From: Syntrophomonadaceae bacterium
Lineage (GTDB): Bacteria; Bacillota; Dethiobacteria; DTU022; UBA8154
DNA: 64,000 nt
Direction of reading: 5' to 3'
Assembly (NCBI GenBank): GCA_003556225.1
Contig: PWRN01000027.1
Coordinates: 10,019-74,018, forward strand
The notes beneath the pieces were generated by a model. The model saw only the letters and a program-made list of their open reading frames with translations. It was not told the DNA's origin and did not search any database. Position 1 is the stretch's first letter. Every line of letters begins with the position of its first letter. The position numbers and the translations under genes are program-made. Positions 1 to 64,000 of this stretch are shown piece after piece.

Positions 1-3000
1 AACGAAGCCTGCTCCGCCGGGACCGGGTCCTTCCTGGAAGAAGCCGCCCAGGAATCCCTGGAAGTATCCATGACAGAAATCGCCCCCCTGGCGCTCCAGG
101 CCACTTTGCCTCCCGATTTTAATGATCAATGCGCTGCCTTCATCGGTAGCGATATCAAAACGGCCGTGCAGGAAGGTATCAACACCAACGATATCCTGGC
201 CGGCCTGGTCTACTCCATCTGCCAAAATTACTTGACGCGCGTGAAGGGCAGCCGGCCCGTGGGACAAAAGGTTTTCATGCAGGGGGGCGTCTGCTACAAT
301 CACGCCATCCCCGTGGCCATGGCCGCCTTGCTGGAAAAACCTATCGTTGTACCGCCGGAACCCGGCCTGATGGGCGCTTTCGGCGTGGCGCTGGAAGTCC
401 AGGCAAAAATTAAAGACGGGTTCATCCCGGAAAAGCAGTACCAGCTGGCAGAACTGGCCCGGCGAGAAATTACCTATGAGCGCAGTTTTATCTGCAAAGG
501 GTCGGACAACTGCGATCGCAAGTGCCCGGTGAAGGTGTTGAGCATTAACGGCAAACGCTATCCCTTTGGCGGCGCCTGCAGCAAGTACAGCAATGCCCGC
601 AAAACAGGGGGCAGCCAGGTCCAGGGGCGGGACTATGTTTTTGAGCGGGAAAAGCTTCTCTTTGCGCAGCAGCCCCCGGGCCAGGACAAACCGCTGCGGG
701 GGAAAACCGTGGGCATCAATCGCTCTCTCTTGACCCATACCTTTTATCCCCTCTACCATCACTTTTTTTCCACCCTGGGCTTTGACCTGGTGATTCCCAG
801 GGAAAAAGACCCTACGGCGATCATCCGGCAGGGCGCTTCCTTCTGTTACCCCGTGGAGCTCTCCCACAGTTTTTTCGCCGGGCTCCTCAAGGAACACCCG
901 GATTATATCTTCTTGCCCCAGGTACGCGGTCTCCCGGTCACGGATCACGGCAGGGTCGGCACCATCTGCCCCTTGGCCCAGGCCGAGCCCTATTACTTGA
1001 AAGCCGCTTTCCCGGAGCTCTACGAAAATGGGAACGTGCTGACGCCGGTCCTTGATTTTTCCAGGGGTTTCCAGGCCGCCCTGCAGCCTTTCGTGCAGCT
1101 GGGCAAAAGCCTGGGCGCAACCGCTGCCGCAGCGAAAGAGGCTTACCTGGGCGCCGTCTCCCGGCAGGAGCACTTTATTACCCGGCTCAAGGAGCGGGGG
1201 AACCTCCTGCTGGCCGAGCTGCAGGCCAACCCGGAGAAAAAAGCCATCGTGCTCTTCGGCCGCGCCTATAACGCTTTTACCACGGCTGCCAACCTGGGCA
1301 TCTCCCAGAAGTTTGCCTCCCGGGGCCTGGATATCATCCCCTGCGACTTTTTGCCCTACGAAGGAGAAGAATCCTTCCACAACATGTACTGGGCCAGCGG
1401 GCAGATGAACATCCAGGCCGCCCGGTTGGTGCAGCGGCACCCGCAGCTTTTCGGGGTCTTTATCTCCAATTTCAGCTGTGGGCCCGATTCATTCATCGTG
1501 GGCTACTTCCGTGAAATCATGGGAAACAAACCTTCCTTAACCCTGGAGCTGGACAGCCATTCCTCCGATGCCGGCCTGGACACGAGAATAGACGCCTTCC
1601 TGGATATTATCGAGGGGTACCTGAAAACGCAAACCGTAACCGCCGGGCGCGCCTCCCGCGGGAACGTGCCGCGCCCCAGGGCGATCCTGGAAAAAGGGGC
1701 CATCTATTTGCAGCTGCCCTCGGGAGAAAAGCGGCCCCTGGATCATCCGAAGGTGAAGCTGCTCCTGCCCTCCATGGGCAAGGAAAGCACCTCCCTGATG
1801 GCTTCGTCCATCCAGTACAAGGGCATTCAGGCCATTACCGTGCCGGAGCCGGGTGAAAAGGAACTGACCCTGGGGCAGGGCCACAGTAACTGCAAGGAGT
1901 GCCTTCCCCTGCAGCTCACCGTCGGCAGCCTGCTGCGCTACCTGGAAGAACACCCCCTGGAACCGGACGAAAACCTGATCTATTTCATGCCGGATACGTC
2001 GGGTCCTTGTCGTTTCGGGCAGTACCAGGTGTTCATCAACCAGCTGCTGAACAGGCTGGAGATTCCCAACGTCACGACCCTCTCCCTGAGCTCCGACAAC
2101 AGCTACGGCGGCCTGGGCACCGATTTTACCGTGCGGGCCTGGACTGCCCTGATCACCGCCGATGTATTATCCGAGGTTTACAGCACCCTGCTGACCCTGG
2201 CCCAGGACCGCGCAGAGGCTTTCGCTGTTTACCAGGACGTGTACCGGGAGCTCCTGTTCTCATTTGCCCACCACGGGAAAAAGGAAATCTACAAAACCCT
2301 GGAAGCCGCGGCTTTCCGCCTGGGGCAGATCCCCTTGACGAATTCCCCCGACGACACGCCGAAAATCGCCTTGCTGGGAGAGATTTACGTGCGGAGCGAC
2401 AGTTTTTCCCGACAAAATCTCGTCGAATACTTCGCGGACCACGGCATTATTGCCAGGGTCGCCCCCATCAGCGAGTGGTTGTATTACACGGATTACCTGC
2501 TGCAGAACAACCTGCTGCAAAACTATACCCGGATGGCCCAGTTCAAAAACCGCCTGCAGCAACCCGTAAAACGGCGGATCGAGAAACGCATTAAAAAGAT
2601 CTTCGCTCAAACCGACCTCTATGAATACCACCTGGTGCGGGTGGATCACCTCATGGATGTGGGTTCCAACTATATGATGCCGCAGCTCACCGGCGAAGCC
2701 ATCCTGACCTTATCCTGCGCCATCGCGGAGATCGTCGACCAGGTTAGCGGCGCCGTGGCCCTGGGTCCTTTTGGGTGCATGCCCAACCGCATCGCGGAAG
2801 CAATCACCAGCAAGGCGTTCACGGAGAGAAGGCTCTACCGGCCTAACGGCCGGGAACTGCCGCCAGCCATCCTGGAAGAACAGCCCCATCTCCCCTTTAT
2901 GGCCATTGAAACCGATGGCAGTGTTTTTCCCCAGGTGGTGGAAGCGCGACTGGAAAGCTTCATCCTGCAGGTGAAGCGCCTGCACCAGTTCGTCAAGCAG

Positions 3001-3024
3001 ATAGAATCAAAAGCCCGCGTCTAA
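1..3024 (+). CDS. acyl-CoA dehydratase activase-related fusion protein, C-terminal 984+ aa (BadF/BadG/BcrA/BcrD-type ATPase region followed by HgdB/DUF2229-like domain); 5' end lies upstream of the window
   Basis: Frame 1 is open from nt 1 with no stop before the first Met, so the gene continues upstream. The composition resembles the long 'CoA-substrate-specific enzyme activase' fusions common in Clostridia. The Cys-rich segment CKGSDNCDRKC and overall length fit that family. Confidence 0.55.
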   Translation, partial: NEACSAGTGSFLEEAAQESLEVSMTEIAPLALQATLPPDFNDQCAAFIGSDIKTAVQEGINTNDILAGLVYSICQNYLTRVKGSRPVGQKVFMQGGVCYNHAIPVAMAALLEKPIVVPPEPGLMGAFGVALEVQAKIKDGFIPEKQYQLAELARREITYERSFICKGSDNCDRKCPVKVLSINGKRYPFGGACSKYSNARKTGGSQVQGRDYVFEREKLLFAQQPPGQDKPLRGKTVGINRSLLTHTFYPLYHHFFSTLGFDLVIPREKDPTAIIRQGASFCYPVELSHSFFAGLLKEHPDYIFLPQVRGLPVTDHGRVGTICPLAQAEPYYLKAAFPELYENGNVLTPVLDFSRGFQAALQPFVQLGKSLGATAAAAKEAYLGAVSRQEHFITRLKERGNLLLAELQANPEKKAIVLFGRAYNAFTTAANLGISQKFASRGLDIIPCDFLPYEGEESFHNMYWASGQMNIQAARLVQRHPQLFGVFISNFSCGPDSFIVGYFREIMGNKPSLTLELDSHSSDAGLDTRIDAFLDIIEGYLKTQTVTAGRASRGNVPRPRAILEKGAIYLQLPSGEKRPLDHPKVKLLLPSMGKESTSLMASSIQYKGIQAITVPEPGEKELTLGQGHSNCKECLPLQLTVGSLLRYLEEHPLEPDENLIYFMPDTSGPCRFGQYQVFINQLLNRLEIPNVTTLSLSSDNSYGGLGTDFTVRAWTALITADVLSEVYSTLLTLAQDRAEAFAVYQDVYRELLFSFAHHGKKEIYKTLEAAAFRLGQIPLTNSPDDTPKIALLGEIYVRSDSFSRQNLVEYFADHGIIARVAPISEWLYYTDYLLQNNLLQNYTRMAQFKNRLQQPVKRRIEKRIKKIFAQTDLYEYHLVRVDHLMDVGSNYMMPQLTGEAILTLSCAIAEIVDQVSGAVALGPFGCMPNRIAEAITSKAFTERRLYRPNGRELPPAILEEQPHLPFMAIETDGSVFPQVVEARLESFILQVKRLHQFVKQIESKARV

Positions 3025-3099
3025 GCGGGGACGAAACGAAAACGGCGCAAAGATTTTTCCTGGCGAACAGCCAGCTGACCAAGACAAGGGGGGGCCCGG

Positions 3100-3567
3100 A
3101 TGTACAAAATTCTGTTGGCAACGGATGGATCGGAGCACGCGTTTAAAACCATAGGTAAAGCCGCGCAGTTGTTAAAAATGCTCCAGGGCAGCGTCACGGT
3201 GCTTTCCGTGGTGGAAGATGTGCCTGTTTACAAGGGCCTGGGCGGCCTTTCCGCCAGGGAAACGGAGCTGCTGCATCAAAGTATCGAACAGGTCGCCCGG
3301 GAAGGGCTGGATAAAACGAAGCAAACCCTGGCAGAGAACGGGATTGAAGCCAATACCCTGCTGCGCATGGGACAAGCTGCAGACGTGATCTGCGAGGTGG
3401 TGGAAGAAGATGGTTACGACATGGTCATTGTGGGAGATACCGGCTTCGGGGGGATCAAGGAACTTTTCCTGGGGAGCGTGAGCAACAAGGTTGCCCACAA
3501 GGCCAAGGCAGATGTGCTGATCATCAAGTGGATGTACCAGTCAATTGAAGGCCGACCGGAAATTTAA
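3100..3567 (+). CDS. universal stress protein (UspA family)
   Basis: 155 aa with an N-terminal ILLATDGSE motif and a C-terminal VIVGDTGFGGIKELFLGSVSNKVAHKAKADVLIIK typical of UspA. A strong SD (AAGGGGGGG) sits 5 nt upstream of the ATG. Confidence 0.75.
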   Translation: MYKILLATDGSEHAFKTIGKAAQLLKMLQGSVTVLSVVEDVPVYKGLGGLSARETELLHQSIEQVAREGLDKTKQTLAENGIEANTLLRMGQAADVICEVVEEDGYDMVIVGDTGFGGIKELFLGSVSNKVAHKAKADVLIIKWMYQSIEGRPEI

Positions 3568-3794
3568 AGGTAATTGGCCAGCAGGAAGAGCAACCCGGCG
3601 GCAACCGCAACTTTCAGCAGCTGAAAATTCATCACCTTGCGGTATGCTTTTTCCTGCTCTTCATCCAGGTCTTTCTTGTTTTTGGCCTGGCGAATGGTTG
3701 CCACCCGCTGCCTGGTGACGCCTCGCATCACCTGGATGGCGCTGATGATCAACCAAAAAGCCAGGGCTCCTGTAATAATGCGCAGGGGGGACAT
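3564..3794 (-). CDS. small hypothetical membrane protein (76 aa, two hydrophobic segments)
   Basis: ORF with two predicted TM helices, convergent with and overlapping uspA by 4 nt. No recognisable family. Confidence 0.3.
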   Translation of the reverse strand: MSPLRIITGALAFWLIISAIQVMRGVTRQRVATIRQAKNKKDLDEEQEKAYRKVMNFQLLKVAVAAGLLFLLANYL

Positions 3795-3920
3795 GCATAT
3801 CCCGTCCTTTCTGCTCTCCTACCGTAGGATTCCACGGGCGCGAGCGCCCGAACGGTCAAGCCCGGGGCTGACAACTCAAGCCCACCGTGCAGCGGTGCGG
3901 CAGCCAGCCCCGGGCTCTTC

Positions 3921-4991
3921 TTATAAAGGTTTGTCTTCCGGAAGTTTTTCTCCCAGGGCCAGCCTGCAGAGGTCGCTGATCATGTAGTTGTCTAAACCGG
4001 CCGCGTGGGCTTTTTCATGCAGGCTCTTAAAACACATGGGGCACAGGTAGACCATGGCTTCGGCCTCCTTGTCCCGGGCATCGGCGATGTTCTTATCTTT
4101 AAAGGGCTCGATATTTTTGCCCCGGGGAAAGAGCTTCAGATTGGGGCCGGCGGCCTCCACGCCGCAGCACAGGGCATCAATGCCGTCGTATTTCCGCTTC
4201 ACCCGCTCAACCCCGATCAGGGAGAAGATCTCCTGGAGCGTGTTTTCCACTTCGGCCGGGGTATGACGCGAAGCACAGGGCCTCTGGTAGGCCACTTTCA
4301 TCTTCAAAGGGGTAATACGGTCCTGGTGTTCCTGCAGGTAATCCCGCAGGTATTCAAAAAAGTGCACGACCTTAAAAGGTACGTCGATGCCGGCCCGGGG
4401 CGCGATGTCCTGCAGCAGGGCATAACAGTCCTCGTGCACGAAGATAATCTCCTCTGCCCCAGACTGGGCCAGGTTATCCACGGTCTTTTGCATGCGCTGG
4501 TGCATGATGGACTCGTTTCCCATGTGGGTGAAGAGGACATGGCAAAAATAAGGCAGGCCTTTCAAAATGGTCAGATCTTCAAACAGCTGGCCCTGGGGCG
4601 CCCAGGGCATGTTTCCCGTCATCACGCAGAGAGACATCACCTTTCCCTTGATATCTATCGGACGCGGCTCACTTTTCGCTTCAAAGCGCTCGGACATCTG
4701 CTGGAGTAGCGCACCATCGGCGAAATCTCCATCCTCCTCCAACCGCTTTAGAATCAAGTCGAAGGGACGCGCTTCCTTGCTGCAGTACTCGTTGCAGGCA
4801 AAGCAGGTGATGCAATCATGGAGCCAGTCCACCTCGTCGCCCTGGACGAGTTTTTGAAATTCCTTTCCCGCTTCCTCCGGGGAAAACTCCATGTAGCTGC
4901 ATTTTGCCAAACAATCCCCGCAAAAATCACAACGTGCTGCGTCGAACAAGTGGATCACCGCCGTTTCTAAGAGTGGGTTGTTATGCTTCAA
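3921..4991 (-). CDS. (Fe-S)-binding oxidoreductase with a 4Fe-4S ferredoxin motif and two CCG cysteine-rich domains (HdrD/GlpC/GlcF-like)
   Basis: CDFCGDCLAKC and CITCFACNEYC give two CxxCxxCxxxC motifs. The C-terminal ALCCGVEAAGP and YLCPMCF motifs are CCG-domain signatures. Confidence 0.6.
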   Translation of the reverse strand: MKHNNPLLETAVIHLFDAARCDFCGDCLAKCSYMEFSPEEAGKEFQKLVQGDEVDWLHDCITCFACNEYCSKEARPFDLILKRLEEDGDFADGALLQQMSERFEAKSEPRPIDIKGKVMSLCVMTGNMPWAPQGQLFEDLTILKGLPYFCHVLFTHMGNESIMHQRMQKTVDNLAQSGAEEIIFVHEDCYALLQDIAPRAGIDVPFKVVHFFEYLRDYLQEHQDRITPLKMKVAYQRPCASRHTPAEVENTLQEIFSLIGVERVKRKYDGIDALCCGVEAAGPNLKLFPRGKNIEPFKDKNIADARDKEAEAMVYLCPMCFKSLHEKAHAAGLDNYMISDLCRLALGEKLPEDKPL

Positions 4992-6004
4992 TCAAAAGCC
5001 AGTTCCTCGATCTCCTTGGTTTTTTCCCGCCGCATCAAGTTCTCTACCGCCTGCCAGGGTTCCGTGTCTTCAAAGAGGATTCCATACATTTCCCGGGTGA
5101 TAGGCATTTCCACGTGATGTACGCGGGAGAGGGCTGCCGCGGCCCTGGTGGTTTTGATCCCTTCTGCCACCATCTTCATGGAGGCCGTGATTTCAGCCAG
5201 GCTTTCCCCCTGCCCCAGCCGTAATCCCACTTGGCGATTCCGGCTGTGGGTGCTGGAACACGTTACAAACAAATCGCCGACGCCGGTTAAACCGCTGAAG
5301 GTCCTGCTCTTGGCGCCCAGGGATAACCCCAGGCGGGTGATCTCCACCAGCCCCCGGGTCAGCAGGGCGGCTTTTGTGTTGTCTCCAAATTTCAGCCCTT
5401 CACACACACCGGCACCGATAGCAATAATGTTTTTCAGCGCACCCCCCAGCTCTACCCCGACCACATCCGGGTTAGTGTAGACCCGGAAGTACCGGGTCAT
5501 GAATAAATTTTGGATAAGTTCTGCAGTTTTACGGTTCGTGGAGGCGACGACCGTCGCCGCGGGGAAAAAGCGGCTGACTTCTTCGGCATGGTTGGGCCCG
5601 GAAAGCACGACCAGTCTTTCCGGGTCCAGGGCGGGCAGATTTGCCAGGATTACCTGGGAGAGGCGTTCTTGGGTGTCTTCCGTGAGTCCTTTGGCCGTAT
5701 TCACCACGATACTTTCATCTTCCAGGTTTTCTTGAACGTTTTTGACCATCTCTCCCAAAGCGTGGGAAGGAACAGAGAGCACGATCACGCGTTTTCCCCT
5801 GACGGCTTGCGCTAAATCTACTGTTAACTGGATTTGCTCGGGCAGCCTAATGCCCGGCAAATACTCCACGTTTTCCCCTGCTTCCACCATCTTCTGAAAC
5901 AGTTCTTCCCGGCGCGCCCACAGGTGTACACGGTATCCTTTATTCGCCAGCAGGATGGCCAGGCAGGTCCCCCAGCTTCCAGCGCCAATTACTCCAATTT
6001 CCAT
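4988..6004 (-). CDS. gpsA: NAD(P)H-dependent glycerol-3-phosphate dehydrogenase
   Basis: MEIGVIGAGSWGTCLAILLA Rossmann motif, 338 aa. Conserved der-plsY-gpsA synteny. Confidence 0.9.
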   Translation of the reverse strand: MEIGVIGAGSWGTCLAILLANKGYRVHLWARREELFQKMVEAGENVEYLPGIRLPEQIQLTVDLAQAVRGKRVIVLSVPSHALGEMVKNVQENLEDESIVVNTAKGLTEDTQERLSQVILANLPALDPERLVVLSGPNHAEEVSRFFPAATVVASTNRKTAELIQNLFMTRYFRVYTNPDVVGVELGGALKNIIAIGAGVCEGLKFGDNTKAALLTRGLVEITRLGLSLGAKSRTFSGLTGVGDLFVTCSSTHSRNRQVGLRLGQGESLAEITASMKMVAEGIKTTRAAAALSRVHHVEMPITREMYGILFEDTEPWQAVENLMRREKTKEIEELAFD

Positions 6005-6019
6005 CGACCTAAATCCTTT

Positions 6020-6619
6020 CTATGATCGAAATTGATGCTTCTTCTCCAGGCGCGGCTCTGTTCCCTGCAGCAGTCTCTTGATATTCGCTCCATGCCTCCA
6101 GAGAATAATCAGGCAAATAATCAGCCCGTAAAGGAGATGACTGCGCAGTTCCGGGCTCAGCACCATTAAGACAGGAATGGCAATGCTCCCAACGATGGAG
6201 CCCAGGGAGACAAAGCGAGTTAGAAAAATCACCCCGGCCACGAAAGCGACAACCCCGATCGTCGGCAAGAAGGCGAAGCCCAGAAAGAAGCCCAGGGTGG
6301 TGGCAACGCCTTTCCCTCCCCGGAATTTTAAGAAGACCGGCCAGTTATGGCCCGCAATCACCGCCAGGCCGCAGAGCAAGACAAAGCCCGGATCAGCGAC
6401 GAGCCGGGGAACGGTTGCGGCCACGATCCAGCCCTTGAGGGCGTCCAGGAGCAGCACGACCAGGGCGGCCTTCAGACCCATCAAACGAGCCACGTTAGTT
6501 GCACCGGGGTTTCCGCTGCCCACGCTGCGGATATCTATGCCTCTGAAACCTTTCACGAAAAGGTAAGCAAAGGAAATGGACCCCAGGAGGTAAGAACAAA
6601 CCAGCAGCATGATTTCCAT
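6020..6619 (-). CDS. plsY: glycerol-3-phosphate acyltransferase PlsY
   Basis: 199-aa polytopic membrane protein with GSGNPGATNVAR and HNWPVFLKFRGGKGVAT motifs characteristic of PlsY. Confidence 0.85.
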   Translation of the reverse strand: MEIMLLVCSYLLGSISFAYLFVKGFRGIDIRSVGSGNPGATNVARLMGLKAALVVLLLDALKGWIVAATVPRLVADPGFVLLCGLAVIAGHNWPVFLKFRGGKGVATTLGFFLGFAFLPTIGVVAFVAGVIFLTRFVSLGSIVGSIAIPVLMVLSPELRSHLLYGLIICLIILWRHGANIKRLLQGTEPRLEKKHQFRS

Positions 6620-6623
6620 CGCG

Positions 6624-7958
6624 TCAACTATCCCCTTTTCGACTCCGGGATTTTAAATAGAACTTCAGCGGTGTGCCCGCAAAGTCAAAGGCTTCCCTCA
6701 ACCGGTTCTCCAGGTAGCGCAGGTAGGAAAAATGAACCAGTGCCGGGTTGTTGACAAAGAGCAGGAAAGCCGGGGGACATTTGTTCGTCTGGGTCCAGTA
6801 ATAAATGCGTCCCTGCTTTCCTTTCGACGTCGGTATGGGATTAACGCTCTGGGCGTCTTCCAGTAGGCGGTTCAAAAGCGGTGTGGGTATCCTGCGGGTG
6901 TAGTTTTCATAGATCCGGGGAAACAGCTTAAAGAGTTGGTGGAGCCGGCGCACTTCATAAATGGAGGTGAAAACAACGGGGGCAAAAGAGACGAATTTCA
7001 GCGCGCTGCGCACCTGCTGCACGGCTTCCTTTCCCCCGGTTTGGCGCAAATACGCCTCCACCAGGTCCCATTTATTCAAGGCCAGGACCAGGGCTTTCCC
7101 TTGATCCAGGATATAGCCGGCGATTTTCTGGTCCTGCACCGTCACCCCTTCCTGGGCTTCCAGCAGTAACAGGGCGATATCGGCCTGTTCAATCGCGCGC
7201 AGGGAGCGCATCACGCTGTAGTACTCCAGGTTCTCCCTAACCCGGCTTTTTTTCCTGATCCCTGCCGTATCGATGAAGCGGTAGCGGGTTCCCTCTTTCT
7301 CAATCCAGGAATCAATGGAGTCCCGGGTGGTTCCCGGTTGGGCGCTGACGATGGTTCGGGCCTCCCCCAGCAAGGCGTTCACGAAAGAAGATTTTCCCAC
7401 GTTGGGTCGGCCGACCACGGCCACCTTGATTTGCGGTTCCATCACCAGGGAGGGTTCTTGAGTACGTCCTGGTAAAAGAGAAACAATTTCATCCAGGAGG
7501 TCGCCGATATTGAGGCCGTGGGCCGCGGAGATCCCCAGCGGCTCGCCAAAACCAAGCTCATAAAAATCGTGCACCGTTTGCGTCGGCGATTCAATTTTGT
7601 TCACCGCCAGGATCACCTTTTTCCCCTGGCGGTGGAGCAAGTTGGCCACTTCCCGGTCCAGGGAACTAGGTCCTTGCCTGCCGTCTACGAGAAAGATGAT
7701 CACCTGCGCTTCCTCGATGGCCAGCAGGGCTTGCTTATGAACCTCTGTCTCCATGTCTCCCGCCTGCGTAAAGGTTAATCCACCGGTATCCATCACGCCG
7801 AATTCATATTCCAGCCAGGAAGCCCGTTCATAAATGCGATCCCGCGTAACCCCGGAAGATTTCTCTTCAATGGCCCTGCGGCCGCCAACCAGTCGATTGA
7901 AGAGGGTTGATTTTCCTACATTGGGCCGACCGACAATGGCCACTAATGGCGTTGGCAT
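6624..7958 (-). CDS. der: ribosome-biogenesis GTPase Der (EngA), tandem GTPase domains
   Basis: Two G-domains (VAIVGRPNVGKSTLFN and VAVVGRPNVGKSSFVNAL) plus a KH-like C-terminus, 444 aa. Confidence 0.9.
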   Translation of the reverse strand: MPTPLVAIVGRPNVGKSTLFNRLVGGRRAIEEKSSGVTRDRIYERASWLEYEFGVMDTGGLTFTQAGDMETEVHKQALLAIEEAQVIIFLVDGRQGPSSLDREVANLLHRQGKKVILAVNKIESPTQTVHDFYELGFGEPLGISAAHGLNIGDLLDEIVSLLPGRTQEPSLVMEPQIKVAVVGRPNVGKSSFVNALLGEARTIVSAQPGTTRDSIDSWIEKEGTRYRFIDTAGIRKKSRVRENLEYYSVMRSLRAIEQADIALLLLEAQEGVTVQDQKIAGYILDQGKALVLALNKWDLVEAYLRQTGGKEAVQQVRSALKFVSFAPVVFTSIYEVRRLHQLFKLFPRIYENYTRRIPTPLLNRLLEDAQSVNPIPTSKGKQGRIYYWTQTNKCPPAFLLFVNNPALVHFSYLRYLENRLREAFDFAGTPLKFYLKSRSRKGDS

Positions 7959-9301
7959 GTTGGAACCTTCTTCCTCCCGGTGATATTTGAGGCGTGGTTT
8001 GCCAGGAAAATGCGCAAGTCCTGGAGCGCCTCGACCGGGATAAGGGGCACATTCAGGTATCGAGAGAGGTGATCCACGGCATAACCGTCCAGGAAAAGGC
8101 GGCTGTTCTCTTTCAACATGGTAGAGGAGACAAAAACGTAATCGCCGAGCGCTTGGCCTGCCAGGGCCTTCAGGAGATCGCTACCCGTCAATAAACCGGC
8201 GACAGAAACTTCTTCCCCCCAAAAAATGCTGGGCACCGCGTGGAGCTGCACCTCCAGGTTTTTCGTCTTGCGAAGTTCCGCGGCAAAAGCGCTGAGCAAG
8301 GGTTCGGCCAGGGTACCCGTCACCAGGGAAACCCGCGTTTTTTGCGGCATTTCCGGCAAAGGGCCCTGCTTCTGCCAGCTCGCCAGTTCCCGGATAAAGA
8401 GCCTGCTCATCCCCACGCCGTTTTCCAGCTGCGCGTAAGGGCCATAATGTTCATGGGCCGGCAGTTCCTTGCCGGTGAGGTAATAGAATTCGTCTGCCAT
8501 ATAAACGAAAGGAGTGCCGTATGTTTCCAGGTACGCTTCCTGTTTGGGGACCACCCGGGCGAAGAGCGCTTCCGCCGTTTGCGCGCTCACGCGCTGCAGG
8601 GGGAAAAGATCCTCCCGGTGCCGGGAAAGGCCCACGGGAACAATCGCCAGGGTCTCCAGGGCGGGATAAAGGGCTGAGAGATCAGCCAGGGTCTGTTCCA
8701 GGACGTCGCCATCGTTAATGCCCGGGCACAACACGATTTGTCCGTGCATCTTGATGCCGGCACGGGCCAGGATCTGCATCTGCCGTAAGATGGCGCCGGC
8801 CCGGGGATTTCTCATCATCTGTCGGCGCACGGCAGGGTTGGTTGCGTGCACAGAGAGATACAGCGGGGAGATCCGCCGCTTGATCATGCGCTGCAAATCC
8901 AGTTGTCCCGCATTGGTGAGAGAAATGTAGTTGCCGTATAAAAAAGACAGCCTGTAATCGTCGTCTTTTTCATAGAGCGATTCCCGCAATCCTTCAGGCT
9001 GCTGGTCCACGAAGCAGAAAATGCAATTATTGCGGCATTTTCGCAGGGGGCCCAGGGTAGAGTTGGCGAAAACCAGCCCGGGATCCTCGTCGTACTGCTT
9101 CTGCAGGCGCAGTTCAACCCGGCGGCCGTTTTTCTTCACCACGGTGAAGAGGAGTTCTTTCTCTGCTGTAAGGTATTTATAATCAATAATATCATGGAGA
9201 ACCCGGTCATCAATCCTAGAAAGACGATCGCCGGGCGCGATCCCGGCTTTTTCTGCTGGAGAATGGGGGTTGACCTGGCAAATAACAAAATCACTGCTCA
9301 T
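7943..9301 (-). CDS. PDZ domain plus radical-SAM-like (CX3CX2C) DUF512 protein
   Basis: N-terminal PDZ-like segment, CRNNCIFCF cysteine triad, long DUF512-type C-terminal region. This is the usual neighbour upstream of der in Clostridia. Start placed at the internal ATG (9301), which has a GAGG SD 7 nt upstream; the ORF track extends to 9334. Confidence 0.65.
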   Translation of the reverse strand: MSSDFVICQVNPHSPAEKAGIAPGDRLSRIDDRVLHDIIDYKYLTAEKELLFTVVKKNGRRVELRLQKQYDEDPGLVFANSTLGPLRKCRNNCIFCFVDQQPEGLRESLYEKDDDYRLSFLYGNYISLTNAGQLDLQRMIKRRISPLYLSVHATNPAVRRQMMRNPRAGAILRQMQILARAGIKMHGQIVLCPGINDGDVLEQTLADLSALYPALETLAIVPVGLSRHREDLFPLQRVSAQTAEALFARVVPKQEAYLETYGTPFVYMADEFYYLTGKELPAHEHYGPYAQLENGVGMSRLFIRELASWQKQGPLPEMPQKTRVSLVTGTLAEPLLSAFAAELRKTKNLEVQLHAVPSIFWGEEVSVAGLLTGSDLLKALAGQALGDYVFVSSTMLKENSRLFLDGYAVDHLSRYLNVPLIPVEALQDLRIFLANHASNITGRKKVPTCQRH

Positions 9302-9517
9302 GATGGAACCTCGCGGTCTCGAAAATTCTTGCATATTATTCTACCTGCCATATTATCCTATATTTTTTCGCCTGCTGTCAAGGGAATGAGTCCCAGGCCA
9401 AAGAAATACCCGGCTGTGCAAAACCGGGTATTAATTGTTACGGCCAGTTTTCGAGGGCAGACTGCGCTGCACCCTTGCCTGTTGGACAGGCGGCCGCCGG
9501 CGGCGTGCTTCGGTTTC

Positions 9518-11938
9518 CTACTTCTCCTCGTCCTCACCGTTTGTATAGTCTTCCTGATTGAACAGGTCGCCAAAGACATCCCCCAGAGTCACACCCTGGT
9601 TATCCGAGTCCCCTGGCTGGTTGGAATGGGCAGAAAAATCCCGGGGGGCTGGACTGGCTTCTTTGATGCTTAAACTAATCCTCTTCCCCTGGGAATTGAT
9701 TTCCAATATTTTTACTTTAACTTCTTCCCCTTCCTGGATAATCTCCGAAGGGTGCTTGACGTGAAAGTCCGCCATCTGGGAGATGTGGACCAACCCTTCC
9801 ACCCCGGGCATCAGCTCCACGAAGGCGCCGAAGTTCACGATCCGGGTCACTTTTCCTTCGACGATGTCGCCCTCATGAAACGTTTCGCTGATCTGGGACC
9901 AGGGATCGGGCTGGGCCTGCCGCACGCTGAGGCTGATTCGTTCTCGTTCGGGGATGACTTCAAGGACCTTGACCTTGATCTCTTCACCCACGCTGAGCAC
10001 TTCCTGGGGATGACCCACTCTCTGCCAGGATACTTCAGAAATATGGACCAGTCCATCTATGCCGCCCACATCGACAAAGGCGCCAAAATCGGTTAATCGT
10101 TTGACCACCCCGTTGATGATGGCATCTTCTTCCAGAGCGCTGATGGTTTTCTGCTTCTGTTCGTCCGCCTCTACTTCCAACAATTTTTTCCGGGAGAGGA
10201 TCACTTTATCGCGCTCCCGGTTCAGTTCAATAATGTTGAAGGATAATTCCTGGCCCAAAAATGTTTGAAAATCCGGGATGTACCTGACATCAACCAGGGA
10301 CCCCGGCATAAACCCTTCAATACCGCTGCCCAGGTTTACGATGATCCCGGCGGGGACCACGTCTTTGACCAGCCCTTCCATGCGCTTGCCGCTTTCCAGG
10401 GCCTCGTTCAGTTCTTTCCAGCGTCTCTCCCGCGCCAGTCGTTTCTGTGAAACAATGATCTTATCTTCCTGCTCGTTTATTTTTAGTACGAGGACGTCGA
10501 CATCATCGCCCTCCGAAAATGTATCTTTCAGCGTGGCGCCGCCTTCCAGGAGAAGTTCGGCCTTGGGAAGAACAGCGTCTGACTTCCAGCCGATATCCAC
10601 CAGCAGCTGGTCGTCTTCAACCAGGACCACCTTCCCCGTGACCACATCCCCCGGTCGGTATTCCTTTACGTCCTGCTGGTAGGGAAAGCTGTCTTCTGGA
10701 TCCACTGCTGCTTCCTGCCCCGCTTCCCCTTCGGCAGGACCGGCTGTTTCTTCCAGACTGGCTTCTCCTGCGGAGATGCCTTCTTCTTCCTGCTCGCCGG
10801 TTTCTTCCTGCAGGCTTTCTTCCTGCAAGCTGGCCCCTTCCTGCCCAATAGTCTCTTCCTGCTCGCCGGTTTCTTCCTGCAGGCTTTCTTCCTGCAAGCT
10901 GGCCCCTTCCTGCCCAATAGTCTCTTCCTGCTCGACGGTCTCTTCCTGCTCGACGGCTTTTTCCTGGTCGCTGGACCCTTCCTGCGGGTTTTCTTCCTGC
11001 AAGCTGCTCTCCTCTTGCTTGCTTTCTTCTTCCGGGCTGCTTTCTTCCTCTGACCGAATCTCAAAATTCTCGTTTTCCATGCGATCCATAACCTCCTTTA
11101 TCGTCCAATCCGGGGTAGATGCTCCTGCAGTGACCCCAACTTTTGTGATCCCTACCAACCACCGGCTGGAGATTTCCTCTGCACCCGTAATCTGGTAGGT
11201 TTTTATCATTTCACGGCAAACTCTTGCTAATTTCTCTGTGTTGGAACTTTTCCGGTCCCCCACAACCAGCATTAAGTCTACCGCTGAAGCCAGTTTTGCC
11301 GCTGCATTTTGTCGCAAAACCGTAGCTTTGCAAATGGTCTTGTAGGTATCCAGCTCGGTATAGATGCTCTTGAGCATGGCCGCCACGTTTAAGAACTCTT
11401 TTTCTCTTTGCGTGGTTTGCGAAATCAGGACAGCCTTTCCCGGGATGGACAGCTGGTGGATGCTTTCATCCTCCCCGGGTGCGATCACCATGGCCCCTTC
11501 ACCGGCCCAGCCTAAAAGAGCCTGGACCTCGGGGTGTTCGCGGTTCCCGTAGATGAGAATCTTGTACCCCTTGATCGAAAAATTATGGGCAATCTTCTGC
11601 AGGCGCTTGACATAGGGACACGTGGCGTCGATGACTTCGATATTTTTTTCCCTGGACAAACGTTCCAGGATCTCCGGGGTCGCGCCATGCGTGCGGATGA
11701 TAACCGTCCCGCTTTTGATTTCATCGAGCTTCGAAAATACTTTTACACCTTTTTGCGCCAAAAAATTTGCAACCTTTTCATTGTGCACCAGGGGGCCGAA
11801 TGTACTGACATCTTTCCCCATTTCCACGTGGTGCAGGGTCAATTCCAGCGCGTTTTTTACCCCGTCACAGAAACCGGCATGCTCTGCAAGGTAAACCTGA
11901 ATGGAAACGTACCCCCTCAAGGAGTCAAAGAGACCCAC
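9518..11938 (-). CDS. ispH-rpsA: bifunctional 4-hydroxy-3-methylbut-2-enyl diphosphate reductase (IspH/LytB) / ribosomal protein S1 fusion with a long acidic repeat linker
   Basis: N-terminal AEHAGFCDGVKNA...TCPYV...ISQTT motifs of IspH, C-terminal four S1 domains (GxV, FGAFV motifs). Conserved cmk-plsC-(ispH/S1)-der order. Start is uncertain: the ORF track extends to 12277 but that part overlaps plsC. Candidates are the TTG at 11920, forming TTGA with the plsC stop, or the GTG at 11938. Confidence 0.85.
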   Translation of the reverse strand: MGLFDSLRGYVSIQVYLAEHAGFCDGVKNALELTLHHVEMGKDVSTFGPLVHNEKVANFLAQKGVKVFSKLDEIKSGTVIIRTHGATPEILERLSREKNIEVIDATCPYVKRLQKIAHNFSIKGYKILIYGNREHPEVQALLGWAGEGAMVIAPGEDESIHQLSIPGKAVLISQTTQREKEFLNVAAMLKSIYTELDTYKTICKATVLRQNAAAKLASAVDLMLVVGDRKSSNTEKLARVCREMIKTYQITGAEEISSRWLVGITKVGVTAGASTPDWTIKEVMDRMENENFEIRSEEESSPEEESKQEESSLQEENPQEGSSDQEKAVEQEETVEQEETIGQEGASLQEESLQEETGEQEETIGQEGASLQEESLQEETGEQEEEGISAGEASLEETAGPAEGEAGQEAAVDPEDSFPYQQDVKEYRPGDVVTGKVVLVEDDQLLVDIGWKSDAVLPKAELLLEGGATLKDTFSEGDDVDVLVLKINEQEDKIIVSQKRLARERRWKELNEALESGKRMEGLVKDVVPAGIIVNLGSGIEGFMPGSLVDVRYIPDFQTFLGQELSFNIIELNRERDKVILSRKKLLEVEADEQKQKTISALEEDAIINGVVKRLTDFGAFVDVGGIDGLVHISEVSWQRVGHPQEVLSVGEEIKVKVLEVIPERERISLSVRQAQPDPWSQISETFHEGDIVEGKVTRIVNFGAFVELMPGVEGLVHISQMADFHVKHPSEIIQEGEEVKVKILEINSQGKRISLSIKEASPAPRDFSAHSNQPGDSDNQGVTLGDVFGDLFNQEDYTNGEDEEK
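10791..10928. repeat. perfect tandem direct repeat, 2 x 69 bp, inside the ispH-rpsA linker (encodes EETIGQEGASLQEESLQEETGEQ twice)
   Basis: Nucleotides 10791-10859 and 10860-10928 are identical base for base. They are followed by shorter degenerate GAA/CAG-rich repeats up to about 11090. Confidence 0.9.
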
Positions 11939-12498
11939 TGCTTTCTTATTTCTTCCATAATCTGCGCGGAGATTTCTTCCAGCGAACCTTTTCCGCTTCC
12001 CTGGAAGACGACTGGTGCGCCGATGGCGACCCGGATGCGCTTGAACGGTCCGGGAGGCCACTTGATCGCCACCGGCACCACGGGTTTTTGACTTTTCATG
12101 GCGATGAGGGCGGCGCCCTGCAAGGGCTTGCCCAGCTCCCCGGTTTTTATCCTCGTGCCTTCCGGGAATAAACCGACAACCCCGCCTTCCTCTAAGATCC
12201 GCAGTGCCTGGCGTATGGCCTTGCGGTCGGCCGTACTCCGCCTGACCGGAAAGGCTCCCATTTTCTTGATGATCCATCCCAAAAACCGGATGTGAAACAA
12301 TTCTTCCTTTGCCATGAAATGGACTTTATTTTTCGCTGGAATGATACAGCCTGCCAGGGGAGGATCAAACCAGCTCGTGTGGTTGGCGCAAATGATAAAC
12401 GGCCCCCGGGGAGGGAGATGATTTTTTCCGGAAATGCTGTACCCGAATAAAGTCCTGAAGAGGAGATTAAAAAATGCGTGAAAAAACCGGTAAATCAT
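11917..12498 (-). CDS. plsC: 1-acyl-sn-glycerol-3-phosphate acyltransferase
   Basis: Has the acyltransferase NHTSWFDP (HxxxxD) motif and the FPEGTR motif. Start taken at the Met just after the cmk stop; the ORF track extends to 12522. Confidence 0.8.
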   Translation of the reverse strand: MIYRFFHAFFNLLFRTLFGYSISGKNHLPPRGPFIICANHTSWFDPPLAGCIIPAKNKVHFMAKEELFHIRFLGWIIKKMGAFPVRRSTADRKAIRQALRILEEGGVVGLFPEGTRIKTGELGKPLQGAALIAMKSQKPVVPVAIKWPPGPFKRIRVAIGAPVVFQGSGKGSLEEISAQIMEEIRKQWVSLTP

Positions 12499-12500
12499 CG

Positions 12501-13217
12501 CTAACGAACCTCGCCGGAACAACCCTTTTTCTGCAAGTCGCGGGTGGCAGACCGAATCATCTCGAGGAGTTTTTGCACAACCTCCTCAAAGCTAAACGCA
12601 GTAGTATCGATCACACAGGCATCCGGTGCCGCCCGCAAAGGATCGTCTTCTCGCTCCTGGTCGATACGGTCACGCATGGCGATCTCTTCCAGGAGTTCTT
12701 CAAACGGGACTTCCACGTTCTTTTCTTTCATTTCCAACCATCTTCTCCTGGCCCGCTCTTCCACGTCTGCAGATAGAAAAAACTTGAAGGGCGCCCCTGT
12801 CAGCACGTTCGTGCCGATGTCACGACCTTCCATGATAATTCCGCCCGTTTTTTTGGCGATGGCCCGCTGTAAATGGACCAGTTCCTTGCGGACCTCCGGA
12901 GACTTGGCCACCATGGAAACCTTTTGATTCACCCGGGGGGCACGTATCTCTTCCGTAATATCATCTCCATCCATCACGATACGGTTTCCCAGGTTATCGT
13001 CGTACACAACTTCCAGCTTGCAGTTCTTCGTTAAATGGGAGAGCATCTGACCGTCGTTCACATCGACACCTTCGTTCAGCGCTTTCAGTGTAATGGCCCG
13101 ATACATGGCTCCTGTATCGAGATAGACCAGACCCAAGCGCCTGGCTACCTCCTTGGCAACGCTGCTTTTACCGGCTCCTGCCGGGCCGTCAATGGCAATC
13201 TGCACACAACATACCAC
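12501..13217 (-). CDS. cmk: cytidylate kinase
   Basis: IAIDGPAGAGKSSVAK P-loop, 238 aa. Synteny with plsC and the S1 gene. Confidence 0.9.
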   Translation of the reverse strand: MVCCVQIAIDGPAGAGKSSVAKEVARRLGLVYLDTGAMYRAITLKALNEGVDVNDGQMLSHLTKNCKLEVVYDDNLGNRIVMDGDDITEEIRAPRVNQKVSMVAKSPEVRKELVHLQRAIAKKTGGIIMEGRDIGTNVLTGAPFKFFLSADVEERARRRWLEMKEKNVEVPFEELLEEIAMRDRIDQEREDDPLRAAPDACVIDTTAFSFEEVVQKLLEMIRSATRDLQKKGCSGEVR

Positions 13218-13285
13218 CTTGTGTATTACTTCGCGAACGCTGCAGGTCTTTCCTCTTAAATAACTAGGAATTAAAGAAAGAACCG

Positions 13286-13648
13286 TTATTGCGTCAACAG
13301 GTCTTGCCTCAAGCTCATTGCGCCCTTCAAATAAAAATGCCGGATATCTTCAGTCTTTTTCGAGGAATTGATCAGTATGAGCACTCGAATACACCTGGGA
13401 AGAGATCCCGGCACATCAATTTCCAGTGAACAAAAAAGGGGTACATATTTCCAACCCAGCTGCCGCGCCGCTTCGGCTGGGTGCACCGCATTTAAATCCT
13501 GTGTCATCGTGAAATAAACCGCACAGATGTCTTCCAGGCTTACGCTGTTACCGGCCGTCATCTCCACTAAAAGTTGTTTTGTCGCTTCGAGTATTTCCCC
13601 GGGATCATTTGCAGCAACATCGATCGCACCTCTGATTCCCCGCACCAT
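13286..13648 (-). CDS. aroH: monofunctional chorismate mutase, AroH type
   Basis: MVRGIRGAIDV... is strongly similar in pattern to B. subtilis AroH (MMIRGIRGATTV...). About 120 aa. Confidence 0.75.
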   Translation of the reverse strand: MVRGIRGAIDVAANDPGEILEATKQLLVEMTAGNSVSLEDICAVYFTMTQDLNAVHPAEAARQLGWKYVPLFCSLEIDVPGSLPRCIRVLILINSSKKTEDIRHFYLKGAMSLRQDLLTQ

Positions 13649-13762
13649 AGCTCCTTGCACCATCCTACCACCTTTAGCTTAAACACTCTACATTATGAAT
13701 CATATACCATCTTGGATAGATTTACAACCCTAATTTCATAGCATCCCCCTGGACTTTAGCGG

Positions 13763-14296
13763 CTATTTGCTGCTTTCTTTTAAACGTGCCAGGAGTCTTT
13801 CCCGGTGCAGATCGTACACTTTAAACAAAAAACGTTCCGCTTCCTTGCTGCTCAATTTAATCGAAGGCGGTTCCAGGATCTCAATCTTTCGAAATTCTTC
13901 CCGCAGGACAAACCGCAGGATATCTTCTATGGTATCGGCACGGACCCGTATTTCCAGCGGTGCGAAGGCGACATCTTCATCTTTATGTTCATCGTAAAGG
14001 CTGTAGATTTCCCCCAAATCGATACTCTCGACCTGGATTCCCTGCAAGGGCATGTTTCGCCAGAGGGCGATTTGCTGCTCCCTGATTTCTTCCGCGACCG
14101 CTTCTGTCTTTTTCCGACCGAAAAAAAACCGGGCCGGGCGAGGGTTACCGCGATAATCAAAGCGAATTTTAAAGGTAAGCTTTGCCGGCTTCTCCTCTTC
14201 GATTCTTTCCACGGGCGGCTCGTCTTTTTTCCTTTTCTCTCTTAAATCCCTGCTGTCCAGATCGGGCTTAAACACAAGCCAACCCTCCTTGATCAT
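13763..14296 (-). CDS. hypothetical protein (positional equivalent of Bacillus ypuI between scpB/rluB and cmk)
   Basis: Charged 177-187-aa ORF with no recognisable motif. Assigned only from position and coding-like composition. Confidence 0.35.
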   Translation of the reverse strand: MIKEGWLVFKPDLDSRDLREKRKKDEPPVERIEEEKPAKLTFKIRFDYRGNPRPARFFFGRKKTEAVAEEIREQQIALWRNMPLQGIQVESIDLGEIYSLYDEHKDEDVAFAPLEIRVRADTIEDILRFVLREEFRKIEILEPPSIKLSSKEAERFLFKVYDLHRERLLARLKESSK

Positions 14297-14391
14297 GAGA
14301 AATGATCGCACTTTCCTGGCAGGCACTGTGCGTCAAGCTGTTCTTAAAAGAGTTCGAGAAAAGCACAAAATATCCTGCTGGAAAGGCCCCT

Positions 14392-15144
14392 TCAGCTGGA
14401 ATTTTGCGAAAATGGCGCCGTCAAGTTAACTTTATCATACAGCCTTTGCGCTTCAGCCTGACTTAAGTGCCGATACGAACCGGGTGGCAGGCTTCCCACT
14501 CCCAGGCCTGCAAAGGAAATCCGTTTCAAGTAGAGCACAGGATGGCCGATCTGCTGACACATGCGCTTGATTTGCCGCTTTTTGCCCTCGTGAACCGTGA
14601 GGGTGAGCCAGGTCGTCTTCTCCTCTTGATTCACCCGGCGGATTGCTGCCCGGGCCGGGGCAATTTTTTCTTTGCCCAGGATCATCCCTTCGCGAAAGGA
14701 TTTCAACTTTTTGGCTGGAACAATTCCTTGCGTCAAGGCCAGGTATGTCTTCTCAACCTGGTAGCGGGGATGCATCAAGCGGGAAGCCAGTTCCCCGTCA
14801 CTGGTCATGAAGAGGATTCCCTCGGTATCGAAATCGAGACGGCCGACGTAAAGAAGGTGTTGATCGGAATAAACAGGTAAGAGATCAAAAACGGTGGGCC
14901 GGCCAAAGGGATCCCTGCGGGTTGTCAAGCAGCCCGCAGGTTTGTGCAGCAGGATGTAGCGGTATGCCGTTTTCATCCTGACCCTGCGGTTGTCGACAGC
15001 GACGGTATCCTCCCGGGTGTTTACTTTTATGCCCATGGCCGTAACGGTTTCACCGTTTACTTTGACCCTTCCCTCCCGGATCATTTTTTCTGCTTCCCGC
15101 CGGGAAGCAAGCCCTGCCATGGAAAGGTATTTTTGGAGGCGCAC
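14392..15144 (-). CDS. rluB: 23S rRNA pseudouridine synthase RluB family (S4 domain plus PseudoU_synth_2)
   Basis: S4 motif LQKYLSMAGLASRREAEKMIREGRVKVNG and catalytic region HRLDFDTEGIL. Start set at GTG 15144, which has a GGAGAAG SD 5-10 nt upstream; the ORF track extends to 15252. Confidence 0.8.
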   Translation of the reverse strand: MRLQKYLSMAGLASRREAEKMIREGRVKVNGETVTAMGIKVNTREDTVAVDNRRVRMKTAYRYILLHKPAGCLTTRRDPFGRPTVFDLLPVYSDQHLLYVGRLDFDTEGILFMTSDGELASRLMHPRYQVEKTYLALTQGIVPAKKLKSFREGMILGKEKIAPARAAIRRVNQEEKTTWLTLTVHEGKKRQIKRMCQQIGHPVLYLKRISFAGLGVGSLPPGSYRHLSQAEAQRLYDKVNLTAPFSQNSS

Positions 15145-15279
15145 CGTCTTCTCCAAGCACTCACTTCCCCAGAACCACGGATCACCCACAGCACGATTCT
15201 GCTTGCCGGGGACATTTTCGTGGGTGTAATCAAATCCCGGTATTCCGACCATCGGGCACTGCCCGGGTCACGGCGAGGG

Positions 15280-15921
15280 TCAGCGCCCCTGTTCGCTGCT
15301 GTCTGCCTGTTCCCCGAAGAGATGCCCTGTTTCCTTGTTATAAAAAGTTTCCAGTTCAGCGAGATCTTGAACGCCAAAATAATTGAAAAATTCTTCCGTT
15401 GGCCGATACAAAAAAGGTCTCCCCAAACCTTCCCTGCGACCGGCAATTTCCACAAAACCCCTTTTGATCAAGTTCTCGATTACGCCGTCTGTTTTAACGC
15501 CCCGAATATGTTCCACCTCCAACCGGGTCACCGGTTGTTTCAGGGCAATGATCACCAGGGTTTCGAGAGCCGCCTGGGATAAAGGCAGTGAAATACAGCT
15601 TTCATCAAAAAGTGTTTCGATCTTTTGGGCGGCTTCGGGTTTTGTGCCCAGCTGGTACCCTTCGGGCCGTTCCAGCAAAATCAATCCCCGGTTTTGATTT
15701 TCCAGTTCCCGCCGCAGCCGGGTGATCGCCTCCAAAACTTCTTGCTCCGTCGCGGCAAGCATCTTTTGCAGCTGCGCCAGGGAAAGCGGCTCGCTGCTGG
15801 CAAATAATCCCGCCTCCAGGACAGCCTGCAGGGAAATCGCCAAGAAAATCACCCCTTCCTGGCAGTATGGTTTTTGTGTTATACGTTTATTCCCTCGAAG
15901 GTGGGGATCCATCGGTTCCAT
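15280..15921 (-). CDS. scpB: segregation and condensation protein B
   Basis: Winged-helix ScpB pattern (LEAGLFASSEPLSLAQL, then VKTDGVIENLIKRGFVE). Overlaps the end of scpA as is usual. The true start may be the GTG at 15852. Confidence 0.8.
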   Translation of the reverse strand: MEPMDPHLRGNKRITQKPYCQEGVIFLAISLQAVLEAGLFASSEPLSLAQLQKMLAATEQEVLEAITRLRRELENQNRGLILLERPEGYQLGTKPEAAQKIETLFDESCISLPLSQAALETLVIIALKQPVTRLEVEHIRGVKTDGVIENLIKRGFVEIAGRREGLGRPFLYRPTEEFFNYFGVQDLAELETFYNKETGHLFGEQADSSEQGR

Positions 15922-16717
15922 CAGCGTGATTTTCCCCGTTTGCTTTCATCACCTGGATAGAGCTGAAAGGCCGGCACTGGCTTAAACGCACCTGGCCCCT
16001 CCTTGCCAGCTCCAGGAGGGCAAAAAAGGTCACCACCACCTCAGCTTTGTTCCCTCGTTTTTTAATAAATTCTTCAAAGGTCAATATGGCTTTTTTGAGA
16101 TTTTTAAAGCGCTCCATGATGCGCCGGATGGTATCCCGAAAAGAAAGGTTTTCCTCGGGCACAGGGACAGGCTCCGGGAGCTTCAGCTCTTTCTCCCGGC
16201 GCCGTCTTAAGTTTACCACGGCCTGCTTGAGGCTGTCATAAGCGAGGGGGTAGATCATTTTTTGGTGGTTAATCAGCATGATCTTCTGCGAAGGGCCGGA
16301 ACGCAAAAAAACCCTCTGCTGGCCGTCCTGCCGCTTGAAAAGTTCAAGGGCAATGGTTTTTGCTTTCCTGTACTCTAACAAACAGCGCACCAGCTCTTCC
16401 TTGGAACCAAAATAAAGGTCCGTCTCTTCTCTGTCCGTGAACCTGGTGGACAGGCTGGGCAAGAGCAAGCGCGATTTAAGCTGGAGGAGCGCTGCGGCCA
16501 TCACCAAGAATTCGCCGGCCAGGTCGACTTCGAGCTGCTGCATGGATTGGATGTACGCCAGGTACTGGTTGGTAATTTTACCCAGGGGAATTTCCCAGAT
16601 ATCCACTTCTTCCCGCTGAATGAGATGAAAAAGCAGGTCGAACGGGCCTTCAAAAACGGGGAGGGCGATCTGGTACCCTTCCGTTCCCTTTGGCCAGACC
16701 TTGACCGCACCAGGCAC
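15887..16717 (-). CDS. scpA: segregation and condensation protein A
   Basis: FEGPFDLLFHLIQREEVDIWEIPL N-terminal ScpA signature, 276 aa. Confidence 0.8.
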   Translation of the reverse strand: MPGAVKVWPKGTEGYQIALPVFEGPFDLLFHLIQREEVDIWEIPLGKITNQYLAYIQSMQQLEVDLAGEFLVMAAALLQLKSRLLLPSLSTRFTDREETDLYFGSKEELVRCLLEYRKAKTIALELFKRQDGQQRVFLRSGPSQKIMLINHQKMIYPLAYDSLKQAVVNLRRRREKELKLPEPVPVPEENLSFRDTIRRIMERFKNLKKAILTFEEFIKKRGNKAEVVVTFFALLELARRGQVRLSQCRPFSSIQVMKANGENHADGTDGSPPSRE

Positions 16718-16731
16718 TTGTGAATTTTGTT

Positions 16732-17733
16732 CTAGGTAAGCCCCATGGCTGATCGCACCTCTTTCATCGTGGTCTGGGCCGTTCGCCTGGCCTGTTCTCC
16801 TCCTCGGGCCAGCACTTCATCCACGAGCTGCGGCTTGCTTTCAATCTCTTTTCTACGATGGTAGATCGGCTCCATGTATTCTTTCATTTTTCCAGCCAGG
16901 AGGTTTTTGCACTGCACGCATCCAATGGCCCCATCACGACATTCTTGTGCGATGGCTGCTGCTTCCCGGGCATTGAAAATTCGCTGAAAAGCAAAGACGC
17001 TGCAAATCTCGGGGTTTCCAGGGTCATCTTTCCTGATGCGCGCGGGATCGGTAATCATCATGCGCACTTTTTCCGGTATTTTTTCCGGGGAGATGGCAAT
17101 TTCGATATAGTTGTTATAGCTCTTGCTCATTTTCCGCTTGTCCAAACCGGGAATAGTTTTGAATTCGTTGAGCAGGGTTTCCGGTTCAGGAAAAACTTGC
17201 TTGCCGTAGAGGTGATTGAACCTGCGGGCCACCTCCCGGGTCAGCTCTATATGGGGCGCCTGGTCTTCTCCCACCGGCACGGCGTTGGCCTTGTAGATGA
17301 GGATATCCGCCGCTTGCAGGAGGGGATAGCCCAGGAAACCATATGTTGCCAGGTTACGTCCTTCCATCTGCTGCATCTGTTCCTTGTACGTGGGACACCG
17401 CTCCAGCCAGGATAAAGGTGTAAGCATGGAAAAAAGCAGGTGCAATTCTGCGTGCTCGACCACATCGGACTGTTTAAACAGCGTCGCTTTTTCCGGGTCA
17501 ATTCCACAGCTCAACCAATCCATGACCATCTCGCGGATATCTTCCTGGATGTTCCCGGGATCCTCGTAGGAGGTCGTTAATGCATGCCAGTCCACCACGC
17601 AGAAATAGCAGTCGTACTGATCCTGCAAGTTTATCCAGTTTTCCAGGGCACCGAAAAGGTTCCCCAGGTGTAATCGACCCGTCGGCCGCATGCCGCTTAG
17701 AATAATACCCTTCTTGGCTGCCAAAAATACCAT
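16732..17733 (-). CDS. trpS: tryptophan--tRNA ligase
   Basis: Class I HIGH variant (GMRPTGRLHLGN) and KMSKS motif, 333 aa. Confidence 0.9.
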   Translation of the reverse strand: MVFLAAKKGIILSGMRPTGRLHLGNLFGALENWINLQDQYDCYFCVVDWHALTTSYEDPGNIQEDIREMVMDWLSCGIDPEKATLFKQSDVVEHAELHLLFSMLTPLSWLERCPTYKEQMQQMEGRNLATYGFLGYPLLQAADILIYKANAVPVGEDQAPHIELTREVARRFNHLYGKQVFPEPETLLNEFKTIPGLDKRKMSKSYNNYIEIAISPEKIPEKVRMMITDPARIRKDDPGNPEICSVFAFQRIFNAREAAAIAQECRDGAIGCVQCKNLLAGKMKEYMEPIYHRRKEIESKPQLVDEVLARGGEQARRTAQTTMKEVRSAMGLT

Positions 17734-17756
17734 TCCTTTCCCGCGATGTTTGCAGT

Positions 17757-18410
17757 TTATAGAAAATAATGACCGGTGAGAATTAAGATCAGCAAATTGA
17801 TCCCCCCGATAATGAACGAGGCGATGGGAAGCAGGATCCGGGGCAATAACCCCAGGACCAGCAGCAAGATCAGCAAAAACGGCCCATAGGCCTCAAAACT
17901 CTGGTAGTAATGCGCATAGCCCCGGGGTAAAAAAGACCGGACAATTTTTGAACCGTCCAGGGGAGGCAGGGGCACAAAGTTAAAGATGGCCAAAAAGACG
18001 TTGATAAAAACGACCCAGATCAAGATGCCTTCCAGGATACCCGGCGTAGCCCAGCGGTAAAGAGAAGGAAGGTTCCCCGTGGTCAAGAACAATATCAGTG
18101 CGGCGGCAAAAGCCAGCAGCAAATTCGTTCCCGGCCCGGCCAGGGAAACCCAGAACAATCCCTTTTCCCGGTGGCGGAAATGGAAGGGGTTAATGGGAAC
18201 CGGACGGGCCCACCCAAACCCGACCATCATGACCATCAAGGTGCCAAGGGGATCCAGGTGAGAAATAGGGTTTAATGTCATACGCCCCGCATTTTTAGCG
18301 GTCGCATCGCCCCAGGCATACGCCATGCGAGCATGAGCATATTCATGAAAGGTCAGGGCAATCAACAGCGCCGGTATGCGGTAAAGCAGGTCAATTCCCG
18401 AGAAAAACAT
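17757..18410 (-). CDS. site-2 protease family zinc metalloprotease (peptidase M50, short form)
   Basis: HEYAHA zinc-binding motif within a TM helix plus several further TM segments. Start taken at the internal Met MFFSGID. Confidence 0.6.
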   Translation of the reverse strand: MFFSGIDLLYRIPALLIALTFHEYAHARMAYAWGDATAKNAGRMTLNPISHLDPLGTLMVMMVGFGWARPVPINPFHFRHREKGLFWVSLAGPGTNLLLAFAAALILFLTTGNLPSLYRWATPGILEGILIWVVFINVFLAIFNFVPLPPLDGSKIVRSFLPRGYAHYYQSFEAYGPFLLILLLVLGLLPRILLPIASFIIGGINLLILILTGHYFL

Positions 18411-18478
18411 CTTCCGTCTCCTTTCTTCTGCGCCAATATCTGAAAAGATATGAGGAGCGCTGCCCATGCGGGTTAGAT

Positions 18479-19633
18479 CTACCGCTGCGACAGGGTAGGG
18501 CTATTTTTTCTGATCACCATGTACTGGCCGATGTGCCGGGCAAAGGACTTACCCTGGCCGTAGACCAGCAGCAGCGGAAAGGCTTCTTCCGGCAAGTTTT
18601 TAAATAAATGCGCCAGGCGATAATCGGTGATGAATTCTTCTTCCAGGGCGTGGAGCAGGGCAGGGATCCGCTCCCGCAAACGAAAAATAATATCCCGCTG
18701 CTTTTTCTTCAGTCGCATTACGTATAACAGGTATTTCAAGTCATGTTCCGGGGTTTCATCAAAAATCATCGTCAAGTACAGGGCTGTAAGGTCGATCTTC
18801 CTGCGAGCAAACGATGAAGCGCTCTCTTTCTCCTGCAGGATGCGCTCCAAGGCCCGCAGGTTGTCAAGCATTCTTTGGCTAAAGCGGGTGCGTGGGAAAA
18901 GCACTTCTAAGAGGCCGAGCTCCTCCAGGCGTGACAGTACGGCAACAGGGGACGGTTCCCTGAAGATCAAAAATGCTTCCTCGTACAACCTTCCTTTGCT
19001 CAAGCGGCTGGTCAAATGGTTATGGCCGGCCGCAACTAACTGGTGGTATGTTTCTGTTTCAAGTTCGAATTGATACCTCTGTTCACAGCGCACGGCCCGA
19101 AAAACCCGGACTGGCTCGTCCACAAAACTGAGCTTGTAAAGAACGCGAATCAGCCCCTGTTCCAGGTCATCCTTTCCGCGAAAATAATCGTACAGTTGCC
19201 CGTAGGTGTCCGTATTCAAGGAACAGGCCATGGTATCGATCGTAAAATCCTGGTTATACATATCACTCTTTAAAAATACGTCGTCTCCAGGCGCTTCGTC
19301 CAGGGTTTTTAAAGAAAATTCCCGCCTGGCGGTGGTCATTTTCACCACGGTATGGTCTTGCAAAAAAAAATCTGCCGTTCCGAATTTCTCCATGACCTGC
19401 AGTCGGCCTTCAAAGAGCTTGTGTAAGCGATGAGCAAAATCAACGGCCGAGCCGTCAATTAACAAAGAAATTTCTGGACTGGGTTGATGGAGAAAAAGGT
19501 CTCGCACAACGTCTCCCACGGCATAGATCCGGGACCCGCCGCAACGGGCGCAGTAACTGCAGAGGTAAAACAATATTTGCAGGTCCCTGGAGAGGCGCTC
19601 GTTGATTAAGGGAAGGAGATTGGTCATTACCAT
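18479..19633 (-). CDS. tRNA nucleotidyltransferase / poly(A) polymerase family protein (PcnB/CCA-like head domain)
   Basis: The VGDVVRDLFL...DIDLLIDG segment corresponds to the Pol-beta-like nucleotidyltransferase GGxVRD/DxD head motif. 384 aa. Confidence 0.6.
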   Translation of the reverse strand: MVMTNLLPLINERLSRDLQILFYLCSYCARCGGSRIYAVGDVVRDLFLHQPSPEISLLIDGSAVDFAHRLHKLFEGRLQVMEKFGTADFFLQDHTVVKMTTARREFSLKTLDEAPGDDVFLKSDMYNQDFTIDTMACSLNTDTYGQLYDYFRGKDDLEQGLIRVLYKLSFVDEPVRVFRAVRCEQRYQFELETETYHQLVAAGHNHLTSRLSKGRLYEEAFLIFREPSPVAVLSRLEELGLLEVLFPRTRFSQRMLDNLRALERILQEKESASSFARRKIDLTALYLTMIFDETPEHDLKYLLYVMRLKKKQRDIIFRLRERIPALLHALEEEFITDYRLAHLFKNLPEEAFPLLLVYGQGKSFARHIGQYMVIRKNSPTLSQR

Positions 19634-19745
19634 GAACCCTTTCAGCTTATTCCAAGCGGGGCAATTTTTGACCGATACGAATGCGCAACTGCATGCACGT
19701 TCCCATTATACCATATCGTGGTAAGGGAACAAATAACCGGAAACA

Positions 19746-19767
19746 TAAAAAAACCTGGTGACCAGGT
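19746..19767 (-). terminator. candidate intrinsic terminator (minus strand): 7-bp stem AACCUGG/CCAGGUU, 3-nt loop, followed by a U7 tract
   Basis: The plus strand reads aaaaaaaCCTGGTgaCCAGGTT. On the minus strand this gives a hairpin followed by TTTTTTT. Confidence 0.4.
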
Positions 19768-19785
19768 TTACGCAAGAACAAACTC

Positions 19786-19943
19786 TTTGTTCCCTGCTTG
19801 CCCTCAACGCAAATCCGATTTGCCTTTACATAAAAGACTTTGGCTGTCCAATTTAGTCAGGTTTCGCGCCGTTTTCCTGCTTGCCCTCAGCGAGCACCGC
19901 AACATGATTAGTCGCAAATCCAGTGGCTGAGGGGAAGCAGGGA
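19786..19943. repeat. three copies (two direct, one inverted) of a roughly 22-nt motif TTCCCTGCTTGCCCTCAxCG with an associated CGCAAATCC element, in a noncoding region
   Basis: 19786-19808 and 19871-19893 are direct copies; 19922-19943 is the reverse complement of the same motif. Together they can form about 20-bp alternative stems. Confidence 0.5.
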
Positions 19944-20044
19944 AACAAGGGTTTATGTCTGAGCAAGCTTGATCATAAAGTAAAGAAATATGCTCCCATG
20001 TATAGAGAAAGATGCCGTGAGCACGGCTGCAGGGGCTCTTTTCG

Positions 20045-21361
20045 TTAGCTGGGAAACGGGGGAACCACGCCGTAGATTAAATGGGGAGATTCAACCTTTT
20101 CATCGCAGATATCAAAGGCATTTGCCAGTTCTTTGCTGGCATTTTTCAAGGAAGCTTCATTGTTCGCATGCACAAAGGCCAGGGTTTCGCCCTTGACCAC
20201 GCTGTCTCCGATTTTGCGGTTTAAGACCACACCCACCTCTGGCCGGATCTGCTGATCTTTGTACATACGCCCCACGCCCAGCCAGACGGCAGCCCGGCCC
20301 ACCCGTTTGGCATCAATTTCACAGAGATAACCCGCTTTTTTTGCTTTCACTTTATGAACAATCCGGGCTTTCGGATAGAGATCCGTGTTTTCCAGGTATG
20401 CGACCTCTCCCCCCTGCGCCTTGACGGTATCTTTAAGCTTCTGGTAGGCGCTGCCGTTTTTCAGCAGTTTTTCCGCCTGCTCCTGGCCTTCTTCGGGATT
20501 TCTTACTTTGCCCACCATGGCAAACATGTAACCGGCCAGCTGCACGCAAAGCCGTTCCACATCCCAGGGCCCTTGACCCTGCAGCACTTTCACCGCTTCG
20601 ATGACCTCCAGGGCATTTCCAACAGCGAAACCCAGGGGCTGGCTCATATCAGAAACAACAGCGACCACGCGGCGGTCCATGTCCTTCCCGATCCTTACGA
20701 GAATCTCGGCCAGGTTGAACGCGTCATCAAGGCCTTCCATGAAAGCCCCGCGCCCCGCCTTGATATCCAGCAAAATGGCCTGGGTTCCCGCGGCCATTTT
20801 TTTACTCATGATGGACGCCGCAATCAGGGAGATGTTTTCTACCGTTCCCGTCACGTCTCGCAAGGCGTAAAGCTTCCCTTCAGCCGGGGTTAACCCCTCG
20901 GTTTGCATCATGATCGCCAGGTTATTGTCCTGGACGATCTCTTTAAAACGCTGGATGGAAAGCCGGGCATTAAAGCCGGGAATACTCTCCAGTTTATCGA
21001 TGGTGCCCCCTGTAAAGCCCAACCCGCGGCCCGAAATTTTTGCCACCGGGATTCCTGCGGCAGCAACGATGGGGGTCAAAATGAGGGTCACCTTGTCGCC
21101 AACCCCGCCGCTGCTGTGCTTGTCCACCACGGTTTTACCCAGGGATGAAAAATCAAGCACTTCTCCGGAATAGGCCAGCGCCGTGGTGAGGGCATTGGTT
21201 TCCTTGGCGTTTAAACCCCGAAAATAAATGGCCATCAGCAGCGAAGCCATCTGGTAGTCCGGTATGGACCCGGTATTGTATTCATGGATCAGAAATTGGA
21301 TTTCCTCGGGAGACAGGCTTTGGCCGTCTCGCTTTTTAATAATCAAATCCAATGCTTGCAT
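20045..21361 (-). CDS. pdp: pyrimidine-nucleoside phosphorylase
   Basis: KHSSGGVGDKVTLILTPIVAA and GRGLGFTGGTIDKLESIPGF motifs of thymidine/pyrimidine-nucleoside phosphorylase, 438 aa. Confidence 0.85.
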   Translation of the reverse strand: MQALDLIIKKRDGQSLSPEEIQFLIHEYNTGSIPDYQMASLLMAIYFRGLNAKETNALTTALAYSGEVLDFSSLGKTVVDKHSSGGVGDKVTLILTPIVAAAGIPVAKISGRGLGFTGGTIDKLESIPGFNARLSIQRFKEIVQDNNLAIMMQTEGLTPAEGKLYALRDVTGTVENISLIAASIMSKKMAAGTQAILLDIKAGRGAFMEGLDDAFNLAEILVRIGKDMDRRVVAVVSDMSQPLGFAVGNALEVIEAVKVLQGQGPWDVERLCVQLAGYMFAMVGKVRNPEEGQEQAEKLLKNGSAYQKLKDTVKAQGGEVAYLENTDLYPKARIVHKVKAKKAGYLCEIDAKRVGRAAVWLGVGRMYKDQQIRPEVGVVLNRKIGDSVVKGETLAFVHANNEASLKNASKELANAFDICDEKVESPHLIYGVVPPFPS

Positions 21362-21364
21362 GGT

Positions 21365-22540
21365 TTACTCCTTATAGTTGAGATCCCGGGCAAAGCTGAC
21401 CCCTTCCAGCGATGCGGCAACACCCAGCAGGTCGGCAACTGTTGCTCCAAGGTCCGCAAAACTCTGGCGGGTGCCTAAAGAAATCGCCTTGACCTGCCGG
21501 CCGTAAACCAGCAGGGGAACATACTCCCTGGTGTGATCCGTGCCTGCAAAGGTCGGGTCGCAGCCGTGGTCAGCCGTGATAAAAAGCACATCTTCCTCGT
21601 GTAAGCGGCTGATGAAAGCCCTTAAAAATTGATCAAAAACTTCCAGCGCCCCCAAAAACCCCTTCACATCATTGCGGTGACCGTAGAGCATATCAAAATC
21701 AACCAGGGTCGCCCAGATGATCCCCCGAAAGGGTTGTTCGATACACCCCATCAAGCTTTGCATGATGCCTTTGTTACCCCGGTCTTGCTGGTGCCGCGTG
21801 ATTCCCTGTCCTGAAAAAATATCGTAGGCTTTGCCAACAACCCATACCTCGAGCCCGGCCTGGCTTACGGCATCCAACAAGGTCGGTGCGGGAGGCGGCA
21901 AAGAAAAGTCTTTCCGGTTCTCGGTGCGAAAGAAATGACCGGCCGATCCCTGAAAAGGGCGGGCAATCACCCTGCCCACGGCATGTTCCCCCAGGAAAAT
22001 CTCCTTCCGCGCCTTTACACACCAATCATAAAGGGTTTCCACGGGAACCACATCTTCGTGGGCTGCAACCTGGAAGACGCTGTCTGCTGAAGTATAGACG
22101 ATGGGCCGTCCAGTTTCCAGGTGCGCCTTACCCAGGTGGTTAATGATTTCCGTTCCCGATGCAGCCAAGTTGCCAAGGACCCTTTTTCCCACGTAGGCTT
22201 CAAAGGGAGTGATCACCGCTTCGGGAAAGCCTTGAGGATAAACGGGGAACGGTTGATCCACGGGAACACCTGCAAGTTCCCAGTGGCCGGAGATGGTATC
22301 CTTGCCGCGGGAACGCTGGGCCATTTTACCATAGGCGCCCCGGATCTGCGGGGTTGTCTCCAGGGACTCCACCAGTTCCCCCAGACCCAGGGAGACGAGG
22401 CCCGGCAGGGAATAACCTGGAGAAGCGGAGAGAACATGGCCCAGGGTATTGCTGCCCTCATCCCCGTACAGGTACGCATCGGGCAAGGCACCCACCCCCA
22501 GGCCGTCCAATACCAGGATTACGATACGATGCACGTTCAT
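21365..22540 (-). CDS. deoB: phosphopentomutase
   Basis: MNVHRIVILVLDGLGVGALPDA N-terminus and metal-binding motifs of the alkaline-phosphatase-like DeoB. 391 aa, adjacent to pdp. Confidence 0.9.
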   Translation of the reverse strand: MNVHRIVILVLDGLGVGALPDAYLYGDEGSNTLGHVLSASPGYSLPGLVSLGLGELVESLETTPQIRGAYGKMAQRSRGKDTISGHWELAGVPVDQPFPVYPQGFPEAVITPFEAYVGKRVLGNLAASGTEIINHLGKAHLETGRPIVYTSADSVFQVAAHEDVVPVETLYDWCVKARKEIFLGEHAVGRVIARPFQGSAGHFFRTENRKDFSLPPPAPTLLDAVSQAGLEVWVVGKAYDIFSGQGITRHQQDRGNKGIMQSLMGCIEQPFRGIIWATLVDFDMLYGHRNDVKGFLGALEVFDQFLRAFISRLHEEDVLFITADHGCDPTFAGTDHTREYVPLLVYGRQVKAISLGTRQSFADLGATVADLLGVAASLEGVSFARDLNYKE

Positions 22541-22602
22541 GTGATCACCCGTTTCCTAGCCCGGCGCTGGAAAAGGCTGGTCTGCAGTTCGCGGCAGCAC
22601 GT

Positions 22603-23490
22603 CTAGGCGCGAGGATGAGCCTGGTCATACACTTCCTTGATTTTCTTCCGCGTCAGCTGGGTGTAAATCTGAGTCGTGGAGATATCCGCATGACCCAGCA
22701 TCTCCTGGACTGAACGCAAATCTGCGCCATTTTCCAGCAAGTGGGTCGCGAAAGAATGGCGCAGCGTATGCGGCGTAATCTCTGCATTAATGCCTGCCCG
22801 GAGAACATACTTTTTTAATATCTTCCAGAACCCCTGCCGGGTTAAACGTTTACCGTGCTGGTTGAGAAAAAGTGCCTTTTCGTCCTGGTTCTTCAATAAT
22901 TTTCTGCGGCTGCGTGCTAAATAATCCTGCAAGCAATGGATGGCGACGGATCCCAGCGGGATCATTCTCTCTTTTCCACCTTTGCCATCACAGCGCAAGA
23001 ACCCCATTTTGATGTTGGCATGATTGAGGTTCAAGGACACCAGTTCAGAAACGCGGATCCCGGTCGCGTAGATGAGCTCCAGCATGGCTTTATCCCTGGT
23101 GCCAATTTCACAATTGGTCTGGGGTTGTTCCAGCAGAAGTTCGATATCGCTAAAGGAGAGCACATGGGGCAGTTTCTTTTCCATTCTCGGGGTTTCGAGC
23201 TCGATGGCGGGGTTTTCCTGAATAAACTGTTCTTTTAAAAGGAACTGGTAAAAGGATCGCAGGGAAGCGAGACTTCGGCCGATGGATGAAGGGGCCAGGC
23301 CGTTTTCTTGCTGCAGGTTTAAATAATCGCTGATCTGCTTCCTGGAAGTCTCTTTGAAGCATTGCACGTTGTTTTTTTGCAAGAAAGCCACATATTTTTT
23401 CAGGTCTCGCTGGTAAGACTCCAGGGTATTGTCGGCAAGTCCTTTTTCCACGGAAAGATGATAAATATATTCTTTCAAAAGCTGCTCCAT
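22603..23490 (-). CDS. xerD: site-specific tyrosine recombinase XerD (XerC/D family)
   Basis: C-terminal catalytic residues R...HTLRHSFATHLLENGADLRSVQEMLGHADISTTQIYT (R-H-R-Y). 295 aa, next to deoB as for Bacillus ripX. Confidence 0.8.
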   Translation of the reverse strand: MEQLLKEYIYHLSVEKGLADNTLESYQRDLKKYVAFLQKNNVQCFKETSRKQISDYLNLQQENGLAPSSIGRSLASLRSFYQFLLKEQFIQENPAIELETPRMEKKLPHVLSFSDIELLLEQPQTNCEIGTRDKAMLELIYATGIRVSELVSLNLNHANIKMGFLRCDGKGGKERMIPLGSVAIHCLQDYLARSRRKLLKNQDEKALFLNQHGKRLTRQGFWKILKKYVLRAGINAEITPHTLRHSFATHLLENGADLRSVQEMLGHADISTTQIYTQLTRKKIKEVYDQAHPRA

Positions 23491-23733
23491 CCGGTAATAA
23501 CCCCTTTACGATAATTCCGCGGCCTGGTGATTAGACCCGTCCAGGAAAAAACCGGTTATGTTCCTGCTTGCCATGAACCCACGGGATTGAAACGAAAAAA
23601 GAAAACCCTCGCGCAACTTTCTTGCCAGATTGCGCAACAATAACCAACTATTCCACGCGGCTGGTTAAAAACCCTTTAAAAATGTTTTGTCGGGATAACA
23701 ATCTTTTCATATCTTTAACCACAGTAGAAGACC

Positions 23734-24291
23734 CTACAATCCCAGGTATTGCCGTGCCATCAGCAGGCCGACAATGGTTTTTCCGTCTTCCACAACCCCG
23801 CTTTGAATTTTGGCGAGCCCTTCTTTCAGGGGAAAACTTTCCAGTAAAATAAATTCATCGTCCGGCTGGGCCACGGTCTTTTTTACTAGATCTTGTGCCA
23901 GGTAGATGTGAATCACTTCGCTGGAAAAGCCCGGCGACGGATAAAACGAAGTAAGCTTCACCAGTTTGTTGCTCGCAAACCCGATCTCTTCGGCCAATTC
24001 CCTTTGCGCACAGGCTTCCAGTGTTTCCCCTTTCTCGATCAGGCCCGCCGGTATTTCCAAGAGAACTTTCTCGGCAGCTTTCCTAAACTGGCGGATACAA
24101 AGCACTTCCTGATTATCATTGATAGGAATGATCGCCACCGCTCCTGCGTGCTCCACGATTTCACGCTTGCTTTCGTTGTCGTCGGGCAGGAGCACCTCAT
24201 CCACGCGCACGGTAACCACCTTACCGCGAAAGGGATAACTGGAGCGCAGCGTTTTTTCTTCAAGCTCCACCAGGAACACCTCTTTTCTCAT
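23734..24291 (-). CDS. nudF: ADP-ribose pyrophosphatase (Nudix hydrolase)
   Basis: Nudix box GLIEKGETLEACAQRELAEEIG (GX5EX7REUXEEXGU), 185 aa. Confidence 0.7.
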   Translation of the reverse strand: MRKEVFLVELEEKTLRSSYPFRGKVVTVRVDEVLLPDDNESKREIVEHAGAVAIIPINDNQEVLCIRQFRKAAEKVLLEIPAGLIEKGETLEACAQRELAEEIGFASNKLVKLTSFYPSPGFSSEVIHIYLAQDLVKKTVAQPDDEFILLESFPLKEGLAKIQSGVVEDGKTIVGLLMARQYLGL

Positions 24292-24372
24292 CGTATTTAT
24301 GCCGGAACCGGTTTTGGGCCCGGCAGGGCATTACTTCTCTCCCGCTTCCTGCGCAGGTTGATTTTCCAGTCG

Positions 24373-25233
24373 TCACGGTTTATCTCGCAGCTTCAGCAGC
24401 CGGGCCGCATTTAAGCCCAGGATCTTTCTTTTACCTTCTTCCGACAGGGGAAGCCCTTCGATGGTTTCAATGTTCTTTTTGATGGAGGGAACAGCCGGCC
24501 AATCGGTCCCAAAAATGGTCTTGGAAGACAGTCTTTCCAGCCCGGGGAGATACTGCAACAAATTTTGGGGAGGCAATCCGGCAATCTCCAGGTAGACGTT
24601 TCGATGGAGTTGGGCCAGGAATGCGGCTTTGTCATACCAGAACCCGCGACCGCTGTGGACCAGCAAAATGGTTAGATGAGGAAAATCCACCGCCACATCG
24701 TCCCAGTAAATGGGGTCGGCATAGCGCAGCCTTGTCCAGGGAAAAATCGAACTGCCCGTATGAGACATGATCACGATTCCCCGGTCCTGGGCTACCTGGT
24801 AGAGGGGGTACAGCCGGCGGTCATGGGGATAAAAATGCTGGTACGAGGGAAGCAGTTTGAGTCCCCACATCTGCAGATCTTCCAGGCAGTAGAGGAGCTC
24901 TTCTTCCGGCCGGGTGACCAGGTACGGATTAATATTGGCAAAAGGGATCAGCCGGGGGTGGTTTTGACAGAATGCCGCCACGTATTCATTGGAGGTCATC
25001 CCCGTGGAGATCGGGGAAGATTCGGCCAGGCAAACCCCGTAATCGACGCCGTTTTCTTTTAAGAGCTCAGAAAGTTTGCCCGGGTCAATTTCTCCCCGGG
25101 AATCTGATACCCTATCCAGGCCGCTTCCCCGCGGGACAAAACTTTCGATCCATTCCCAAACAAAAGGTTTCGTCATCTCCCGGCTGCCCACGTGGAGGTG
25201 GAAGTCTATGACCAGGTCATTGCTGCCCGCCAT
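24373..25233 (-). CDS. amidohydrolase-2 family metal-dependent hydrolase (TIM barrel)
   Basis: N-terminal IDFHLHV and later HTG/HSG metal-ligand pattern typical of amidohydrolase_2. Confidence 0.55.
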   Translation of the reverse strand: MAGSNDLVIDFHLHVGSREMTKPFVWEWIESFVPRGSGLDRVSDSRGEIDPGKLSELLKENGVDYGVCLAESSPISTGMTSNEYVAAFCQNHPRLIPFANINPYLVTRPEEELLYCLEDLQMWGLKLLPSYQHFYPHDRRLYPLYQVAQDRGIVIMSHTGSSIFPWTRLRYADPIYWDDVAVDFPHLTILLVHSGRGFWYDKAAFLAQLHRNVYLEIAGLPPQNLLQYLPGLERLSSKTIFGTDWPAVPSIKKNIETIEGLPLSEEGKRKILGLNAARLLKLRDKP

Positions 25234-25272
25234 ACCTGCACACATCCTTTACATATCGCGCTGGACCGAGAA

Positions 25273-26418
25273 CTAAACTCGGCCTTTTAAGACTTCATTG
25301 GCCAGCACAAGTCGTTGAATTTCACTGGTGCCCTCGTAAATTTGCATGATCTTGGCATCCCGCATGTATTTCTCCATGGGGTAATCCTTCATGTAGCCGT
25401 AACCGCCCATCACCTGCAGGGCTTCGGTGGTGACTTCCATGGCCATATCCCCGGCAAAAGCCTTGGACATGGCAGAATGGGCCGACAGGCGTTTTTCCTG
25501 TTTATCAACTTTAAAAGCCGCCTGCAGCACCAGCAGCCTGGCTGCTTCAATTTTCATGGCCATATTTGCCAGCTTGAATTGAATGGCCTGGAAAGAGCTG
25601 ATAGGCTTCCCGAACTGCTCTCGCTCCCGGGCATAGCTCACGGCACGCTCATATGCCGCCCGGGCGATACCCACGGCCATGGCCCCGACCATGGGGCGTG
25701 AAATATCCAGGGTGGTCATGGCAATGCGAAAACCGCCGCCTTCCTGGCCTAAAACATTCTCTTCCGGCACGAAGACATCTTCAAAGAGGACTTCCGTGGT
25801 ATTGGAGGCCCGGATACCCATTTTATTCTCTTTTTTCCCGGGCTCCAGGCCGGGAAAATCGCGTTCTAACACGAGCGCCGTGAGCCCCCGCGCGCCGCGG
25901 GAGCGGTCAACGGTGGCAAAAACGGTGTAATAGTCTGCAATGCCCCCGTTGGTGATGAAACACTTCCGTCCGTTGATCATGTACCCCTTGTCCACCTTCT
26001 TGGCCAGGGTAGAAATGGCGGCGGCGTCAGAGCCCGCACCCGGCTCCGTTAGGCAGAACGCGGCAAATTTCCCCTCAGACAGAGGGGTTAAGTATTTTTC
26101 TTTTTGCTCGTGGCTCCCGCCCACCAGGATGGGGTAAGCGGCCAGGGAATTGGCTGCAGCGCTGGTTGTGATCCCGGCGCAGCCCCGGGACAGCTCTTCT
26201 ACCACCAGGCAGGAGGTCACACAGTCCATCCCGCCTCCGCCGTATTCTTCAGGGATCGTCATGGTGCTGTATCCCTGGTAGATCATTTCTTTGAGCAGGT
26301 CGATGGGTGTTTCATTTTCCTCGTCGTACTTGGCCGCAACGGGAATCATGGCTTTTTCCGCATACTCGCGGGCGGCTTTTTTCATGTCTACCTGTTCGGG
26401 CGTAAAGTCAAAGTTCAT
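25273..26418 (-). CDS. acyl-CoA dehydrogenase (short/medium-chain, butyryl-CoA dehydrogenase-like)
   Basis: Full-length ACAD architecture with YGGGG, FCLTEPGAGSDA, GGYGY and a C-terminal EGTSEIQRLV catalytic glutamate region. Start taken at the internal Met MNFDFTPEQ. Confidence 0.8.
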   Translation of the reverse strand: MNFDFTPEQVDMKKAAREYAEKAMIPVAAKYDEENETPIDLLKEMIYQGYSTMTIPEEYGGGGMDCVTSCLVVEELSRGCAGITTSAAANSLAAYPILVGGSHEQKEKYLTPLSEGKFAAFCLTEPGAGSDAAAISTLAKKVDKGYMINGRKCFITNGGIADYYTVFATVDRSRGARGLTALVLERDFPGLEPGKKENKMGIRASNTTEVLFEDVFVPEENVLGQEGGGFRIAMTTLDISRPMVGAMAVGIARAAYERAVSYAREREQFGKPISSFQAIQFKLANMAMKIEAARLLVLQAAFKVDKQEKRLSAHSAMSKAFAGDMAMEVTTEALQVMGGYGYMKDYPMEKYMRDAKIMQIYEGTSEIQRLVLANEVLKGRV

Positions 26419-26606
26419 TGTTGTTGCTTGCCTTAACCGGATCGTTAAAGCAAGTGACACCTCCTTTTCTTGCTGCTTCTTTTTTACTATTCTTCATTAT
26501 CCTATCGGCTCCCGCCGGCTTATTATCCCGTTGAAGTGGCCAGGATGCAGTTTCGGTGTTCACCCTGCTTCAGGGCAATTTTCTCGTCTAAAACTGCCAG
26601 ATAAGA

Positions 26607-28295
26607 TCATGTTCTTCCCTGGTCTTTTTCCAGTAACTTTTCGGCGTGGCGTTTTGTAATTTCGCTGCTCTCTTCGCCTCCCAGCATGCGGGCGATTTCT
26701 TCAATACGCATGTTTGTGTCCAGGTATTTCAGCCGGGTTACCGTGCGGTTGCTGCTGAATTCTTTGTAAATGTTATACTGGTGATGGGCTTTTCCGGCAA
26801 TATGAGGGCTGTGGGTGACACAAACCACCTGGTGATACGCGCTAAGATCCGCCAGTTTTTCAGCCACCCGCTGGATGGTTTTCCCCCCGATCCCGCTGTC
26901 GATTTCATCAAAGATCAATGTGGGAATATGATCCTGTTCAGCCAAAATGCTCTTCAAGGCCAGCATGACCCGGGCCATTTCCCCGGCAGAAATAATCCTG
27001 GACAGGGGTTTCGCTTCTTCACCCGGGTTTGCCGAAAACAAAAACTCCACGTTTTCTTTCCCCAGGCGATCGGGCGTTTCCTTCTGGCGGAAAGAAACCT
27101 GGAATTTTCCGCCCGCGATCCCCAGTTCCTGCAGCAATTCGATCACCAGCGATTCGATGGTCTCTGCGGCGTCTTTCCTTTTTGCAAAGAGAGCAGCAGC
27201 ACGAAGCTTCATCTGCTCCTCGATGGCTTGCCGTTCCCTCTCCAGGGCTGTTAAACGGGCTTCACTATTTTCCAGGTCTTCGATCTCCTTTTGACATCTT
27301 TCTTGAAAGGCCCGCACCTCCTGTACCGTTTGACCGTATTTTCTTTTTAAGTTTCGATAGATTTCCAGGCGGTCCTCCGTCTCCTGGCGTTCCTCCGCTG
27401 AAAAGTTGAGACGGTCCTGGTAACGGAAGAGCTCGTGACTTAACTCCGTCAATCCTGTAGAAGCTTCTTCCAGGACTTCCGCATACCCTTGAAACTCCGG
27501 ATCAAAGCGGCTGAGCATAAGCAGCTCCTCTTTTATGCGATTGATTCGATCCAAAACCGGTATTGTTTCAGACTCACCCTGGTAGAGTTCATGGTACGCC
27601 CGGTGAACCGCCGCGAGCAGTTTCTCCTGGTTATCCAGCAGGGAAAGCTTCTGCTGCAGGCGCTCTTCTTCCTGCGGATCCAGGGCGGCGGCTGCGATCT
27701 CATCCCGCTGGTAAGACAACAGCTCCAACTTACGGGCCCGTTCTTGGGGATTCTCTCCCAGCGCCTTTAACGCCTGCTGAATTTTCTGCCTTTTCTGGTA
27801 GAGAGACTGCCAATGTTCTCTCTCCTCTAGCAACGCCTCTCCGCCGAACTCATCCAGCAGGAGGAGATTTTGCTCCGCATGCAGCAAGGATTGATGGCTG
27901 TGCTGCCCGTGTAAGTCCACCAGGAAGCGTCCTATTTCCTTCAGGGTAGAGAGCGGCACCATGCGGGCATTCACCCGGCAAACGTTGCGCCCGCTTGCGG
28001 ATATCTCCCGGGAAAGAATCAAGTTCTCCGCGGGTTCAACCCCGATCTCCTGCAGTTTCATCGCCAGGGCCGGCTGGACCCCGGACCACGTAAAAGCCGC
28101 TTCGATCACGGCCTTGTCAAAACCGGAGCGAATCTGCTCGCTGGAAGCCCTTTCCCCCAAGAGCAGGCTGATCGCACCCACCACGATGGATTTCCCGGCC
28201 CCCGTTTCACCGGTTAAGACATTCAAACCCGGGTAGAGGTCAAAAGAAAGTTCTTCGATTAACGCGAAATTTTTCATCGATAAAAAAACCAGCAA
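26607..28295 (-). CDS. recN: DNA repair protein RecN
   Basis: Walker A GETGAGKSIVVGAISLLLG, long coiled-coil, C-terminal signature and Walker B. 562 aa. Confidence 0.9.
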   Translation of the reverse strand: MLVFLSMKNFALIEELSFDLYPGLNVLTGETGAGKSIVVGAISLLLGERASSEQIRSGFDKAVIEAAFTWSGVQPALAMKLQEIGVEPAENLILSREISASGRNVCRVNARMVPLSTLKEIGRFLVDLHGQHSHQSLLHAEQNLLLLDEFGGEALLEEREHWQSLYQKRQKIQQALKALGENPQERARKLELLSYQRDEIAAAALDPQEEERLQQKLSLLDNQEKLLAAVHRAYHELYQGESETIPVLDRINRIKEELLMLSRFDPEFQGYAEVLEEASTGLTELSHELFRYQDRLNFSAEERQETEDRLEIYRNLKRKYGQTVQEVRAFQERCQKEIEDLENSEARLTALERERQAIEEQMKLRAAALFAKRKDAAETIESLVIELLQELGIAGGKFQVSFRQKETPDRLGKENVEFLFSANPGEEAKPLSRIISAGEMARVMLALKSILAEQDHIPTLIFDEIDSGIGGKTIQRVAEKLADLSAYHQVVCVTHSPHIAGKAHHQYNIYKEFSSNRTVTRLKYLDTNMRIEEIARMLGGEESSEITKRHAEKLLEKDQGRT

Positions 28296-28394
28296 GGCAG
28301 TACCTCCATCAGCAACCTCGCAGCAGGGAAAGACATCATCCCTGCTTCCTTCGTCTCCAGGAACCGAAGGGACATCCCGTTCTTGTTCCTGCCG

Positions 28395-29256
28395 CTACGC
28401 ATCCATTAACTTGTCATGCAAAAGTTTATAAAAGTTGTTCCCGCGAAAATTCACCACCCGGGTCACGCAGCTCGCTTTTTGTACTTTGATCACATCCTGG
28501 TATTGCAAGGCAAACCCTTCCTGTCCGTCAAAAGTGAGGAAAACTTCTCCCTGTTTTGTCGCGACGTTAACGGTCACCAGGTCTTCCATGTGAACAACGA
28601 CCGAACGCTGGTATAAGAGGTGCGGGCAGATGGGGGTAATGACCAGGGCCTTTAACATGGGGTTTAAGATCGGGCCTCCCGCGGACAGGGAGTAACCTGT
28701 CGAACCGGTCGGACTGGCGATGATCATCCCATCGCCGGGGTAACACTCCAAAAAATCATCGTTTACGTATGTATTTAGCCTGATGATCCTGGAAAAAGGT
28801 CCCCGGGAGATAATCACATCGTTCAAAGAAATAAAGGACTTGTATGGCTGGCCGTGGCGGAACACGTCCGCCTGGAGCATCATCCGTTCACCCAGCAGGT
28901 AATCTCCCTGGATTAATAGTTCCAGGTAATGCTCCAGCTCCGGGACTTCAATCTCTGCCAAAAACCCTTTATGTCCCATGTTAACCCCCAGCATGGGAAG
29001 ATCCATGTGGGCCAGTTCCCTGGATACCCGCAAAAAAGTGCCATCGCCGCCCACGACAATGACAACGTCCACCATTGCAGGCCATTTCTCCAGTTGCTTG
29101 ATCGGTGAAGGTAGGTGCAGCAAGGGAGAGCTTTCCGGTACGATGTAAACGGGGACACCGTGTTTAGCAAAAAACGATTGAATGCTTGCAATGACCGCAT
29201 GGGTATTCTTTTTTTGCCAGTTGGGTATTACGCCAATGCCTTTAAACAGGTTCCAT
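28395..29256 (-). CDS. nadK: NAD kinase; the 5' end appears frameshifted (ATG at 29256 is out of frame with the main ORF; about 44 in-frame N-terminal codons lack any canonical start)
   Basis: GGDGT motif and NE/D-short motifs in the 28395-29123 ORF. The NadK-like N-terminus GIGVIPNWQKKNTHAVIASIQSFFAKHGVPVYIV continues in frame upstream to a TGA at 29256-29258, with no ATG/GTG/TTG in between. The overlapping ATG (29256-29254) followed by GAACCTGTT would join this frame if one base were removed from the TTT/AAA run near 29244. Confidence 0.7.
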
Positions 29257-29301
29257 CACCCTCGAAGTTTAATCGAAAAAACACGTTCCACCGCCGCGTT
29301 C

Positions 29302-30153
29302 TTATCGCCGGGGAGTCGCTTCCTCTTTCTTTGCAAAGTAGCGATGAGCTTCATCAACCACAGCCCTGACCCACGGCTCGATTCCCTGCTGGCCGGGGAA
29401 ACGGTCCTTTGCGTGATCGTGTTTGAAATAAGCGAAAAACTCGATATTGCCCCGGGGGCCCTGCACCGGGGAATACGTGAAGCCTTGCAGCCCGTACTGC
29501 AGTTGCGCCGCAGCAGCGGTGATCTTCATGAGTATTTCTCGATGCACCGCGGCGTTTTTTATCACACCTTTTTTCCCGACCTGGGCTTTTTGGGCCTCGA
29601 ACTGTGGTTTGACCAGGCAGATGACTTCTTTGACCGGGAAGCTGGCCACCGTGGGCAAAATGTGCCGCAGGGAGATAAAGGATACATCGATGAGTGCCAG
29701 GTCCGGCTTTCTATCCAGATGTTCCCGTTTCAAGTCCCGGGCATTAAATCGTTCCAGGTTTACAACGCGGGGATGGTTTCTCAGCGCCCAAGCCAGTTGG
29801 CCAAAACCTACATCCAGGGCATAGACTAGGGACGCGCCGTGTTGGAGAGCACAATCGGTAAACCCTCCCGTTGACGCCCCAATATCGAGAACGATTTTTC
29901 CTGCAAGTACAACCCGGAATTCACGCAGCGCCTTCTCAAGCTTCAGGCCGCCGCGGCTGACGAAGGGGTGCAGCGGCTTTTTCAGCTTGATTTCTGCAGA
30001 TACCGGGACCGAAAAGCCGGGTTTATCTTTCACGATACCGTCAACCAGCACATTGCCCGCCATGATTTCTGCCCGGGCCCGGTTTCTCGTGTCCACCAGC
30101 TTCATGCGCAAAAGCAGGTTATCCAGGCGATCTTTTTCCGTGCGCCCTTTCAT
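29302..30153 (-). CDS. tlyA: TlyA-family rRNA (cytidine-2'-O)-methyltransferase (S4 plus FtsJ-like domains)
   Basis: S4 domain (RLDNLLLRMKLVDTRNRARAEIMAGNVLVDG) followed by a SAM-MTase motif (VLDIGASTGGFTDCAL). Start at the internal Met avoids overlap with dxs. Confidence 0.8.
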   Translation of the reverse strand: MKGRTEKDRLDNLLLRMKLVDTRNRARAEIMAGNVLVDGIVKDKPGFSVPVSAEIKLKKPLHPFVSRGGLKLEKALREFRVVLAGKIVLDIGASTGGFTDCALQHGASLVYALDVGFGQLAWALRNHPRVVNLERFNARDLKREHLDRKPDLALIDVSFISLRHILPTVASFPVKEVICLVKPQFEAQKAQVGKKGVIKNAAVHREILMKITAAAAQLQYGLQGFTYSPVQGPRGNIEFFAYFKHDHAKDRFPGQQGIEPWVRAVVDEAHRYFAKKEEATPRR

Positions 30154-30163
30154 GGGAACTCCC

Positions 30164-32065
30164 TTAGACTCTCTCTCGAATTTTACAGAGTTTTTTTGCC
30201 TCCTGGACAATACTTCCGGCCGTAAGGCCAGCGCTCTCCAGGATTTGATCCCGGCTGCCATGACCGGTGCAGGGATCATCTACGCCCATCAGCTTCACCC
30301 GGAGATCCGCTAATCCTTTTTCCGCAAACAATTCCAGCACCGCGCTGCCAAAACCGCCCCGGGTAACTCCTTCTTCTACTGTCAGGATATTTTTACATTG
30401 TTTTGCCCGCCCGCAGATGAGTTCATCATCCAGGGGAACGATAAAACGCGGATTCAAGACACAGGCTTTTATGCCCGCTTTCAGAAGGGATTCATGGGCT
30501 TCCAGGGCGGCTTGCACCATGGAACCCATGGCCAGGATCAAGAGATCATGGCCTTCCTTGAGCACTTTGCCTCGGCCGTAAGCCAGCTCACAGGGTTCCG
30601 GGGGGAGAGGTTCTGCGGCCGGGCCCCGGGGGTAACGAATCGCCGAAGGCGAGTCCAGGGTCAAGGCCAGCTTCAACATTGCCGTTAATTCCGTACCGCT
30701 TCCAGGAGCCATCAGGGTGATACCCGGCTGATGACGTAAATAAGCCACGTCAAATAGACCGTTATGGGTCTCTCCATCTTCGCCCACAAGTCCTGCCCGA
30801 TCCACGGCGAAAAGCACCGGCAGCCCCTGCAAGCAGACATCATGCAGGATCTGGTCATACGCCCGCTGCAAAAAAGTACTGTAGATCGCCACGACCGGTT
30901 TAAAACCCTCGGCAGCCAGTCCCGCTGCCATGGTTACCGCGTTTTGCTCAGCGATACCCACGTCGATAAACCGCTGCGGCCATTTGGCAGCGAAAGATTC
31001 CAGCCCTGTTCCCGCAGTCATAGCCGCGGTCAGGGCGATGATGGAAGCGTCTTCTGCTGCCAGCTGGTGTAAGGTCGCACTGAATAGCTGGCTGTATGTA
31101 AAAGGATTGCGCTTGGGAGGGAACCTGCCGGTTTGCGGATCAAATTTTCCCACACCGTGAAATTTTTGGGGTGCTTCTTCTGCCGGTTTGTACCCTTTAC
31201 CCTTCGTTGTCACGGTATGGATTAATACCGGCCCCTTGATGGTCTTGGATTGGCGGAACAGTTCCTGGAGCTGCAGAATATTGTGGCCATTAATGGGTCC
31301 CAGGTAGGTAAACCCTAACTCTTCAAACAGGATGCCGGGAACAAGCAGATACTTGACACTGTCCTTGATGCGCTCGGCGGAACGAACCATGGTTTTACCG
31401 ATATGGGGAATGCGTCCCAGGACATGTTCCAGGTCCTCTTTAAGCCTGGAGTATTTCGGATCTGTGCGCAAGCGGGCCAGGTAAGAAGGCAGGCCGCCCA
31501 CGTTCTCGTTGATGGAAAGTTCGTTGTCGTTTAAGACGACGATCAGGTCGGTATTGGCAACACCGGCATAGTTAAGGGCTTCAAACGCCATTCCGCCGGT
31601 TAAGGCGCCGTCACCGATGACGGCAATCACGTGATTCGTTTGCTGTTTTAAATCTCTGGCCCGGGCGATCCCCAACGCGGCAGACAACGAGGTGCTGCTG
31701 TGCCCCACGTTGAAGACGTCGTAGATGCTTTCATCTCTCCTGGGGAAACCACAGATCCCGCCAAAACTGCGGATTTGTTTAAATTGTTCCCGGCGACCCG
31801 TGATGATTTTATGCGCATAAGACTGGTGTCCCACATCCCAGATCACCCGGTCTTCCGGGAGGTTAAACACACTGTAGAGGGCCAAAGTTAATTCGACCAC
31901 ACCAAGGCTTGAAGCCAGGTGCCCTCCCCGTTGAGCGATCACAGAAACAATTAACCGGCGTATTTCCGCGGCAATACGCTCCAGCTCTTGCACGCTGCAC
32001 TTTTTTAAATCTCCGGGTTCGTTGATGCTTTCCAGGAGCAAACTCAAAGCAATACCCACTTCCAC
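30164..32065 (-). CDS. dxs: 1-deoxy-D-xylulose-5-phosphate synthase
   Basis: TPP-binding GHSSTSLSAALGIA and GDGALTGGMAFEALN motifs plus a transketolase-like C-terminus. 633 aa. Confidence 0.9.
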   Translation of the reverse strand: MEVGIALSLLLESINEPGDLKKCSVQELERIAAEIRRLIVSVIAQRGGHLASSLGVVELTLALYSVFNLPEDRVIWDVGHQSYAHKIITGRREQFKQIRSFGGICGFPRRDESIYDVFNVGHSSTSLSAALGIARARDLKQQTNHVIAVIGDGALTGGMAFEALNYAGVANTDLIVVLNDNELSINENVGGLPSYLARLRTDPKYSRLKEDLEHVLGRIPHIGKTMVRSAERIKDSVKYLLVPGILFEELGFTYLGPINGHNILQLQELFRQSKTIKGPVLIHTVTTKGKGYKPAEEAPQKFHGVGKFDPQTGRFPPKRNPFTYSQLFSATLHQLAAEDASIIALTAAMTAGTGLESFAAKWPQRFIDVGIAEQNAVTMAAGLAAEGFKPVVAIYSTFLQRAYDQILHDVCLQGLPVLFAVDRAGLVGEDGETHNGLFDVAYLRHQPGITLMAPGSGTELTAMLKLALTLDSPSAIRYPRGPAAEPLPPEPCELAYGRGKVLKEGHDLLILAMGSMVQAALEAHESLLKAGIKACVLNPRFIVPLDDELICGRAKQCKNILTVEEGVTRGGFGSAVLELFAEKGLADLRVKLMGVDDPCTGHGSRDQILESAGLTAGSIVQEAKKLCKIRERV

Positions 32066-32071
32066 CAGGAA

Positions 32072-32707
32072 TTAACCGCGCCTTTGCTGCTGCGTGTTGG
32101 TTCCCCAAAAGGTAATTTTATCCATAGCTGTTAAAACCCGCGCCGCCGCAAAAACCACTTCCGTGGAATGATTGATCGCCAGGTACTTTCCCACGGCCTT
32201 TCCGCCTACGGTTATCGCGGCAATCATCCCCGCGAGAAAGATATTCAAGTACAGTTCGTTTATCCCCGGTCGGAGAAAGGCGAGGTTGATAATGATAAAG
32301 GCCCCGATGGTACCACTGATCACACCGCTGATATCCCCGATCACATCGTTACAAAAATTAGCCACTTTTTCAGCGTTTTTTACCAAATAGATTCCTTTTT
32401 TGGCGCCGTATATTTTTTTCGACGCCTTGGAGTGAAAGGGCATTTCATCCGCTGCCGCCACAGCCGTTCCAATGGTATCAAACAGGATTCCGATAAAAAT
32501 AATCATAAAAAGGATCAGGAAAGAAACAATGGTGGAATTGATCCCCTGCACGAGCAACCGGGTGATCAGAGCTAAACCAGAAGCCAAAAAAAAAGTCCAG
32601 ATACTGGCCTTAAGGATCCAGCGAACCGTTCTCTGCTTTCTCTGGGTTTGCTTGCTGTTGGCCAATACCCCCAACACCTCATAAGTAATAAAGGACTTAG
32701 GTGGCAA
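32072..32707 (-). CDS. oapA: DUF21 (CNNM-type) transmembrane-domain protein; candidate OLE-associated protein A
   Basis: About 200 aa with four predicted TM helices and no CBS/CorC domains, lying between the OLE-like noncoding interval and dxs. This matches the described oapA context. Confidence 0.55.
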   Translation of the reverse strand: MPPKSFITYEVLGVLANSKQTQRKQRTVRWILKASIWTFFLASGLALITRLLVQGINSTIVSFLILFMIIFIGILFDTIGTAVAAADEMPFHSKASKKIYGAKKGIYLVKNAEKVANFCNDVIGDISGVISGTIGAFIIINLAFLRPGINELYLNIFLAGMIAAITVGGKAVGKYLAINHSTEVVFAAARVLTAMDKITFWGTNTQQQRRG

Positions 32708-33346
32708 TCATGTGAGTAAACTTTACGGCTTCAGGTCCAGCAGGTTTTCCCAGATGCCTACCTCGCTGTTGCCAGCGGGCAGTTTCCTTTTAAAGACATC
32801 TCTGCCGTGTTGCCAGCGGCAGGGCTGGATTGCCACTAAGACCGCACTTTAATCCCCACATGATCTCCCACAGGTGGGAACAGTCTAGGAGTTTTCCTCG
32901 ATAGTGCATTTACGCTTCCTAGCCTCTTTTGCAGTCCTGGTTTCCTAAGGCAGGTTGCTGCCTTTCTCCCCGCAGGACCACTCAAGGCAGGCTACACTGT
33001 GCCCAGCGTCTGCCGCACACAGGTTCTAGCCTAAGCCGTAGCGCTTTCCCAGTAAGGCAATTAACCACGAACTTAGGTCTCCACGAAGGTAGGGTCAACG
33101 CCTACATGCCTTTGTAGATCGCCCCATCCTTCTTAACTCCCAGCACCAACCCCCGACTGGGCTTCGGCAGCCGGCACCAGGAACTTCATTGATGTGCCCT
33201 TTGGCGGATTTTTAGGCCCGCCTTCAGAAGCGTTTGCCTAACTAGAATACTGCACCACCTATGTCCCAAGTTAATTATAGCACACTGCCTTATTAATCTC
33301 AAGATTTTGCCAAATGCTTGCCCGTGATCATCGATCTGGCAATCCC
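32708..33346 (-). ncRNA. ole: candidate OLE (ornate large extremophilic) RNA; exact ends unknown
   Basis: 639-nt interval with no ORF of 60 aa or more in the gene direction, rich in local hairpins (e.g. AGGCAG-GTTG-CTGCCT, CTGCCG-N9-CGGCAG). It is flanked by ispA upstream and a DUF21 membrane-protein gene plus dxs downstream, within the nusB-folD-xseAB-ispA-[ole]-oapA-dxs-tlyA-nadK-recN arrangement that defines the OLE locus. RNase P, tmRNA and SRP core motifs were searched by eye and not found. Confidence 0.6.
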
Positions 33347-34273
33347 TCAGTAATCCCTGTAAAAAACAAACCCGGTGATTTCCTGCAGGGCCCGGGCCGC
33401 ATCTCCGTAGGGCGCCAGAAGCAACATGGCCTGGCGATAGAGCTCGTCTCGCTTATCCATGGTTTTTTGCAGGCCCTGCGCTGCTACATAGGTGGCCTTT
33501 TCGCGCTGTGCATCCATCCCGCCAGCTTTACCCATTTTGTCCCGATCTCCCTGCACATCAAGGAGATCATCCACCAGCTGAAACGCTTCACCCAACAGTG
33601 AGCCGAAGCGGCCCAGGCGGGAGAGGTCCTCCTCCCGGCCTCCTCCCAGCAGCACACCGGCTCGCAGGGAGGCCTCGATCAACGCGCCGGTCTTTTTCTG
33701 GTTAATATAAGCAATCACTTCCTGGCCAGGATTTTTCCCTTCAGATTCCATATCGACAACCTGGCCCCCGATCATGCCGTTTACACCGGAAGACCGGGCG
33801 ATTTCATAAATCACCCGCAGCCGGGTTTCAGGCGCGACGTGCAGTGCATAAGCAGGAGAAAAAGGATCAGGGCCCGCTGCAGGATTGCGGCTACTTAAAA
33901 TCTCAAATGCCAGGGTCAACAAGGCATCTCCGGCCAGGATGGCAATAGCTTCACCATAGACCTTGTGGCAGGTCGGCTGACCCCTCCTGTAGGCATCGTC
34001 GTCCATGGCGGGCAGATCGTCGTGGATCAAGGAATAAGTGTGAATAAACTCTACGGCACATGCCGCCGGCACGGCCTGGGAGGTGCTTTCCGTGAAGAGC
34101 TCCGCGGCAAGCAGGAGCAAGGCGGGGCGGATGCGCTTTCCTCCTGCAAAAACGCTGTAGCGCATGGCCTTATGAATGTTTTCCGGGTAACAGTCCTCTG
34201 CGGGCAGATACAGGTCCATGGCCTGCTCCACAAGCGCAACCTGCTTCTTGAAACGCTCCGGGTGATTTTTCAT
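33347..34273 (-). CDS. ispA: farnesyl diphosphate synthase (geranyltranstransferase)
   Basis: First and second Asp-rich motifs (LIHDDLPAMDDDAYRRG and QLVDDLLDV), 308 aa. Confidence 0.85.
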   Translation of the reverse strand: MKNHPERFKKQVALVEQAMDLYLPAEDCYPENIHKAMRYSVFAGGKRIRPALLLLAAELFTESTSQAVPAACAVEFIHTYSLIHDDLPAMDDDAYRRGQPTCHKVYGEAIAILAGDALLTLAFEILSSRNPAAGPDPFSPAYALHVAPETRLRVIYEIARSSGVNGMIGGQVVDMESEGKNPGQEVIAYINQKKTGALIEASLRAGVLLGGGREEDLSRLGRFGSLLGEAFQLVDDLLDVQGDRDKMGKAGGMDAQREKATYVAAQGLQKTMDKRDELYRQAMLLLAPYGDAARALQEITGFVFYRDY

Positions 34274-34312
34274 GCGGCAAATCCTCGCCTCCTGGAAGAC
34301 TCCATTGTCTCT

Positions 34313-34576
34313 TTAAAAAGGATCATCCTCGCTGCTGAATTCTACTTTTGTCCCGTCTTCGAGCAGCAGCTCAACCTTTTCTTCCGCCTGACTCAGGATG
34401 TTTTTGCAGTGTTGGGTCAACTTCATCCCTTCCTGGAAGTTTTGCAGGGTTTCATCGAGGGTTAGCTCTTCCTTCTCCAGTTTTTCAACGGTGCTTTCCA
34501 GTTTTTTAATGGCCTCTTCAAAGGTTAAGTCTTCTAAAGGTTTTTTCGCCAAGGCAAATCTTCCTTCCTTAAACAA
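34313..34576 (-). CDS. xseB: exodeoxyribonuclease VII small subunit
   Basis: 87-aa coiled-coil protein (LTFEEAIKKLESTVEKLE...) immediately downstream of xseA. Confidence 0.85.
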   Translation of the reverse strand: MFKEGRFALAKKPLEDLTFEEAIKKLESTVEKLEKEELTLDETLQNFQEGMKLTQHCKNILSQAEEKVELLLEDGTKVEFSSEDDPF

Positions 34577-34593
34577 TTTAACCCGGGATAGAG

Positions 34594-35811
34594 TTACTCG
34601 CCTGTTTTTTCAATTTCTTTGACCAGGCAGCGGGCCCGCCCATCGACAAAAATGACTTCTATTTCACGATTTTCTCTCAGAAGGCTGATGCCCTTGATCA
34701 GCTGCTGGTTTTCATCCACAACCAGGGCAAATCCCCGTCCCAAAACCCGCATCGGATCTAACGCCTGCAGGCGATCTTCCAGGTTTTTTACCGTGGCGCG
34801 CTTCAGCTGTAAATCGTATTTGATACCACGTGACATCCTCAACCATAGCTCATCAATCCTCTGCAGGTGGTAATAGATCTTATCTCGCAAATACCGGTGG
34901 AACCTGGCACTGGAAAGGTGCTTCAGCAGATGCAAGCGGCCTGCCAGGCTGTTTTTAACAGCGCGTTCCAAACGAACCTTCATGACCTGGACCTGTTTTT
35001 CCAGCTCATTCCTATCGGGAGCAATAAGCTCCGCCGCGGCAGTAGGCGTTGAAGCCCTGCAGTCGGCGACAAAATCTGCGATGGTAAAATCCGTTTCGTG
35101 ACCCACTGCTGAAATCACGGGAGTTCTTGCTTGAAAGATGGCCCGGGCAACGCCTTCATCATTAAAAGACCACAGCTCTTCCAGGGAACCACCCCCGCGG
35201 GTTATGACCAGCACATCAAATTCTCCCCGCCGGTCCATCACTTCCAGGGCCTGGACGATTTGTGCGGCAGAATCCTTTCCCTGGACAGCGACAGGATAGA
35301 TGGTCAACTGTATAAAAGGAAATCTCCGTCGCAGTGTTGTAATGAAATCTCGAACCGCTGCGCTGCCGGGCGAGGTGATTACGCCAACGTTCCCTGGAAT
35401 AGAGGGCAAGGGCTTTTTGTGCGCCGCATCAAAAAGCCCTTGTTCTTGCAATTTTTCTTTGAGCTGTTCAAAAGCCTGGTAGAGCGCCCCCTGTCCTTCG
35501 GGTTCCAGTTCCTCGATATAAAGTTGAAAATACCCGCCGCGTTCATAAATCGAGGTGCTGCCCCTGGCAATCACGCTCATGCCCTCGGCCGGTAAAAAGG
35601 TCAGATGTCTGTTCTTTTGTCTAAAAAAAACGGCCCGTAAGATCTGCTCCTCTTCTTTTAATGTAAAATACATATGCCCCGAGGGCTTGTGGTGTTTGAA
35701 ATTCGATATTTCACCCAGGACCTGGATGTCCTGTAAAAGGGCGTCTTGAAATAATATCTCTTTGAGGTAGCGGTTAACCTGGGATACACGGTAAATGGCA
35801 TCCTTTTTCAT
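34594..35811 (-). CDS. xseA: exodeoxyribonuclease VII large subunit
   Basis: N-terminal OB-fold (VSQVNRYLKEIL...GEISNFKHHKPSGHMYFTLKEE) and catalytic domain. 405 aa. Confidence 0.9.
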   Translation of the reverse strand: MKKDAIYRVSQVNRYLKEILFQDALLQDIQVLGEISNFKHHKPSGHMYFTLKEEEQILRAVFFRQKNRHLTFLPAEGMSVIARGSTSIYERGGYFQLYIEELEPEGQGALYQAFEQLKEKLQEQGLFDAAHKKPLPSIPGNVGVITSPGSAAVRDFITTLRRRFPFIQLTIYPVAVQGKDSAAQIVQALEVMDRRGEFDVLVITRGGGSLEELWSFNDEGVARAIFQARTPVISAVGHETDFTIADFVADCRASTPTAAAELIAPDRNELEKQVQVMKVRLERAVKNSLAGRLHLLKHLSSARFHRYLRDKIYYHLQRIDELWLRMSRGIKYDLQLKRATVKNLEDRLQALDPMRVLGRGFALVVDENQQLIKGISLLRENREIEVIFVDGRARCLVKEIEKTGE

Positions 35812-36650
35812 AACAGTTTACAAGCCTCGACCAAATTGTCTAAAAGCATTGCAATCGTTACGGGGCCAACGCCGCCCGTGATCGGGGTAATCCAACTGGC
35901 CTTTTCCTGCGCTTCACCGTGGTCCACGTCGCCCACCAGGCGAGTGCCAACCTGGCTCAGGCCGACGTCCACCACGATCGCGCCTTCTTTAACCATATCC
36001 CCTGTAATGGTATAGGGATGCCCCACAGCCACCACCAGGATGTCCGCTTGCTTGGTGAAGGCGGAAAGGTCCGGGGTCTGAGAATGGATGATGCTCACAG
36101 TTGCATTTCTTTCCAGCAGCATGAAGGCTACCGGTTTTCCTACAAGCTGGCTGCGCCCGACGACAACGGCCCTTTTGCCTTCAATCTTTTCACCGGTTGA
36201 GTCAATCAGCTTGATAATACCCTTGGCCACGAAAGGCGGCATATGGTGTTCCCCGATCAAGAAGTCTCCCATATTTATAAAATGCAGTCCTTCGACATCT
36301 TTGCGCGGTTCCACGATCTGTGAGATCAGGGTATGGTCCAGGTGAGGCGGTAGAGGATGGATGTTGATCCCGTGGACAAGATCGGTTTCATTGAGCCGTT
36401 CGATCAGGTGGACGATTTCTTCGTCTGTTGTGGTTTCGGGTAGGTTAAAAACCCGGCACTTGATCCCGAGTTGCCGGCACGTTCTTTCTTTCAATTGCGC
36501 AATATGCACCCGGCCGACGGGACTTTTCACGACAAGAATCGCCAAACCCGGTGTAATGCCTTTATCTGCATGCAAGGACTGGATATCTTGTTTGATTTTT
36601 TCCTTGACCTCGATTGCAGCCTGTTCTCCATTAATGATTTTTGCGGTCAT
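35808..36650 (-). CDS. FolD-family methylenetetrahydrofolate dehydrogenase/cyclohydrolase paralogue 1, divergent at conserved active-site motifs
   Basis: FolD fold with GRSQLVGKPVAFML, ADILVVAVG, GAIVVDVG and PITGGVGPVTIAML. Canonical motifs are altered: SxxYVxxK becomes VGRVHIAQLK, VQLPLP becomes NIHPLPP, DVDG becomes DVEG, and PCTP becomes PPFVAK. Confidence 0.7.
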   Translation of the reverse strand: MTAKIINGEQAAIEVKEKIKQDIQSLHADKGITPGLAILVVKSPVGRVHIAQLKERTCRQLGIKCRVFNLPETTTDEEIVHLIERLNETDLVHGINIHPLPPHLDHTLISQIVEPRKDVEGLHFINMGDFLIGEHHMPPFVAKGIIKLIDSTGEKIEGKRAVVVGRSQLVGKPVAFMLLERNATVSIIHSQTPDLSAFTKQADILVVAVGHPYTITGDMVKEGAIVVDVGLSQVGTRLVGDVDHGEAQEKASWITPITGGVGPVTIAMLLDNLVEACKLL

Positions 36651-36766
36651 TTTCGACCCCCTAGCGGCATTTCCAGCTTTGAGGCCAGCTGTGCAATCCC
36701 CTGGCCCCAAAGCTCACCACTTCACGGTTGAAATGCCTTATCTTCAAAGAACTCAACTTTTTTCGT

Positions 36767-37621
36767 TCAGCTTTCAAGATGTTTTTTAAACGCTTGCAGC
36801 GCATTCCACATCAACATGGTAATGGTGATGGGTCCTACGCCTCCAGGAACCGGCGATATCCAGCTCGCGACCTCCTTGGCCTGGTCAAAATCCACGTCAC
36901 CTACGAGCCTGTCCCCTACCTGGGTTACGCCTACATCGATCACGATGGCACCAGGTTTGATCCAGTCACCCTTGACCAACCCTGTCTGGCCCGCAGCAGC
37001 GACCAGGATATCCGCTTCGCGACAAATGTCCGCCAAGCCCACTGTTTTTGAATGACAGAGGGTTACGGAGGCATTTCTTCGCAGCAGAATCAGGGCCAGG
37101 GGCTTGCCCACGATGTTGCTGCGGCCAATCAAAACGGCGGACTTTCCATAGACCGGTTGCGTCGTATGTTCGATCATATGCAAAATACTGTGTGCCGTGC
37201 AGGCAATGAAGCCTTCTTCGTCGCTGAACAGCTTGCCCATATTAATGGGGTGCGTGCCGTCAATGTCTTTTTCAGGATCTATCGCGTTTAAGATGACGCG
37301 TTCGTCAAGGTGGTCCGGCAGGGGCAGCTGGACCATGAACCCATGGATTTTTTCGTCCTCGTTGAGTTCTTCTATCACCTCGAACAAATCATCCTGGGAG
37401 ATATCCTCAGGCAACCGCCGGACCTCTGAATAGAACCCCAGCTTTTTACTCTGCTTTTCTTTGTTGGTAACATATGACAGGGAAGCAGGATTTTGCCCGA
37501 CCAAGACAACGGCAAGACCGGGAGTCAGGCCCGTTTCATCATAGATGCGGCCCAACTCTTTCACAATTTCTGTGCGGACGCTTTCTGCCACTTCATCCCC
37601 TTTAATCAGGTTGGCGGGCAT
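36767..37621 (-). CDS. folD: bifunctional methylenetetrahydrofolate dehydrogenase/cyclohydrolase, paralogue 2
   Basis: Canonical PASLSYVTNKEK, MVQLPLP, DIDG, GRSNIVGKPLALIL and PVPGGVGPITITML motifs. The PCTP motif is replaced by ACTAHS. Confidence 0.8.
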   Translation of the reverse strand: MPANLIKGDEVAESVRTEIVKELGRIYDETGLTPGLAVVLVGQNPASLSYVTNKEKQSKKLGFYSEVRRLPEDISQDDLFEVIEELNEDEKIHGFMVQLPLPDHLDERVILNAIDPEKDIDGTHPINMGKLFSDEEGFIACTAHSILHMIEHTTQPVYGKSAVLIGRSNIVGKPLALILLRRNASVTLCHSKTVGLADICREADILVAAAGQTGLVKGDWIKPGAIVIDVGVTQVGDRLVGDVDFDQAKEVASWISPVPGGVGPITITMLMWNALQAFKKHLES

Positions 37622-37633
37622 CCAGCATACCTC

Positions 37634-38518
37634 CTAACTCTGGTTTAACCAGATCGCTGCCTCAACGGTATTATAAAGCAGCATGGTGACGGTCATCGGG
37701 CCTACTCCCCCCGGTACCGGGGTAATATAAGAAGCTTTTTCCGCAACGGGTTCATAATCAACGTCTCCAGCCAGGCGGAAACCGCTCTTTTTCGATGAAT
37801 CTGGAACACGATTAACACCGACGTCAATCACCACGGTGCCTTCGTTTACCATATCTGCCGTGATCGCATTTGGACGCCCCATGGCAGCCACCAAAATATC
37901 CGCTTGCTTGGTATAATAGCTGATGTCCTTGGCCCCGGTATGAACCACGGTAACGACGGCATTGGCCCCTTCTGCTTTTTGCATTAAAATCGCGGCTAAA
38001 GGTTTTCCAACAATATTGCTGCGTCCACAAACAACGACGTGTTTCCCGGCGGGATCATTCCCGGAGCGGACCAGGAGCTGCTTTACGCCGTGGGGCGTGC
38101 AGGGTAGGGGACAGGGCTCTCCCCGCAGCAATTTGCCCAGGTTAACGGGATGAAAACCGTCTACATCTTTTTCCGGTGAAATATAACCGATGACGCGGTC
38201 AACGCTGATGTGGTCCGGTAGGGGAAGCTGGACAAGAATACCACTGATTTTCGGGTCCTTGTTCAGTCCATCAACGGTCTTCAATACCTCTTCTTCTGTC
38301 GCATCTGCCGGCAGTCGAATGGTCTCTTCATACAAGCCGATCTCTTCGCATCCCTTTGCTTTGCTGGTGACATACGAAACCGAAGCGGGATCTTCACCCA
38401 CAAGCACGACACCCAGTCCGGGAACAATACCCTTCTCCTTCAATTCAGCGACTTTTTGCTTTAACTCTCCCCTGATTTCTTCTGCGACCTGTTTTCCGGA
38501 AATAACTTTTGCTGCCAT
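37634..38518 (-). CDS. folD: bifunctional methylenetetrahydrofolate dehydrogenase/cyclohydrolase, canonical copy
   Basis: All FolD hallmarks are present: PASVSYVTSKAK, LVQLPLP, DVDGFHPVNLG, PCTPHG, GRSNIVGKPLAAIL, PVPGGVGPMTVTML. Confidence 0.85.
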   Translation of the reverse strand: MAAKVISGKQVAEEIRGELKQKVAELKEKGIVPGLGVVLVGEDPASVSYVTSKAKGCEEIGLYEETIRLPADATEEEVLKTVDGLNKDPKISGILVQLPLPDHISVDRVIGYISPEKDVDGFHPVNLGKLLRGEPCPLPCTPHGVKQLLVRSGNDPAGKHVVVCGRSNIVGKPLAAILMQKAEGANAVVTVVHTGAKDISYYTKQADILVAAMGRPNAITADMVNEGTVVIDVGVNRVPDSSKKSGFRLAGDVDYEPVAEKASYITPVPGGVGPMTVTMLLYNTVEAAIWLNQS

Positions 38519-38547
38519 TGTTCAACCTCCTTGATTTTATAATATCC

Positions 38548-41500
38548 TTATGCTTGAAGACCTTTTTCCTCAAAATACTGCACGAACCATTTTTCTACGC
38601 TATCCACCCATTTCTCCGCCTGGAATGCAGCCACGTGATTAAGGGGTAAGCTGAAGGCAATCTTGCCTTTCGCCTGCGCAAAATCCTGGACGGTACAAAT
38701 GGGTCGCCCCCCCGGCCAGAAATAGCCTTCATCCGCGGCATCCAGGGTTGTGCCTTTAAAGATGGGCGCCAGGGTGCGGATTTCTTCCCAAACATCTTCC
38801 AGGGATTTGATTTTTTGTTGATAGCCCATGTATTCCATCAGCTTGATGAGTATTTCCCAGTTTTCTCGGCCCGTCAGCGGCTTTATGGCCGGATTGATTT
38901 TTTGGATCAAGCGCTCGCTGTTGGTGTAACTTCCCGTGGTTTCTGCAAAAGAAGCGGCCGGAAGAACGACATCGGCTTTTTTTGCAATCTCCGTCAAAAA
39001 AAGATCCTGCACGACCAGCAGTTCAGCCTGGGCCAGTTTGTCGATCCAGGCGCTCTTAATATCTTCGCCGAAAACGAAAACACCTTTAATGGTCTTCTTT
39101 TCCAGCCCTTCCAGGACCTGCTGCGTGTTTTTCCCTGCTGCCGGGGGAACCTCTGTCTTCCACTTATCGGAGAACTTGCTGCGGATCTCGGGATCGTCCG
39201 CCTGCTGGTAACCGGTTAAATAACGGGTCGAAACACCCATATCCAGCATACCCTGGCTGTTGCACCGCTCCCGCAGGAAGATAATGCCGCGGCGAGGTTT
39301 ACCAACTTTTCCAAGCAGGGTCACAAAGCCGGCCAACAGCTGCGCCGCTTCCGGGGCCAGGTTATTGCTCCCCATGACCAGCATGGGAGTCTTCGCGGCG
39401 GCATAGCGCTCCACCAGGTCGGCAATATCTTGTTCTGTTATCCCGCTGCCGGAGAGCAGCTCATCCATGGATTGCTTACTCAGCCAGGCCTCCAGGGTGG
39501 CAAAATTCTCTGTGTACTCTTGCACGAAGGCCTGGTCTACCAACCCTTTTTCTTTTAAATAAAGGAGCAGGGCGGCAAACAGGGAAACCGAAGCCTGGTC
39601 CTCGGCCTTTAAAAATCGGGCGGCGTACTTCTTCAACTTCACGTCTCGATTGTCGACCACCCATAATGTTGCCCCTTTCTCCACCGCTTGCTTGATTTTC
39701 AAGGCGGCGATGGGATAGTCAGGAAAATCCGCGCCCACGGTCAGGATAAAGTCCGCCGTGCCAATTTCTTCGTACGAGTTGGTCGATGCGTCCCAACCGA
39801 ACATTTCTGCCAGGGGATTTACAGGTTCCGCTGTGCTGTTAATGTTGTTTGTTCCCAGGGTTGCCCGGGCAAACTTCTGGATGAGATAGCTTTCTTCATT
39901 ACTGTGCCTGGGGCTGGAAAAAACAGCCAGGCTTTCTCCTCCAAAACGGGCCTTCAGGGATTTAAACTTCTTGGTAATATGCACCAGCGCATCTTCCCAG
40001 GAGGTTTCCCTTAGTTGTCCGTTTTCACGGATCAGGGGCTTGCGAATCCGCTCCGGGCTGTTGACGTATTCGAAACCAAACCGACCTCGTTTACAGAGTA
40101 ACCCCTGGTTGACCGGGCCTTCCCCGGGCACAACCCGGGCCAGCGTATCCCCGATCGTTTCAATGTTAATGCTGCATCCCACCCCGCAATATCCACAGGT
40201 GGAAGCCGTATGCTTCAGTTCCCAGGGGGCCGGCTTGGTGAAAGGCATCCGCTCAACCAGGGCTCCCGTGGGACAAACCGCCACGCACTGCCCGCACGTG
40301 ACACAACTGGTTTCTTCCAGGGGGAGGTCCAGCGAGGGGCTAACATAGGCATCAAATCCCCGGTTCACCAGCCCCAATGCTTCGGCACCGATCACCTCTG
40401 CACAGGTTCGCACACAAAGGCCGCAGAGGATGCATTTATTGGGTTCACGGAAAATGAAGGGATGTTCTTCATTTTCGTAATCGTGTTTTTCACCCATGAT
40501 TCTCTCGGGATGGGCATCGTATTCCGTCGCATAAGATCTCAGCCTGCATTCAAAAACATCCAGGCAGCCACACTCCAGGCAGCGCTCCCCGTCCTTGGAA
40601 GCGCTCTCCGGCGTTAATCCTTTCTCCACTTCCCGGAAATTTTTCACGCGGACTTCCGCGGGGACCAGGGGCATCTTGACTTTTTCCACGGTCTCCAGGT
40701 CAGCAAAATCTTCCTCGGTAAGCCCTTCCTTGATAATATTATAGTGCGTCTTGTAGGGCATGACCTCTCCGTTTAAGTAATGATTGACAACCTCTGCCGC
40801 TCGTTTTCCGGCGGCAATGGCATCAATAGCAATGGCCGGGCCGGTCACAGCATCACCGCCAGCGAAAACCCCGGGCACGTTGGTCAAGAACGTATCTTCC
40901 TGAATATCGATGGTATTCCATTTATTGGTTCCCACATCATCTTTGATCTTGTCAATCACAACGTCCTGGCCGATGGCAGCGATAATCGTGTCCACTTCCA
41001 CGGTAAAAAAGGAATCGGGAATGGGAACGGGGCGGCGCCTTCCGGATTCGTCGGGTTCCCCGAGTTCCATTCTCTGGCAGACCACCCGCTGCGCCTGGCC
41101 CTCGCCCTCAATCTGCACGGGGTTGGCCAGCAGGTGCAGTTCAACGCCTTCTTCATCGGCTTCGATGACTTCAATTTCCTGTGCAGGCATTTGTTCCCGG
41201 GCCCTGCGGTAGATCACCATCACCTGGTCAGCGCCGAGACGCTTGGCAGTGCGGGCGGCGTCCATGGCCGTGTTCCCGCCGCCAATAACTGCAACCTTGC
41301 TCCCCAGGGTCACTTCTTCATTTAACATCACGGCCCTTAAGAACTCGGTGCCGCCCTGCACGCCCGGCATATCCTCGCCCGGCACACCCATCCTGCGGCT
41401 GTTTTGAGCTCCAATGGCCAGGTAGACTGCGTCGTAACCGTTCTTGAAAAGGTAGTCGATGGTGAAATCTTCTCCCAGCTGCAGCCCTGTCTTGGCCTCC

Positions 41501-42273
41501 ACGCCCAGGTCCAGCACCAGCTGGATTTCCGCGCCCAAGACAGCCTTGGGGAGCCTGTACTCTGGAATACCATAGCGCAGCATCCCTCCCAGCTCGGGCA
41601 GGGCTTCAAAAATGGTCACCTGGTGCCCGCTGCGCCTCAAGAAATACGCCGCAGTAATGCCGGCAGGCCCTGACCCGACCACGGCGACTTTCTTGCCCGT
41701 TTCAGGAGCCACGGCAGGCAGGTAGGGTTCTTCACTGGCCAGGTCCAGGTCCCCGATCAACCGCTTCATGTAGCGAATGGCCACGGGTCCTTCCTTCAAG
41801 TTGCGCCGGCAGTCTTCCTCGCAGGGAGCAGGGCAAACCCGACCGATAGAAGCCGGAATGGGCATGAACTCCTTGACCAGGATCAAGGCATCCCGGTACT
41901 GCTTGTTGGCGACCAGGGCGGCATATCCCTGGGCATCACAGTTGGCGGGACAGGCCATGACACATGGAGCCCGACAGTCCCCGCTGTGATCAGAGAGAAT
42001 AAGTTCCAAGGCCAGCTTGCGGGCCTTGCGAATTTTTTCATTTTCCGTTTGAACCACCATGCCATCTGTTACTTTTGTTGCACAGGCTCTCAGCAACCTG
42101 GGCATCCCTTCGATCTCTACCAGGCACAGGCCGCAAGAAGCATAGACATCCGTATTGCCACTGAAACATAGCGTCGGAATATGAATACCGTGTTCCGTCG
42201 CGATATCCAATACGGTTTGGTCCGAAAGGCCGGCAAGTTCACGGCCATTGATATTTAGTCTGACTTGACTCAT
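38548..42273 (-). CDS. 1241-aa multidomain Fe-S flavoprotein: 2Fe-2S ferredoxin N-terminus, GltD/NfnB/SfrB-like NAD(P)H-FAD oxidoreductase, two [4Fe-4S] ferredoxin motifs, and a formate-dehydrogenase/NuoG-like molybdopterin-fold domain lacking the catalytic Cys/Sec
   Basis: NuoG/HndD-type N-terminus (NINGRE...HIPTLCF...CGLC). Dinucleotide folds VAVVGSGPAGITAAYFL and VAVIGGGNTAMDAA. CLECGC/CILCGLCVRTC/CVTCGQCVAVCPTG clusters. Fdh-type CGYCGVGCS...LCKRGRF motif. Where FdhF carries CARVCHGPS (Sec/Cys-His), this protein has STAEPVNPLAEM, and the C-terminal MopB_CT portion is short. Confidence 0.7.
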   Translation of the reverse strand: MSQVRLNINGRELAGLSDQTVLDIATEHGIHIPTLCFSGNTDVYASCGLCLVEIEGMPRLLRACATKVTDGMVVQTENEKIRKARKLALELILSDHSGDCRAPCVMACPANCDAQGYAALVANKQYRDALILVKEFMPIPASIGRVCPAPCEEDCRRNLKEGPVAIRYMKRLIGDLDLASEEPYLPAVAPETGKKVAVVGSGPAGITAAYFLRRSGHQVTIFEALPELGGMLRYGIPEYRLPKAVLGAEIQLVLDLGVEAKTGLQLGEDFTIDYLFKNGYDAVYLAIGAQNSRRMGVPGEDMPGVQGGTEFLRAVMLNEEVTLGSKVAVIGGGNTAMDAARTAKRLGADQVMVIYRRAREQMPAQEIEVIEADEEGVELHLLANPVQIEGEGQAQRVVCQRMELGEPDESGRRRPVPIPDSFFTVEVDTIIAAIGQDVVIDKIKDDVGTNKWNTIDIQEDTFLTNVPGVFAGGDAVTGPAIAIDAIAAGKRAAEVVNHYLNGEVMPYKTHYNIIKEGLTEEDFADLETVEKVKMPLVPAEVRVKNFREVEKGLTPESASKDGERCLECGCLDVFECRLRSYATEYDAHPERIMGEKHDYENEEHPFIFREPNKCILCGLCVRTCAEVIGAEALGLVNRGFDAYVSPSLDLPLEETSCVTCGQCVAVCPTGALVERMPFTKPAPWELKHTASTCGYCGVGCSINIETIGDTLARVVPGEGPVNQGLLCKRGRFGFEYVNSPERIRKPLIRENGQLRETSWEDALVHITKKFKSLKARFGGESLAVFSSPRHSNEESYLIQKFARATLGTNNINSTAEPVNPLAEMFGWDASTNSYEEIGTADFILTVGADFPDYPIAALKIKQAVEKGATLWVVDNRDVKLKKYAARFLKAEDQASVSLFAALLLYLKEKGLVDQAFVQEYTENFATLEAWLSKQSMDELLSGSGITEQDIADLVERYAAAKTPMLVMGSNNLAPEAAQLLAGFVTLLGKVGKPRRGIIFLRERCNSQGMLDMGVSTRYLTGYQQADDPEIRSKFSDKWKTEVPPAAGKNTQQVLEGLEKKTIKGVFVFGEDIKSAWIDKLAQAELLVVQDLFLTEIAKKADVVLPAASFAETTGSYTNSERLIQKINPAIKPLTGRENWEILIKLMEYMGYQQKIKSLEDVWEEIRTLAPIFKGTTLDAADEGYFWPGGRPICTVQDFAQAKGKIAFSLPLNHVAAFQAEKWVDSVEKWFVQYFEEKGLQA

Positions 42274-42331
42274 GCGCTTAACTCCACCCCTTTACTGTTA
42301 AATATGAACATGGTTTTGAGCACTTTTTTTA

Positions 42332-44110
42332 TTATTCCACGATTACCGAGTCAAAATTACAGGCATCGAAGCAGTTCCCGCACTTTATGCACTTTTCCTG
42401 TTCGATCACGTGCACTTCCTTCTTCTCACCCGTAATCGCTTCCGTGGGACAGCGCTTCACACAGCGCGTACAGCCGGTGCAGAGTTCCGGGTCAATGGTA
42501 TAGGTGAGCAGTTCGCGGCAAACCTTGGCCGGACACCGTTTATCCATGATATGGGCTTCGTATTCATCCCGGAAATAAAGCAGCGTCGATAAGACAGGAT
42601 TTGGTCCGGTTTGACCCAATCCACAAAGGGCCCCTTCCTTGACGTTCAAGGCAATTTCTTCCAGCAGCTCCAGTTCTTCGGGCTGAGATTTGCCCTCGGT
42701 GATCCTGTTTAAGATTTCCAGCATCCGTTTCGTTCCCAGGCGGCAGTGGACACATTTTCCGCAGGATTCGTTCTGGACAAAATTCAAGAAGAAACGGGCC
42801 ATATCCACCATGCAGGTCGTTTCGTCCATCACGATCATCCCACCGGAACCCATGATCGCTCCCGTTTTCACCAGGGATTCGTAGTCAACGGAAGTATCCA
42901 GCAAACTCTCTGGAACACACCCACCCGAGGGGCCACCCAGCTGGACGCCTTTGAATTTCTTATCGTCCCTGATGCCTCCGCCTACTCCAAAGATGACGTC
43001 CCGCAAGGAGATACCCATGGGAACTTCGATCAAGCCCCCCCGCTTCATCTTACCGGCCAGGGCAAACACCTTTGTTCCCTTGCTTTTTTCCGTTCCAAAG
43101 GCAGCGAATTTTTCTGCGCCGTTGTAGATGATCCAGGGCACGTTGGCAAAGGTTTCCACGTTGTTGATGCAAGTGGGTTTCTGCCATAATCCCTTCTCCG
43201 CCGGGAAGGGGGGTTTTAAGCGCGGCATCCCGCGCTCTCCTTCCAGGGAGGCGATCAGTGCGGTTTCTTCACCGCATACAAAGGCTCCCGCCCCTTTCTT
43301 GATCTTCATGTGAAACGAAAAGTCTGTCCCGAGAATGTTGTCTCCCAGCAAGCCGGCTTCCTTTGCGTCTTTCATCGCGATTTCCAGGCGGGTAATGGCC
43401 AGGGGATATTCGGCCCGAACATAAACATGACCTTCATTTGAACCGACAGCATAGGCAGCCAGTAGCATTCCTTCCACGATGGCGTGCGGATCACCCTCAA
43501 TGATACTACGGTCCATGAAGGCCCCGGGGTCTCCTTCATCGGCGTTGCAGACAATGTACTTTTTATCTCCCGGGTTTTGCCGGGTAAAGCGCCATTTTAA
43601 ACCAGTGGGAAAACCGGCTCCGCCCCGCCCCCGCAGGCCGGATTTTAGAACTTCTTCGATCACATCTTCGGGGGTCATTTCTTTCAATGCTTTTTCCAGG
43701 GCCTTGTACCCGTCGCGTTCCCTGTATTCTTCCAGGGATTCCGGGTTGATGATGCCGCAATTGCGCAGGGAAATGCGGTTTTGGGTCCCCACAACCCCCT
43801 CCCTTTCCTCGTTCATGAGCAGGTCAGCCACGGGTTGACCCTGAACCAGGTGCTCATTCACGATGCGGGCGGCATTTTCTTCTGTGACGTCACCGTAAGA
43901 AAAAAGCTTGCCATCGGGCGTGATCACATCCACGATGGGTTCGCGGTAGCACATCCCGACACAGCCGGTTTTTTCCAGGGATACATCGATGTCAGCTTTT
44001 TCCAGCTCTTTTTCCAGCACATCGTACGTCTTGTACCCACCGGCGGCAATCCCGCAGGTACTGAGTCCTACTTTGACTAAAGTTTTATCGTGATCGTGCA
44101 ATACAGACAC
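42332..44110 (-). CDS. NuoF/HndC/HydB-like NADH-binding FMN flavoprotein subunit with an N-terminal thioredoxin-like [2Fe-2S] region and C-terminal 2x[4Fe-4S]
   Basis: GRGGAGFPTGLKW (FMN/NADH site), the cluster-N3 motif ESCGKCVHCRLG, and C-terminal CTGCTRCVKRCP...CIKCGNCFDAC ferredoxin motifs. 592 aa. Confidence 0.8.
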   Translation of the reverse strand: MSVLHDHDKTLVKVGLSTCGIAAGGYKTYDVLEKELEKADIDVSLEKTGCVGMCYREPIVDVITPDGKLFSYGDVTEENAARIVNEHLVQGQPVADLLMNEEREGVVGTQNRISLRNCGIINPESLEEYRERDGYKALEKALKEMTPEDVIEEVLKSGLRGRGGAGFPTGLKWRFTRQNPGDKKYIVCNADEGDPGAFMDRSIIEGDPHAIVEGMLLAAYAVGSNEGHVYVRAEYPLAITRLEIAMKDAKEAGLLGDNILGTDFSFHMKIKKGAGAFVCGEETALIASLEGERGMPRLKPPFPAEKGLWQKPTCINNVETFANVPWIIYNGAEKFAAFGTEKSKGTKVFALAGKMKRGGLIEVPMGISLRDVIFGVGGGIRDDKKFKGVQLGGPSGGCVPESLLDTSVDYESLVKTGAIMGSGGMIVMDETTCMVDMARFFLNFVQNESCGKCVHCRLGTKRMLEILNRITEGKSQPEELELLEEIALNVKEGALCGLGQTGPNPVLSTLLYFRDEYEAHIMDKRCPAKVCRELLTYTIDPELCTGCTRCVKRCPTEAITGEKKEVHVIEQEKCIKCGNCFDACNFDSVIVE

Positions 44111-44133
44111 CTCCCAGGTCCCTTTGCTTTGGA

Positions 44134-44652
44134 TTATTCATTTTCATTTTGCTCATCTGTTTTTCCTCGAAAATCCTTCAATATCTTACGGGTCGACTTT
44201 GGTGTTAACATCGCATAGGTTTCACCATCAATTAACATCACCGGGGAAAGACTGCAGCAGCCAATACAGGCGACTTCTTCATAAGTAAACAATCCATCAC
44301 CGGTTGTTTCCCCGCCTTTAATACCCAGCTCATCCGTGATCGTATTACCCACCAGCTTTGCGCCGTTAACATGGCAGGCCGTGCCAACGCATAGCATGAT
44401 GGTGTGCTTCCCCTTGGGCTGCAGGCGAAACTGGGCATAAAAAGTGGCGATGCCGTAAATTTTTGCGGGTGACACCCCCAGCTGATCACCGAGATACCCG
44501 ATGCCTTCTTTAGGAACGTAATCAAGTGCTTCCTGGATGTCCTGGAGGATCGGAATGATCGCACTGGGATCGCCCTTGTACGTATCCAGGACGCGGTCAA
44601 TCGTTTCATAAGGTATGGCTTCGGACTCCAGGGATTTCTCTGTTGCGGCCAT
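44134..44652 (-). CDS. NuoE/HndA/HydC-like thioredoxin-fold [2Fe-2S] subunit
   Basis: CVGTACHVNGA...CIGCCSLSPVM cysteine pattern of NuoE-type 2Fe-2S proteins. About 170 aa. Confidence 0.8.
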   Translation of the reverse strand: MAATEKSLESEAIPYETIDRVLDTYKGDPSAIIPILQDIQEALDYVPKEGIGYLGDQLGVSPAKIYGIATFYAQFRLQPKGKHTIMLCVGTACHVNGAKLVGNTITDELGIKGGETTGDGLFTYEEVACIGCCSLSPVMLIDGETYAMLTPKSTRKILKDFRGKTDEQNENE

Positions 44653-44869
44653 AAAAACAACTCCTTTTCTAATATAGTTCAAAAAGATTGACGCATTGTT
44701 TCAAGTAAAATGCAAAAAAAGAACAAGCAGCGTGAAACCTGGACGAAACAACAGTACTGCTAATTGATCCTTCGAGATGGTAAAAATATTTTTAAATTTA
44801 TAATTTAAAATTTCGTCGCCAAGCGGAAATATCCTCTCTCCCCCTAAAATTCGCAATATTCTTTCTTGA

Positions 44870-45823
44870 TTATGCTGTGCTCAGCAGTTGTACTGCCAGC
44901 AGCGCCGGACCGACAGCGCTGTCCCCGGCAAAACGCGGTGAAGGAAAATAGAACGAGAGCGAGGGAAGGCCTTCCATCAATCTCCTGCGAATAAAGGCGT
45001 TGGAGGCAACTCCCCCCACCACCAGGACCTCCTGGAGCGCTTTGTCATCGGCGGCCCTCCGCAGCACTTCGATCAAGCTGTGGGCGATGGCAACTTCGAC
45101 TCCCCGGGCAGCCTCAGCAGCCGGAGCGCCGCCTTCCAGAGCCCTTTCCACAAAGGTAGCGGGCCCTGAAAAGCTAATGTCATATCCTTTGACAGAAACG
45201 GGGACTTTTAAACCACCCTGGGTATTCCCGGCCGCCAGCTTCTCCAGCTCTCTACCCGCTGGAAAAGAAAGACCGAGCTTCACGCCCACTCGATCAATAA
45301 ACTGCCCCGCATTCAAATCATTGGTGCCGCCCAGCAGATGAATATCCATGCCGCGCCGCGGGTTCCTCACAGCTTCGACCAGTTCCGTCGTCCCGCCGGA
45401 AAGGTGCAGGGATAAAAAATGGTTCGAAGGGCATTTGGAGTTCCAGAAACCTGTCTCAATATGTCCTTCCTGGTGACTGAAGCCATAAAACGGAACTTGC
45501 AAAAAAGAGGCCAGACAGCGACCGTAACTTTCACCCACCTGGAAAACCGGCATGTAAGAACCTTCCAGGGGGCGAGGCTTCACAGAGGCGGCAATGCAGC
45601 GGATGGAAACACCCTGGAGCTTCGAAAAAATGTCTTCCCAGATTTCAGGCATGTTTTTGATATGCTGAAACACCGCCTCGGATTGCCGTAAGCCCTTTCC
45701 CCCCTTGATCACCTCTAGCGTGATCCTCTTTTCCTGGACCAGCACCGCTTCCTGGTCGGGTTCTTTCTGCAGCACGGCCAGGGATGTAACATAATTCGAG
45801 GTATCAATGCCAAGGATGTACAT
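44870..45823 (-). CDS. Kae1/TsaD (glycoprotease, peptidase M22) family protein, divergent paralogue
   Basis: LGIDTS N-terminus, HQEGH metal motif, and VVGGVASNAFIRRRL matching the GGVAANxxLR motif of TsaD. Short at 317 aa. Confidence 0.5.
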   Translation of the reverse strand: MYILGIDTSNYVTSLAVLQKEPDQEAVLVQEKRITLEVIKGGKGLRQSEAVFQHIKNMPEIWEDIFSKLQGVSIRCIAASVKPRPLEGSYMPVFQVGESYGRCLASFLQVPFYGFSHQEGHIETGFWNSKCPSNHFLSLHLSGGTTELVEAVRNPRRGMDIHLLGGTNDLNAGQFIDRVGVKLGLSFPAGRELEKLAAGNTQGGLKVPVSVKGYDISFSGPATFVERALEGGAPAAEAARGVEVAIAHSLIEVLRRAADDKALQEVLVVGGVASNAFIRRRLMEGLPSLSFYFPSPRFAGDSAVGPALLAVQLLSTA

Positions 45824-45824
45824 G

Positions 45825-46235
45825 CTAAAATTCTCCTTTTAGGTGTTTCCTGATCCTGTCGAGAACACCATTGACAAAACGACTCGCTTCTTCATCCTGG
45901 TAGATTTTGGCCAGTTCGATGGCTTCGTTAATGGATACCTTTTCCGGAATTTCCTCAACATACATGATCTCATAAATTCCGATGCGCAGGATATTGCGCA
46001 CCACGGGTGAGAGTCGATCCAGTTTCCAGTTGATTAAATGTTCCTTCAATATGCGGTCCAGTTCACCGCGGTGTTGTAAAATTCCCTGGAAAGAAGAACG
46101 AAAGTAGGCCGTTTCCTGGGCTCGTTCAGCTATTCCCTGCAGAAAATAGTTCTCCACGTCTTCCGGTTCATTTTCTCCAATCTCAATCATAAAGAGCGCT
46201 TTAAATAAATTTTCCCTGGCCCTCCTCCGCTTCAA
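45825..46235 (-). CDS. nusB: transcription antitermination factor NusB
   Basis: 136 aa with MKRRRARENLFKALF and the NusB helical pattern. Lies downstream of asp23/amaP/DUF2273 as in Bacillus yqhY-yqhZ. Confidence 0.85.
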   Translation of the reverse strand: MKRRRARENLFKALFMIEIGENEPEDVENYFLQGIAERAQETAYFRSSFQGILQHRGELDRILKEHLINWKLDRLSPVVRNILRIGIYEIMYVEEIPEKVSINEAIELAKIYQDEEASRFVNGVLDRIRKHLKGEF

Positions 46236-46282
46236 CGCATGAACTCCCTTCTCAACACAAAAAAATCCCCCTGGCGGCAGTC

Positions 46283-46507
46283 TTAATAGGGATCTCTCCT
46301 GTTCCAGAATCTATACACCAATCGCTGTAAGCTTTCCTGCTTCTCAATCCTGGCTCCCAGGTATACACCCACCAGCACGCAGAGAATGATAAAGATCCCT
46401 GTCCAAAAACCAAACAGGGCGATGGTCAGGGCGACGATCAGGCCGATCAAGCCTCCCAGAACTTTCCCCCAATTTTCAGAAACAAAATGATAAAGGCTCT
46501 CTTTCAA
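46283..46507 (-). CDS. small integral membrane protein (DUF2273-like)
   Basis: 74 aa with two TM helices. It is the usual small gene between asp23/amaP and nusB. Confidence 0.55.
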   Translation of the reverse strand: MKESLYHFVSENWGKVLGGLIGLIVALTIALFGFWTGIFIILCVLVGVYLGARIEKQESLQRLVYRFWNRRDPY

Positions 46508-46522
46508 TGCGGTTTCACACCT

Positions 46523-47098
46523 TTAACGAACATTTTTTTGAACCTTCTCATGGGCTATGTTTTCTACTAATACCTTGATTTCAGCAACATTGTAGCCGCT
46601 GATTTCCTGGACGTACGCCTTAACCTTCTCCTGCAGCTCCGAGGCGAGTCCGGGGATGGGGATATCGGGGATGGGTTGAATGCGCAAATAGATCACGAGG
46701 CCTTGTTCTGTAGATTCTGTCCTGGTGCTGACCTCCCGGATCCCTTTCACGGAACGAGCCGCCATTAAGACCATGTTTTCCACCGCTTTTAAAGAGATCC
46801 GCACCTCGCCCATTTCAGAAAAACTGGTCACGCTGCTAAATTCTTTCTCTTTCTCTTTCTCTTTCTTTGAGGTAAAGACCGCGATCAAAATAATGCCCAG
46901 CACGAACACAATAAAACCGAACAAGGTATAGCTGAAATTGCCTACAAGGAAGCCGAGATTGATACCCAGGAGAGCAACTTCACCCAGTAGACCAAAGGTT
47001 ACGAGGATAATGATAAGGCCGAACAGTGAAATCAGGACTCCCAGGAGCGTGTATAATAACTTCCTTACGGTTTGCATATGCACTGTTCTCCTTTCCAA
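46523..47098 (-). CDS. amaP: alkaline shock response membrane anchor protein AmaP-like
   Basis: N-terminal TM helices followed by a soluble domain. Lies immediately downstream of an Asp23-family gene. A KEKEKEKE repeat is present. Confidence 0.55.
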   Translation of the reverse strand: MERRTVHMQTVRKLLYTLLGVLISLFGLIIILVTFGLLGEVALLGINLGFLVGNFSYTLFGFIVFVLGIILIAVFTSKKEKEKEKEFSSVTSFSEMGEVRISLKAVENMVLMAARSVKGIREVSTRTESTEQGLVIYLRIQPIPDIPIPGLASELQEKVKAYVQEISGYNVAEIKVLVENIAHEKVQKNVR

Positions 47099-47154
47099 AT
47101 TTAAAGCTAACCTCCTGGATAAGTCCAGGAGGTCAGCCGTGCCTTAAAATATTA

Positions 47155-47550
47155 TTATTTTATTCCCTCTTCTTCCGTCTGTGCTTGTGGGAAGTTTACT
47201 CCCTGCACGTGCACATTGACCTTGATCACTTTCAAGCCGGTCATGGATTCGATGGCCTTTTTAACATTTTCTTGCACGGACCAGGCTACATCGGGAATCC
47301 TGGAGCCGTAACTAACGATTAAATACAAATCCACGGCGGCTTCTTCTTCCCCTACTTCAACTTTTACCCCCTTGGAGAGGTTCTTGCGACCTAAAGCTTC
47401 TGCAATACCTCCGACGATGCCACCGCTCATGTACGCGACACCCTCCACTTCCGTTGCAGCCAGTCCGGCAATGATTGAAACAACTTCATCGGCAATGCGA
47501 ATTGAGCCCAACTCTGAAGGGAGAGTCTTGCCTGCTTCAGCCATTTTCAT
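47155..47550 (-). CDS. Asp23/Gls24 family alkaline-shock/envelope-stress protein
   Basis: IRIADEVVSIIAGLAATEVEGVAYM DUF322 signature, 131 aa. Confidence 0.8.
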   Translation of the reverse strand: MKMAEAGKTLPSELGSIRIADEVVSIIAGLAATEVEGVAYMSGGIVGGIAEALGRKNLSKGVKVEVGEEEAAVDLYLIVSYGSRIPDVAWSVQENVKKAIESMTGLKVIKVNVHVQGVNFPQAQTEEEGIK

Positions 47551-47591
47551 ACCTCCTTCTGATTAGTGTAATGGGCTTCGTAATCTTCTTA

Positions 47592-47621
47592 ATTATACCA
47601 AAAAGATCGCCTCACTTCAAA
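47592..47621 (-). promoter_or_regulatory. candidate sigma-A promoter for the asp23 operon: -35 TTGAAG (47621-47616), 18-nt spacer, -10 TATAAT (47597-47592)
   Basis: Read from the minus strand, roughly 45 nt upstream of the asp23 start. Confidence 0.3.
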
Positions 47622-47679
47622 CCTGTTTACTGCCCCCTGGCGCATTTTTATTCCGCAGGGAAAACGTCCTGTGCTCCAA

Positions 47680-47711
47680 GACAAAAGCGCTCTTTGCCGA
47701 GCGCTTTTGTC
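47680..47711. other. perfect 13-bp inverted repeat GACAAAAGCGCTC-N6-GAGCGCTTTTGTC (hairpin; possible terminator or operator)
   Basis: Exact palindrome arms at 47680-47692 and 47699-47711. Lies 40 nt downstream of the minus-strand zinc-ribbon gene and upstream of the asp23 promoter candidate. No clean U-tract follows on either strand. Confidence 0.4.
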
Positions 47712-47752
47712 TAAATCTCGGGCCAACGAAAAACCTTTCGCGAAGAAACCGT

Positions 47753-48202
47753 TTATTCCCTGTCGTCGTCTTCCTCCAGGTCTTCTTCTAGCGCTGCATC
47801 CCAGTCTTCATCGCTGGTAAAGACGACCTTGCCGCAGCCGGGACAAAGCACTTCCAGGGCTTCCTCGTCTTCCAGGATATCTTCATCGATGGCAACTTCC
47901 TGGTGACACTCCGGGCACTCTACGGTGAAGGGAACATCATAGATGTCTTCATCATAGTCGTCGAACAATTCATCTTCCGCTTCCATGTACCCTTCTTCCA
48001 GGTCTGAAAGATCTTCATCCAGGGCCTCAACATAAGAAAATAATTCGTCGTGATCATCTCTGACCTCTTCCAGGGAATCGACAATATCCTCGATAACCAT
48101 GATGATCTGGCGAATGATCTTTCCTTCCTTGGTATCATCATTTATGCCAAGACCTTCCGCCAGGCCTTTCAAGTAACCCAGCTTTGAATTTAAATCTTCC
48201 AT
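47753..48202 (-). CDS. hypothetical highly acidic protein with a CPECH...CPGCG zinc-ribbon
   Basis: About 150 aa, Asp/Glu-rich, with two CxxC pairs. Start placed after efp so the genes do not overlap. Confidence 0.4.
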   Translation of the reverse strand: MEDLNSKLGYLKGLAEGLGINDDTKEGKIIRQIIMVIEDIVDSLEEVRDDHDELFSYVEALDEDLSDLEEGYMEAEDELFDDYDEDIYDVPFTVECPECHQEVAIDEDILEDEEALEVLCPGCGKVVFTSDEDWDAALEEDLEEDDDRE

Positions 48203-48221
48203 TTTCACATACCTCCTCTTA

Positions 48222-48779
48222 TTATACCCGTTCCAGGTAGTTACCGGTCCGGGTATCGATCCGTAAAACATCTCCTTCACTGATAAAAAAGGGGACTTGC
48301 ACCACCAACCCGGTTTGGAGCTTTGCCGGTTTGCTGCCGCCTGATGCCGTATCTCCTTTGTACGCCGGATCCGTTTCGATCACTTCCAGTTCAACGGAAT
48401 GCGGCAGCTCGATGCCGATATTCTCCTCTTTAAAGAAAAGCATACTGATTTTCATATTTTCTTTCAAGAACTTTAGATTGTCGCCCAGTTGATCAGCATG
48501 GAGCGAAAACTGTTCATAGCTTTCCGTATTCATGAAAAAATATTCTTCTCCCGAGTTGTAGAGATACTCCATCTCCCTGCGTTCAATCATCGCTCGTGCC
48601 AATTTTTCGCCGGCACGGAATGTTTTTTCGGTAATCGAACCTGTGCGCATATTTTTTAATTTGGAACGCACAAAAGCAGCTCCCTTGCCCGGCTTGACAT
48701 GTTGGAAATCCATGACCATGTATACTTCGCCTTCCAGCTCAATCGTTAAACCTGTTTGAAAATCATTTGTTGAGATCAT
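48222..48779 (-). CDS. efp: translation elongation factor P
   Basis: 185 aa. The [15 protein letters not shown] loop contains the conserved modified Lys region. Confidence 0.9.
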
Positions 48780-48808
48780 CCATTGAATCCCTCCCCGGCG
48801 GGTTTAAT

Positions 48809-49927
48809 CTATTGATGGTAGGTTAATATTTTCGCGCTCCGGGTGAGCCGTTCGGGTCCACTGCTGCGCAGCAGCACCAAGTCTTCCAGGCGAATGCCCC
48901 CCCAATCTCGATAATAGAGGCCCGGCTCAATGGAAAACACCATTCCCGGTTCCAGGTTCCCCTGCCCTCGAGGTGAAAGGGAAGGTTTTTCGTGGACTTC
49001 CAACCCGATGCCATGGCCCAGGCCGTGACCAAATTGTTCCTCACAGCCCTGTTCATGAAAAAATTGCCTCACCCGGGCATCCACTTCCGTGACAGCAACC
49101 CCGGGTTTAATATATTGAAACGCCAGTTCCTGTGCTTCCATGACAAGGTTAAATCTCTCTTCCTGGATCCCATCGGGCTTTCCTACAACCAGGGTGCGGG
49201 TCATATCCGAGCAGTAGCCCCCGGATACGGCCCCAAAATCCAGGGTAACCAGCTCGTTTTCCCGGATAATCTTTTTTGTGGCGACACCGTGAGGCAAAGC
49301 TGAACGAGGCCCGGATGCCACGATGAGGGGAAAGGGAATTCTTTCCGCACCTTTTTTTCGAAGCAGATATTCCAGCTCACAGGCGACATCGAATTCGCTG
49401 ACGCCCGGACGGATGAAGGGAAGCACCTGCTGGAATGCACTGTCGGCAATACGGACCGCCGCAATGATATACTCAATTTCATCGTCAGTTTTCATGGCCC
49501 GGAGTGTTTCCACAAGGCCGTTTGCCGCAAGTAATTGCAACCTTTCCCCGGATTTTTCCGCAAGTTTTTTAAAGGCTTTTACCGACAGGTACTCCTCTTC
49601 CACAGCCAGGGCGCGAATCCCTTCCCGGGCTAAAAAGCTCATGATTTTTTCGTAATCCAGACCCCCGTCGATCTTCACGGTTTCGAACAGTGGAGATTGT
49701 GTTCGTGCCTGGTCAAGGTAGCGAAAATCTGTAAAGAGGTATGACCGCTGGGGCGTCACCAGCAAAAACCCGTTGGTGCCTGTGAAACCGCTGAGGTACT
49801 GGATGTTGGGCGGATGATTGATCAGGACGGCACCGGCCCCTTGATCCAGCAGTTTCTCTCTCACGCGCTCCAGTCTTTGGATCCCCACCACCCTCTCCCG
49901 GCCTGCACACTGCCCTGACGCCCTCAT
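48809..49927 (-). CDS. Xaa-Pro aminopeptidase / M24 family peptidase (YqhT-like)
   Basis: Creatinase N-domain plus the M24 metal-ligand region HGLGHGIGLEVHE. Adjacent to efp and aroQ as for Bacillus yqhT. The exact start is uncertain. Confidence 0.8.
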   Translation of the reverse strand: MRASGQCAGRERVVGIQRLERVREKLLDQGAGAVLINHPPNIQYLSGFTGTNGFLLVTPQRSYLFTDFRYLDQARTQSPLFETVKIDGGLDYEKIMSFLAREGIRALAVEEEYLSVKAFKKLAEKSGERLQLLAANGLVETLRAMKTDDEIEYIIAAVRIADSAFQQVLPFIRPGVSEFDVACELEYLLRKKGAERIPFPLIVASGPRSALPHGVATKKIIRENELVTLDFGAVSGGYCSDMTRTLVVGKPDGIQEERFNLVMEAQELAFQYIKPGVAVTEVDARVRQFFHEQGCEEQFGHGLGHGIGLEVHEKPSLSPRGQGNLEPGMVFSIEPGLYYRDWGGIRLEDLVLLRSSGPERLTRSAKILTYHQ

Positions 49928-50376
49928 TTTTTTTCGATGAGCTCGCTAATGGCCCGCAAGGCCAGCAGGTAACTTGCGGGGCCGAACCCACATACCTGTC
50001 CTTGCACAACTGGTGCAATGACAGATCGATTTCGAAATTCTTCGCGGCTGTAAATGTTGGTCAGGTGCACTTCTACCGCCGGGATGGCCACCGCGGCCAG
50101 GGCATCCCTGATGGCCAGGCTGTAGTGGGTGTAAGCCCCGGGGTTAATGATGATCCCCTGGTACTGCAGCAGCGCTTCATGGATCCAATCGATAATCACA
50201 CCTTCGCTGTTGCTTTGTCGAATATCAAGTTCCAGCTCCAGCTTCTTCCCCTCTGCAATCAGTAAATCATTGATATCTTTGAGGGTTTTTGTTCCATAAA
50301 GCGATCTTTCCCTCGAACCCAGCAGGTTGAGATTGGGGCCGTGGATAACCAGGATGCGTTTCTTTTTGTCCTTCAT
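49924..50376 (-). CDS. aroQ: type II 3-dehydroquinate dehydratase
   Basis: ILVIHGPNLNLLGSRE and INPGAYTHYSLAIRDA motifs, 150 aa. Confidence 0.9.
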   Translation of the reverse strand: MKDKKKRILVIHGPNLNLLGSRERSLYGTKTLKDINDLLIAEGKKLELELDIRQSNSEGVIIDWIHEALLQYQGIIINPGAYTHYSLAIRDALAAVAIPAVEVHLTNIYSREEFRNRSVIAPVVQGQVCGFGPASYLLALRAISELIEKK

Positions 50377-50502
50377 GAGGTACTCCTCTGCACCAGGATT
50401 TCTGACAGGCTGATTTCTTCACGCTTTTGAAGCTTTTTGTTAATTTCCACTTCCCGGCGTAAATTCCTGCCGATACTGTATAAAAGCCAACATTTCTCCG
50501 GA

Positions 50503-51057
50503 TTATTCCAGTGCATGCTGCAGCAAGACCACGATTTCTTCCGCGATCTCCTCCGGGTTTCTCGCTGTCGTCTTGACCTGGAAATCTGACTTCAGGTATT
50601 GATCCCTGCGCTCCTGGAGCAGGATGCGAATGCGCTCCTGCAAGCGACCTTCTTGCAGCAGCGGGCGATCCTTTTTATCTCTAAGTCTTTGCCAGGCCTC
50701 TTCCGGGCTGACCTCCAAATAAACAATCACCCCCACACGCTGCAAGGCAGCAATGTTGTCATGGCGCAGCACGACCCCTCCTCCGGTAGAAATAACACAG
50801 CTCTCCCGGGGAAGCCCCACCAGCTCCTGGACAACCTTGCTCTCTACCTGGCGGAAATACGCTTCCCCATACAGGTCGAAGATCTGTGAGATGGTCATGC
50901 CGGTTTTAAGTTCGATTATCTCATCCGTCTCCAGGAAATTCAAACCAAGCCGTCCTGCCAGCAAGCGGCCGATCGTCGTTTTCCCCGCCCCCATGAATCC
51001 GGTTAGTACGATGTTTTTGTTGGTTCCGACATTTTTTCGGTCCTGCTTGTTTCGCAT
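50503..51057 (-). CDS. aroK: shikimate kinase
   Basis: P-loop GFMGAGKTTIGRLLA and LID region, 184 aa. Confidence 0.85.
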   Translation of the reverse strand: MRNKQDRKNVGTNKNIVLTGFMGAGKTTIGRLLAGRLGLNFLETDEIIELKTGMTISQIFDLYGEAYFRQVESKVVQELVGLPRESCVISTGGGVVLRHDNIAALQRVGVIVYLEVSPEEAWQRLRDKKDRPLLQEGRLQERIRILLQERRDQYLKSDFQVKTTARNPEEIAEEIVVLLQHALE

Positions 51058-51150
51058 GTTTCTTCTTCCTTTAACCCTTTTTTTTCGCCGCGGTGAAGCC
51101 CCCGTCCTTACCTCTTCTCTTTGCTCAAGCCCGCCGGGAAGGAGAATGGA

Positions 51151-51615
51151 TTACCAGTACTCCGGGGGTTCCCTGGAGAGGCGCACCCTCCCCGTCACCG
51201 GGGTCATAATGATATAGTATTTCCCGCCGCTCCTGGATTCCAGCGTCACGGTGCCTCCACTGCTGGGTCTACCCTTGTAATTAAAATATACAGAGGGAGG
51301 CGTTCCCGGGAACGTGGTTGTCCCAAAATAATTGATGCCGGCAGGAAGCTCAATGCAGTGCGTTCCGGTACTGAAGCGCAGGGCATAGCAATTCGCGTAT
51401 AGATAAAAAACAACTTCACTGTGTTTTCCGCTGGCAATGGCATCCACTCTCGCCTCTCTCAGGTGAACTGCCAGCTCATCTGCTGCGGACTGAAGACTCC
51501 AGCTTTCCAGCGACGGCCAGGCCAGCACGGCGATACTTACAACAAGGGTCAGCAAAGAGAGGACAATGAGGACTTCAAGGATCGTGAATCCCGGGCTGAC
51601 CTGCCGGTTTTTCAT
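51151..51615 (-). CDS. GspH/FimT-family pseudopilin (prepilin-type N-terminal cleavage/methylation domain)
   Basis: GFTILEVLIVLSLL prepilin signature after the internal Met. The ORF track extends to 51711. Confidence 0.6.
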   Translation of the reverse strand: MKNRQVSPGFTILEVLIVLSLLTLVVSIAVLAWPSLESWSLQSAADELAVHLREARVDAIASGKHSEVVFYLYANCYALRFSTGTHCIELPAGINYFGTTTFPGTPPSVYFNYKGRPSSGGTVTLESRSGGKYYIIMTPVTGRVRLSREPPEYW

Positions 51616-51634
51616 CAAACAGTTTACTCGACCC

Positions 51635-52567
51635 TTAAGGTAAAGCATGAGCAGGCCCCCAACGTTTCGTCCCGGGTATAATGGAAAGCGTACGCTTGTG
51701 CTGTAAATCATGAACTCCTGTGCTGGCTTCTAGAACGATTTCTTCTGAAAAAACGTAGGTCCCCGCTTCGACCAGTTCTGCTCCCTGTTCGTTCCGTACC
51801 GGCTGGAGAAATTGCACGCGGATTCCCTCGGGGCCGGATCCCCGCAAATGCAGGCGGGCATCTAGCCCGGAAAGGATCACTTCTCCTCGAAAAACAAGGG
51901 TTTCCGCCGAGAGTTCCACGCTGCAGTCTTCTATGAACAAACTGGGAACATTTTCAAAAAATACCTGGGGGGCCCGGTAGGCATAATGGGCGCAACAATG
52001 TGCGGCCTGGGCGCTTTCGTAAACGGCGACGGCCCCGTCATCCTGCTCGGCCGCATCCATCAGCAGTTCCCCGCTGTCTGCATCAATCCATTCCAGGGAG
52101 ACTGCGTCCAGGGCATCGGCAGGGGTCGAAGGCACCGTCTTGAATTGGAGGAATAGCGATTCCTGGACATGTCCGCGATTCCCCGCGGCATGGATCTTTA
52201 CCCACTGACCCCGGTTTTCTCCCGCAATATGCTCCACTGTCACATCCGTCTTTCCCTGCTCCATATCCCGGGAAAAGCCATCCTGAAATGCGGGGGCTTG
52301 TTTTAACACCCCCAGGGCTAACTCAACACCGGAAAGGGCATAATAATAAGCGGTGAGATTCTTCTCATGTTTCACGGTGATCCTGCTGTCAATCAGACTT
52401 AGCTGCAGCAGGGCACCGCCCAGCACGAGCATGACACTGAAGAGAATCAAGACGGTGATCAGGGCAGAGCCTTTGGAGTTCACCCCGGACAAGAACCGCG
52501 GCTGGTTGTCCCCCTCGTTACAGGTTTCGCACCTGGAAAGACCCCCGCAGGGCATAATAATCATCAC
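51635..52567 (-). CDS. PilX-like minor pilin / pilus assembly protein (N-terminal hydrophobic PilX_N-like segment)
   Basis: GSALITVLILFSVMLVLGGALLQL N-terminal segment. The real start is probably internal (around 52470) because the first roughly 30 codons are unlikely. Confidence 0.5.
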   Translation of the reverse strand: MMIIMPCGGLSRCETCNEGDNQPRFLSGVNSKGSALITVLILFSVMLVLGGALLQLSLIDSRITVKHEKNLTAYYYALSGVELALGVLKQAPAFQDGFSRDMEQGKTDVTVEHIAGENRGQWVKIHAAGNRGHVQESLFLQFKTVPSTPADALDAVSLEWIDADSGELLMDAAEQDDGAVAVYESAQAAHCCAHYAYRAPQVFFENVPSLFIEDCSVELSAETLVFRGEVILSGLDARLHLRGSGPEGIRVQFLQPVRNEQGAELVEAGTYVFSEEIVLEASTGVHDLQHKRTLSIIPGTKRWGPAHALP

Positions 52568-52979
52568 CTTGTCCCCCTGAGATGTAGTAACCTAGCATGC
52601 CCCGCTGGGCGCAAAAAGTAAATTGCAAGTCCTTGATCTGGTAGGCGATCTTGTTTTCCACGAAGTTGGTGAACAAGACAATCTCTTCGCCTTTCAGCTT
52701 GATCGCATAGCCATTGTCGTCTTCAGGTAACGTAAAGCGAATCTCCGTGGGGCTGGGGACAACCAGGGTCTGGGCATAACGAACTTCCCGGAAAATAAAA
52801 TCTGCTGCGATGCGCACATTCTGCTGCACATCAACGTTTTCCCTGCCGGTTTCATACGCGCGAACTCCAAAGAAAAACAAGGAATAAGCGGCGACAAAGA
52901 TGAGGCTCATGATGGCCATGACAATGACGCATTCCAGCAGGGTGAACCCTTTACGCTGATGCTGAAGGGTAGAAATCAT
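52518..52979 (-). CDS. PilW-like pseudopilin (prepilin N-terminal domain)
   Basis: KGFTLLECVIVMAIMSLIF type IV pilin signature. Confidence 0.55.
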   Translation of the reverse strand: MISTLQHQRKGFTLLECVIVMAIMSLIFVAAYSLFFFGVRAYETGRENVDVQQNVRIAADFIFREVRYAQTLVVPSPTEIRFTLPEDDNGYAIKLKGEEIVLFTNFVENKIAYQIKDLQFTFCAQRGMLGYYISGGQGDDYYALRGSFQVRNL

Positions 52980-52987
52980 TACGTTTC

Positions 52988-53455
52988 CTAATCCTTTACA
53001 AAAGAAGTGAAGACAACGGCAAGGTCCGGGGAGCCCTGGCTGCGGTAATGGGCTTCCACGGTAATTTTCAAAACATCGACAGGATAGCCGCTGGCCTGCA
53101 AGGACTGCGCTTCAAGCTGCAGGGAGTGGAACATATCCTCAAATCCCGGCACGGGATCAGAATCGACCCGGGCGATCTCCCCGGGGCGAGAAAAATCTGG
53201 GTTTATACTGCAGGCATAATCCCAAAGCTCATCATAGGACATGGCTCGAAGGCTTTCCATCTGCTCCTGGGCCAGCCCCGCCAGCTGGGTTCTTTTCGCG
53301 TTTAAGCCGCAATAAGCGTAACTGTTCAGCAGCAGTGATAACAAAGAGACGCCTACCAATCCCAGCAGGGCCAGGGCGATAAGAACTTCCACGAGTGAAA
53401 ATCCCCGTTGACAGCCGGGGGAAAACGGGGAAACCCTTTTCATAACGCCCCTCAT
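52988..53455 (-). CDS. PilV-like pseudopilin (prepilin N-terminal domain)
   Basis: RGFSLVEVLIALALLGLVGVSLL type IV pilin signature. Confidence 0.55.
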   Translation of the reverse strand: MRGVMKRVSPFSPGCQRGFSLVEVLIALALLGLVGVSLLSLLLNSYAYCGLNAKRTQLAGLAQEQMESLRAMSYDELWDYACSINPDFSRPGEIARVDSDPVPGFEDMFHSLQLEAQSLQASGYPVDVLKITVEAHYRSQGSPDLAVVFTSFVKD

Positions 53456-53493
53456 GAGGACCTCCCGTGACCAGAATGGACAAGCCGATTTAT

Positions 53494-54636
53494 TTACACG
53501 TATGCAAATAATTCAAACATGGGGAGAAGCACGGAAATGACAACAAGGCCGACAATAACTGCCATAAAAAGGATTAAGGCCGGTTCCAGGATGGCGCCCA
53601 GGCGGTTCAACGTGTGTTCTACGTCTTGCTCATAAAAGGAGGCAGACCTTCCCAGCAGGTGATCCAGGGTCCCGGTTTGTTCGCCTGTTTGTACCAGGCC
53701 AATCACCATGGGAGGGAAAGCGTTTGTGCGGGCAAGGGCATCGGCAACACTGGATCCATGTACGATCCTTGTTTTGCTCTGCTCAATTTTGGTTTTAAAT
53801 ACCCTGTTGTCTGTCACCTGGCCGGCGAGCTCCAGGGCCAGCAGCAGGTCTACTCCACTGCTTAACATGGTTCCCAGGGTTCGGCAAAACGTGGCGACAA
53901 GAGTCTTGCGGTAAAAAGCGCTTACAAAAGGAATGGAAAAGAAGAGGCGATCTTTTGCATACATGCCTTTTTCTGTTTTCAAAGCCAGGCGACAGGCGAA
54001 AAACAGCAGGAGCAAAGATAGGATCAAAAGATGCCAGTGTTTTGCTCCGACCTGGCCCAGGAAAAGGACCGTCCGGGTCAGCAAGGGCAGTTCAGCTCCC
54101 ATACCTAAAAACACGCTTTCAAAGCGGGGCACAACAAAAGAAAAGAGAAAAAGAACCACCAGGACCAGGACGCCGGCGATAATCTTGGGATAAGCGGTGG
54201 CCGACTTGATATTTTGCTCCAAATTGTGTTGTTTTTCAAAGTGCACACTCAACCGCTGCAGGGCCACGTCCAGTTTTCCACTGTTTTCTCCTGCCTGGAT
54301 CATGCGGATGAAAATCGCGGGGAAAACGTGGTCCTGCTGCTTGAAAGCGTCGGAAATTGATACGCCTGCTTCAACTTGCGCCGCAATGGTTTCCAATATT
54401 TTTTTCAACCCGTGACTGCGTGCTTCATGGCTAACAAGCCGTAAACTTGCCGTGACAGGCAGCCCGGCTTCTGTCATGGTTGCAATCCGGGTTGAAATAT
54501 CCATCAACTGGTTGGCTTTCAAGCGAGGCCGGAACAGGGGTAACGAGATGGGTGTGTAACCTATCTTTTTCCATTTACTGATGAACCCGCCTGCCGTATT
54601 GTGGGGGGATTGCTGCTTTCCTCGAGACTCGAGCAC
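53494..54636 (-). CDS. pilC: type IV pilus / type II secretion platform protein (GspF/PilC family)
   Basis: Two T2SSF repeats, polytopic, about 380 aa. Confidence 0.8.
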   Translation of the reverse strand: MLESRGKQQSPHNTAGGFISKWKKIGYTPISLPLFRPRLKANQLMDISTRIATMTEAGLPVTASLRLVSHEARSHGLKKILETIAAQVEAGVSISDAFKQQDHVFPAIFIRMIQAGENSGKLDVALQRLSVHFEKQHNLEQNIKSATAYPKIIAGVLVLVVLFLFSFVVPRFESVFLGMGAELPLLTRTVLFLGQVGAKHWHLLILSLLLLFFACRLALKTEKGMYAKDRLFFSIPFVSAFYRKTLVATFCRTLGTMLSSGVDLLLALELAGQVTDNRVFKTKIEQSKTRIVHGSSVADALARTNAFPPMVIGLVQTGEQTGTLDHLLGRSASFYEQDVEHTLNRLGAILEPALILFMAVIVGLVVISVLLPMFELFAYV

Positions 54637-55008
54637 GTTTGCCTCCTGGAGTGGTTCCTTGAGTAGGTCCCGGTTAAATCCTTTGCTTTGAAAGAATAAC
54701 TTGCCTTGCCTGCAGCATGCATTTTCGAGGAATCGCCGGCGCCGGTGAAGTGAGAGGGTGCTGCACTGGAACTCCCATTAGTATTCGACCGATCCCCGGC
54801 ATTTCCTGCCTGGTCGTTTCCATCAGGGAGCAATGATCAAATATTTTTTTTGATCGAGATCGTGATCATCTCTATAATCATTAGCATGATTCTTGTCATT
54901 CTGGTAATCCCGGCAGTCTTCTACCCTAAAAGATCATCTGACAGCGACAGGGACCTGGAAAGTACCTGTGGCATCTGGTTCTCCTGTCCCGGGCTGGAAA
55001 AAGCGCTG

Positions 55009-56166
55009 CTAAAACGCCGAGTAGGCCACCCGCATCACTTCATCTAACGTCGTCACTCCCTCCTTGCTTCGCCTGATTCCATCCTGTATAAAGGGAATCA
55101 TGCCTTTCGCTACCGCACAGTTGCGGATCGTATCCGTATTCGAAGAACTCCGAATCATTTGGCGCATTTCTTCATCTACAGGCATGATTTCGTGAATGGC
55201 CGTTCTTCCTTTAAACCCTGTGCCGCTACAGGCCGCGCAGCCCTTGCCTTGATAAAGCCGGGTGACTTCCTTCCCGGGATAACTTGCCTCTATCATGGCC
55301 AGATCTGTGGGTGAGGGTTCGTAACTGTCTCGACAGTGCAGGCAGATCAAGCGCACCAACCGCTGCGAGACAATGCCAACCAGGGAAGCGGTCAAGAGAT
55401 AGGGTTTAACACCCATGTCGAGCAGGCGAGTGATGGAGCGAACCGCGTCATTTGTATGAAGTGTGGAAAAAACCAGGTGCCCGGTCAAGGCTGCCCGCGT
55501 CACAATTTCCGCTGTTTCCGTATCCCGGATTTCCCCCACCATGATGATATCGGGATCTTGCCTTAAAGCTGAACGGAGGGTCGCGGCGAAGGTTAATCCA
55601 ATCCTGGAGTTAACCTGGACCTGGTTGATTCGCTCGAGACGATATTCCACGGGATTTTCCACGGTTAAAATATTCTTTTCAGGGCTATTTAAGTATTGCA
55701 GCGTTGAATAAAGCGTGGTCGTCTTTCCACATCCCGTGGGGCCGGTTACCAGGACCATGCCATATGGATTGTCTAAAAAACGATAATAGCGCTCCAGGTT
55801 AAGCGGGCTGAAGCCCAGGGCCTCCAGGGGGCGAACAACTTTTTCTGGATTGAGCACCCGTAAAACCAGTTTCTCTCCATGAACCGTGGGGAGTGATGAC
55901 ACACGAATATGTATGGTTTTTTCTGCAACCTCGACGTGGATGCTCCCATCCTGCGGCAATCGTCTTTCTGCGATATCCATTCCCGCCAGCAACTTCACCC
56001 GGGAGATCACCTGCGCCATTACATCTTTGCTGCATGGGGGCAAATCCCTCAAGGCACCGTCAATACGGTGCCGAACCTGGAGTTTGTCTGCACAGGGTTC
56101 AAGATGAATATCGCTGGCATCGTGGCGAACCCCCGTATCAATTAACGTGTTAACCCACTGCACCAC
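55009..56166 (-). CDS. pilB: type IV pilus assembly ATPase (GspE/PilB family, short form)
   Basis: Walker A VLVTGPTGCGKTTTLYS, Asp box, Walker B (IIMVGEIRD), His box, and tetracysteine CLHC...CAAC. Start placed at the GTG pair 56166/56163. The ORF track extends to 56427, but that N-terminus is Arg/Gly-rich low complexity. Confidence 0.7.
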   Translation of the reverse strand: MVQWVNTLIDTGVRHDASDIHLEPCADKLQVRHRIDGALRDLPPCSKDVMAQVISRVKLLAGMDIAERRLPQDGSIHVEVAEKTIHIRVSSLPTVHGEKLVLRVLNPEKVVRPLEALGFSPLNLERYYRFLDNPYGMVLVTGPTGCGKTTTLYSTLQYLNSPEKNILTVENPVEYRLERINQVQVNSRIGLTFAATLRSALRQDPDIIMVGEIRDTETAEIVTRAALTGHLVFSTLHTNDAVRSITRLLDMGVKPYLLTASLVGIVSQRLVRLICLHCRDSYEPSPTDLAMIEASYPGKEVTRLYQGKGCAACSGTGFKGRTAIHEIMPVDEEMRQMIRSSSNTDTIRNCAVAKGMIPFIQDGIRRSKEGVTTLDEVMRVAYSAF

Positions 56167-56447
56167 CGATGCTTCAAAACCCGCTGAGGCCCCGTCCGGT
56201 TTCGTTTTCCCGGCGCCGGGGGACGAAATTCCGAGATACTCCCCCCCGGTGCCAGGGCTATCTTGCAAAAAACCCCCGGCGCGATTCGTTTTTCTCTTCA
56301 CCGACAACCCTCCCCCGCGCTCGCGTTTCAATGTCAGAATTCTGGCACAGTGTCGCTGTTCTCGTTCTCCCCGACCGGCACAAGGCACGGTACATAAAAA
56401 AAGCAGGATCCTTAATCCTGGGATCACACGGTTACAAAAATGCCTTC

Positions 56448-57341
56448 CTATTTCACGGCAGCCAGGAGGGCTTTTTCCATCTCAAGTGCGGGGGCCTTTT
56501 CCCCGGTAAATATTTCGAAGGCCTGGAGACCCTGCCCGAGAAGCATATCCAGCCCGTTAATCCCCGCTGCACCCTGGTTCCTGGCCCAATCCAGGAAAGG
56601 AGTGATTTGGGGTTCATATCGCAGGTCAATAACGGTGCAGTGAGGTGCAAGTTGCGCCCCGGAGAACCGGTCCCACGCAAAGGGTTCGCTGCTCAGGGCA
56701 TGGACGATCATCGTAGAACGCTTCATGGCAGCGCAGAGCGCGTTCTTCTCCAGGGAAACAACGTGCACGTGTTTTCTGGAAAGTCGCTGTTCCCGGATTA
56801 AAAGCTCCGCCAGCTCCCGGGCTTTCCGCTCGGTGCGATTGGCGATGGTCAGTTCCTGCAGGGGGAAATGCGAAAGGGAAAATGCCACGGCTTTAGCCGC
56901 TCCTCCCGCTCCCAGCAAGCAAACCGTTTCCGCTTCCTTCCTGCGCTGCACGTTTTTCTCTAATAAAAAAGAAAAACCGAACACATCCGTGTTGTAACCT
57001 TTTAGTGTGCCGTTTTCGTTGCGCACCGTGTTCACAGCCCCGAGAAAAAGAGCTTCTGCTGAATGTTCATCCAGAAGGGGGAAAATGTTCTCTTTATGGG
57101 GTGCCGTCACGTTGATTCCGGAAATGTTCAGCGCAGGTAGCGCCCGCACGGCATCCTGCAGCTTTTCCGGGCTGACTCTAAAGGGCAGGTAGCAGTGATT
57201 TAACCCCCGCGCAATGAACCCGGCATTTTGCAGCACTGGAGAGAGCGAGTGCTCCACCGGGTCCCCGAAAAGGCCAAAAACCCTGGTTTTCCCATCTATC
57301 GTCAATCTTTCCTGCAGCTCCTTTATTGCCTTCCCGGGCAT
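56448..57341 (-). CDS. aroE: shikimate dehydrogenase
   Basis: SPVLQNAGF N-terminal motif and GAGGAAKAVAF NADP Rossmann motif, 297 aa. Confidence 0.85.
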   Translation of the reverse strand: MPGKAIKELQERLTIDGKTRVFGLFGDPVEHSLSPVLQNAGFIARGLNHCYLPFRVSPEKLQDAVRALPALNISGINVTAPHKENIFPLLDEHSAEALFLGAVNTVRNENGTLKGYNTDVFGFSFLLEKNVQRRKEAETVCLLGAGGAAKAVAFSLSHFPLQELTIANRTERKARELAELLIREQRLSRKHVHVVSLEKNALCAAMKRSTMIVHALSSEPFAWDRFSGAQLAPHCTVIDLRYEPQITPFLDWARNQGAAGINGLDMLLGQGLQAFEIFTGEKAPALEMEKALLAAVK

Positions 57342-57847
57342 TTGTCGATATAACCCTTTTTGCGCAGGCCAAACAAGACCGCTTTTTCAAACTGCCGCAT
57401 GAATTTCGTTCCGATGAATTCTCTTTTATTTAACGGTGCAACCAAAATGGTATGCAGGCCCAGTCGGTTGCCTCCTAACACATCGGTAAAAACCTGGTCG
57501 CCCACCACCACGGCTTCAGTGGGATCCAGGGCCATGATCTCCAGTGCCTTGCGAAAGGCCCCTCGTCTTGGCTTTACGGCCTGCCAGACCGCCGGAACAT
57601 CAAATTGCTCCGAAAGCCCTTCCCCTCGTCTCAGGTTGTTGTTGGAGACAATGCAGACTTTGAAGCCGGCTTCCTTGGCCTGTTCGATCCAGGCCAGGAC
57701 TTCCGGTGCAATAGCATTGTCATTCCAGGGAACAAGGGTATTATCCAGGTCTGTAATAATACCTCGAATCCCTGCCGCACGAAGCCGCTGTAAATCAATT
57801 TCATGGATATCTTGCACGATTTCCTTGGGACACAAAAAGAACCACAT
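57323..57847 (-). CDS. yqeG: YqeG-family HAD-IIIA phosphatase
   Basis: ITDLDNTLV (DxDxT) and VSNN...GDQVFTDVLGGN motifs. Directly upstream of aroE as for Bacillus yqeG. Confidence 0.7.
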   Translation of the reverse strand: MWFFLCPKEIVQDIHEIDLQRLRAAGIRGIITDLDNTLVPWNDNAIAPEVLAWIEQAKEAGFKVCIVSNNNLRRGEGLSEQFDVPAVWQAVKPRRGAFRKALEIMALDPTEAVVVGDQVFTDVLGGNRLGLHTILVAPLNKREFIGTKFMRQFEKAVLFGLRKKGYIDKCPGRQ

Positions 57848-57925
57848 CTTAAATCTCCTCCATCCAGAAGCGAACATCCCCCGTTGCTTTTATTATAACA
57901 CAGTGGGCAAACCGCGCGTCACCGC

Positions 57926-59281
57926 TCAGAACGATACCGCCCGGTATTTCTGGATAAAATAATCCATCAGTTCATATCCTTTTTCGAAAAACAGCCCTCC
58001 TGCTGCAAAGGGCTCGCTAAATTCGCCCCCGGGGTTAGAAAGATCTGCTCCCTTGTGGCAAATCACAAAGGGGACGGCCTCCCGGGTATGGGTGCGCAGG
58101 GATAAAGGGGTGGGGTGATCCGATAAGACCATCACCTTGAAATCAGGGAAATCCTGCAGGCCGGCAATGATTTCTTTGACCACCTTTTCATCGATCTCCT
58201 CGATGGCGCGAATCTTGGTTTCCAGCTCCCCGCGATGACCGGCTTCGTCCGGTGCTTCCACGTGCACGTAGACAAAATCTTTGCCCCCGTGCAGCACATC
58301 CAGGGCGCGGCGCGCTTTCCCGGAAAAATCTGTTGTAATGTTTCCCGTGGCGCCGGGTACGGTTTCCGCCGTTAGCCCGGCACAAATCCCCAGGCCTTTG
58401 ATCAAATCAACCGCAGAGATAACCGACCCGTTCAACCCGTATTTATCCATGAATTTATCCAGGTAAGGGCGTTTGCCCTGCCCCCAGAGCCAGATGGAAT
58501 TTGCGGGTTTTAATCCTTTTTCCAGCCGCGCCCGGTTCACGGGGTGTCCGGGCAAGATGGCGCTGCTGCGGATCATCAAGTCCAGGATCACCCGGCCGGA
58601 TCTGCCCGAAGGCAGGTATGCGCCGATCTCCTGGTTGAATATATCGTGCGGTGGAGTTAAGTCGCAGTTTAACTCTTCCAGGGAATTGCGCCAGATCATG
58701 GCATGCCGATAACTAATCCCGGGGTAAAAACCATGAGCTGCACTCCCCAATTGGTTGGAAATCTCCTGGATAAGCTGAACCGCTTCCGGGGTGCTAATTT
58801 CATCTGCACTGTAATCAAGCATTTTTTTCTTGGCAAAGGGCGTATCATCGGAAAGGGTCACGAGGTTGCAGCGAAAAGCGACATCAGTTCCGTCCAATTG
58901 GATGCCCATGGCAACGGCTTCAATAGGCGAGCGTCCCGTATAATAACGCAGCGGGTCATAGCCAAACACGGAAAGATTGGCTACATCACTTCCCGCCGGC
59001 ATCTGGTCCGGCACGGTCACAACCATCCCGGTTTCTCCCCGCTGCACCAGGCTGTCCATCTGCGGCGTTTGCGCATACTGCAGCGGTGTTTTACCTCCCA
59101 GTTCAGGCAGCGGATAATCAGGCATACCATCGCCCAGGATAACCACGTATTTGATCAAGGCCAGACGCTCCTTTCTGATCTGTCTTTTTATCATATTTCT
59201 GGCATTACCACGCACTTTTTGGTATAATAACCACGGAATAAATACCAGCCCTGCAAGGATAACGGAGAGATAAACGGCCAT
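57926..59281 (-). CDS. cofactor-independent phosphoglycerate mutase family protein (archaeal ApgM-type metalloenzyme)
   Basis: ILGDGMPD N-terminal motif and VLSDHPTP...HT C-terminal motif of the ApgM/PhosphMutase family. The true start is probably an internal Met. Confidence 0.55.
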   Translation of the reverse strand: MAVYLSVILAGLVFIPWLLYQKVRGNARNMIKRQIRKERLALIKYVVILGDGMPDYPLPELGGKTPLQYAQTPQMDSLVQRGETGMVVTVPDQMPAGSDVANLSVFGYDPLRYYTGRSPIEAVAMGIQLDGTDVAFRCNLVTLSDDTPFAKKKMLDYSADEISTPEAVQLIQEISNQLGSAAHGFYPGISYRHAMIWRNSLEELNCDLTPPHDIFNQEIGAYLPSGRSGRVILDLMIRSSAILPGHPVNRARLEKGLKPANSIWLWGQGKRPYLDKFMDKYGLNGSVISAVDLIKGLGICAGLTAETVPGATGNITTDFSGKARRALDVLHGGKDFVYVHVEAPDEAGHRGELETKIRAIEEIDEKVVKEIIAGLQDFPDFKVMVLSDHPTPLSLRTHTREAVPFVICHKGADLSNPGGEFSEPFAAGGLFFEKGYELMDYFIQKYRAVSF

Positions 59282-59792
59282 GAAAGCTTTGATTGTCTAT
59301 TATTCCCACACGGGCAACACCGAAGAAGTGTCCAGCGTCCTGGAGAAATGTCTCTGTGCAAAAGAAGTGGATTGCCACCGCATAAGAATTGTCCTGCAGT
59401 CCGAAAAAAACAAGCATTTATTTCGAAAAATCATTGATGCGCTATCCAGGAAGGTTGCCTCCATTAAAAAATGCCCCTTTGATCCCGGCGAGTATGATTT
59501 TATCTTTCTCGGCACGCCGGTTTGGGCAGCTCAACCGACGCCTTCCGTCAACGCCTTTTTAAAAGATATGCCTGAGCTGCATGGTCAGAAAGTTTGTCCC
59601 TTTGTGACCATGGGAAGCATGGGAGACAAGTTAACTATCGCCACCCTCAGGAAAAAAATTGAAGCCAAGGGGGGCTGCTTCCACGCTGCGCTAAGCTTGA
59701 AAATGGATCAAGGCTTCAGGGATGAACACGTCAATTCCATCGAGCATTTTATTGAGACAAAAGTCATGGCAAATGAGTCGATGCTGCACTGA
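59280..59792 (+). CDS. flavodoxin family protein
   Basis: ALIVYYSHTGNTEE FMN-phosphate-binding loop, 170 aa. One of the few plus-strand genes. Confidence 0.7.
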   Translation: MKALIVYYSHTGNTEEVSSVLEKCLCAKEVDCHRIRIVLQSEKNKHLFRKIIDALSRKVASIKKCPFDPGEYDFIFLGTPVWAAQPTPSVNAFLKDMPELHGQKVCPFVTMGSMGDKLTIATLRKKIEAKGGCFHAALSLKMDQGFRDEHVNSIEHFIETKVMANESMLH

Positions 59793-59850
59793 TGCTCGTT
59801 GGTGCGAGAACCCGCCTGAAATTACCGGCCGGGATTTTTTTGGCACCCGG

Positions 59851-59890
59851 GCCCAGGGGTTAATTCCGATTCCCCTGGGCTTTTCTTTTA
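59851..59890 (+). terminator. intrinsic terminator: stem GCCCAGGGG / CCCCTGGGC (9 bp), 12-nt loop, followed by TTTTCTTTT
   Basis: Lies 59 nt downstream of the flavodoxin stop. It overlaps the last codons of the convergent mltG gene. Confidence 0.5.
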
Positions 59891-60969
59891 TACTCATTGT
59901 GTTCTTCCAGGGTCCGGCTAAAATAATTGGTGCCGCTTCCATCTTCCTTGTAAACGAAATAGAGATAATCTACCTCGGCAGGGAACAAGGTGGCTTCAAT
60001 GGCGTGATAACCAGGTGAGGCAATGGGCCCAGGCGGAAGGCCGGGATGCCGGTACGTGTTATAAGGGGAATCCACTTCGAGATCCTGGTAGGTTAAGAAG
60101 GGCTTAACCTCGCCCAGGGCATACTGCACGGTTGCGCACGACTGCAGGAAAGGCATGCGTTCGCTTGCCAGGCGGTTGTGAAAAACCGCGGCAATGAGGG
60201 GCCGCTCTTCATCCACCCGGGCTTCTTTCTCGACGATGGAAGCCAGGCTAAGGACCTGGTGTAAAGAGAGTTCCATCTCATCCAACCTCTCGAAAAAACT
60301 ACCTTGCAGGGCCTTTTCCAGGCGCGACAGCATGATCACGATGATTTCCTCCGCTGTTGTTTCTTCGAAAACCTCGTAGGTATCCGGGAAGAGGTATCCT
60401 TCCAGCCTGTAAGCGGTCTCCCCGGGAATATGCTCGAGAAAGGGAAACCTTTCTGTATCATCATATTGTACGCATGCTTCCAGGAACGCCTCTGCGGTAA
60501 CGATGCCTTCGACATCGAGCCTGCGGGCGATTTGTTCCACGGCATATCCTTCCGGCACAGTGAAACGAATCCCCTCCTGCAGGATCACGCCCTCCTGGAG
60601 CGTGGTAATAATGTCCTCAAAAGACGTTCCCGGGGCCATCTGGTAGCTGCCCGCCTGAAATCCCGGTTCAGGGCTGAAATAGCGGACATAGAGAAGAAAA
60701 ACAAAGGCGCTGGGAATGATCTCCTCTTCCTCTAAAATTGCGGCAATTTGCCTCGTTGAAGAATTGTACGGGATGACGATTTCCTGCAGTGCTTCGCTAC
60801 CTGGATCCCTTTTCAGGTTCATCATGGCCTGGATTTGCCATGCTGCCCAACCGACCAGGGAAAGGATCACCACAAGGGCAACGGTTAATATGACCAGTAC
60901 CGGGCGCTTCTTAAGCCTGGATACCACTTGCTTCACTCCCCGGGCGGTGATTGAAACCGGGACATACAC
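59860..60969 (-). CDS. mltG: endolytic murein transglycosylase MltG (YceG-like)
   Basis: N-terminal TM anchor, YceG domain with catalytic-region motifs (TIPEG-like FTVPEGY, CATVQYALG). 369 aa. Confidence 0.85.
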   Translation of the reverse strand: MYVPVSITARGVKQVVSRLKKRPVLVILTVALVVILSLVGWAAWQIQAMMNLKRDPGSEALQEIVIPYNSSTRQIAAILEEEEIIPSAFVFLLYVRYFSPEPGFQAGSYQMAPGTSFEDIITTLQEGVILQEGIRFTVPEGYAVEQIARRLDVEGIVTAEAFLEACVQYDDTERFPFLEHIPGETAYRLEGYLFPDTYEVFEETTAEEIIVIMLSRLEKALQGSFFERLDEMELSLHQVLSLASIVEKEARVDEERPLIAAVFHNRLASERMPFLQSCATVQYALGEVKPFLTYQDLEVDSPYNTYRHPGLPPGPIASPGYHAIEATLFPAEVDYLYFVYKEDGSGTNYFSRTLEEHNEYKRKAQGNRN

Positions 60970-60974
60970 GATAT

Positions 60975-61322
60975 TTATTCCTCGTTGTTATCTGTAGAGA
61001 GTAAACGTTCGTACGCAATACCTGCCACCTTCTCCCATTCTTCTTCATCTTCGATCACGTGCAGCAGGGTTTCACCGTTGTCCCCTTCGACAACACGAAA
61101 TATTACGGCTTCCTCTGCATCATGATCTTCCCGCTCACCAGCTTCTTCTTCAGTGTCTTCCTGTTCTCCCTGGGGAGCATTATTCTCCAGGGGAAACAGG
61201 ATCGCGTAATTTAAATCATCTACTTGAAAGTAGTCCAGGACAACAAAATCGAACTGCTCTCCTTCTTCATCCACCAGGGTAATGATTTCTTCCTTTTCAG
61301 TCAAGTAACTCAGTCCTTTCAT
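60975..61322 (-). CDS. DUF1292 family protein (YrzB-like)
   Basis: Acidic 115-aa protein with the ITLVDEEGEQFDFVVLDYF motif typical of DUF1292. Lies between ruvX and mltG as in Bacillus. Confidence 0.7.
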   Translation of the reverse strand: MKGLSYLTEKEEIITLVDEEGEQFDFVVLDYFQVDDLNYAILFPLENNAPQGEQEDTEEEAGEREDHDAEEAVIFRVVEGDNGETLLHVIEDEEEWEKVAGIAYERLLSTDNNEE

Positions 61323-61747
61323 GATTTGTCGTTGCGGCTGCGCTGGTACTGCAGGTAATTATCTAAAATTAACGAGGCCGCCAGCATGTCCACCACCTTT
61401 TTACGGCCTGCACGACGGACATTCCCTTCCAACAGAGCTCGTTGCGCTGCCCGGGTTGTCAGGCGCTCATCCCAGGTTTCCAGCGGTATGGACAGGTTCT
61501 TTTCCAGGTATAATTTAAAGTCCAGCAGTTCTTTTGCTTTCTGCCCCAGGGTACCATTCATATTTACCGGAAACCCGAGAACGATTTTTTGTGCCTCATA
61601 CCTCTCCACCAGCTCTTTGATACGCTTGAGATCGCGGGATAAATTAACACGGAGGATAACTTCGACTCCCTGTGCGGTGATGCCCAGCTCATCACTGACC
61701 GCAACCCCGATTCTCTTTTCCCCTACATCAAAGCACAGGATCCTCAT
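61319..61747 (-). CDS. ruvX: Holliday junction resolvase-like protein RuvX/YqgF
   Basis: MRILCFDVGEKRIGVAVSD RNase H-like N-terminus, 142 aa. Confidence 0.85.
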   Translation of the reverse strand: MRILCFDVGEKRIGVAVSDELGITAQGVEVILRVNLSRDLKRIKELVERYEAQKIVLGFPVNMNGTLGQKAKELLDFKLYLEKNLSIPLETWDERLTTRAAQRALLEGNVRRAGRKKVVDMLAASLILDNYLQYQRSRNDKS

Positions 61748-61861
61748 CGCTGCCCGTCAGCCCCGTTTCCTCGCGAAAATAAAACTACATGGCTCGTAAG
61801 CCTTTTCAGGTTGCGCTGCCGCTTCCCTGCTTATGCTCAGCCAATATCGGATTCACCTGAG

Positions 61862-62827
61862 TTAGAATATTTTTATACAAAACTCCGGACAGGAAACCCC
61901 ACAATATCCGCAAAAAATACAGAGGGAAGGATCTACCTGTACGCGCTGTACATCCTGCTTAAGATGAAGAGCGTCTTGTGGGCAGCGTTCCACGCAACTA
62001 CCGCATCCGCTGCACCAACCTTCGATCACGATGGTGCGTTTCTTTTGGGCCAGGGTATCTAGCAGCGAGGGTGAGAGGGTCCTTCCCTGGGCCAGGTCAA
62101 GGTTTGCATCAAGTTCATCCCGGGAAGACATGCCGATGGCCATGGAGTGAACAAAGTCCAGCTGCTGCACAAAATCGACCGCTCTAACAGCATCCCGGAT
62201 CAGGTGTCCCCCACCCAGCACTTTCATGGCGTAAACACCCATTCCCGCTTGTTCGGCCCGGGCCACCGCGTCTAACATTCCTTCCAGGGAACCGTCCTTG
62301 ATGCCGAGGCCCCGGAAATTGATTAAGGGATGAATTAGATCAATATCCTGAAAATCAATAGCCGCCTCGATCGCGGCTATCGTATGAGAAGAGATCCCAA
62401 CCGCTTGAATGAACCCTTTTTCCCGGGCATTGAGCAAGAAATCCAGGGCAGCCGCATGTCCCTTGAGGGTCAGGGCCGACTCCTGTTCGTGCAGGAGAAA
62501 AATGGGTATCACATCCAGGTCCAGCCCTCTACGAGCCTTTTCCAGGGAGATGCGTGCTCTCTCTTTTGAGTCAGCATAAGTCTTGGTGGCAATCACCGGG
62601 ATCGCTTGAAGGTTTTTAATAGCCAGCTGGAGTTGAAGATAATTTACATACAACTCTGCTGTATCCCAAAAATTAATTCCCCGGTGAAAAGCCTCGACAA
62701 GGAGTTCCGCCCCTTCTTCCGGAGTGAGGTTTGCCTGCAGCGGGCTCATGGGCAACGTGCCAAAGCAAAGCCTGGAAACTTGTAAGCCAGAAGCTCCCAG
62801 TTGGACGGAGAAGCCACGCTCGATCAT
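61862..62827 (-). CDS. aldo/keto reductase fused to a C-terminal 2x[4Fe-4S] ferredoxin domain
   Basis: AKR N-terminus (LCFGT...WDTAELY) plus C-terminal CSGCGSCVERCP and CIFCGYCGVSCP motifs. 321 aa. Confidence 0.7.
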   Translation of the reverse strand: MIERGFSVQLGASGLQVSRLCFGTLPMSPLQANLTPEEGAELLVEAFHRGINFWDTAELYVNYLQLQLAIKNLQAIPVIATKTYADSKERARISLEKARRGLDLDVIPIFLLHEQESALTLKGHAAALDFLLNAREKGFIQAVGISSHTIAAIEAAIDFQDIDLIHPLINFRGLGIKDGSLEGMLDAVARAEQAGMGVYAMKVLGGGHLIRDAVRAVDFVQQLDFVHSMAIGMSSRDELDANLDLAQGRTLSPSLLDTLAQKKRTIVIEGWCSGCGSCVERCPQDALHLKQDVQRVQVDPSLCIFCGYCGVSCPEFCIKIF

Positions 62828-62835
62828 CGCAATCC

Positions 62836-63078
62836 CTACTCGAGTTCTTTTTTCAGGTAAACCCGGACGATTTCTTCGAGCAGTTCGTCTCTTTCCAGTT
62901 TCCTGACGTTGCTGCGGGCATTTTTGTGGCTGGTGATGTAGGTTGGATCCCCGGACAGCAGGTAACCAACCAGTTGATTGATGGGATTGTACCCTTTCTC
63001 TTTTAACGCCTCGTAAACCTCGCTGAGCACATTGCGGGCTTCATTGGTTTCTTCCTCGGCCTTGACATCGAATTTCAT
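62836..63078 (-). CDS. ireB: IreB-family regulatory phosphoprotein (UPF0297, YrzL-like)
   Basis: About 80 aa (MKFDV...[39 protein letters not shown]). Conserved alaS-yrzL-ruvX synteny. Confidence 0.7.
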
Positions 63079-63172
63079 GGTATGATGTAAGTTATTATTA
63101 TTTTGCATGGGAATCCCCTCCAATTATAAGCGCCGCTTGCTCGCTTGCGATCCCACGATTCGATAAAAACCT

Positions 63173-64000
63173 TTAAACCTGGTCCTGCTGTTTTTTTACT
63201 TGGTCCAATACGCTGGAGAGAGCTGCAGGCAGCTTCGCCGCATCTTTGCCTCCGGCCTGGGCCAGGTCCGGTCGCCCACCACCACCGCCGCCGACGATTT
63301 TTGCCGTTTCGCGGATCAACTCACCCGCATGGTAACCTTTTGCAACCAGGTCCCTGGTTACGGCGGCAGCAAGCATCACCTTGTTGTTATTAACCGCACC
63401 CAGCAAAACAACTCCACTACCAATTTTGTCACGTGCGCGATCCAGGTATTCCCGCAATTCATCCATACTTTCAGCTTCAACCTGGGCGCTCAATACCGGA
63501 ATCCCCAGGGAACGATCCGTTTGCTCCACCAGCGCCGATATTTTATCTTGCAGCAGCTGGCTTTGTATTTTTTTTAGCTTCTGCTGCAGCTTCTTCTGGT
63601 TGTCAAAGACCTCCTGGAGCCGGGTCTGAATACTCTCGGGATCGCATTTCAGCAGGGACGATACATCATCGACGATGGATTCTTTTCGGTTGAGATATTC
63701 AAACGCACCAATCCCGCTCAACGCCTCGATCCGGCGCATTCCCGCCCCGACACTGCTTTCAGAAATAATTTTCACGATCCCGATTTCTCCGGTAGCGGAA
63801 ACATGCGTGCCACCGCAGAGTTCCATGGAATAGTCATTTACCTGCACGATACGCACCTGGTCTCCGTATTTTTCATCAAATAGCGCCGTAGCCCCCCTTT
63901 CCAGGGCCTCCCCCATGGTGCTGTAAAAGGTGGCAACAGCTCGATTCTCCATGACCACTTCGTTAACCGTTTTGGCGATGACATCAAGCTCTGCCGGTGT
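63173..64000 (-). CDS. alaS: alanine--tRNA ligase, C-terminal part (editing domain end plus DHHA1-like C-terminal domain); 5' part lies beyond the window end
   Basis: HVSATGEIG editing-domain zinc motif region, C-terminal GGGGGRPDLAQAGG motif. The ORF is open to the window edge. Confidence 0.9.
   Translation of the reverse strand, partial: TPAELDVIAKTVNEVVMENRAVATFYSTMGEALERGATALFDEKYGDQVRIVQVNDYSMELCGGTHVSATGEIGIVKIISESSVGAGMRRIEALSGIGAFEYLNRKESIVDDVSSLLKCDPESIQTRLQEVFDNQKKLQQKLKKIQSQLLQDKISALVEQTDRSLGIPVLSAQVEAESMDELREYLDRARDKIGSGVVLLGAVNNNKVMLAAAVTRDLVAKGYHAGELIRETAKIVGGGGGGRPDLAQAGGKDAAKLPAALSSVLDQVKKQQDQV

What the first reader, a model, noticed from the sequence alone, without database searches (positions are those of the whole stretch)
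38548..40300. Formate-dehydrogenase-like domain without the catalytic Cys/Sec-His and with a shortened C-terminus
The C-terminal roughly 570 aa of the fusion protein start with the Fdh/NuoG-type CGYCGVGCS...LCKRGRF 4Fe-4S motif and align to FdhF through ...SNEESYLIQKFARATLGTNNI. Where FdhF has CARV(C/U)HGPS, this protein has NSTAEPVNPLAEMFG, with no Cys, no in-frame TGA and no His. The segment after the dinucleotide-binding regions is also about 130 aa shorter than a normal MopB catalytic subunit. This mirrors NuoG and Geobacter SfrA, which retain the fold as a scaffold or electron conduit without molybdopterin chemistry. Reading it as a real formate dehydrogenase would be a mis-annotation.
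Basis: partly seen in the sequence, partly recalled or inferred. Interest (0 to 1): 0.6.

Follow-up and report, generated by a model that had tools for sequence, protein, structure and literature searches.

The report
Dead formate-dehydrogenase domain of a transhydrogenase
The formate-dehydrogenase-like end of this 1241-residue protein really has lost its catalytic residues and its last domain, but this is the normal, published state of the large subunit (StnC/NfnA) of an electron-bifurcating NADH/NADPH/ferredoxin transhydrogenase, so the finding is correct but ordinary.

Summary
Residues about 686-1241 of the ORF at 38548..42273 (- strand) align with formate dehydrogenases (E. coli FdhF residues 6-563, E about 1e-72). 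They keep the N-terminal 4Fe-4S cysteines. They lack the V-Sec/Cys-His-G-P loop, which is a clean 5-residue deletion, and the whole C-terminal domain IV (no PF01568). The gene ends in TAA 30 nt before the next gene, so the shortening is not an artefact.

The protein and the two genes upstream are the best PDB matches of the three subunits of Sporomusa ovata StnABC (8oh5) and Caldicellulosiruptor NfnABC (9bov), the Bfu-type electron-bifurcating transhydrogenase. Published work on these enzymes reports an inactive FdhF-like domain, no pterin density, no formate activity, and two off-pathway Fe-S clusters needed for tetramer assembly.

All 120 homologues examined share the same deletions. The only new point is modest. 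This clade (about 1240 aa; relatives are Dethiobacter and Syntrophomonadaceae MAGs) keeps a more FDH-like domain than the solved enzymes. It sits directly upstream of three divergent folD genes.

Novelty: new member of a known kind. Interest is low.

The parts
44134..44652 (-). stnA / nfnC-like gene (NuoE/HydC-like, thioredoxin-like 2Fe-2S subunit)
   Evidence: The best PDB matches are 9bov_C (190 bits) and 8oh5_A (171 bits). The gene was called as 172 aa with PF01257 in the near-identical contig L002.
42332..44110 (-). stnB / nfnB-like gene (NuoF/HydB-like FMN/NADH subunit with a C-terminal 2x[4Fe-4S] ferredoxin domain)
   Evidence: Pfam finds Complex1_51K, NADH_4Fe-4S and Fer4 x2. The best PDB matches are 8oh5_B (924 bits), 9bov_B (892 bits) and 9n5u_B (842 bits).
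38548..42273 (-). stnC / nfnA-like gene, 1241 aa: 2Fe-2S N-terminal domain + GltD/NfnB-like FAD/NADPH module + NuoG-type Fe-S clusters + FDH-like domain
   Evidence: Sources are. It scores 1090 bits to 9bov_A and 1046 bits to 8oh5_C. K170 and R240 (StnC K170/R239) are invariant in 120 homologues.
40759..41988 (-). GltD/NfnB-like insertion (aa 96-505): HxxxCxxxCxxxCP motif, cluster ligands C147/C151/C155/K170, FAD site GSGPAG (aa 200), NADPH site GGGNTA (aa 331)
   Evidence: Pfam finds Fer4_20 and Pyr_redox_2.
40219..40758 (-). Linker and NuoG-type Fe-S region (aa 506-685): CxxCxCxxxxC (C565-C576), His-ligated cluster motif (H604, C614...), dicluster C657-C667
   Evidence: Pfam finds Fer4_Nqo3 and Fer4_7. 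All these Cys/His are invariant in the 120 homologues.
40051..40218 (-). MopB-type N-terminal [4Fe-4S] domain (aa 686-741; ligands C693, C696, C700, C727); corresponds to an off-pathway cluster of StnC/NfnA
   Evidence: PF04879 covers aa 687-739. The ligands align with FdhF C8/C11/C15/C42 and are invariant in 120 homologues.
38644..40050 (-). Degenerate MopB domains II-III (aa 742-1210), aligned to FdhF about 61-563
   Evidence: PF00384 covers aa 742-1147. The AF2 model has pLDDT 93 and TM 0.86-0.88 to true FDHs.
39814..39840 (-). Loop N812-P820 (NSTAEPVNP) that replaces the FDH C-A-R-V-Sec/Cys-His-G-P active-site loop; the 5-residue deletion lies between E816 and P817
   Evidence: Sources are. 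The same gap is present in all 120 homologues.
39262..39273 (-). Remnant of the FDH R333-N336 active-site loop: R1001 (R in 41, K in 77 of 120) to C1004 (a Cys specific to this clade, 39 of 41)
38548..38643 (-). Short C-terminal tail (aa 1211-1241) and TAA stop, standing in place of FDH domain IV
   Evidence: FdhF 580-715 has no counterpart. The tail is the fastest-evolving part of the protein. The TAA stop is shown.
35808..38518 (-). Three tandem, divergent folD paralogues (37634..38518, 36767..37621, 35808..36650) directly downstream, probably co-transcribed
   Evidence: Sources are. The same arrangement occurs in relatives L003 and L004.

Best explanation
The ORF is the large subunit (StnC in the Sporomusa nomenclature, NfnA/BfuA in the Bfu nomenclature) of an StnABC/NfnABC electron-bifurcating transhydrogenase. 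The other two subunits are encoded directly upstream.

By homology, NADPH reduces the FAD of the GltD-like module. Electrons pass along the Fe-S chain of the large subunit to the FMN and cluster site of the NuoF/NuoE-like pair. There they are split between NAD+ and ferredoxin. The reverse direction, NADH plus reduced ferredoxin giving NADPH, probably supplies the neighbouring FolD enzymes.

The C-terminal 556 residues are an evolutionary remnant of a formate dehydrogenase catalytic subunit. They keep the fold of domains I-III and the N-terminal [4Fe-4S] cluster. They have lost the Sec/Cys-His loop, the GVTQ loop and domain IV. They therefore most likely bind no Mo/W-bisPGD and do no formate chemistry. 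The role of this part is structural: oligomerisation, docking of the small subunit, and holding off-pathway clusters.

Shown here: the sequence anatomy, the family assignment, and that the deletions are universal in the family. Inferred from homologues: the enzyme activity, the absence of pterin, and the structural role.
For: - All three gene products have StnABC/NfnABC chains as their best solved relatives.
- The domain order is 2Fe-2S / GltD / NuoG Fe-S / MopB, without PF01568.
- K170 and R240 (StnC K170/R239), the HxxxCxxxCxxxCP motif and the CxxCxCxxxxC motif are invariant.
- The catalytic loop and domain IV are deleted in the window and in all 120 homologues.
- FDH-conserved positions are retained at 26 of 82 in FdhF domain III and 4 of 39 in domain IV, against 11 of 16 and 18 of 29 in the first two regions.
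- The FDH-like part evolves faster than the redox modules. At about 70% overall identity it is 62% identical and the tail 43%, against 78-84% for the redox modules.
- TIGR01591 scores below its cutoff and matches only profile positions 2-511 of 672.
- No separate domain IV or second MopB gene lies in the 64 kb window.
- Literature: no formate:methyl viologen activity in Stn (PMC7483475); the FdhF domain is inactive, clusters C1/C2 are off-path, and mutating their cysteine ligands abolishes tetramer formation (PMC10482914); the pterin site is incomplete and shows no pterin density (PMC11829005).
Against: - No biochemical data exist for this protein or its clade.
- Its FDH-like domain is less decayed than those of the solved enzymes. 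It scores 226-270 bits over about 500 residues to real FDHs, while the match to StnC covers only residues 4-335 of the 562-residue C-terminal query (aa 680-1241). TM is 0.86-0.88 to FDHs against 0.81 to StnC/NfnA.
- It keeps the Arg equivalent to FdhF R333 and many domain II motifs (GED, VVQD, ADVVLP, E..G..T).
- Residual binding of a nucleotide or pterin therefore cannot be excluded from sequence alone.
Confidence: 0.9

Rival explanations
1. It is a working NADPH-linked (or bifurcating) formate dehydrogenase whose metal ligand lies elsewhere, for example the clade-specific Cys1004 in the old active-site loop.
For: There is strong FDH similarity over about 500 residues. The Arg equivalent to FdhF R333 is retained, and a Cys is conserved at the N336 position in 39 of 41 clade members. 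Databases label homologues 'formate dehydrogenase major subunit'.
Against: The Sec/Cys-His loop, the GVTQ loop and all of domain IV are missing. No domain IV is encoded elsewhere in the window. TIGR01591 scores far below its cutoff. The Arg is Lys in most of the family. Homologous enzymes have no formate activity and no pterin (PMC7483475, PMC11829005).
Confidence: 0.02
2. The complex has the same parts but a different physiological reaction, and is not a bifurcating transhydrogenase. It could be a simple NADPH:ferredoxin or NADPH:Fe(III)/sulfur/oxygen oxidoreductase, as was once proposed for SfrAB and NsoABC.
For: Homologues are annotated 'NADPH-Fe(3+) oxidoreductase subunit beta'. According to PMC7483475, StnC is related to SfrA/SfrB and to NsoC. 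No assay exists for this clade.
Against: The NuoE- and NuoF-like bifurcation-module genes are adjacent, and their best matches are StnA/StnB and NfnC/NfnB. The StnC-specific K170 and R239 are invariant. The Nso-type archaeal homologue was later shown to be NfnABC (PMC12018979). The link to folD fits NADPH supply.
Confidence: 0.06
3. The FDH-like domain is not only a scaffold. In this less-reduced clade it still binds a ligand (a guanine nucleotide or a single pterin), or its dead-end clusters feed an unknown partner.
For: Domain II motifs that contact the dinucleotide in FDHs are nearly invariant across the family. This clade keeps segments (FdhF 266-275, 349-381) that the StnC-like clade has deleted. 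Cluster ligands C657-C667 and C693-C727 are invariant.
Against: These motifs also form the core of the Rossmann-like fold. The domain evolves faster than the rest of the protein. No conserved Cys/His set for a new metal site is present. The solved homologues show no ligand there (PMC11829005, PMC10482914).
Confidence: 0.05
4. The shortened C-terminus is an assembly error, a frameshift or a pseudogene.
For: The near-identical sister assembly carries an in-frame stop in the neighbouring folD1 gene, so errors or decay do occur in this locus.
Against: The window protein, 120 homologues from many assemblies, and the three solved relatives (9bov_A, 8oh5_C, 9n5u_A) all lack PF01568. All but one of the 120 homologues are 1186-1260 aa long (P0030 is 1143 aa). 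A clean TAA is followed by a ribosome-binding site and the folD start 30 nt later. The same protein sequence is encoded in the second assembly.
Confidence: 0.01

Closest known systems
StnC of Sporomusa ovata StnABC (PDB 8oh5/8oh9; PMC7483475, PMC10482914)
   Same: Same three-gene set and the same domain order. K170, R239, the Cys-rich motifs and all cluster ligands are conserved. The Sec/Cys-His loop and domain IV are lost in the same way. The match is 1046 bits.
   Different: The window protein is 69 aa longer, all within the FDH-like domain. StnC lacks window aa about 866-880 and about 1014-1052. The Cys near cluster C7 is at position 112 instead of 114. The gene neighbourhood also differs (folD paralogues).
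NfnA of Caldicellulosiruptor saccharolyticus NfnABC (PDB 9bov/9bp5; PMC11829005)
   Same: It is the best overall match (1090 bits) and has the same architecture. The authors report an incomplete pterin site, no pterin density, and A4/A5 clusters forming a dead-end branch.
   Different: Its FDH-like domain is about 67 aa shorter (495 against 562 residues). Only residues 6-379 of the 562-residue C-terminal query (aa 680-1241) align in one stretch. The model's TM-score to it is 0.81, against 0.86-0.88 to true FDHs.
Formate dehydrogenase catalytic subunits (E. coli FdhF 1aa6/1fdi; R. capsulatus FdsA 6tg9; B. subtilis ForCE1/YjgC 8rqz)
   Same: The fold of domains I-III is shared (TM 0.85-0.88). 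Also shared are the N-terminal [4Fe-4S] ligands, many domain II motifs, and the Arg at the FdhF R333 position.
   Different: There is no Sec/Cys-His, no GVTQ loop and no domain IV. The K44 equivalent is Arg. The score is below the TIGR01591 cutoff. The domain is fused behind a GltD module and NuoG-type clusters.
NuoG/Nqo3 of complex I and Geobacter SfrA
   Same: These are MopB-derived domains without molybdopterin chemistry that are kept in an Fe-S subunit. PMC7483475 reports 27.8% and 25.6% identity of the StnC C-terminal part to SfrA and NuoG.
   Different: The NuoG hits are weaker (TIGR01973 187 bits for the domain; TM 0.69-0.71). According to PMC12018979, Nqo3 and FdsA keep an extra beta-barrel-like C-terminal domain that Nfn-type subunits lack. 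The status of SfrA rests on the literature and my recollection and was not tested here.

Membership tests
Stn/NfnABC (Bfu-type electron-bifurcating transhydrogenase), large subunit StnC/NfnA | Three adjacent genes: NuoE-like, NuoF-like and a GltD-NuoG fusion | tested here: met
   Genes lie at 44134..44652, 42332..44110 and 38548..42273, all on the - strand. Each has its best PDB match in 8oh5/9bov chains A/B/C.
Stn/NfnABC (Bfu-type electron-bifurcating transhydrogenase), large subunit StnC/NfnA | Domain order: N-terminal 2Fe-2S, GltD/NfnB-like FAD + NADPH module, NuoG Fe-S clusters, FDH-like C-terminal domain | tested here: met
   Pfam hits Fer2_4, Fer4_20, Pyr_redox_2, Fer4_Nqo3, Molybdop_Fe4S4 and Molybdopterin. 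The alignment with 9bov_A and 8oh5_C is colinear.
Stn/NfnABC (Bfu-type electron-bifurcating transhydrogenase), large subunit StnC/NfnA | Lys ligand of cluster C7 (StnC K170, 'strictly conserved'), Arg239, and the HxxxCxxxCxxxCP and CxxCxCxxxxC motifs | tested here: met
   K170 and R240 are present in 120 of 120 homologues. H96/C100/C104/C108/P109 and C565/C568/C570/C576 are conserved.
Stn/NfnABC (Bfu-type electron-bifurcating transhydrogenase), large subunit StnC/NfnA | FDH-like domain without Mo ligand and without the capping domain; off-pathway cluster ligands retained | tested here: met
   The register in the catalytic loop region is gap-free against Csac NfnA and Sov StnC. The deletions are universal in the family. 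C657-C667 and C693-C727 are invariant.
Stn/NfnABC (Bfu-type electron-bifurcating transhydrogenase), large subunit StnC/NfnA | Ferredoxin-dependent NADPH:NAD+ (bifurcating) activity; tetramer of ABC trimers | not testable with these tools
   This needs purified enzyme. It is known only for the S. ovata, C. saccharolyticus and Thermococcus homologues (PMC7483475, PMC11829005, PMC12018979).
Mo/W-bisPGD formate dehydrogenase catalytic subunit (FdhF/FdsA type, TIGR01591) | Sec or Cys metal ligand followed by His (FdhF U140-H141) | tested here: not met
   A 5-residue deletion removes V139-P143. The same register is obtained by phmmer against four FDHs and by two MAFFT runs. There is no in-frame TGA.
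Mo/W-bisPGD formate dehydrogenase catalytic subunit (FdhF/FdsA type, TIGR01591) | C-terminal domain IV (PF01568 Molydop_binding) capping the two dinucleotides | tested here: not met
   There is no PF01568 hit. FdhF 580-715 has no counterpart. Nothing matching it is found elsewhere in the window by tblastn.
Mo/W-bisPGD formate dehydrogenase catalytic subunit (FdhF/FdsA type, TIGR01591) | Score above the curated equivalog cutoff | tested here: not met
   TIGR01591 scores 384 bits against a cutoff of 666 and matches profile positions 2-511 of 672.
Mo/W-bisPGD formate dehydrogenase catalytic subunit (FdhF/FdsA type, TIGR01591) | N-terminal [4Fe-4S] (CxxCxxxC...C) and active-site Arg (FdhF R333) | tested here: met
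   C693/C696/C700/C727 are invariant. R1001 is present in the window, but the position is Lys in 77 of 120 homologues.
Mo/W-bisPGD formate dehydrogenase catalytic subunit (FdhF/FdsA type, TIGR01591) | Formate oxidation / CO2 reduction; bound Mo or W pterin | not testable with these tools
   This was negative in homologues: no formate:methyl viologen activity (PMC7483475) and no pterin density (PMC11829005).

The most novel reading that the evidence does not exclude
The roughly 1240-aa clade to which the window protein belongs may represent an intermediate stage in the decay of a formate dehydrogenase module. It keeps near-complete domains I-III, the active-site Arg, and a clade-specific conserved Cys (C1004) in the old active-site loop. 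It might therefore still bind a guanine nucleotide or a pterin, or use its 'dead-end' clusters as a second electron exit. That would give this transhydrogenase a regulatory or catalytic site that the solved StnC/NfnA enzymes lack.
Probability: 0.05. Interest if true: 0.6.

Novelty: new member of a known kind. Interest (0 to 1): 0.2.

Why it matters
The main value is for annotation. Homologues are labelled 'formate dehydrogenase major subunit', 'molybdopterin-dependent oxidoreductase' or 'NADPH-Fe(3+) oxidoreductase' in public databases. Such labels could wrongly credit uncultured Dethiobacter-like anaerobes with an extra formate dehydrogenase. What they actually have is an Stn/NfnABC transhydrogenase that balances NADH, NADPH and ferredoxin.

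There are two secondary points. This clade shows a less eroded FDH remnant than the solved enzymes, which helps in reconstructing how the Bfu large subunit was assembled from FDH/NuoG and GltD parts. The tight, conserved link to two or three divergent folD genes suggests a dedicated NADPH supply for the methyl branch of C1 metabolism.

Tried and rejected
- SECIS search: not needed. The ORF has no in-frame TGA and ends in TAA.
- Split or separately encoded domain IV: tblastn of FdhF 541-715 against the whole window gave only noise (E >= 0.13).
- A replacement metal site in the old pocket: apart from the Fe-S ligands, only one conserved Cys (C1004) and no conserved His occur in the FDH-like part. 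This idea was rejected.
- Promoter and terminator scan of 33000..46500: the counts equal those of shuffled sequence, and there is no terminator between stnC and folD1. It is uninformative beyond being compatible with co-transcription.
- Genome-collection scan with the single protein: it returned only 12 loci. These were useful for organism names (Dethiobacter, Syntrophomonadaceae MAGs) and for two FdsA-type outgroups (L014, L015), but not for distribution.
- Cofactor-pocket inspection of the AF2 model: model coordinates are not exposed by the tools. Only fold-level comparison was possible.
- One paper look-up failed on a term that was too short.
Full report
**Observation**

The region 38548..40300 lies inside a single 1241-codon ORF at 38548..42273 on the - strand. 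Pfam splits the product as follows:
- an N-terminal 2Fe-2S domain (Fer2_4, aa 3-78);
- a GltD/NfnB-like module (Fer4_20 at aa 100-178; Pyr_redox_2 at aa 194-489);
- NuoG-type Fe-S domains (Fer4_Nqo3 at aa 605-672);
- the MopB N-terminal cluster domain (Molybdop_Fe4S4, aa 687-739);
- the Molybdopterin domain PF00384 (aa 742-1147).

There is no hit to PF01568, the C-terminal molybdopterin-binding domain.

The C-terminal 562 residues match solved formate dehydrogenases strongly over about 500 residues. The matches are HDCR FdhF 7qv7_S (270 bits), B. subtilis ForCE1/YjgC 8rqz_C (262 bits), the F420-dependent FDH 9t1s_L (259 bits), 7bkb_D (258 bits) and E. coli FdhF 1aa6 (248 bits, query 8-551 to FdhF 2-570).

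In every one of the four distinct FDH alignments printed, a 5-residue gap falls exactly at the C-A-R-x-C/U-H motif. I fetched E. coli fdhF from NC_000913 and aligned it with MAFFT in two modes. The register was the same. The FdhF residues with no counterpart are:
- 57-60;
- 139-143 (V-Sec-H-G-P);
- 297-300 (G-V-T-Q);
- 410-415;
- 531-538;
- 580-715 (domain IV).

The DNA at the site has no TGA. The ORF ends in TAA, and the ribosome-binding site and ATG of the next gene follow 30 nt later.

**What it is**

Against all PDB sequences, the whole protein is most similar to three chains:
- 9bov_A (1090 bits), the NfnA subunit of Caldicellulosiruptor saccharolyticus NfnABC (PMC11829005);
- 8oh5_C (1046 bits), the StnC subunit of Sporomusa ovata StnABC (PMC10482914);
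- 9n5u_A (685 bits), the archaeal NfnA (PMC12018979).

The two genes directly upstream on the same strand give the matching partners. The 592-aa NuoF-like protein scores 924, 892 and 842 bits to 8oh5_B, 9bov_B and 9n5u_B. The NuoE-like protein scores 190, 171 and 159 bits to 9bov_C, 8oh5_A and 9n5u_C.

Features singled out in the Stn papers are present:
- the Lys ligand of cluster C7 (K170), invariant in 120 homologues;
- Arg239 (R240 here), invariant in 120 homologues;
- the HxxxCxxxCxxxCP and CxxCxCxxxxC motifs;
- the FAD motif (GSGPAG) and the NADPH motif (GGGNTA).

The locus therefore encodes an Stn/NfnABC-type (Bfu family) electron-bifurcating transhydrogenase.

**What is already published about the domain**

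- Kremp et al. noted that StnC was annotated as formate dehydrogenase. They tested formate oxidation with methyl viologen and found none (PMC7483475).
- The StnABC cryo-EM paper describes residues 683-1172 as an FdhF-like, catalytically inactive domain. Its clusters C1 and C2 lie off the electron path. Mutating their cysteine ligands abolishes tetramer formation (PMC10482914).
[quoted passage not shown] The FDH-like domain contacts NfnC (PMC11829005).
- PMC12018979 notes that Nqo3 and FdsA have an extra beta-barrel-like C-terminal domain that the Nfn subunits lack.

In the catalytic loop region the window protein aligns without gaps to both Csac NfnA and Sov StnC. The loss of the loop is therefore a family character and not a peculiarity of this window.

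**Family-wide check**

A search of the 5.8-billion-protein collection returned thousands of relatives. The best 120 are 44-100% identical over essentially the full length, and none has PF01568. All 120 have the 4-5 residue gap at the catalytic loop. No Cys-His pair is in register. Scattered Cys or His residues near the site are not conserved.

I took columns that are identical in E. coli FdhF and two FdsA-type outgroups recovered from genome contigs (L014, L015). The window retains them as follows:

| FdhF region | FDH-conserved columns retained in the window |
|---|---|
| 1-60 | 11 of 16 |
| 61-135 | 18 of 29 |
| 136-335 (domain III) | 26 of 82 |
| 336-540 | 42 of 74 |
| 541-715 (domain IV) | 4 of 39 |

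The FDH-like part also evolves faster than the redox modules. Against P0007, which is 70% identical overall, the GltD module is 78% identical and the NuoG clusters 84%. The MopB part is 62% identical and the tail 43%.

The ligands of the two off-pathway clusters (C657-C667 and C693-C727) are invariant. This agrees with the assembly role found by mutagenesis in S. ovata. The curated FDH model TIGR01591 scores 384 bits against a cutoff of 666 and covers only profile positions 2-511 of 672. No separate domain IV and no second MopB gene exist in the 64-kb window.

**Structure**

An AlphaFold2 model of aa 680-1241, built with a 61-sequence alignment, has mean pLDDT 93 and pTM 0.94. Foldseek against the PDB gives TM-scores, normalised to the query, of 0.85-0.88 to true FDHs (8rqz_C, 1fdi, 7vw6_A, 6tg9_A). 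It gives 0.81 to 9bov_A and 8oh5_C. The TM-score normalised to FdhF is 0.70, which reflects the missing domain IV. The fold of domains I-III is thus intact. Coordinates are not exposed by the tools, so the pocket itself could not be inspected.

**What is mildly new**

The window protein belongs to a clade of about 1240 aa (P0001-P0041). Its named members and close relatives are Dethiobacter and Syntrophomonadaceae MAGs. This clade keeps FDH segments that the roughly 1190-aa StnC-like clade has deleted, namely FdhF 244-246, 266-275 and 349-381. Its C-terminal domains score 174-294 bits to FdhF, against about 131-206 bits for the shorter clade.

It also usually keeps Arg at the FdhF R333 position (Lys in the other clade). 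It has a clade-specific Cys (C1004) at the N336 position. No further conserved Cys or His accompanies it, so there is no sign of a new metal site. I read this clade as a less eroded remnant. Residual ligand binding cannot be excluded from sequence, and I give it about 5%.

**Context**

The window is nearly identical to contig PWYV01000007.1 of GCA_003567715.1, with 18 mismatches in 23.7 kb. Directly downstream of stnC lie three divergent folD paralogues that are 41-45% identical to one another. The block stnABC plus two or three folD genes sits between nusB(-tsaD) and xseA-xseB-ispA-dxs. The block with nusB upstream also occurs in the relatives L003 and L004, and L004 shows the downstream xseA-xseB-ispA-dxs genes as well; L003 ends at the contig edge with other genes after folD. 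It does not occur in Clostridium formicaceticum.

In S. ovata the methylene-THF dehydrogenase is NADP-specific, and Stn is proposed to supply NADPH (PMC7483475). The linkage here fits that role. This is an inference.

**Mechanism, with its basis**

- Shown here: the gene set, the domain anatomy, the conserved ligands, and the loss of the catalytic loop and domain IV.
- Inferred from solved homologues: NADPH reduces FAD in the GltD module. Electrons run through the large-subunit clusters to the FMN and cluster site of the NuoF/NuoE-like pair, where they bifurcate to NAD+ and ferredoxin (or the reverse). The FDH-like domain carries no pterin and serves oligomerisation and subunit docking.

**Verdict**

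The phenomenon is a documented property of a structurally characterised family. Novelty: new member of a known kind. Interest: 0.2.

Noticed in passing
window 35808..38518 (-): Three tandem, divergent folD paralogues (41-45% pairwise identity) follow stnC with a 30-nt gap and a strong ribosome-binding site. The third (35808..36650) has a divergent catalytic-Lys motif (PVGRVHIAQLKERT instead of PASxSYVxxKxK). Their cofactor specificities are unknown.
   Followed up: partly
L002 13756..14640 (= window 37634..38518): In the near-identical public assembly GCA_003567715.1, the first folD copy carries an in-frame stop (K146 to stop) and was called as two genes. The window copy is intact. The two sequences differ at 18 positions in 23.7 kb.
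   Followed up: yes
L003 10714..12171: In Dethiobacter sp. SURF_39, the second folD after stnC is fused to an adenosine-deaminase-family domain (485 aa; THF_DHG_CYH + A_deaminase).
   Followed up: no
window 41932..41940 (aa 112-114 of the ORF): The Cys next to cluster C7, discussed as C114 in S. ovata StnC, sits two residues earlier (C112) in the whole 1240-aa clade: 40 of 120 homologues have C112/A114 and 74 of 120 have T112/C114.
   Followed up: partly
window 39262..39264 (C1004): A Cys conserved in 39 of 41 members of this clade occupies the FdhF N336 position in the former active-site loop (LRERCNSQG against VRGQNNVQG). No partner ligands are conserved.
   Followed up: partly
window 33347..52979: The stnABC-folD block is inserted into the conserved Firmicutes cluster Asp23-like/nusB ... 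xseA-xseB-ispA-dxs. A tsaD-like gene (44870..45823) lies between nusB and stnA. Genes that look like type IV pilus/pseudopilin genes (judged by eye, not searched) lie further upstream (51151..54636).
   Followed up: no
homologues P0007, P0009, P0010, P0029, P0046 and others: Public annotations of this family vary and are mostly misleading. Examples are 'formate dehydrogenase major subunit', 'molybdopterin-dependent oxidoreductase', 'NADPH-Fe(3+) oxidoreductase subunit beta' and 'FAD-binding protein'. NCBIfam has no model that reaches its cutoff for the full protein.
   Followed up: yes
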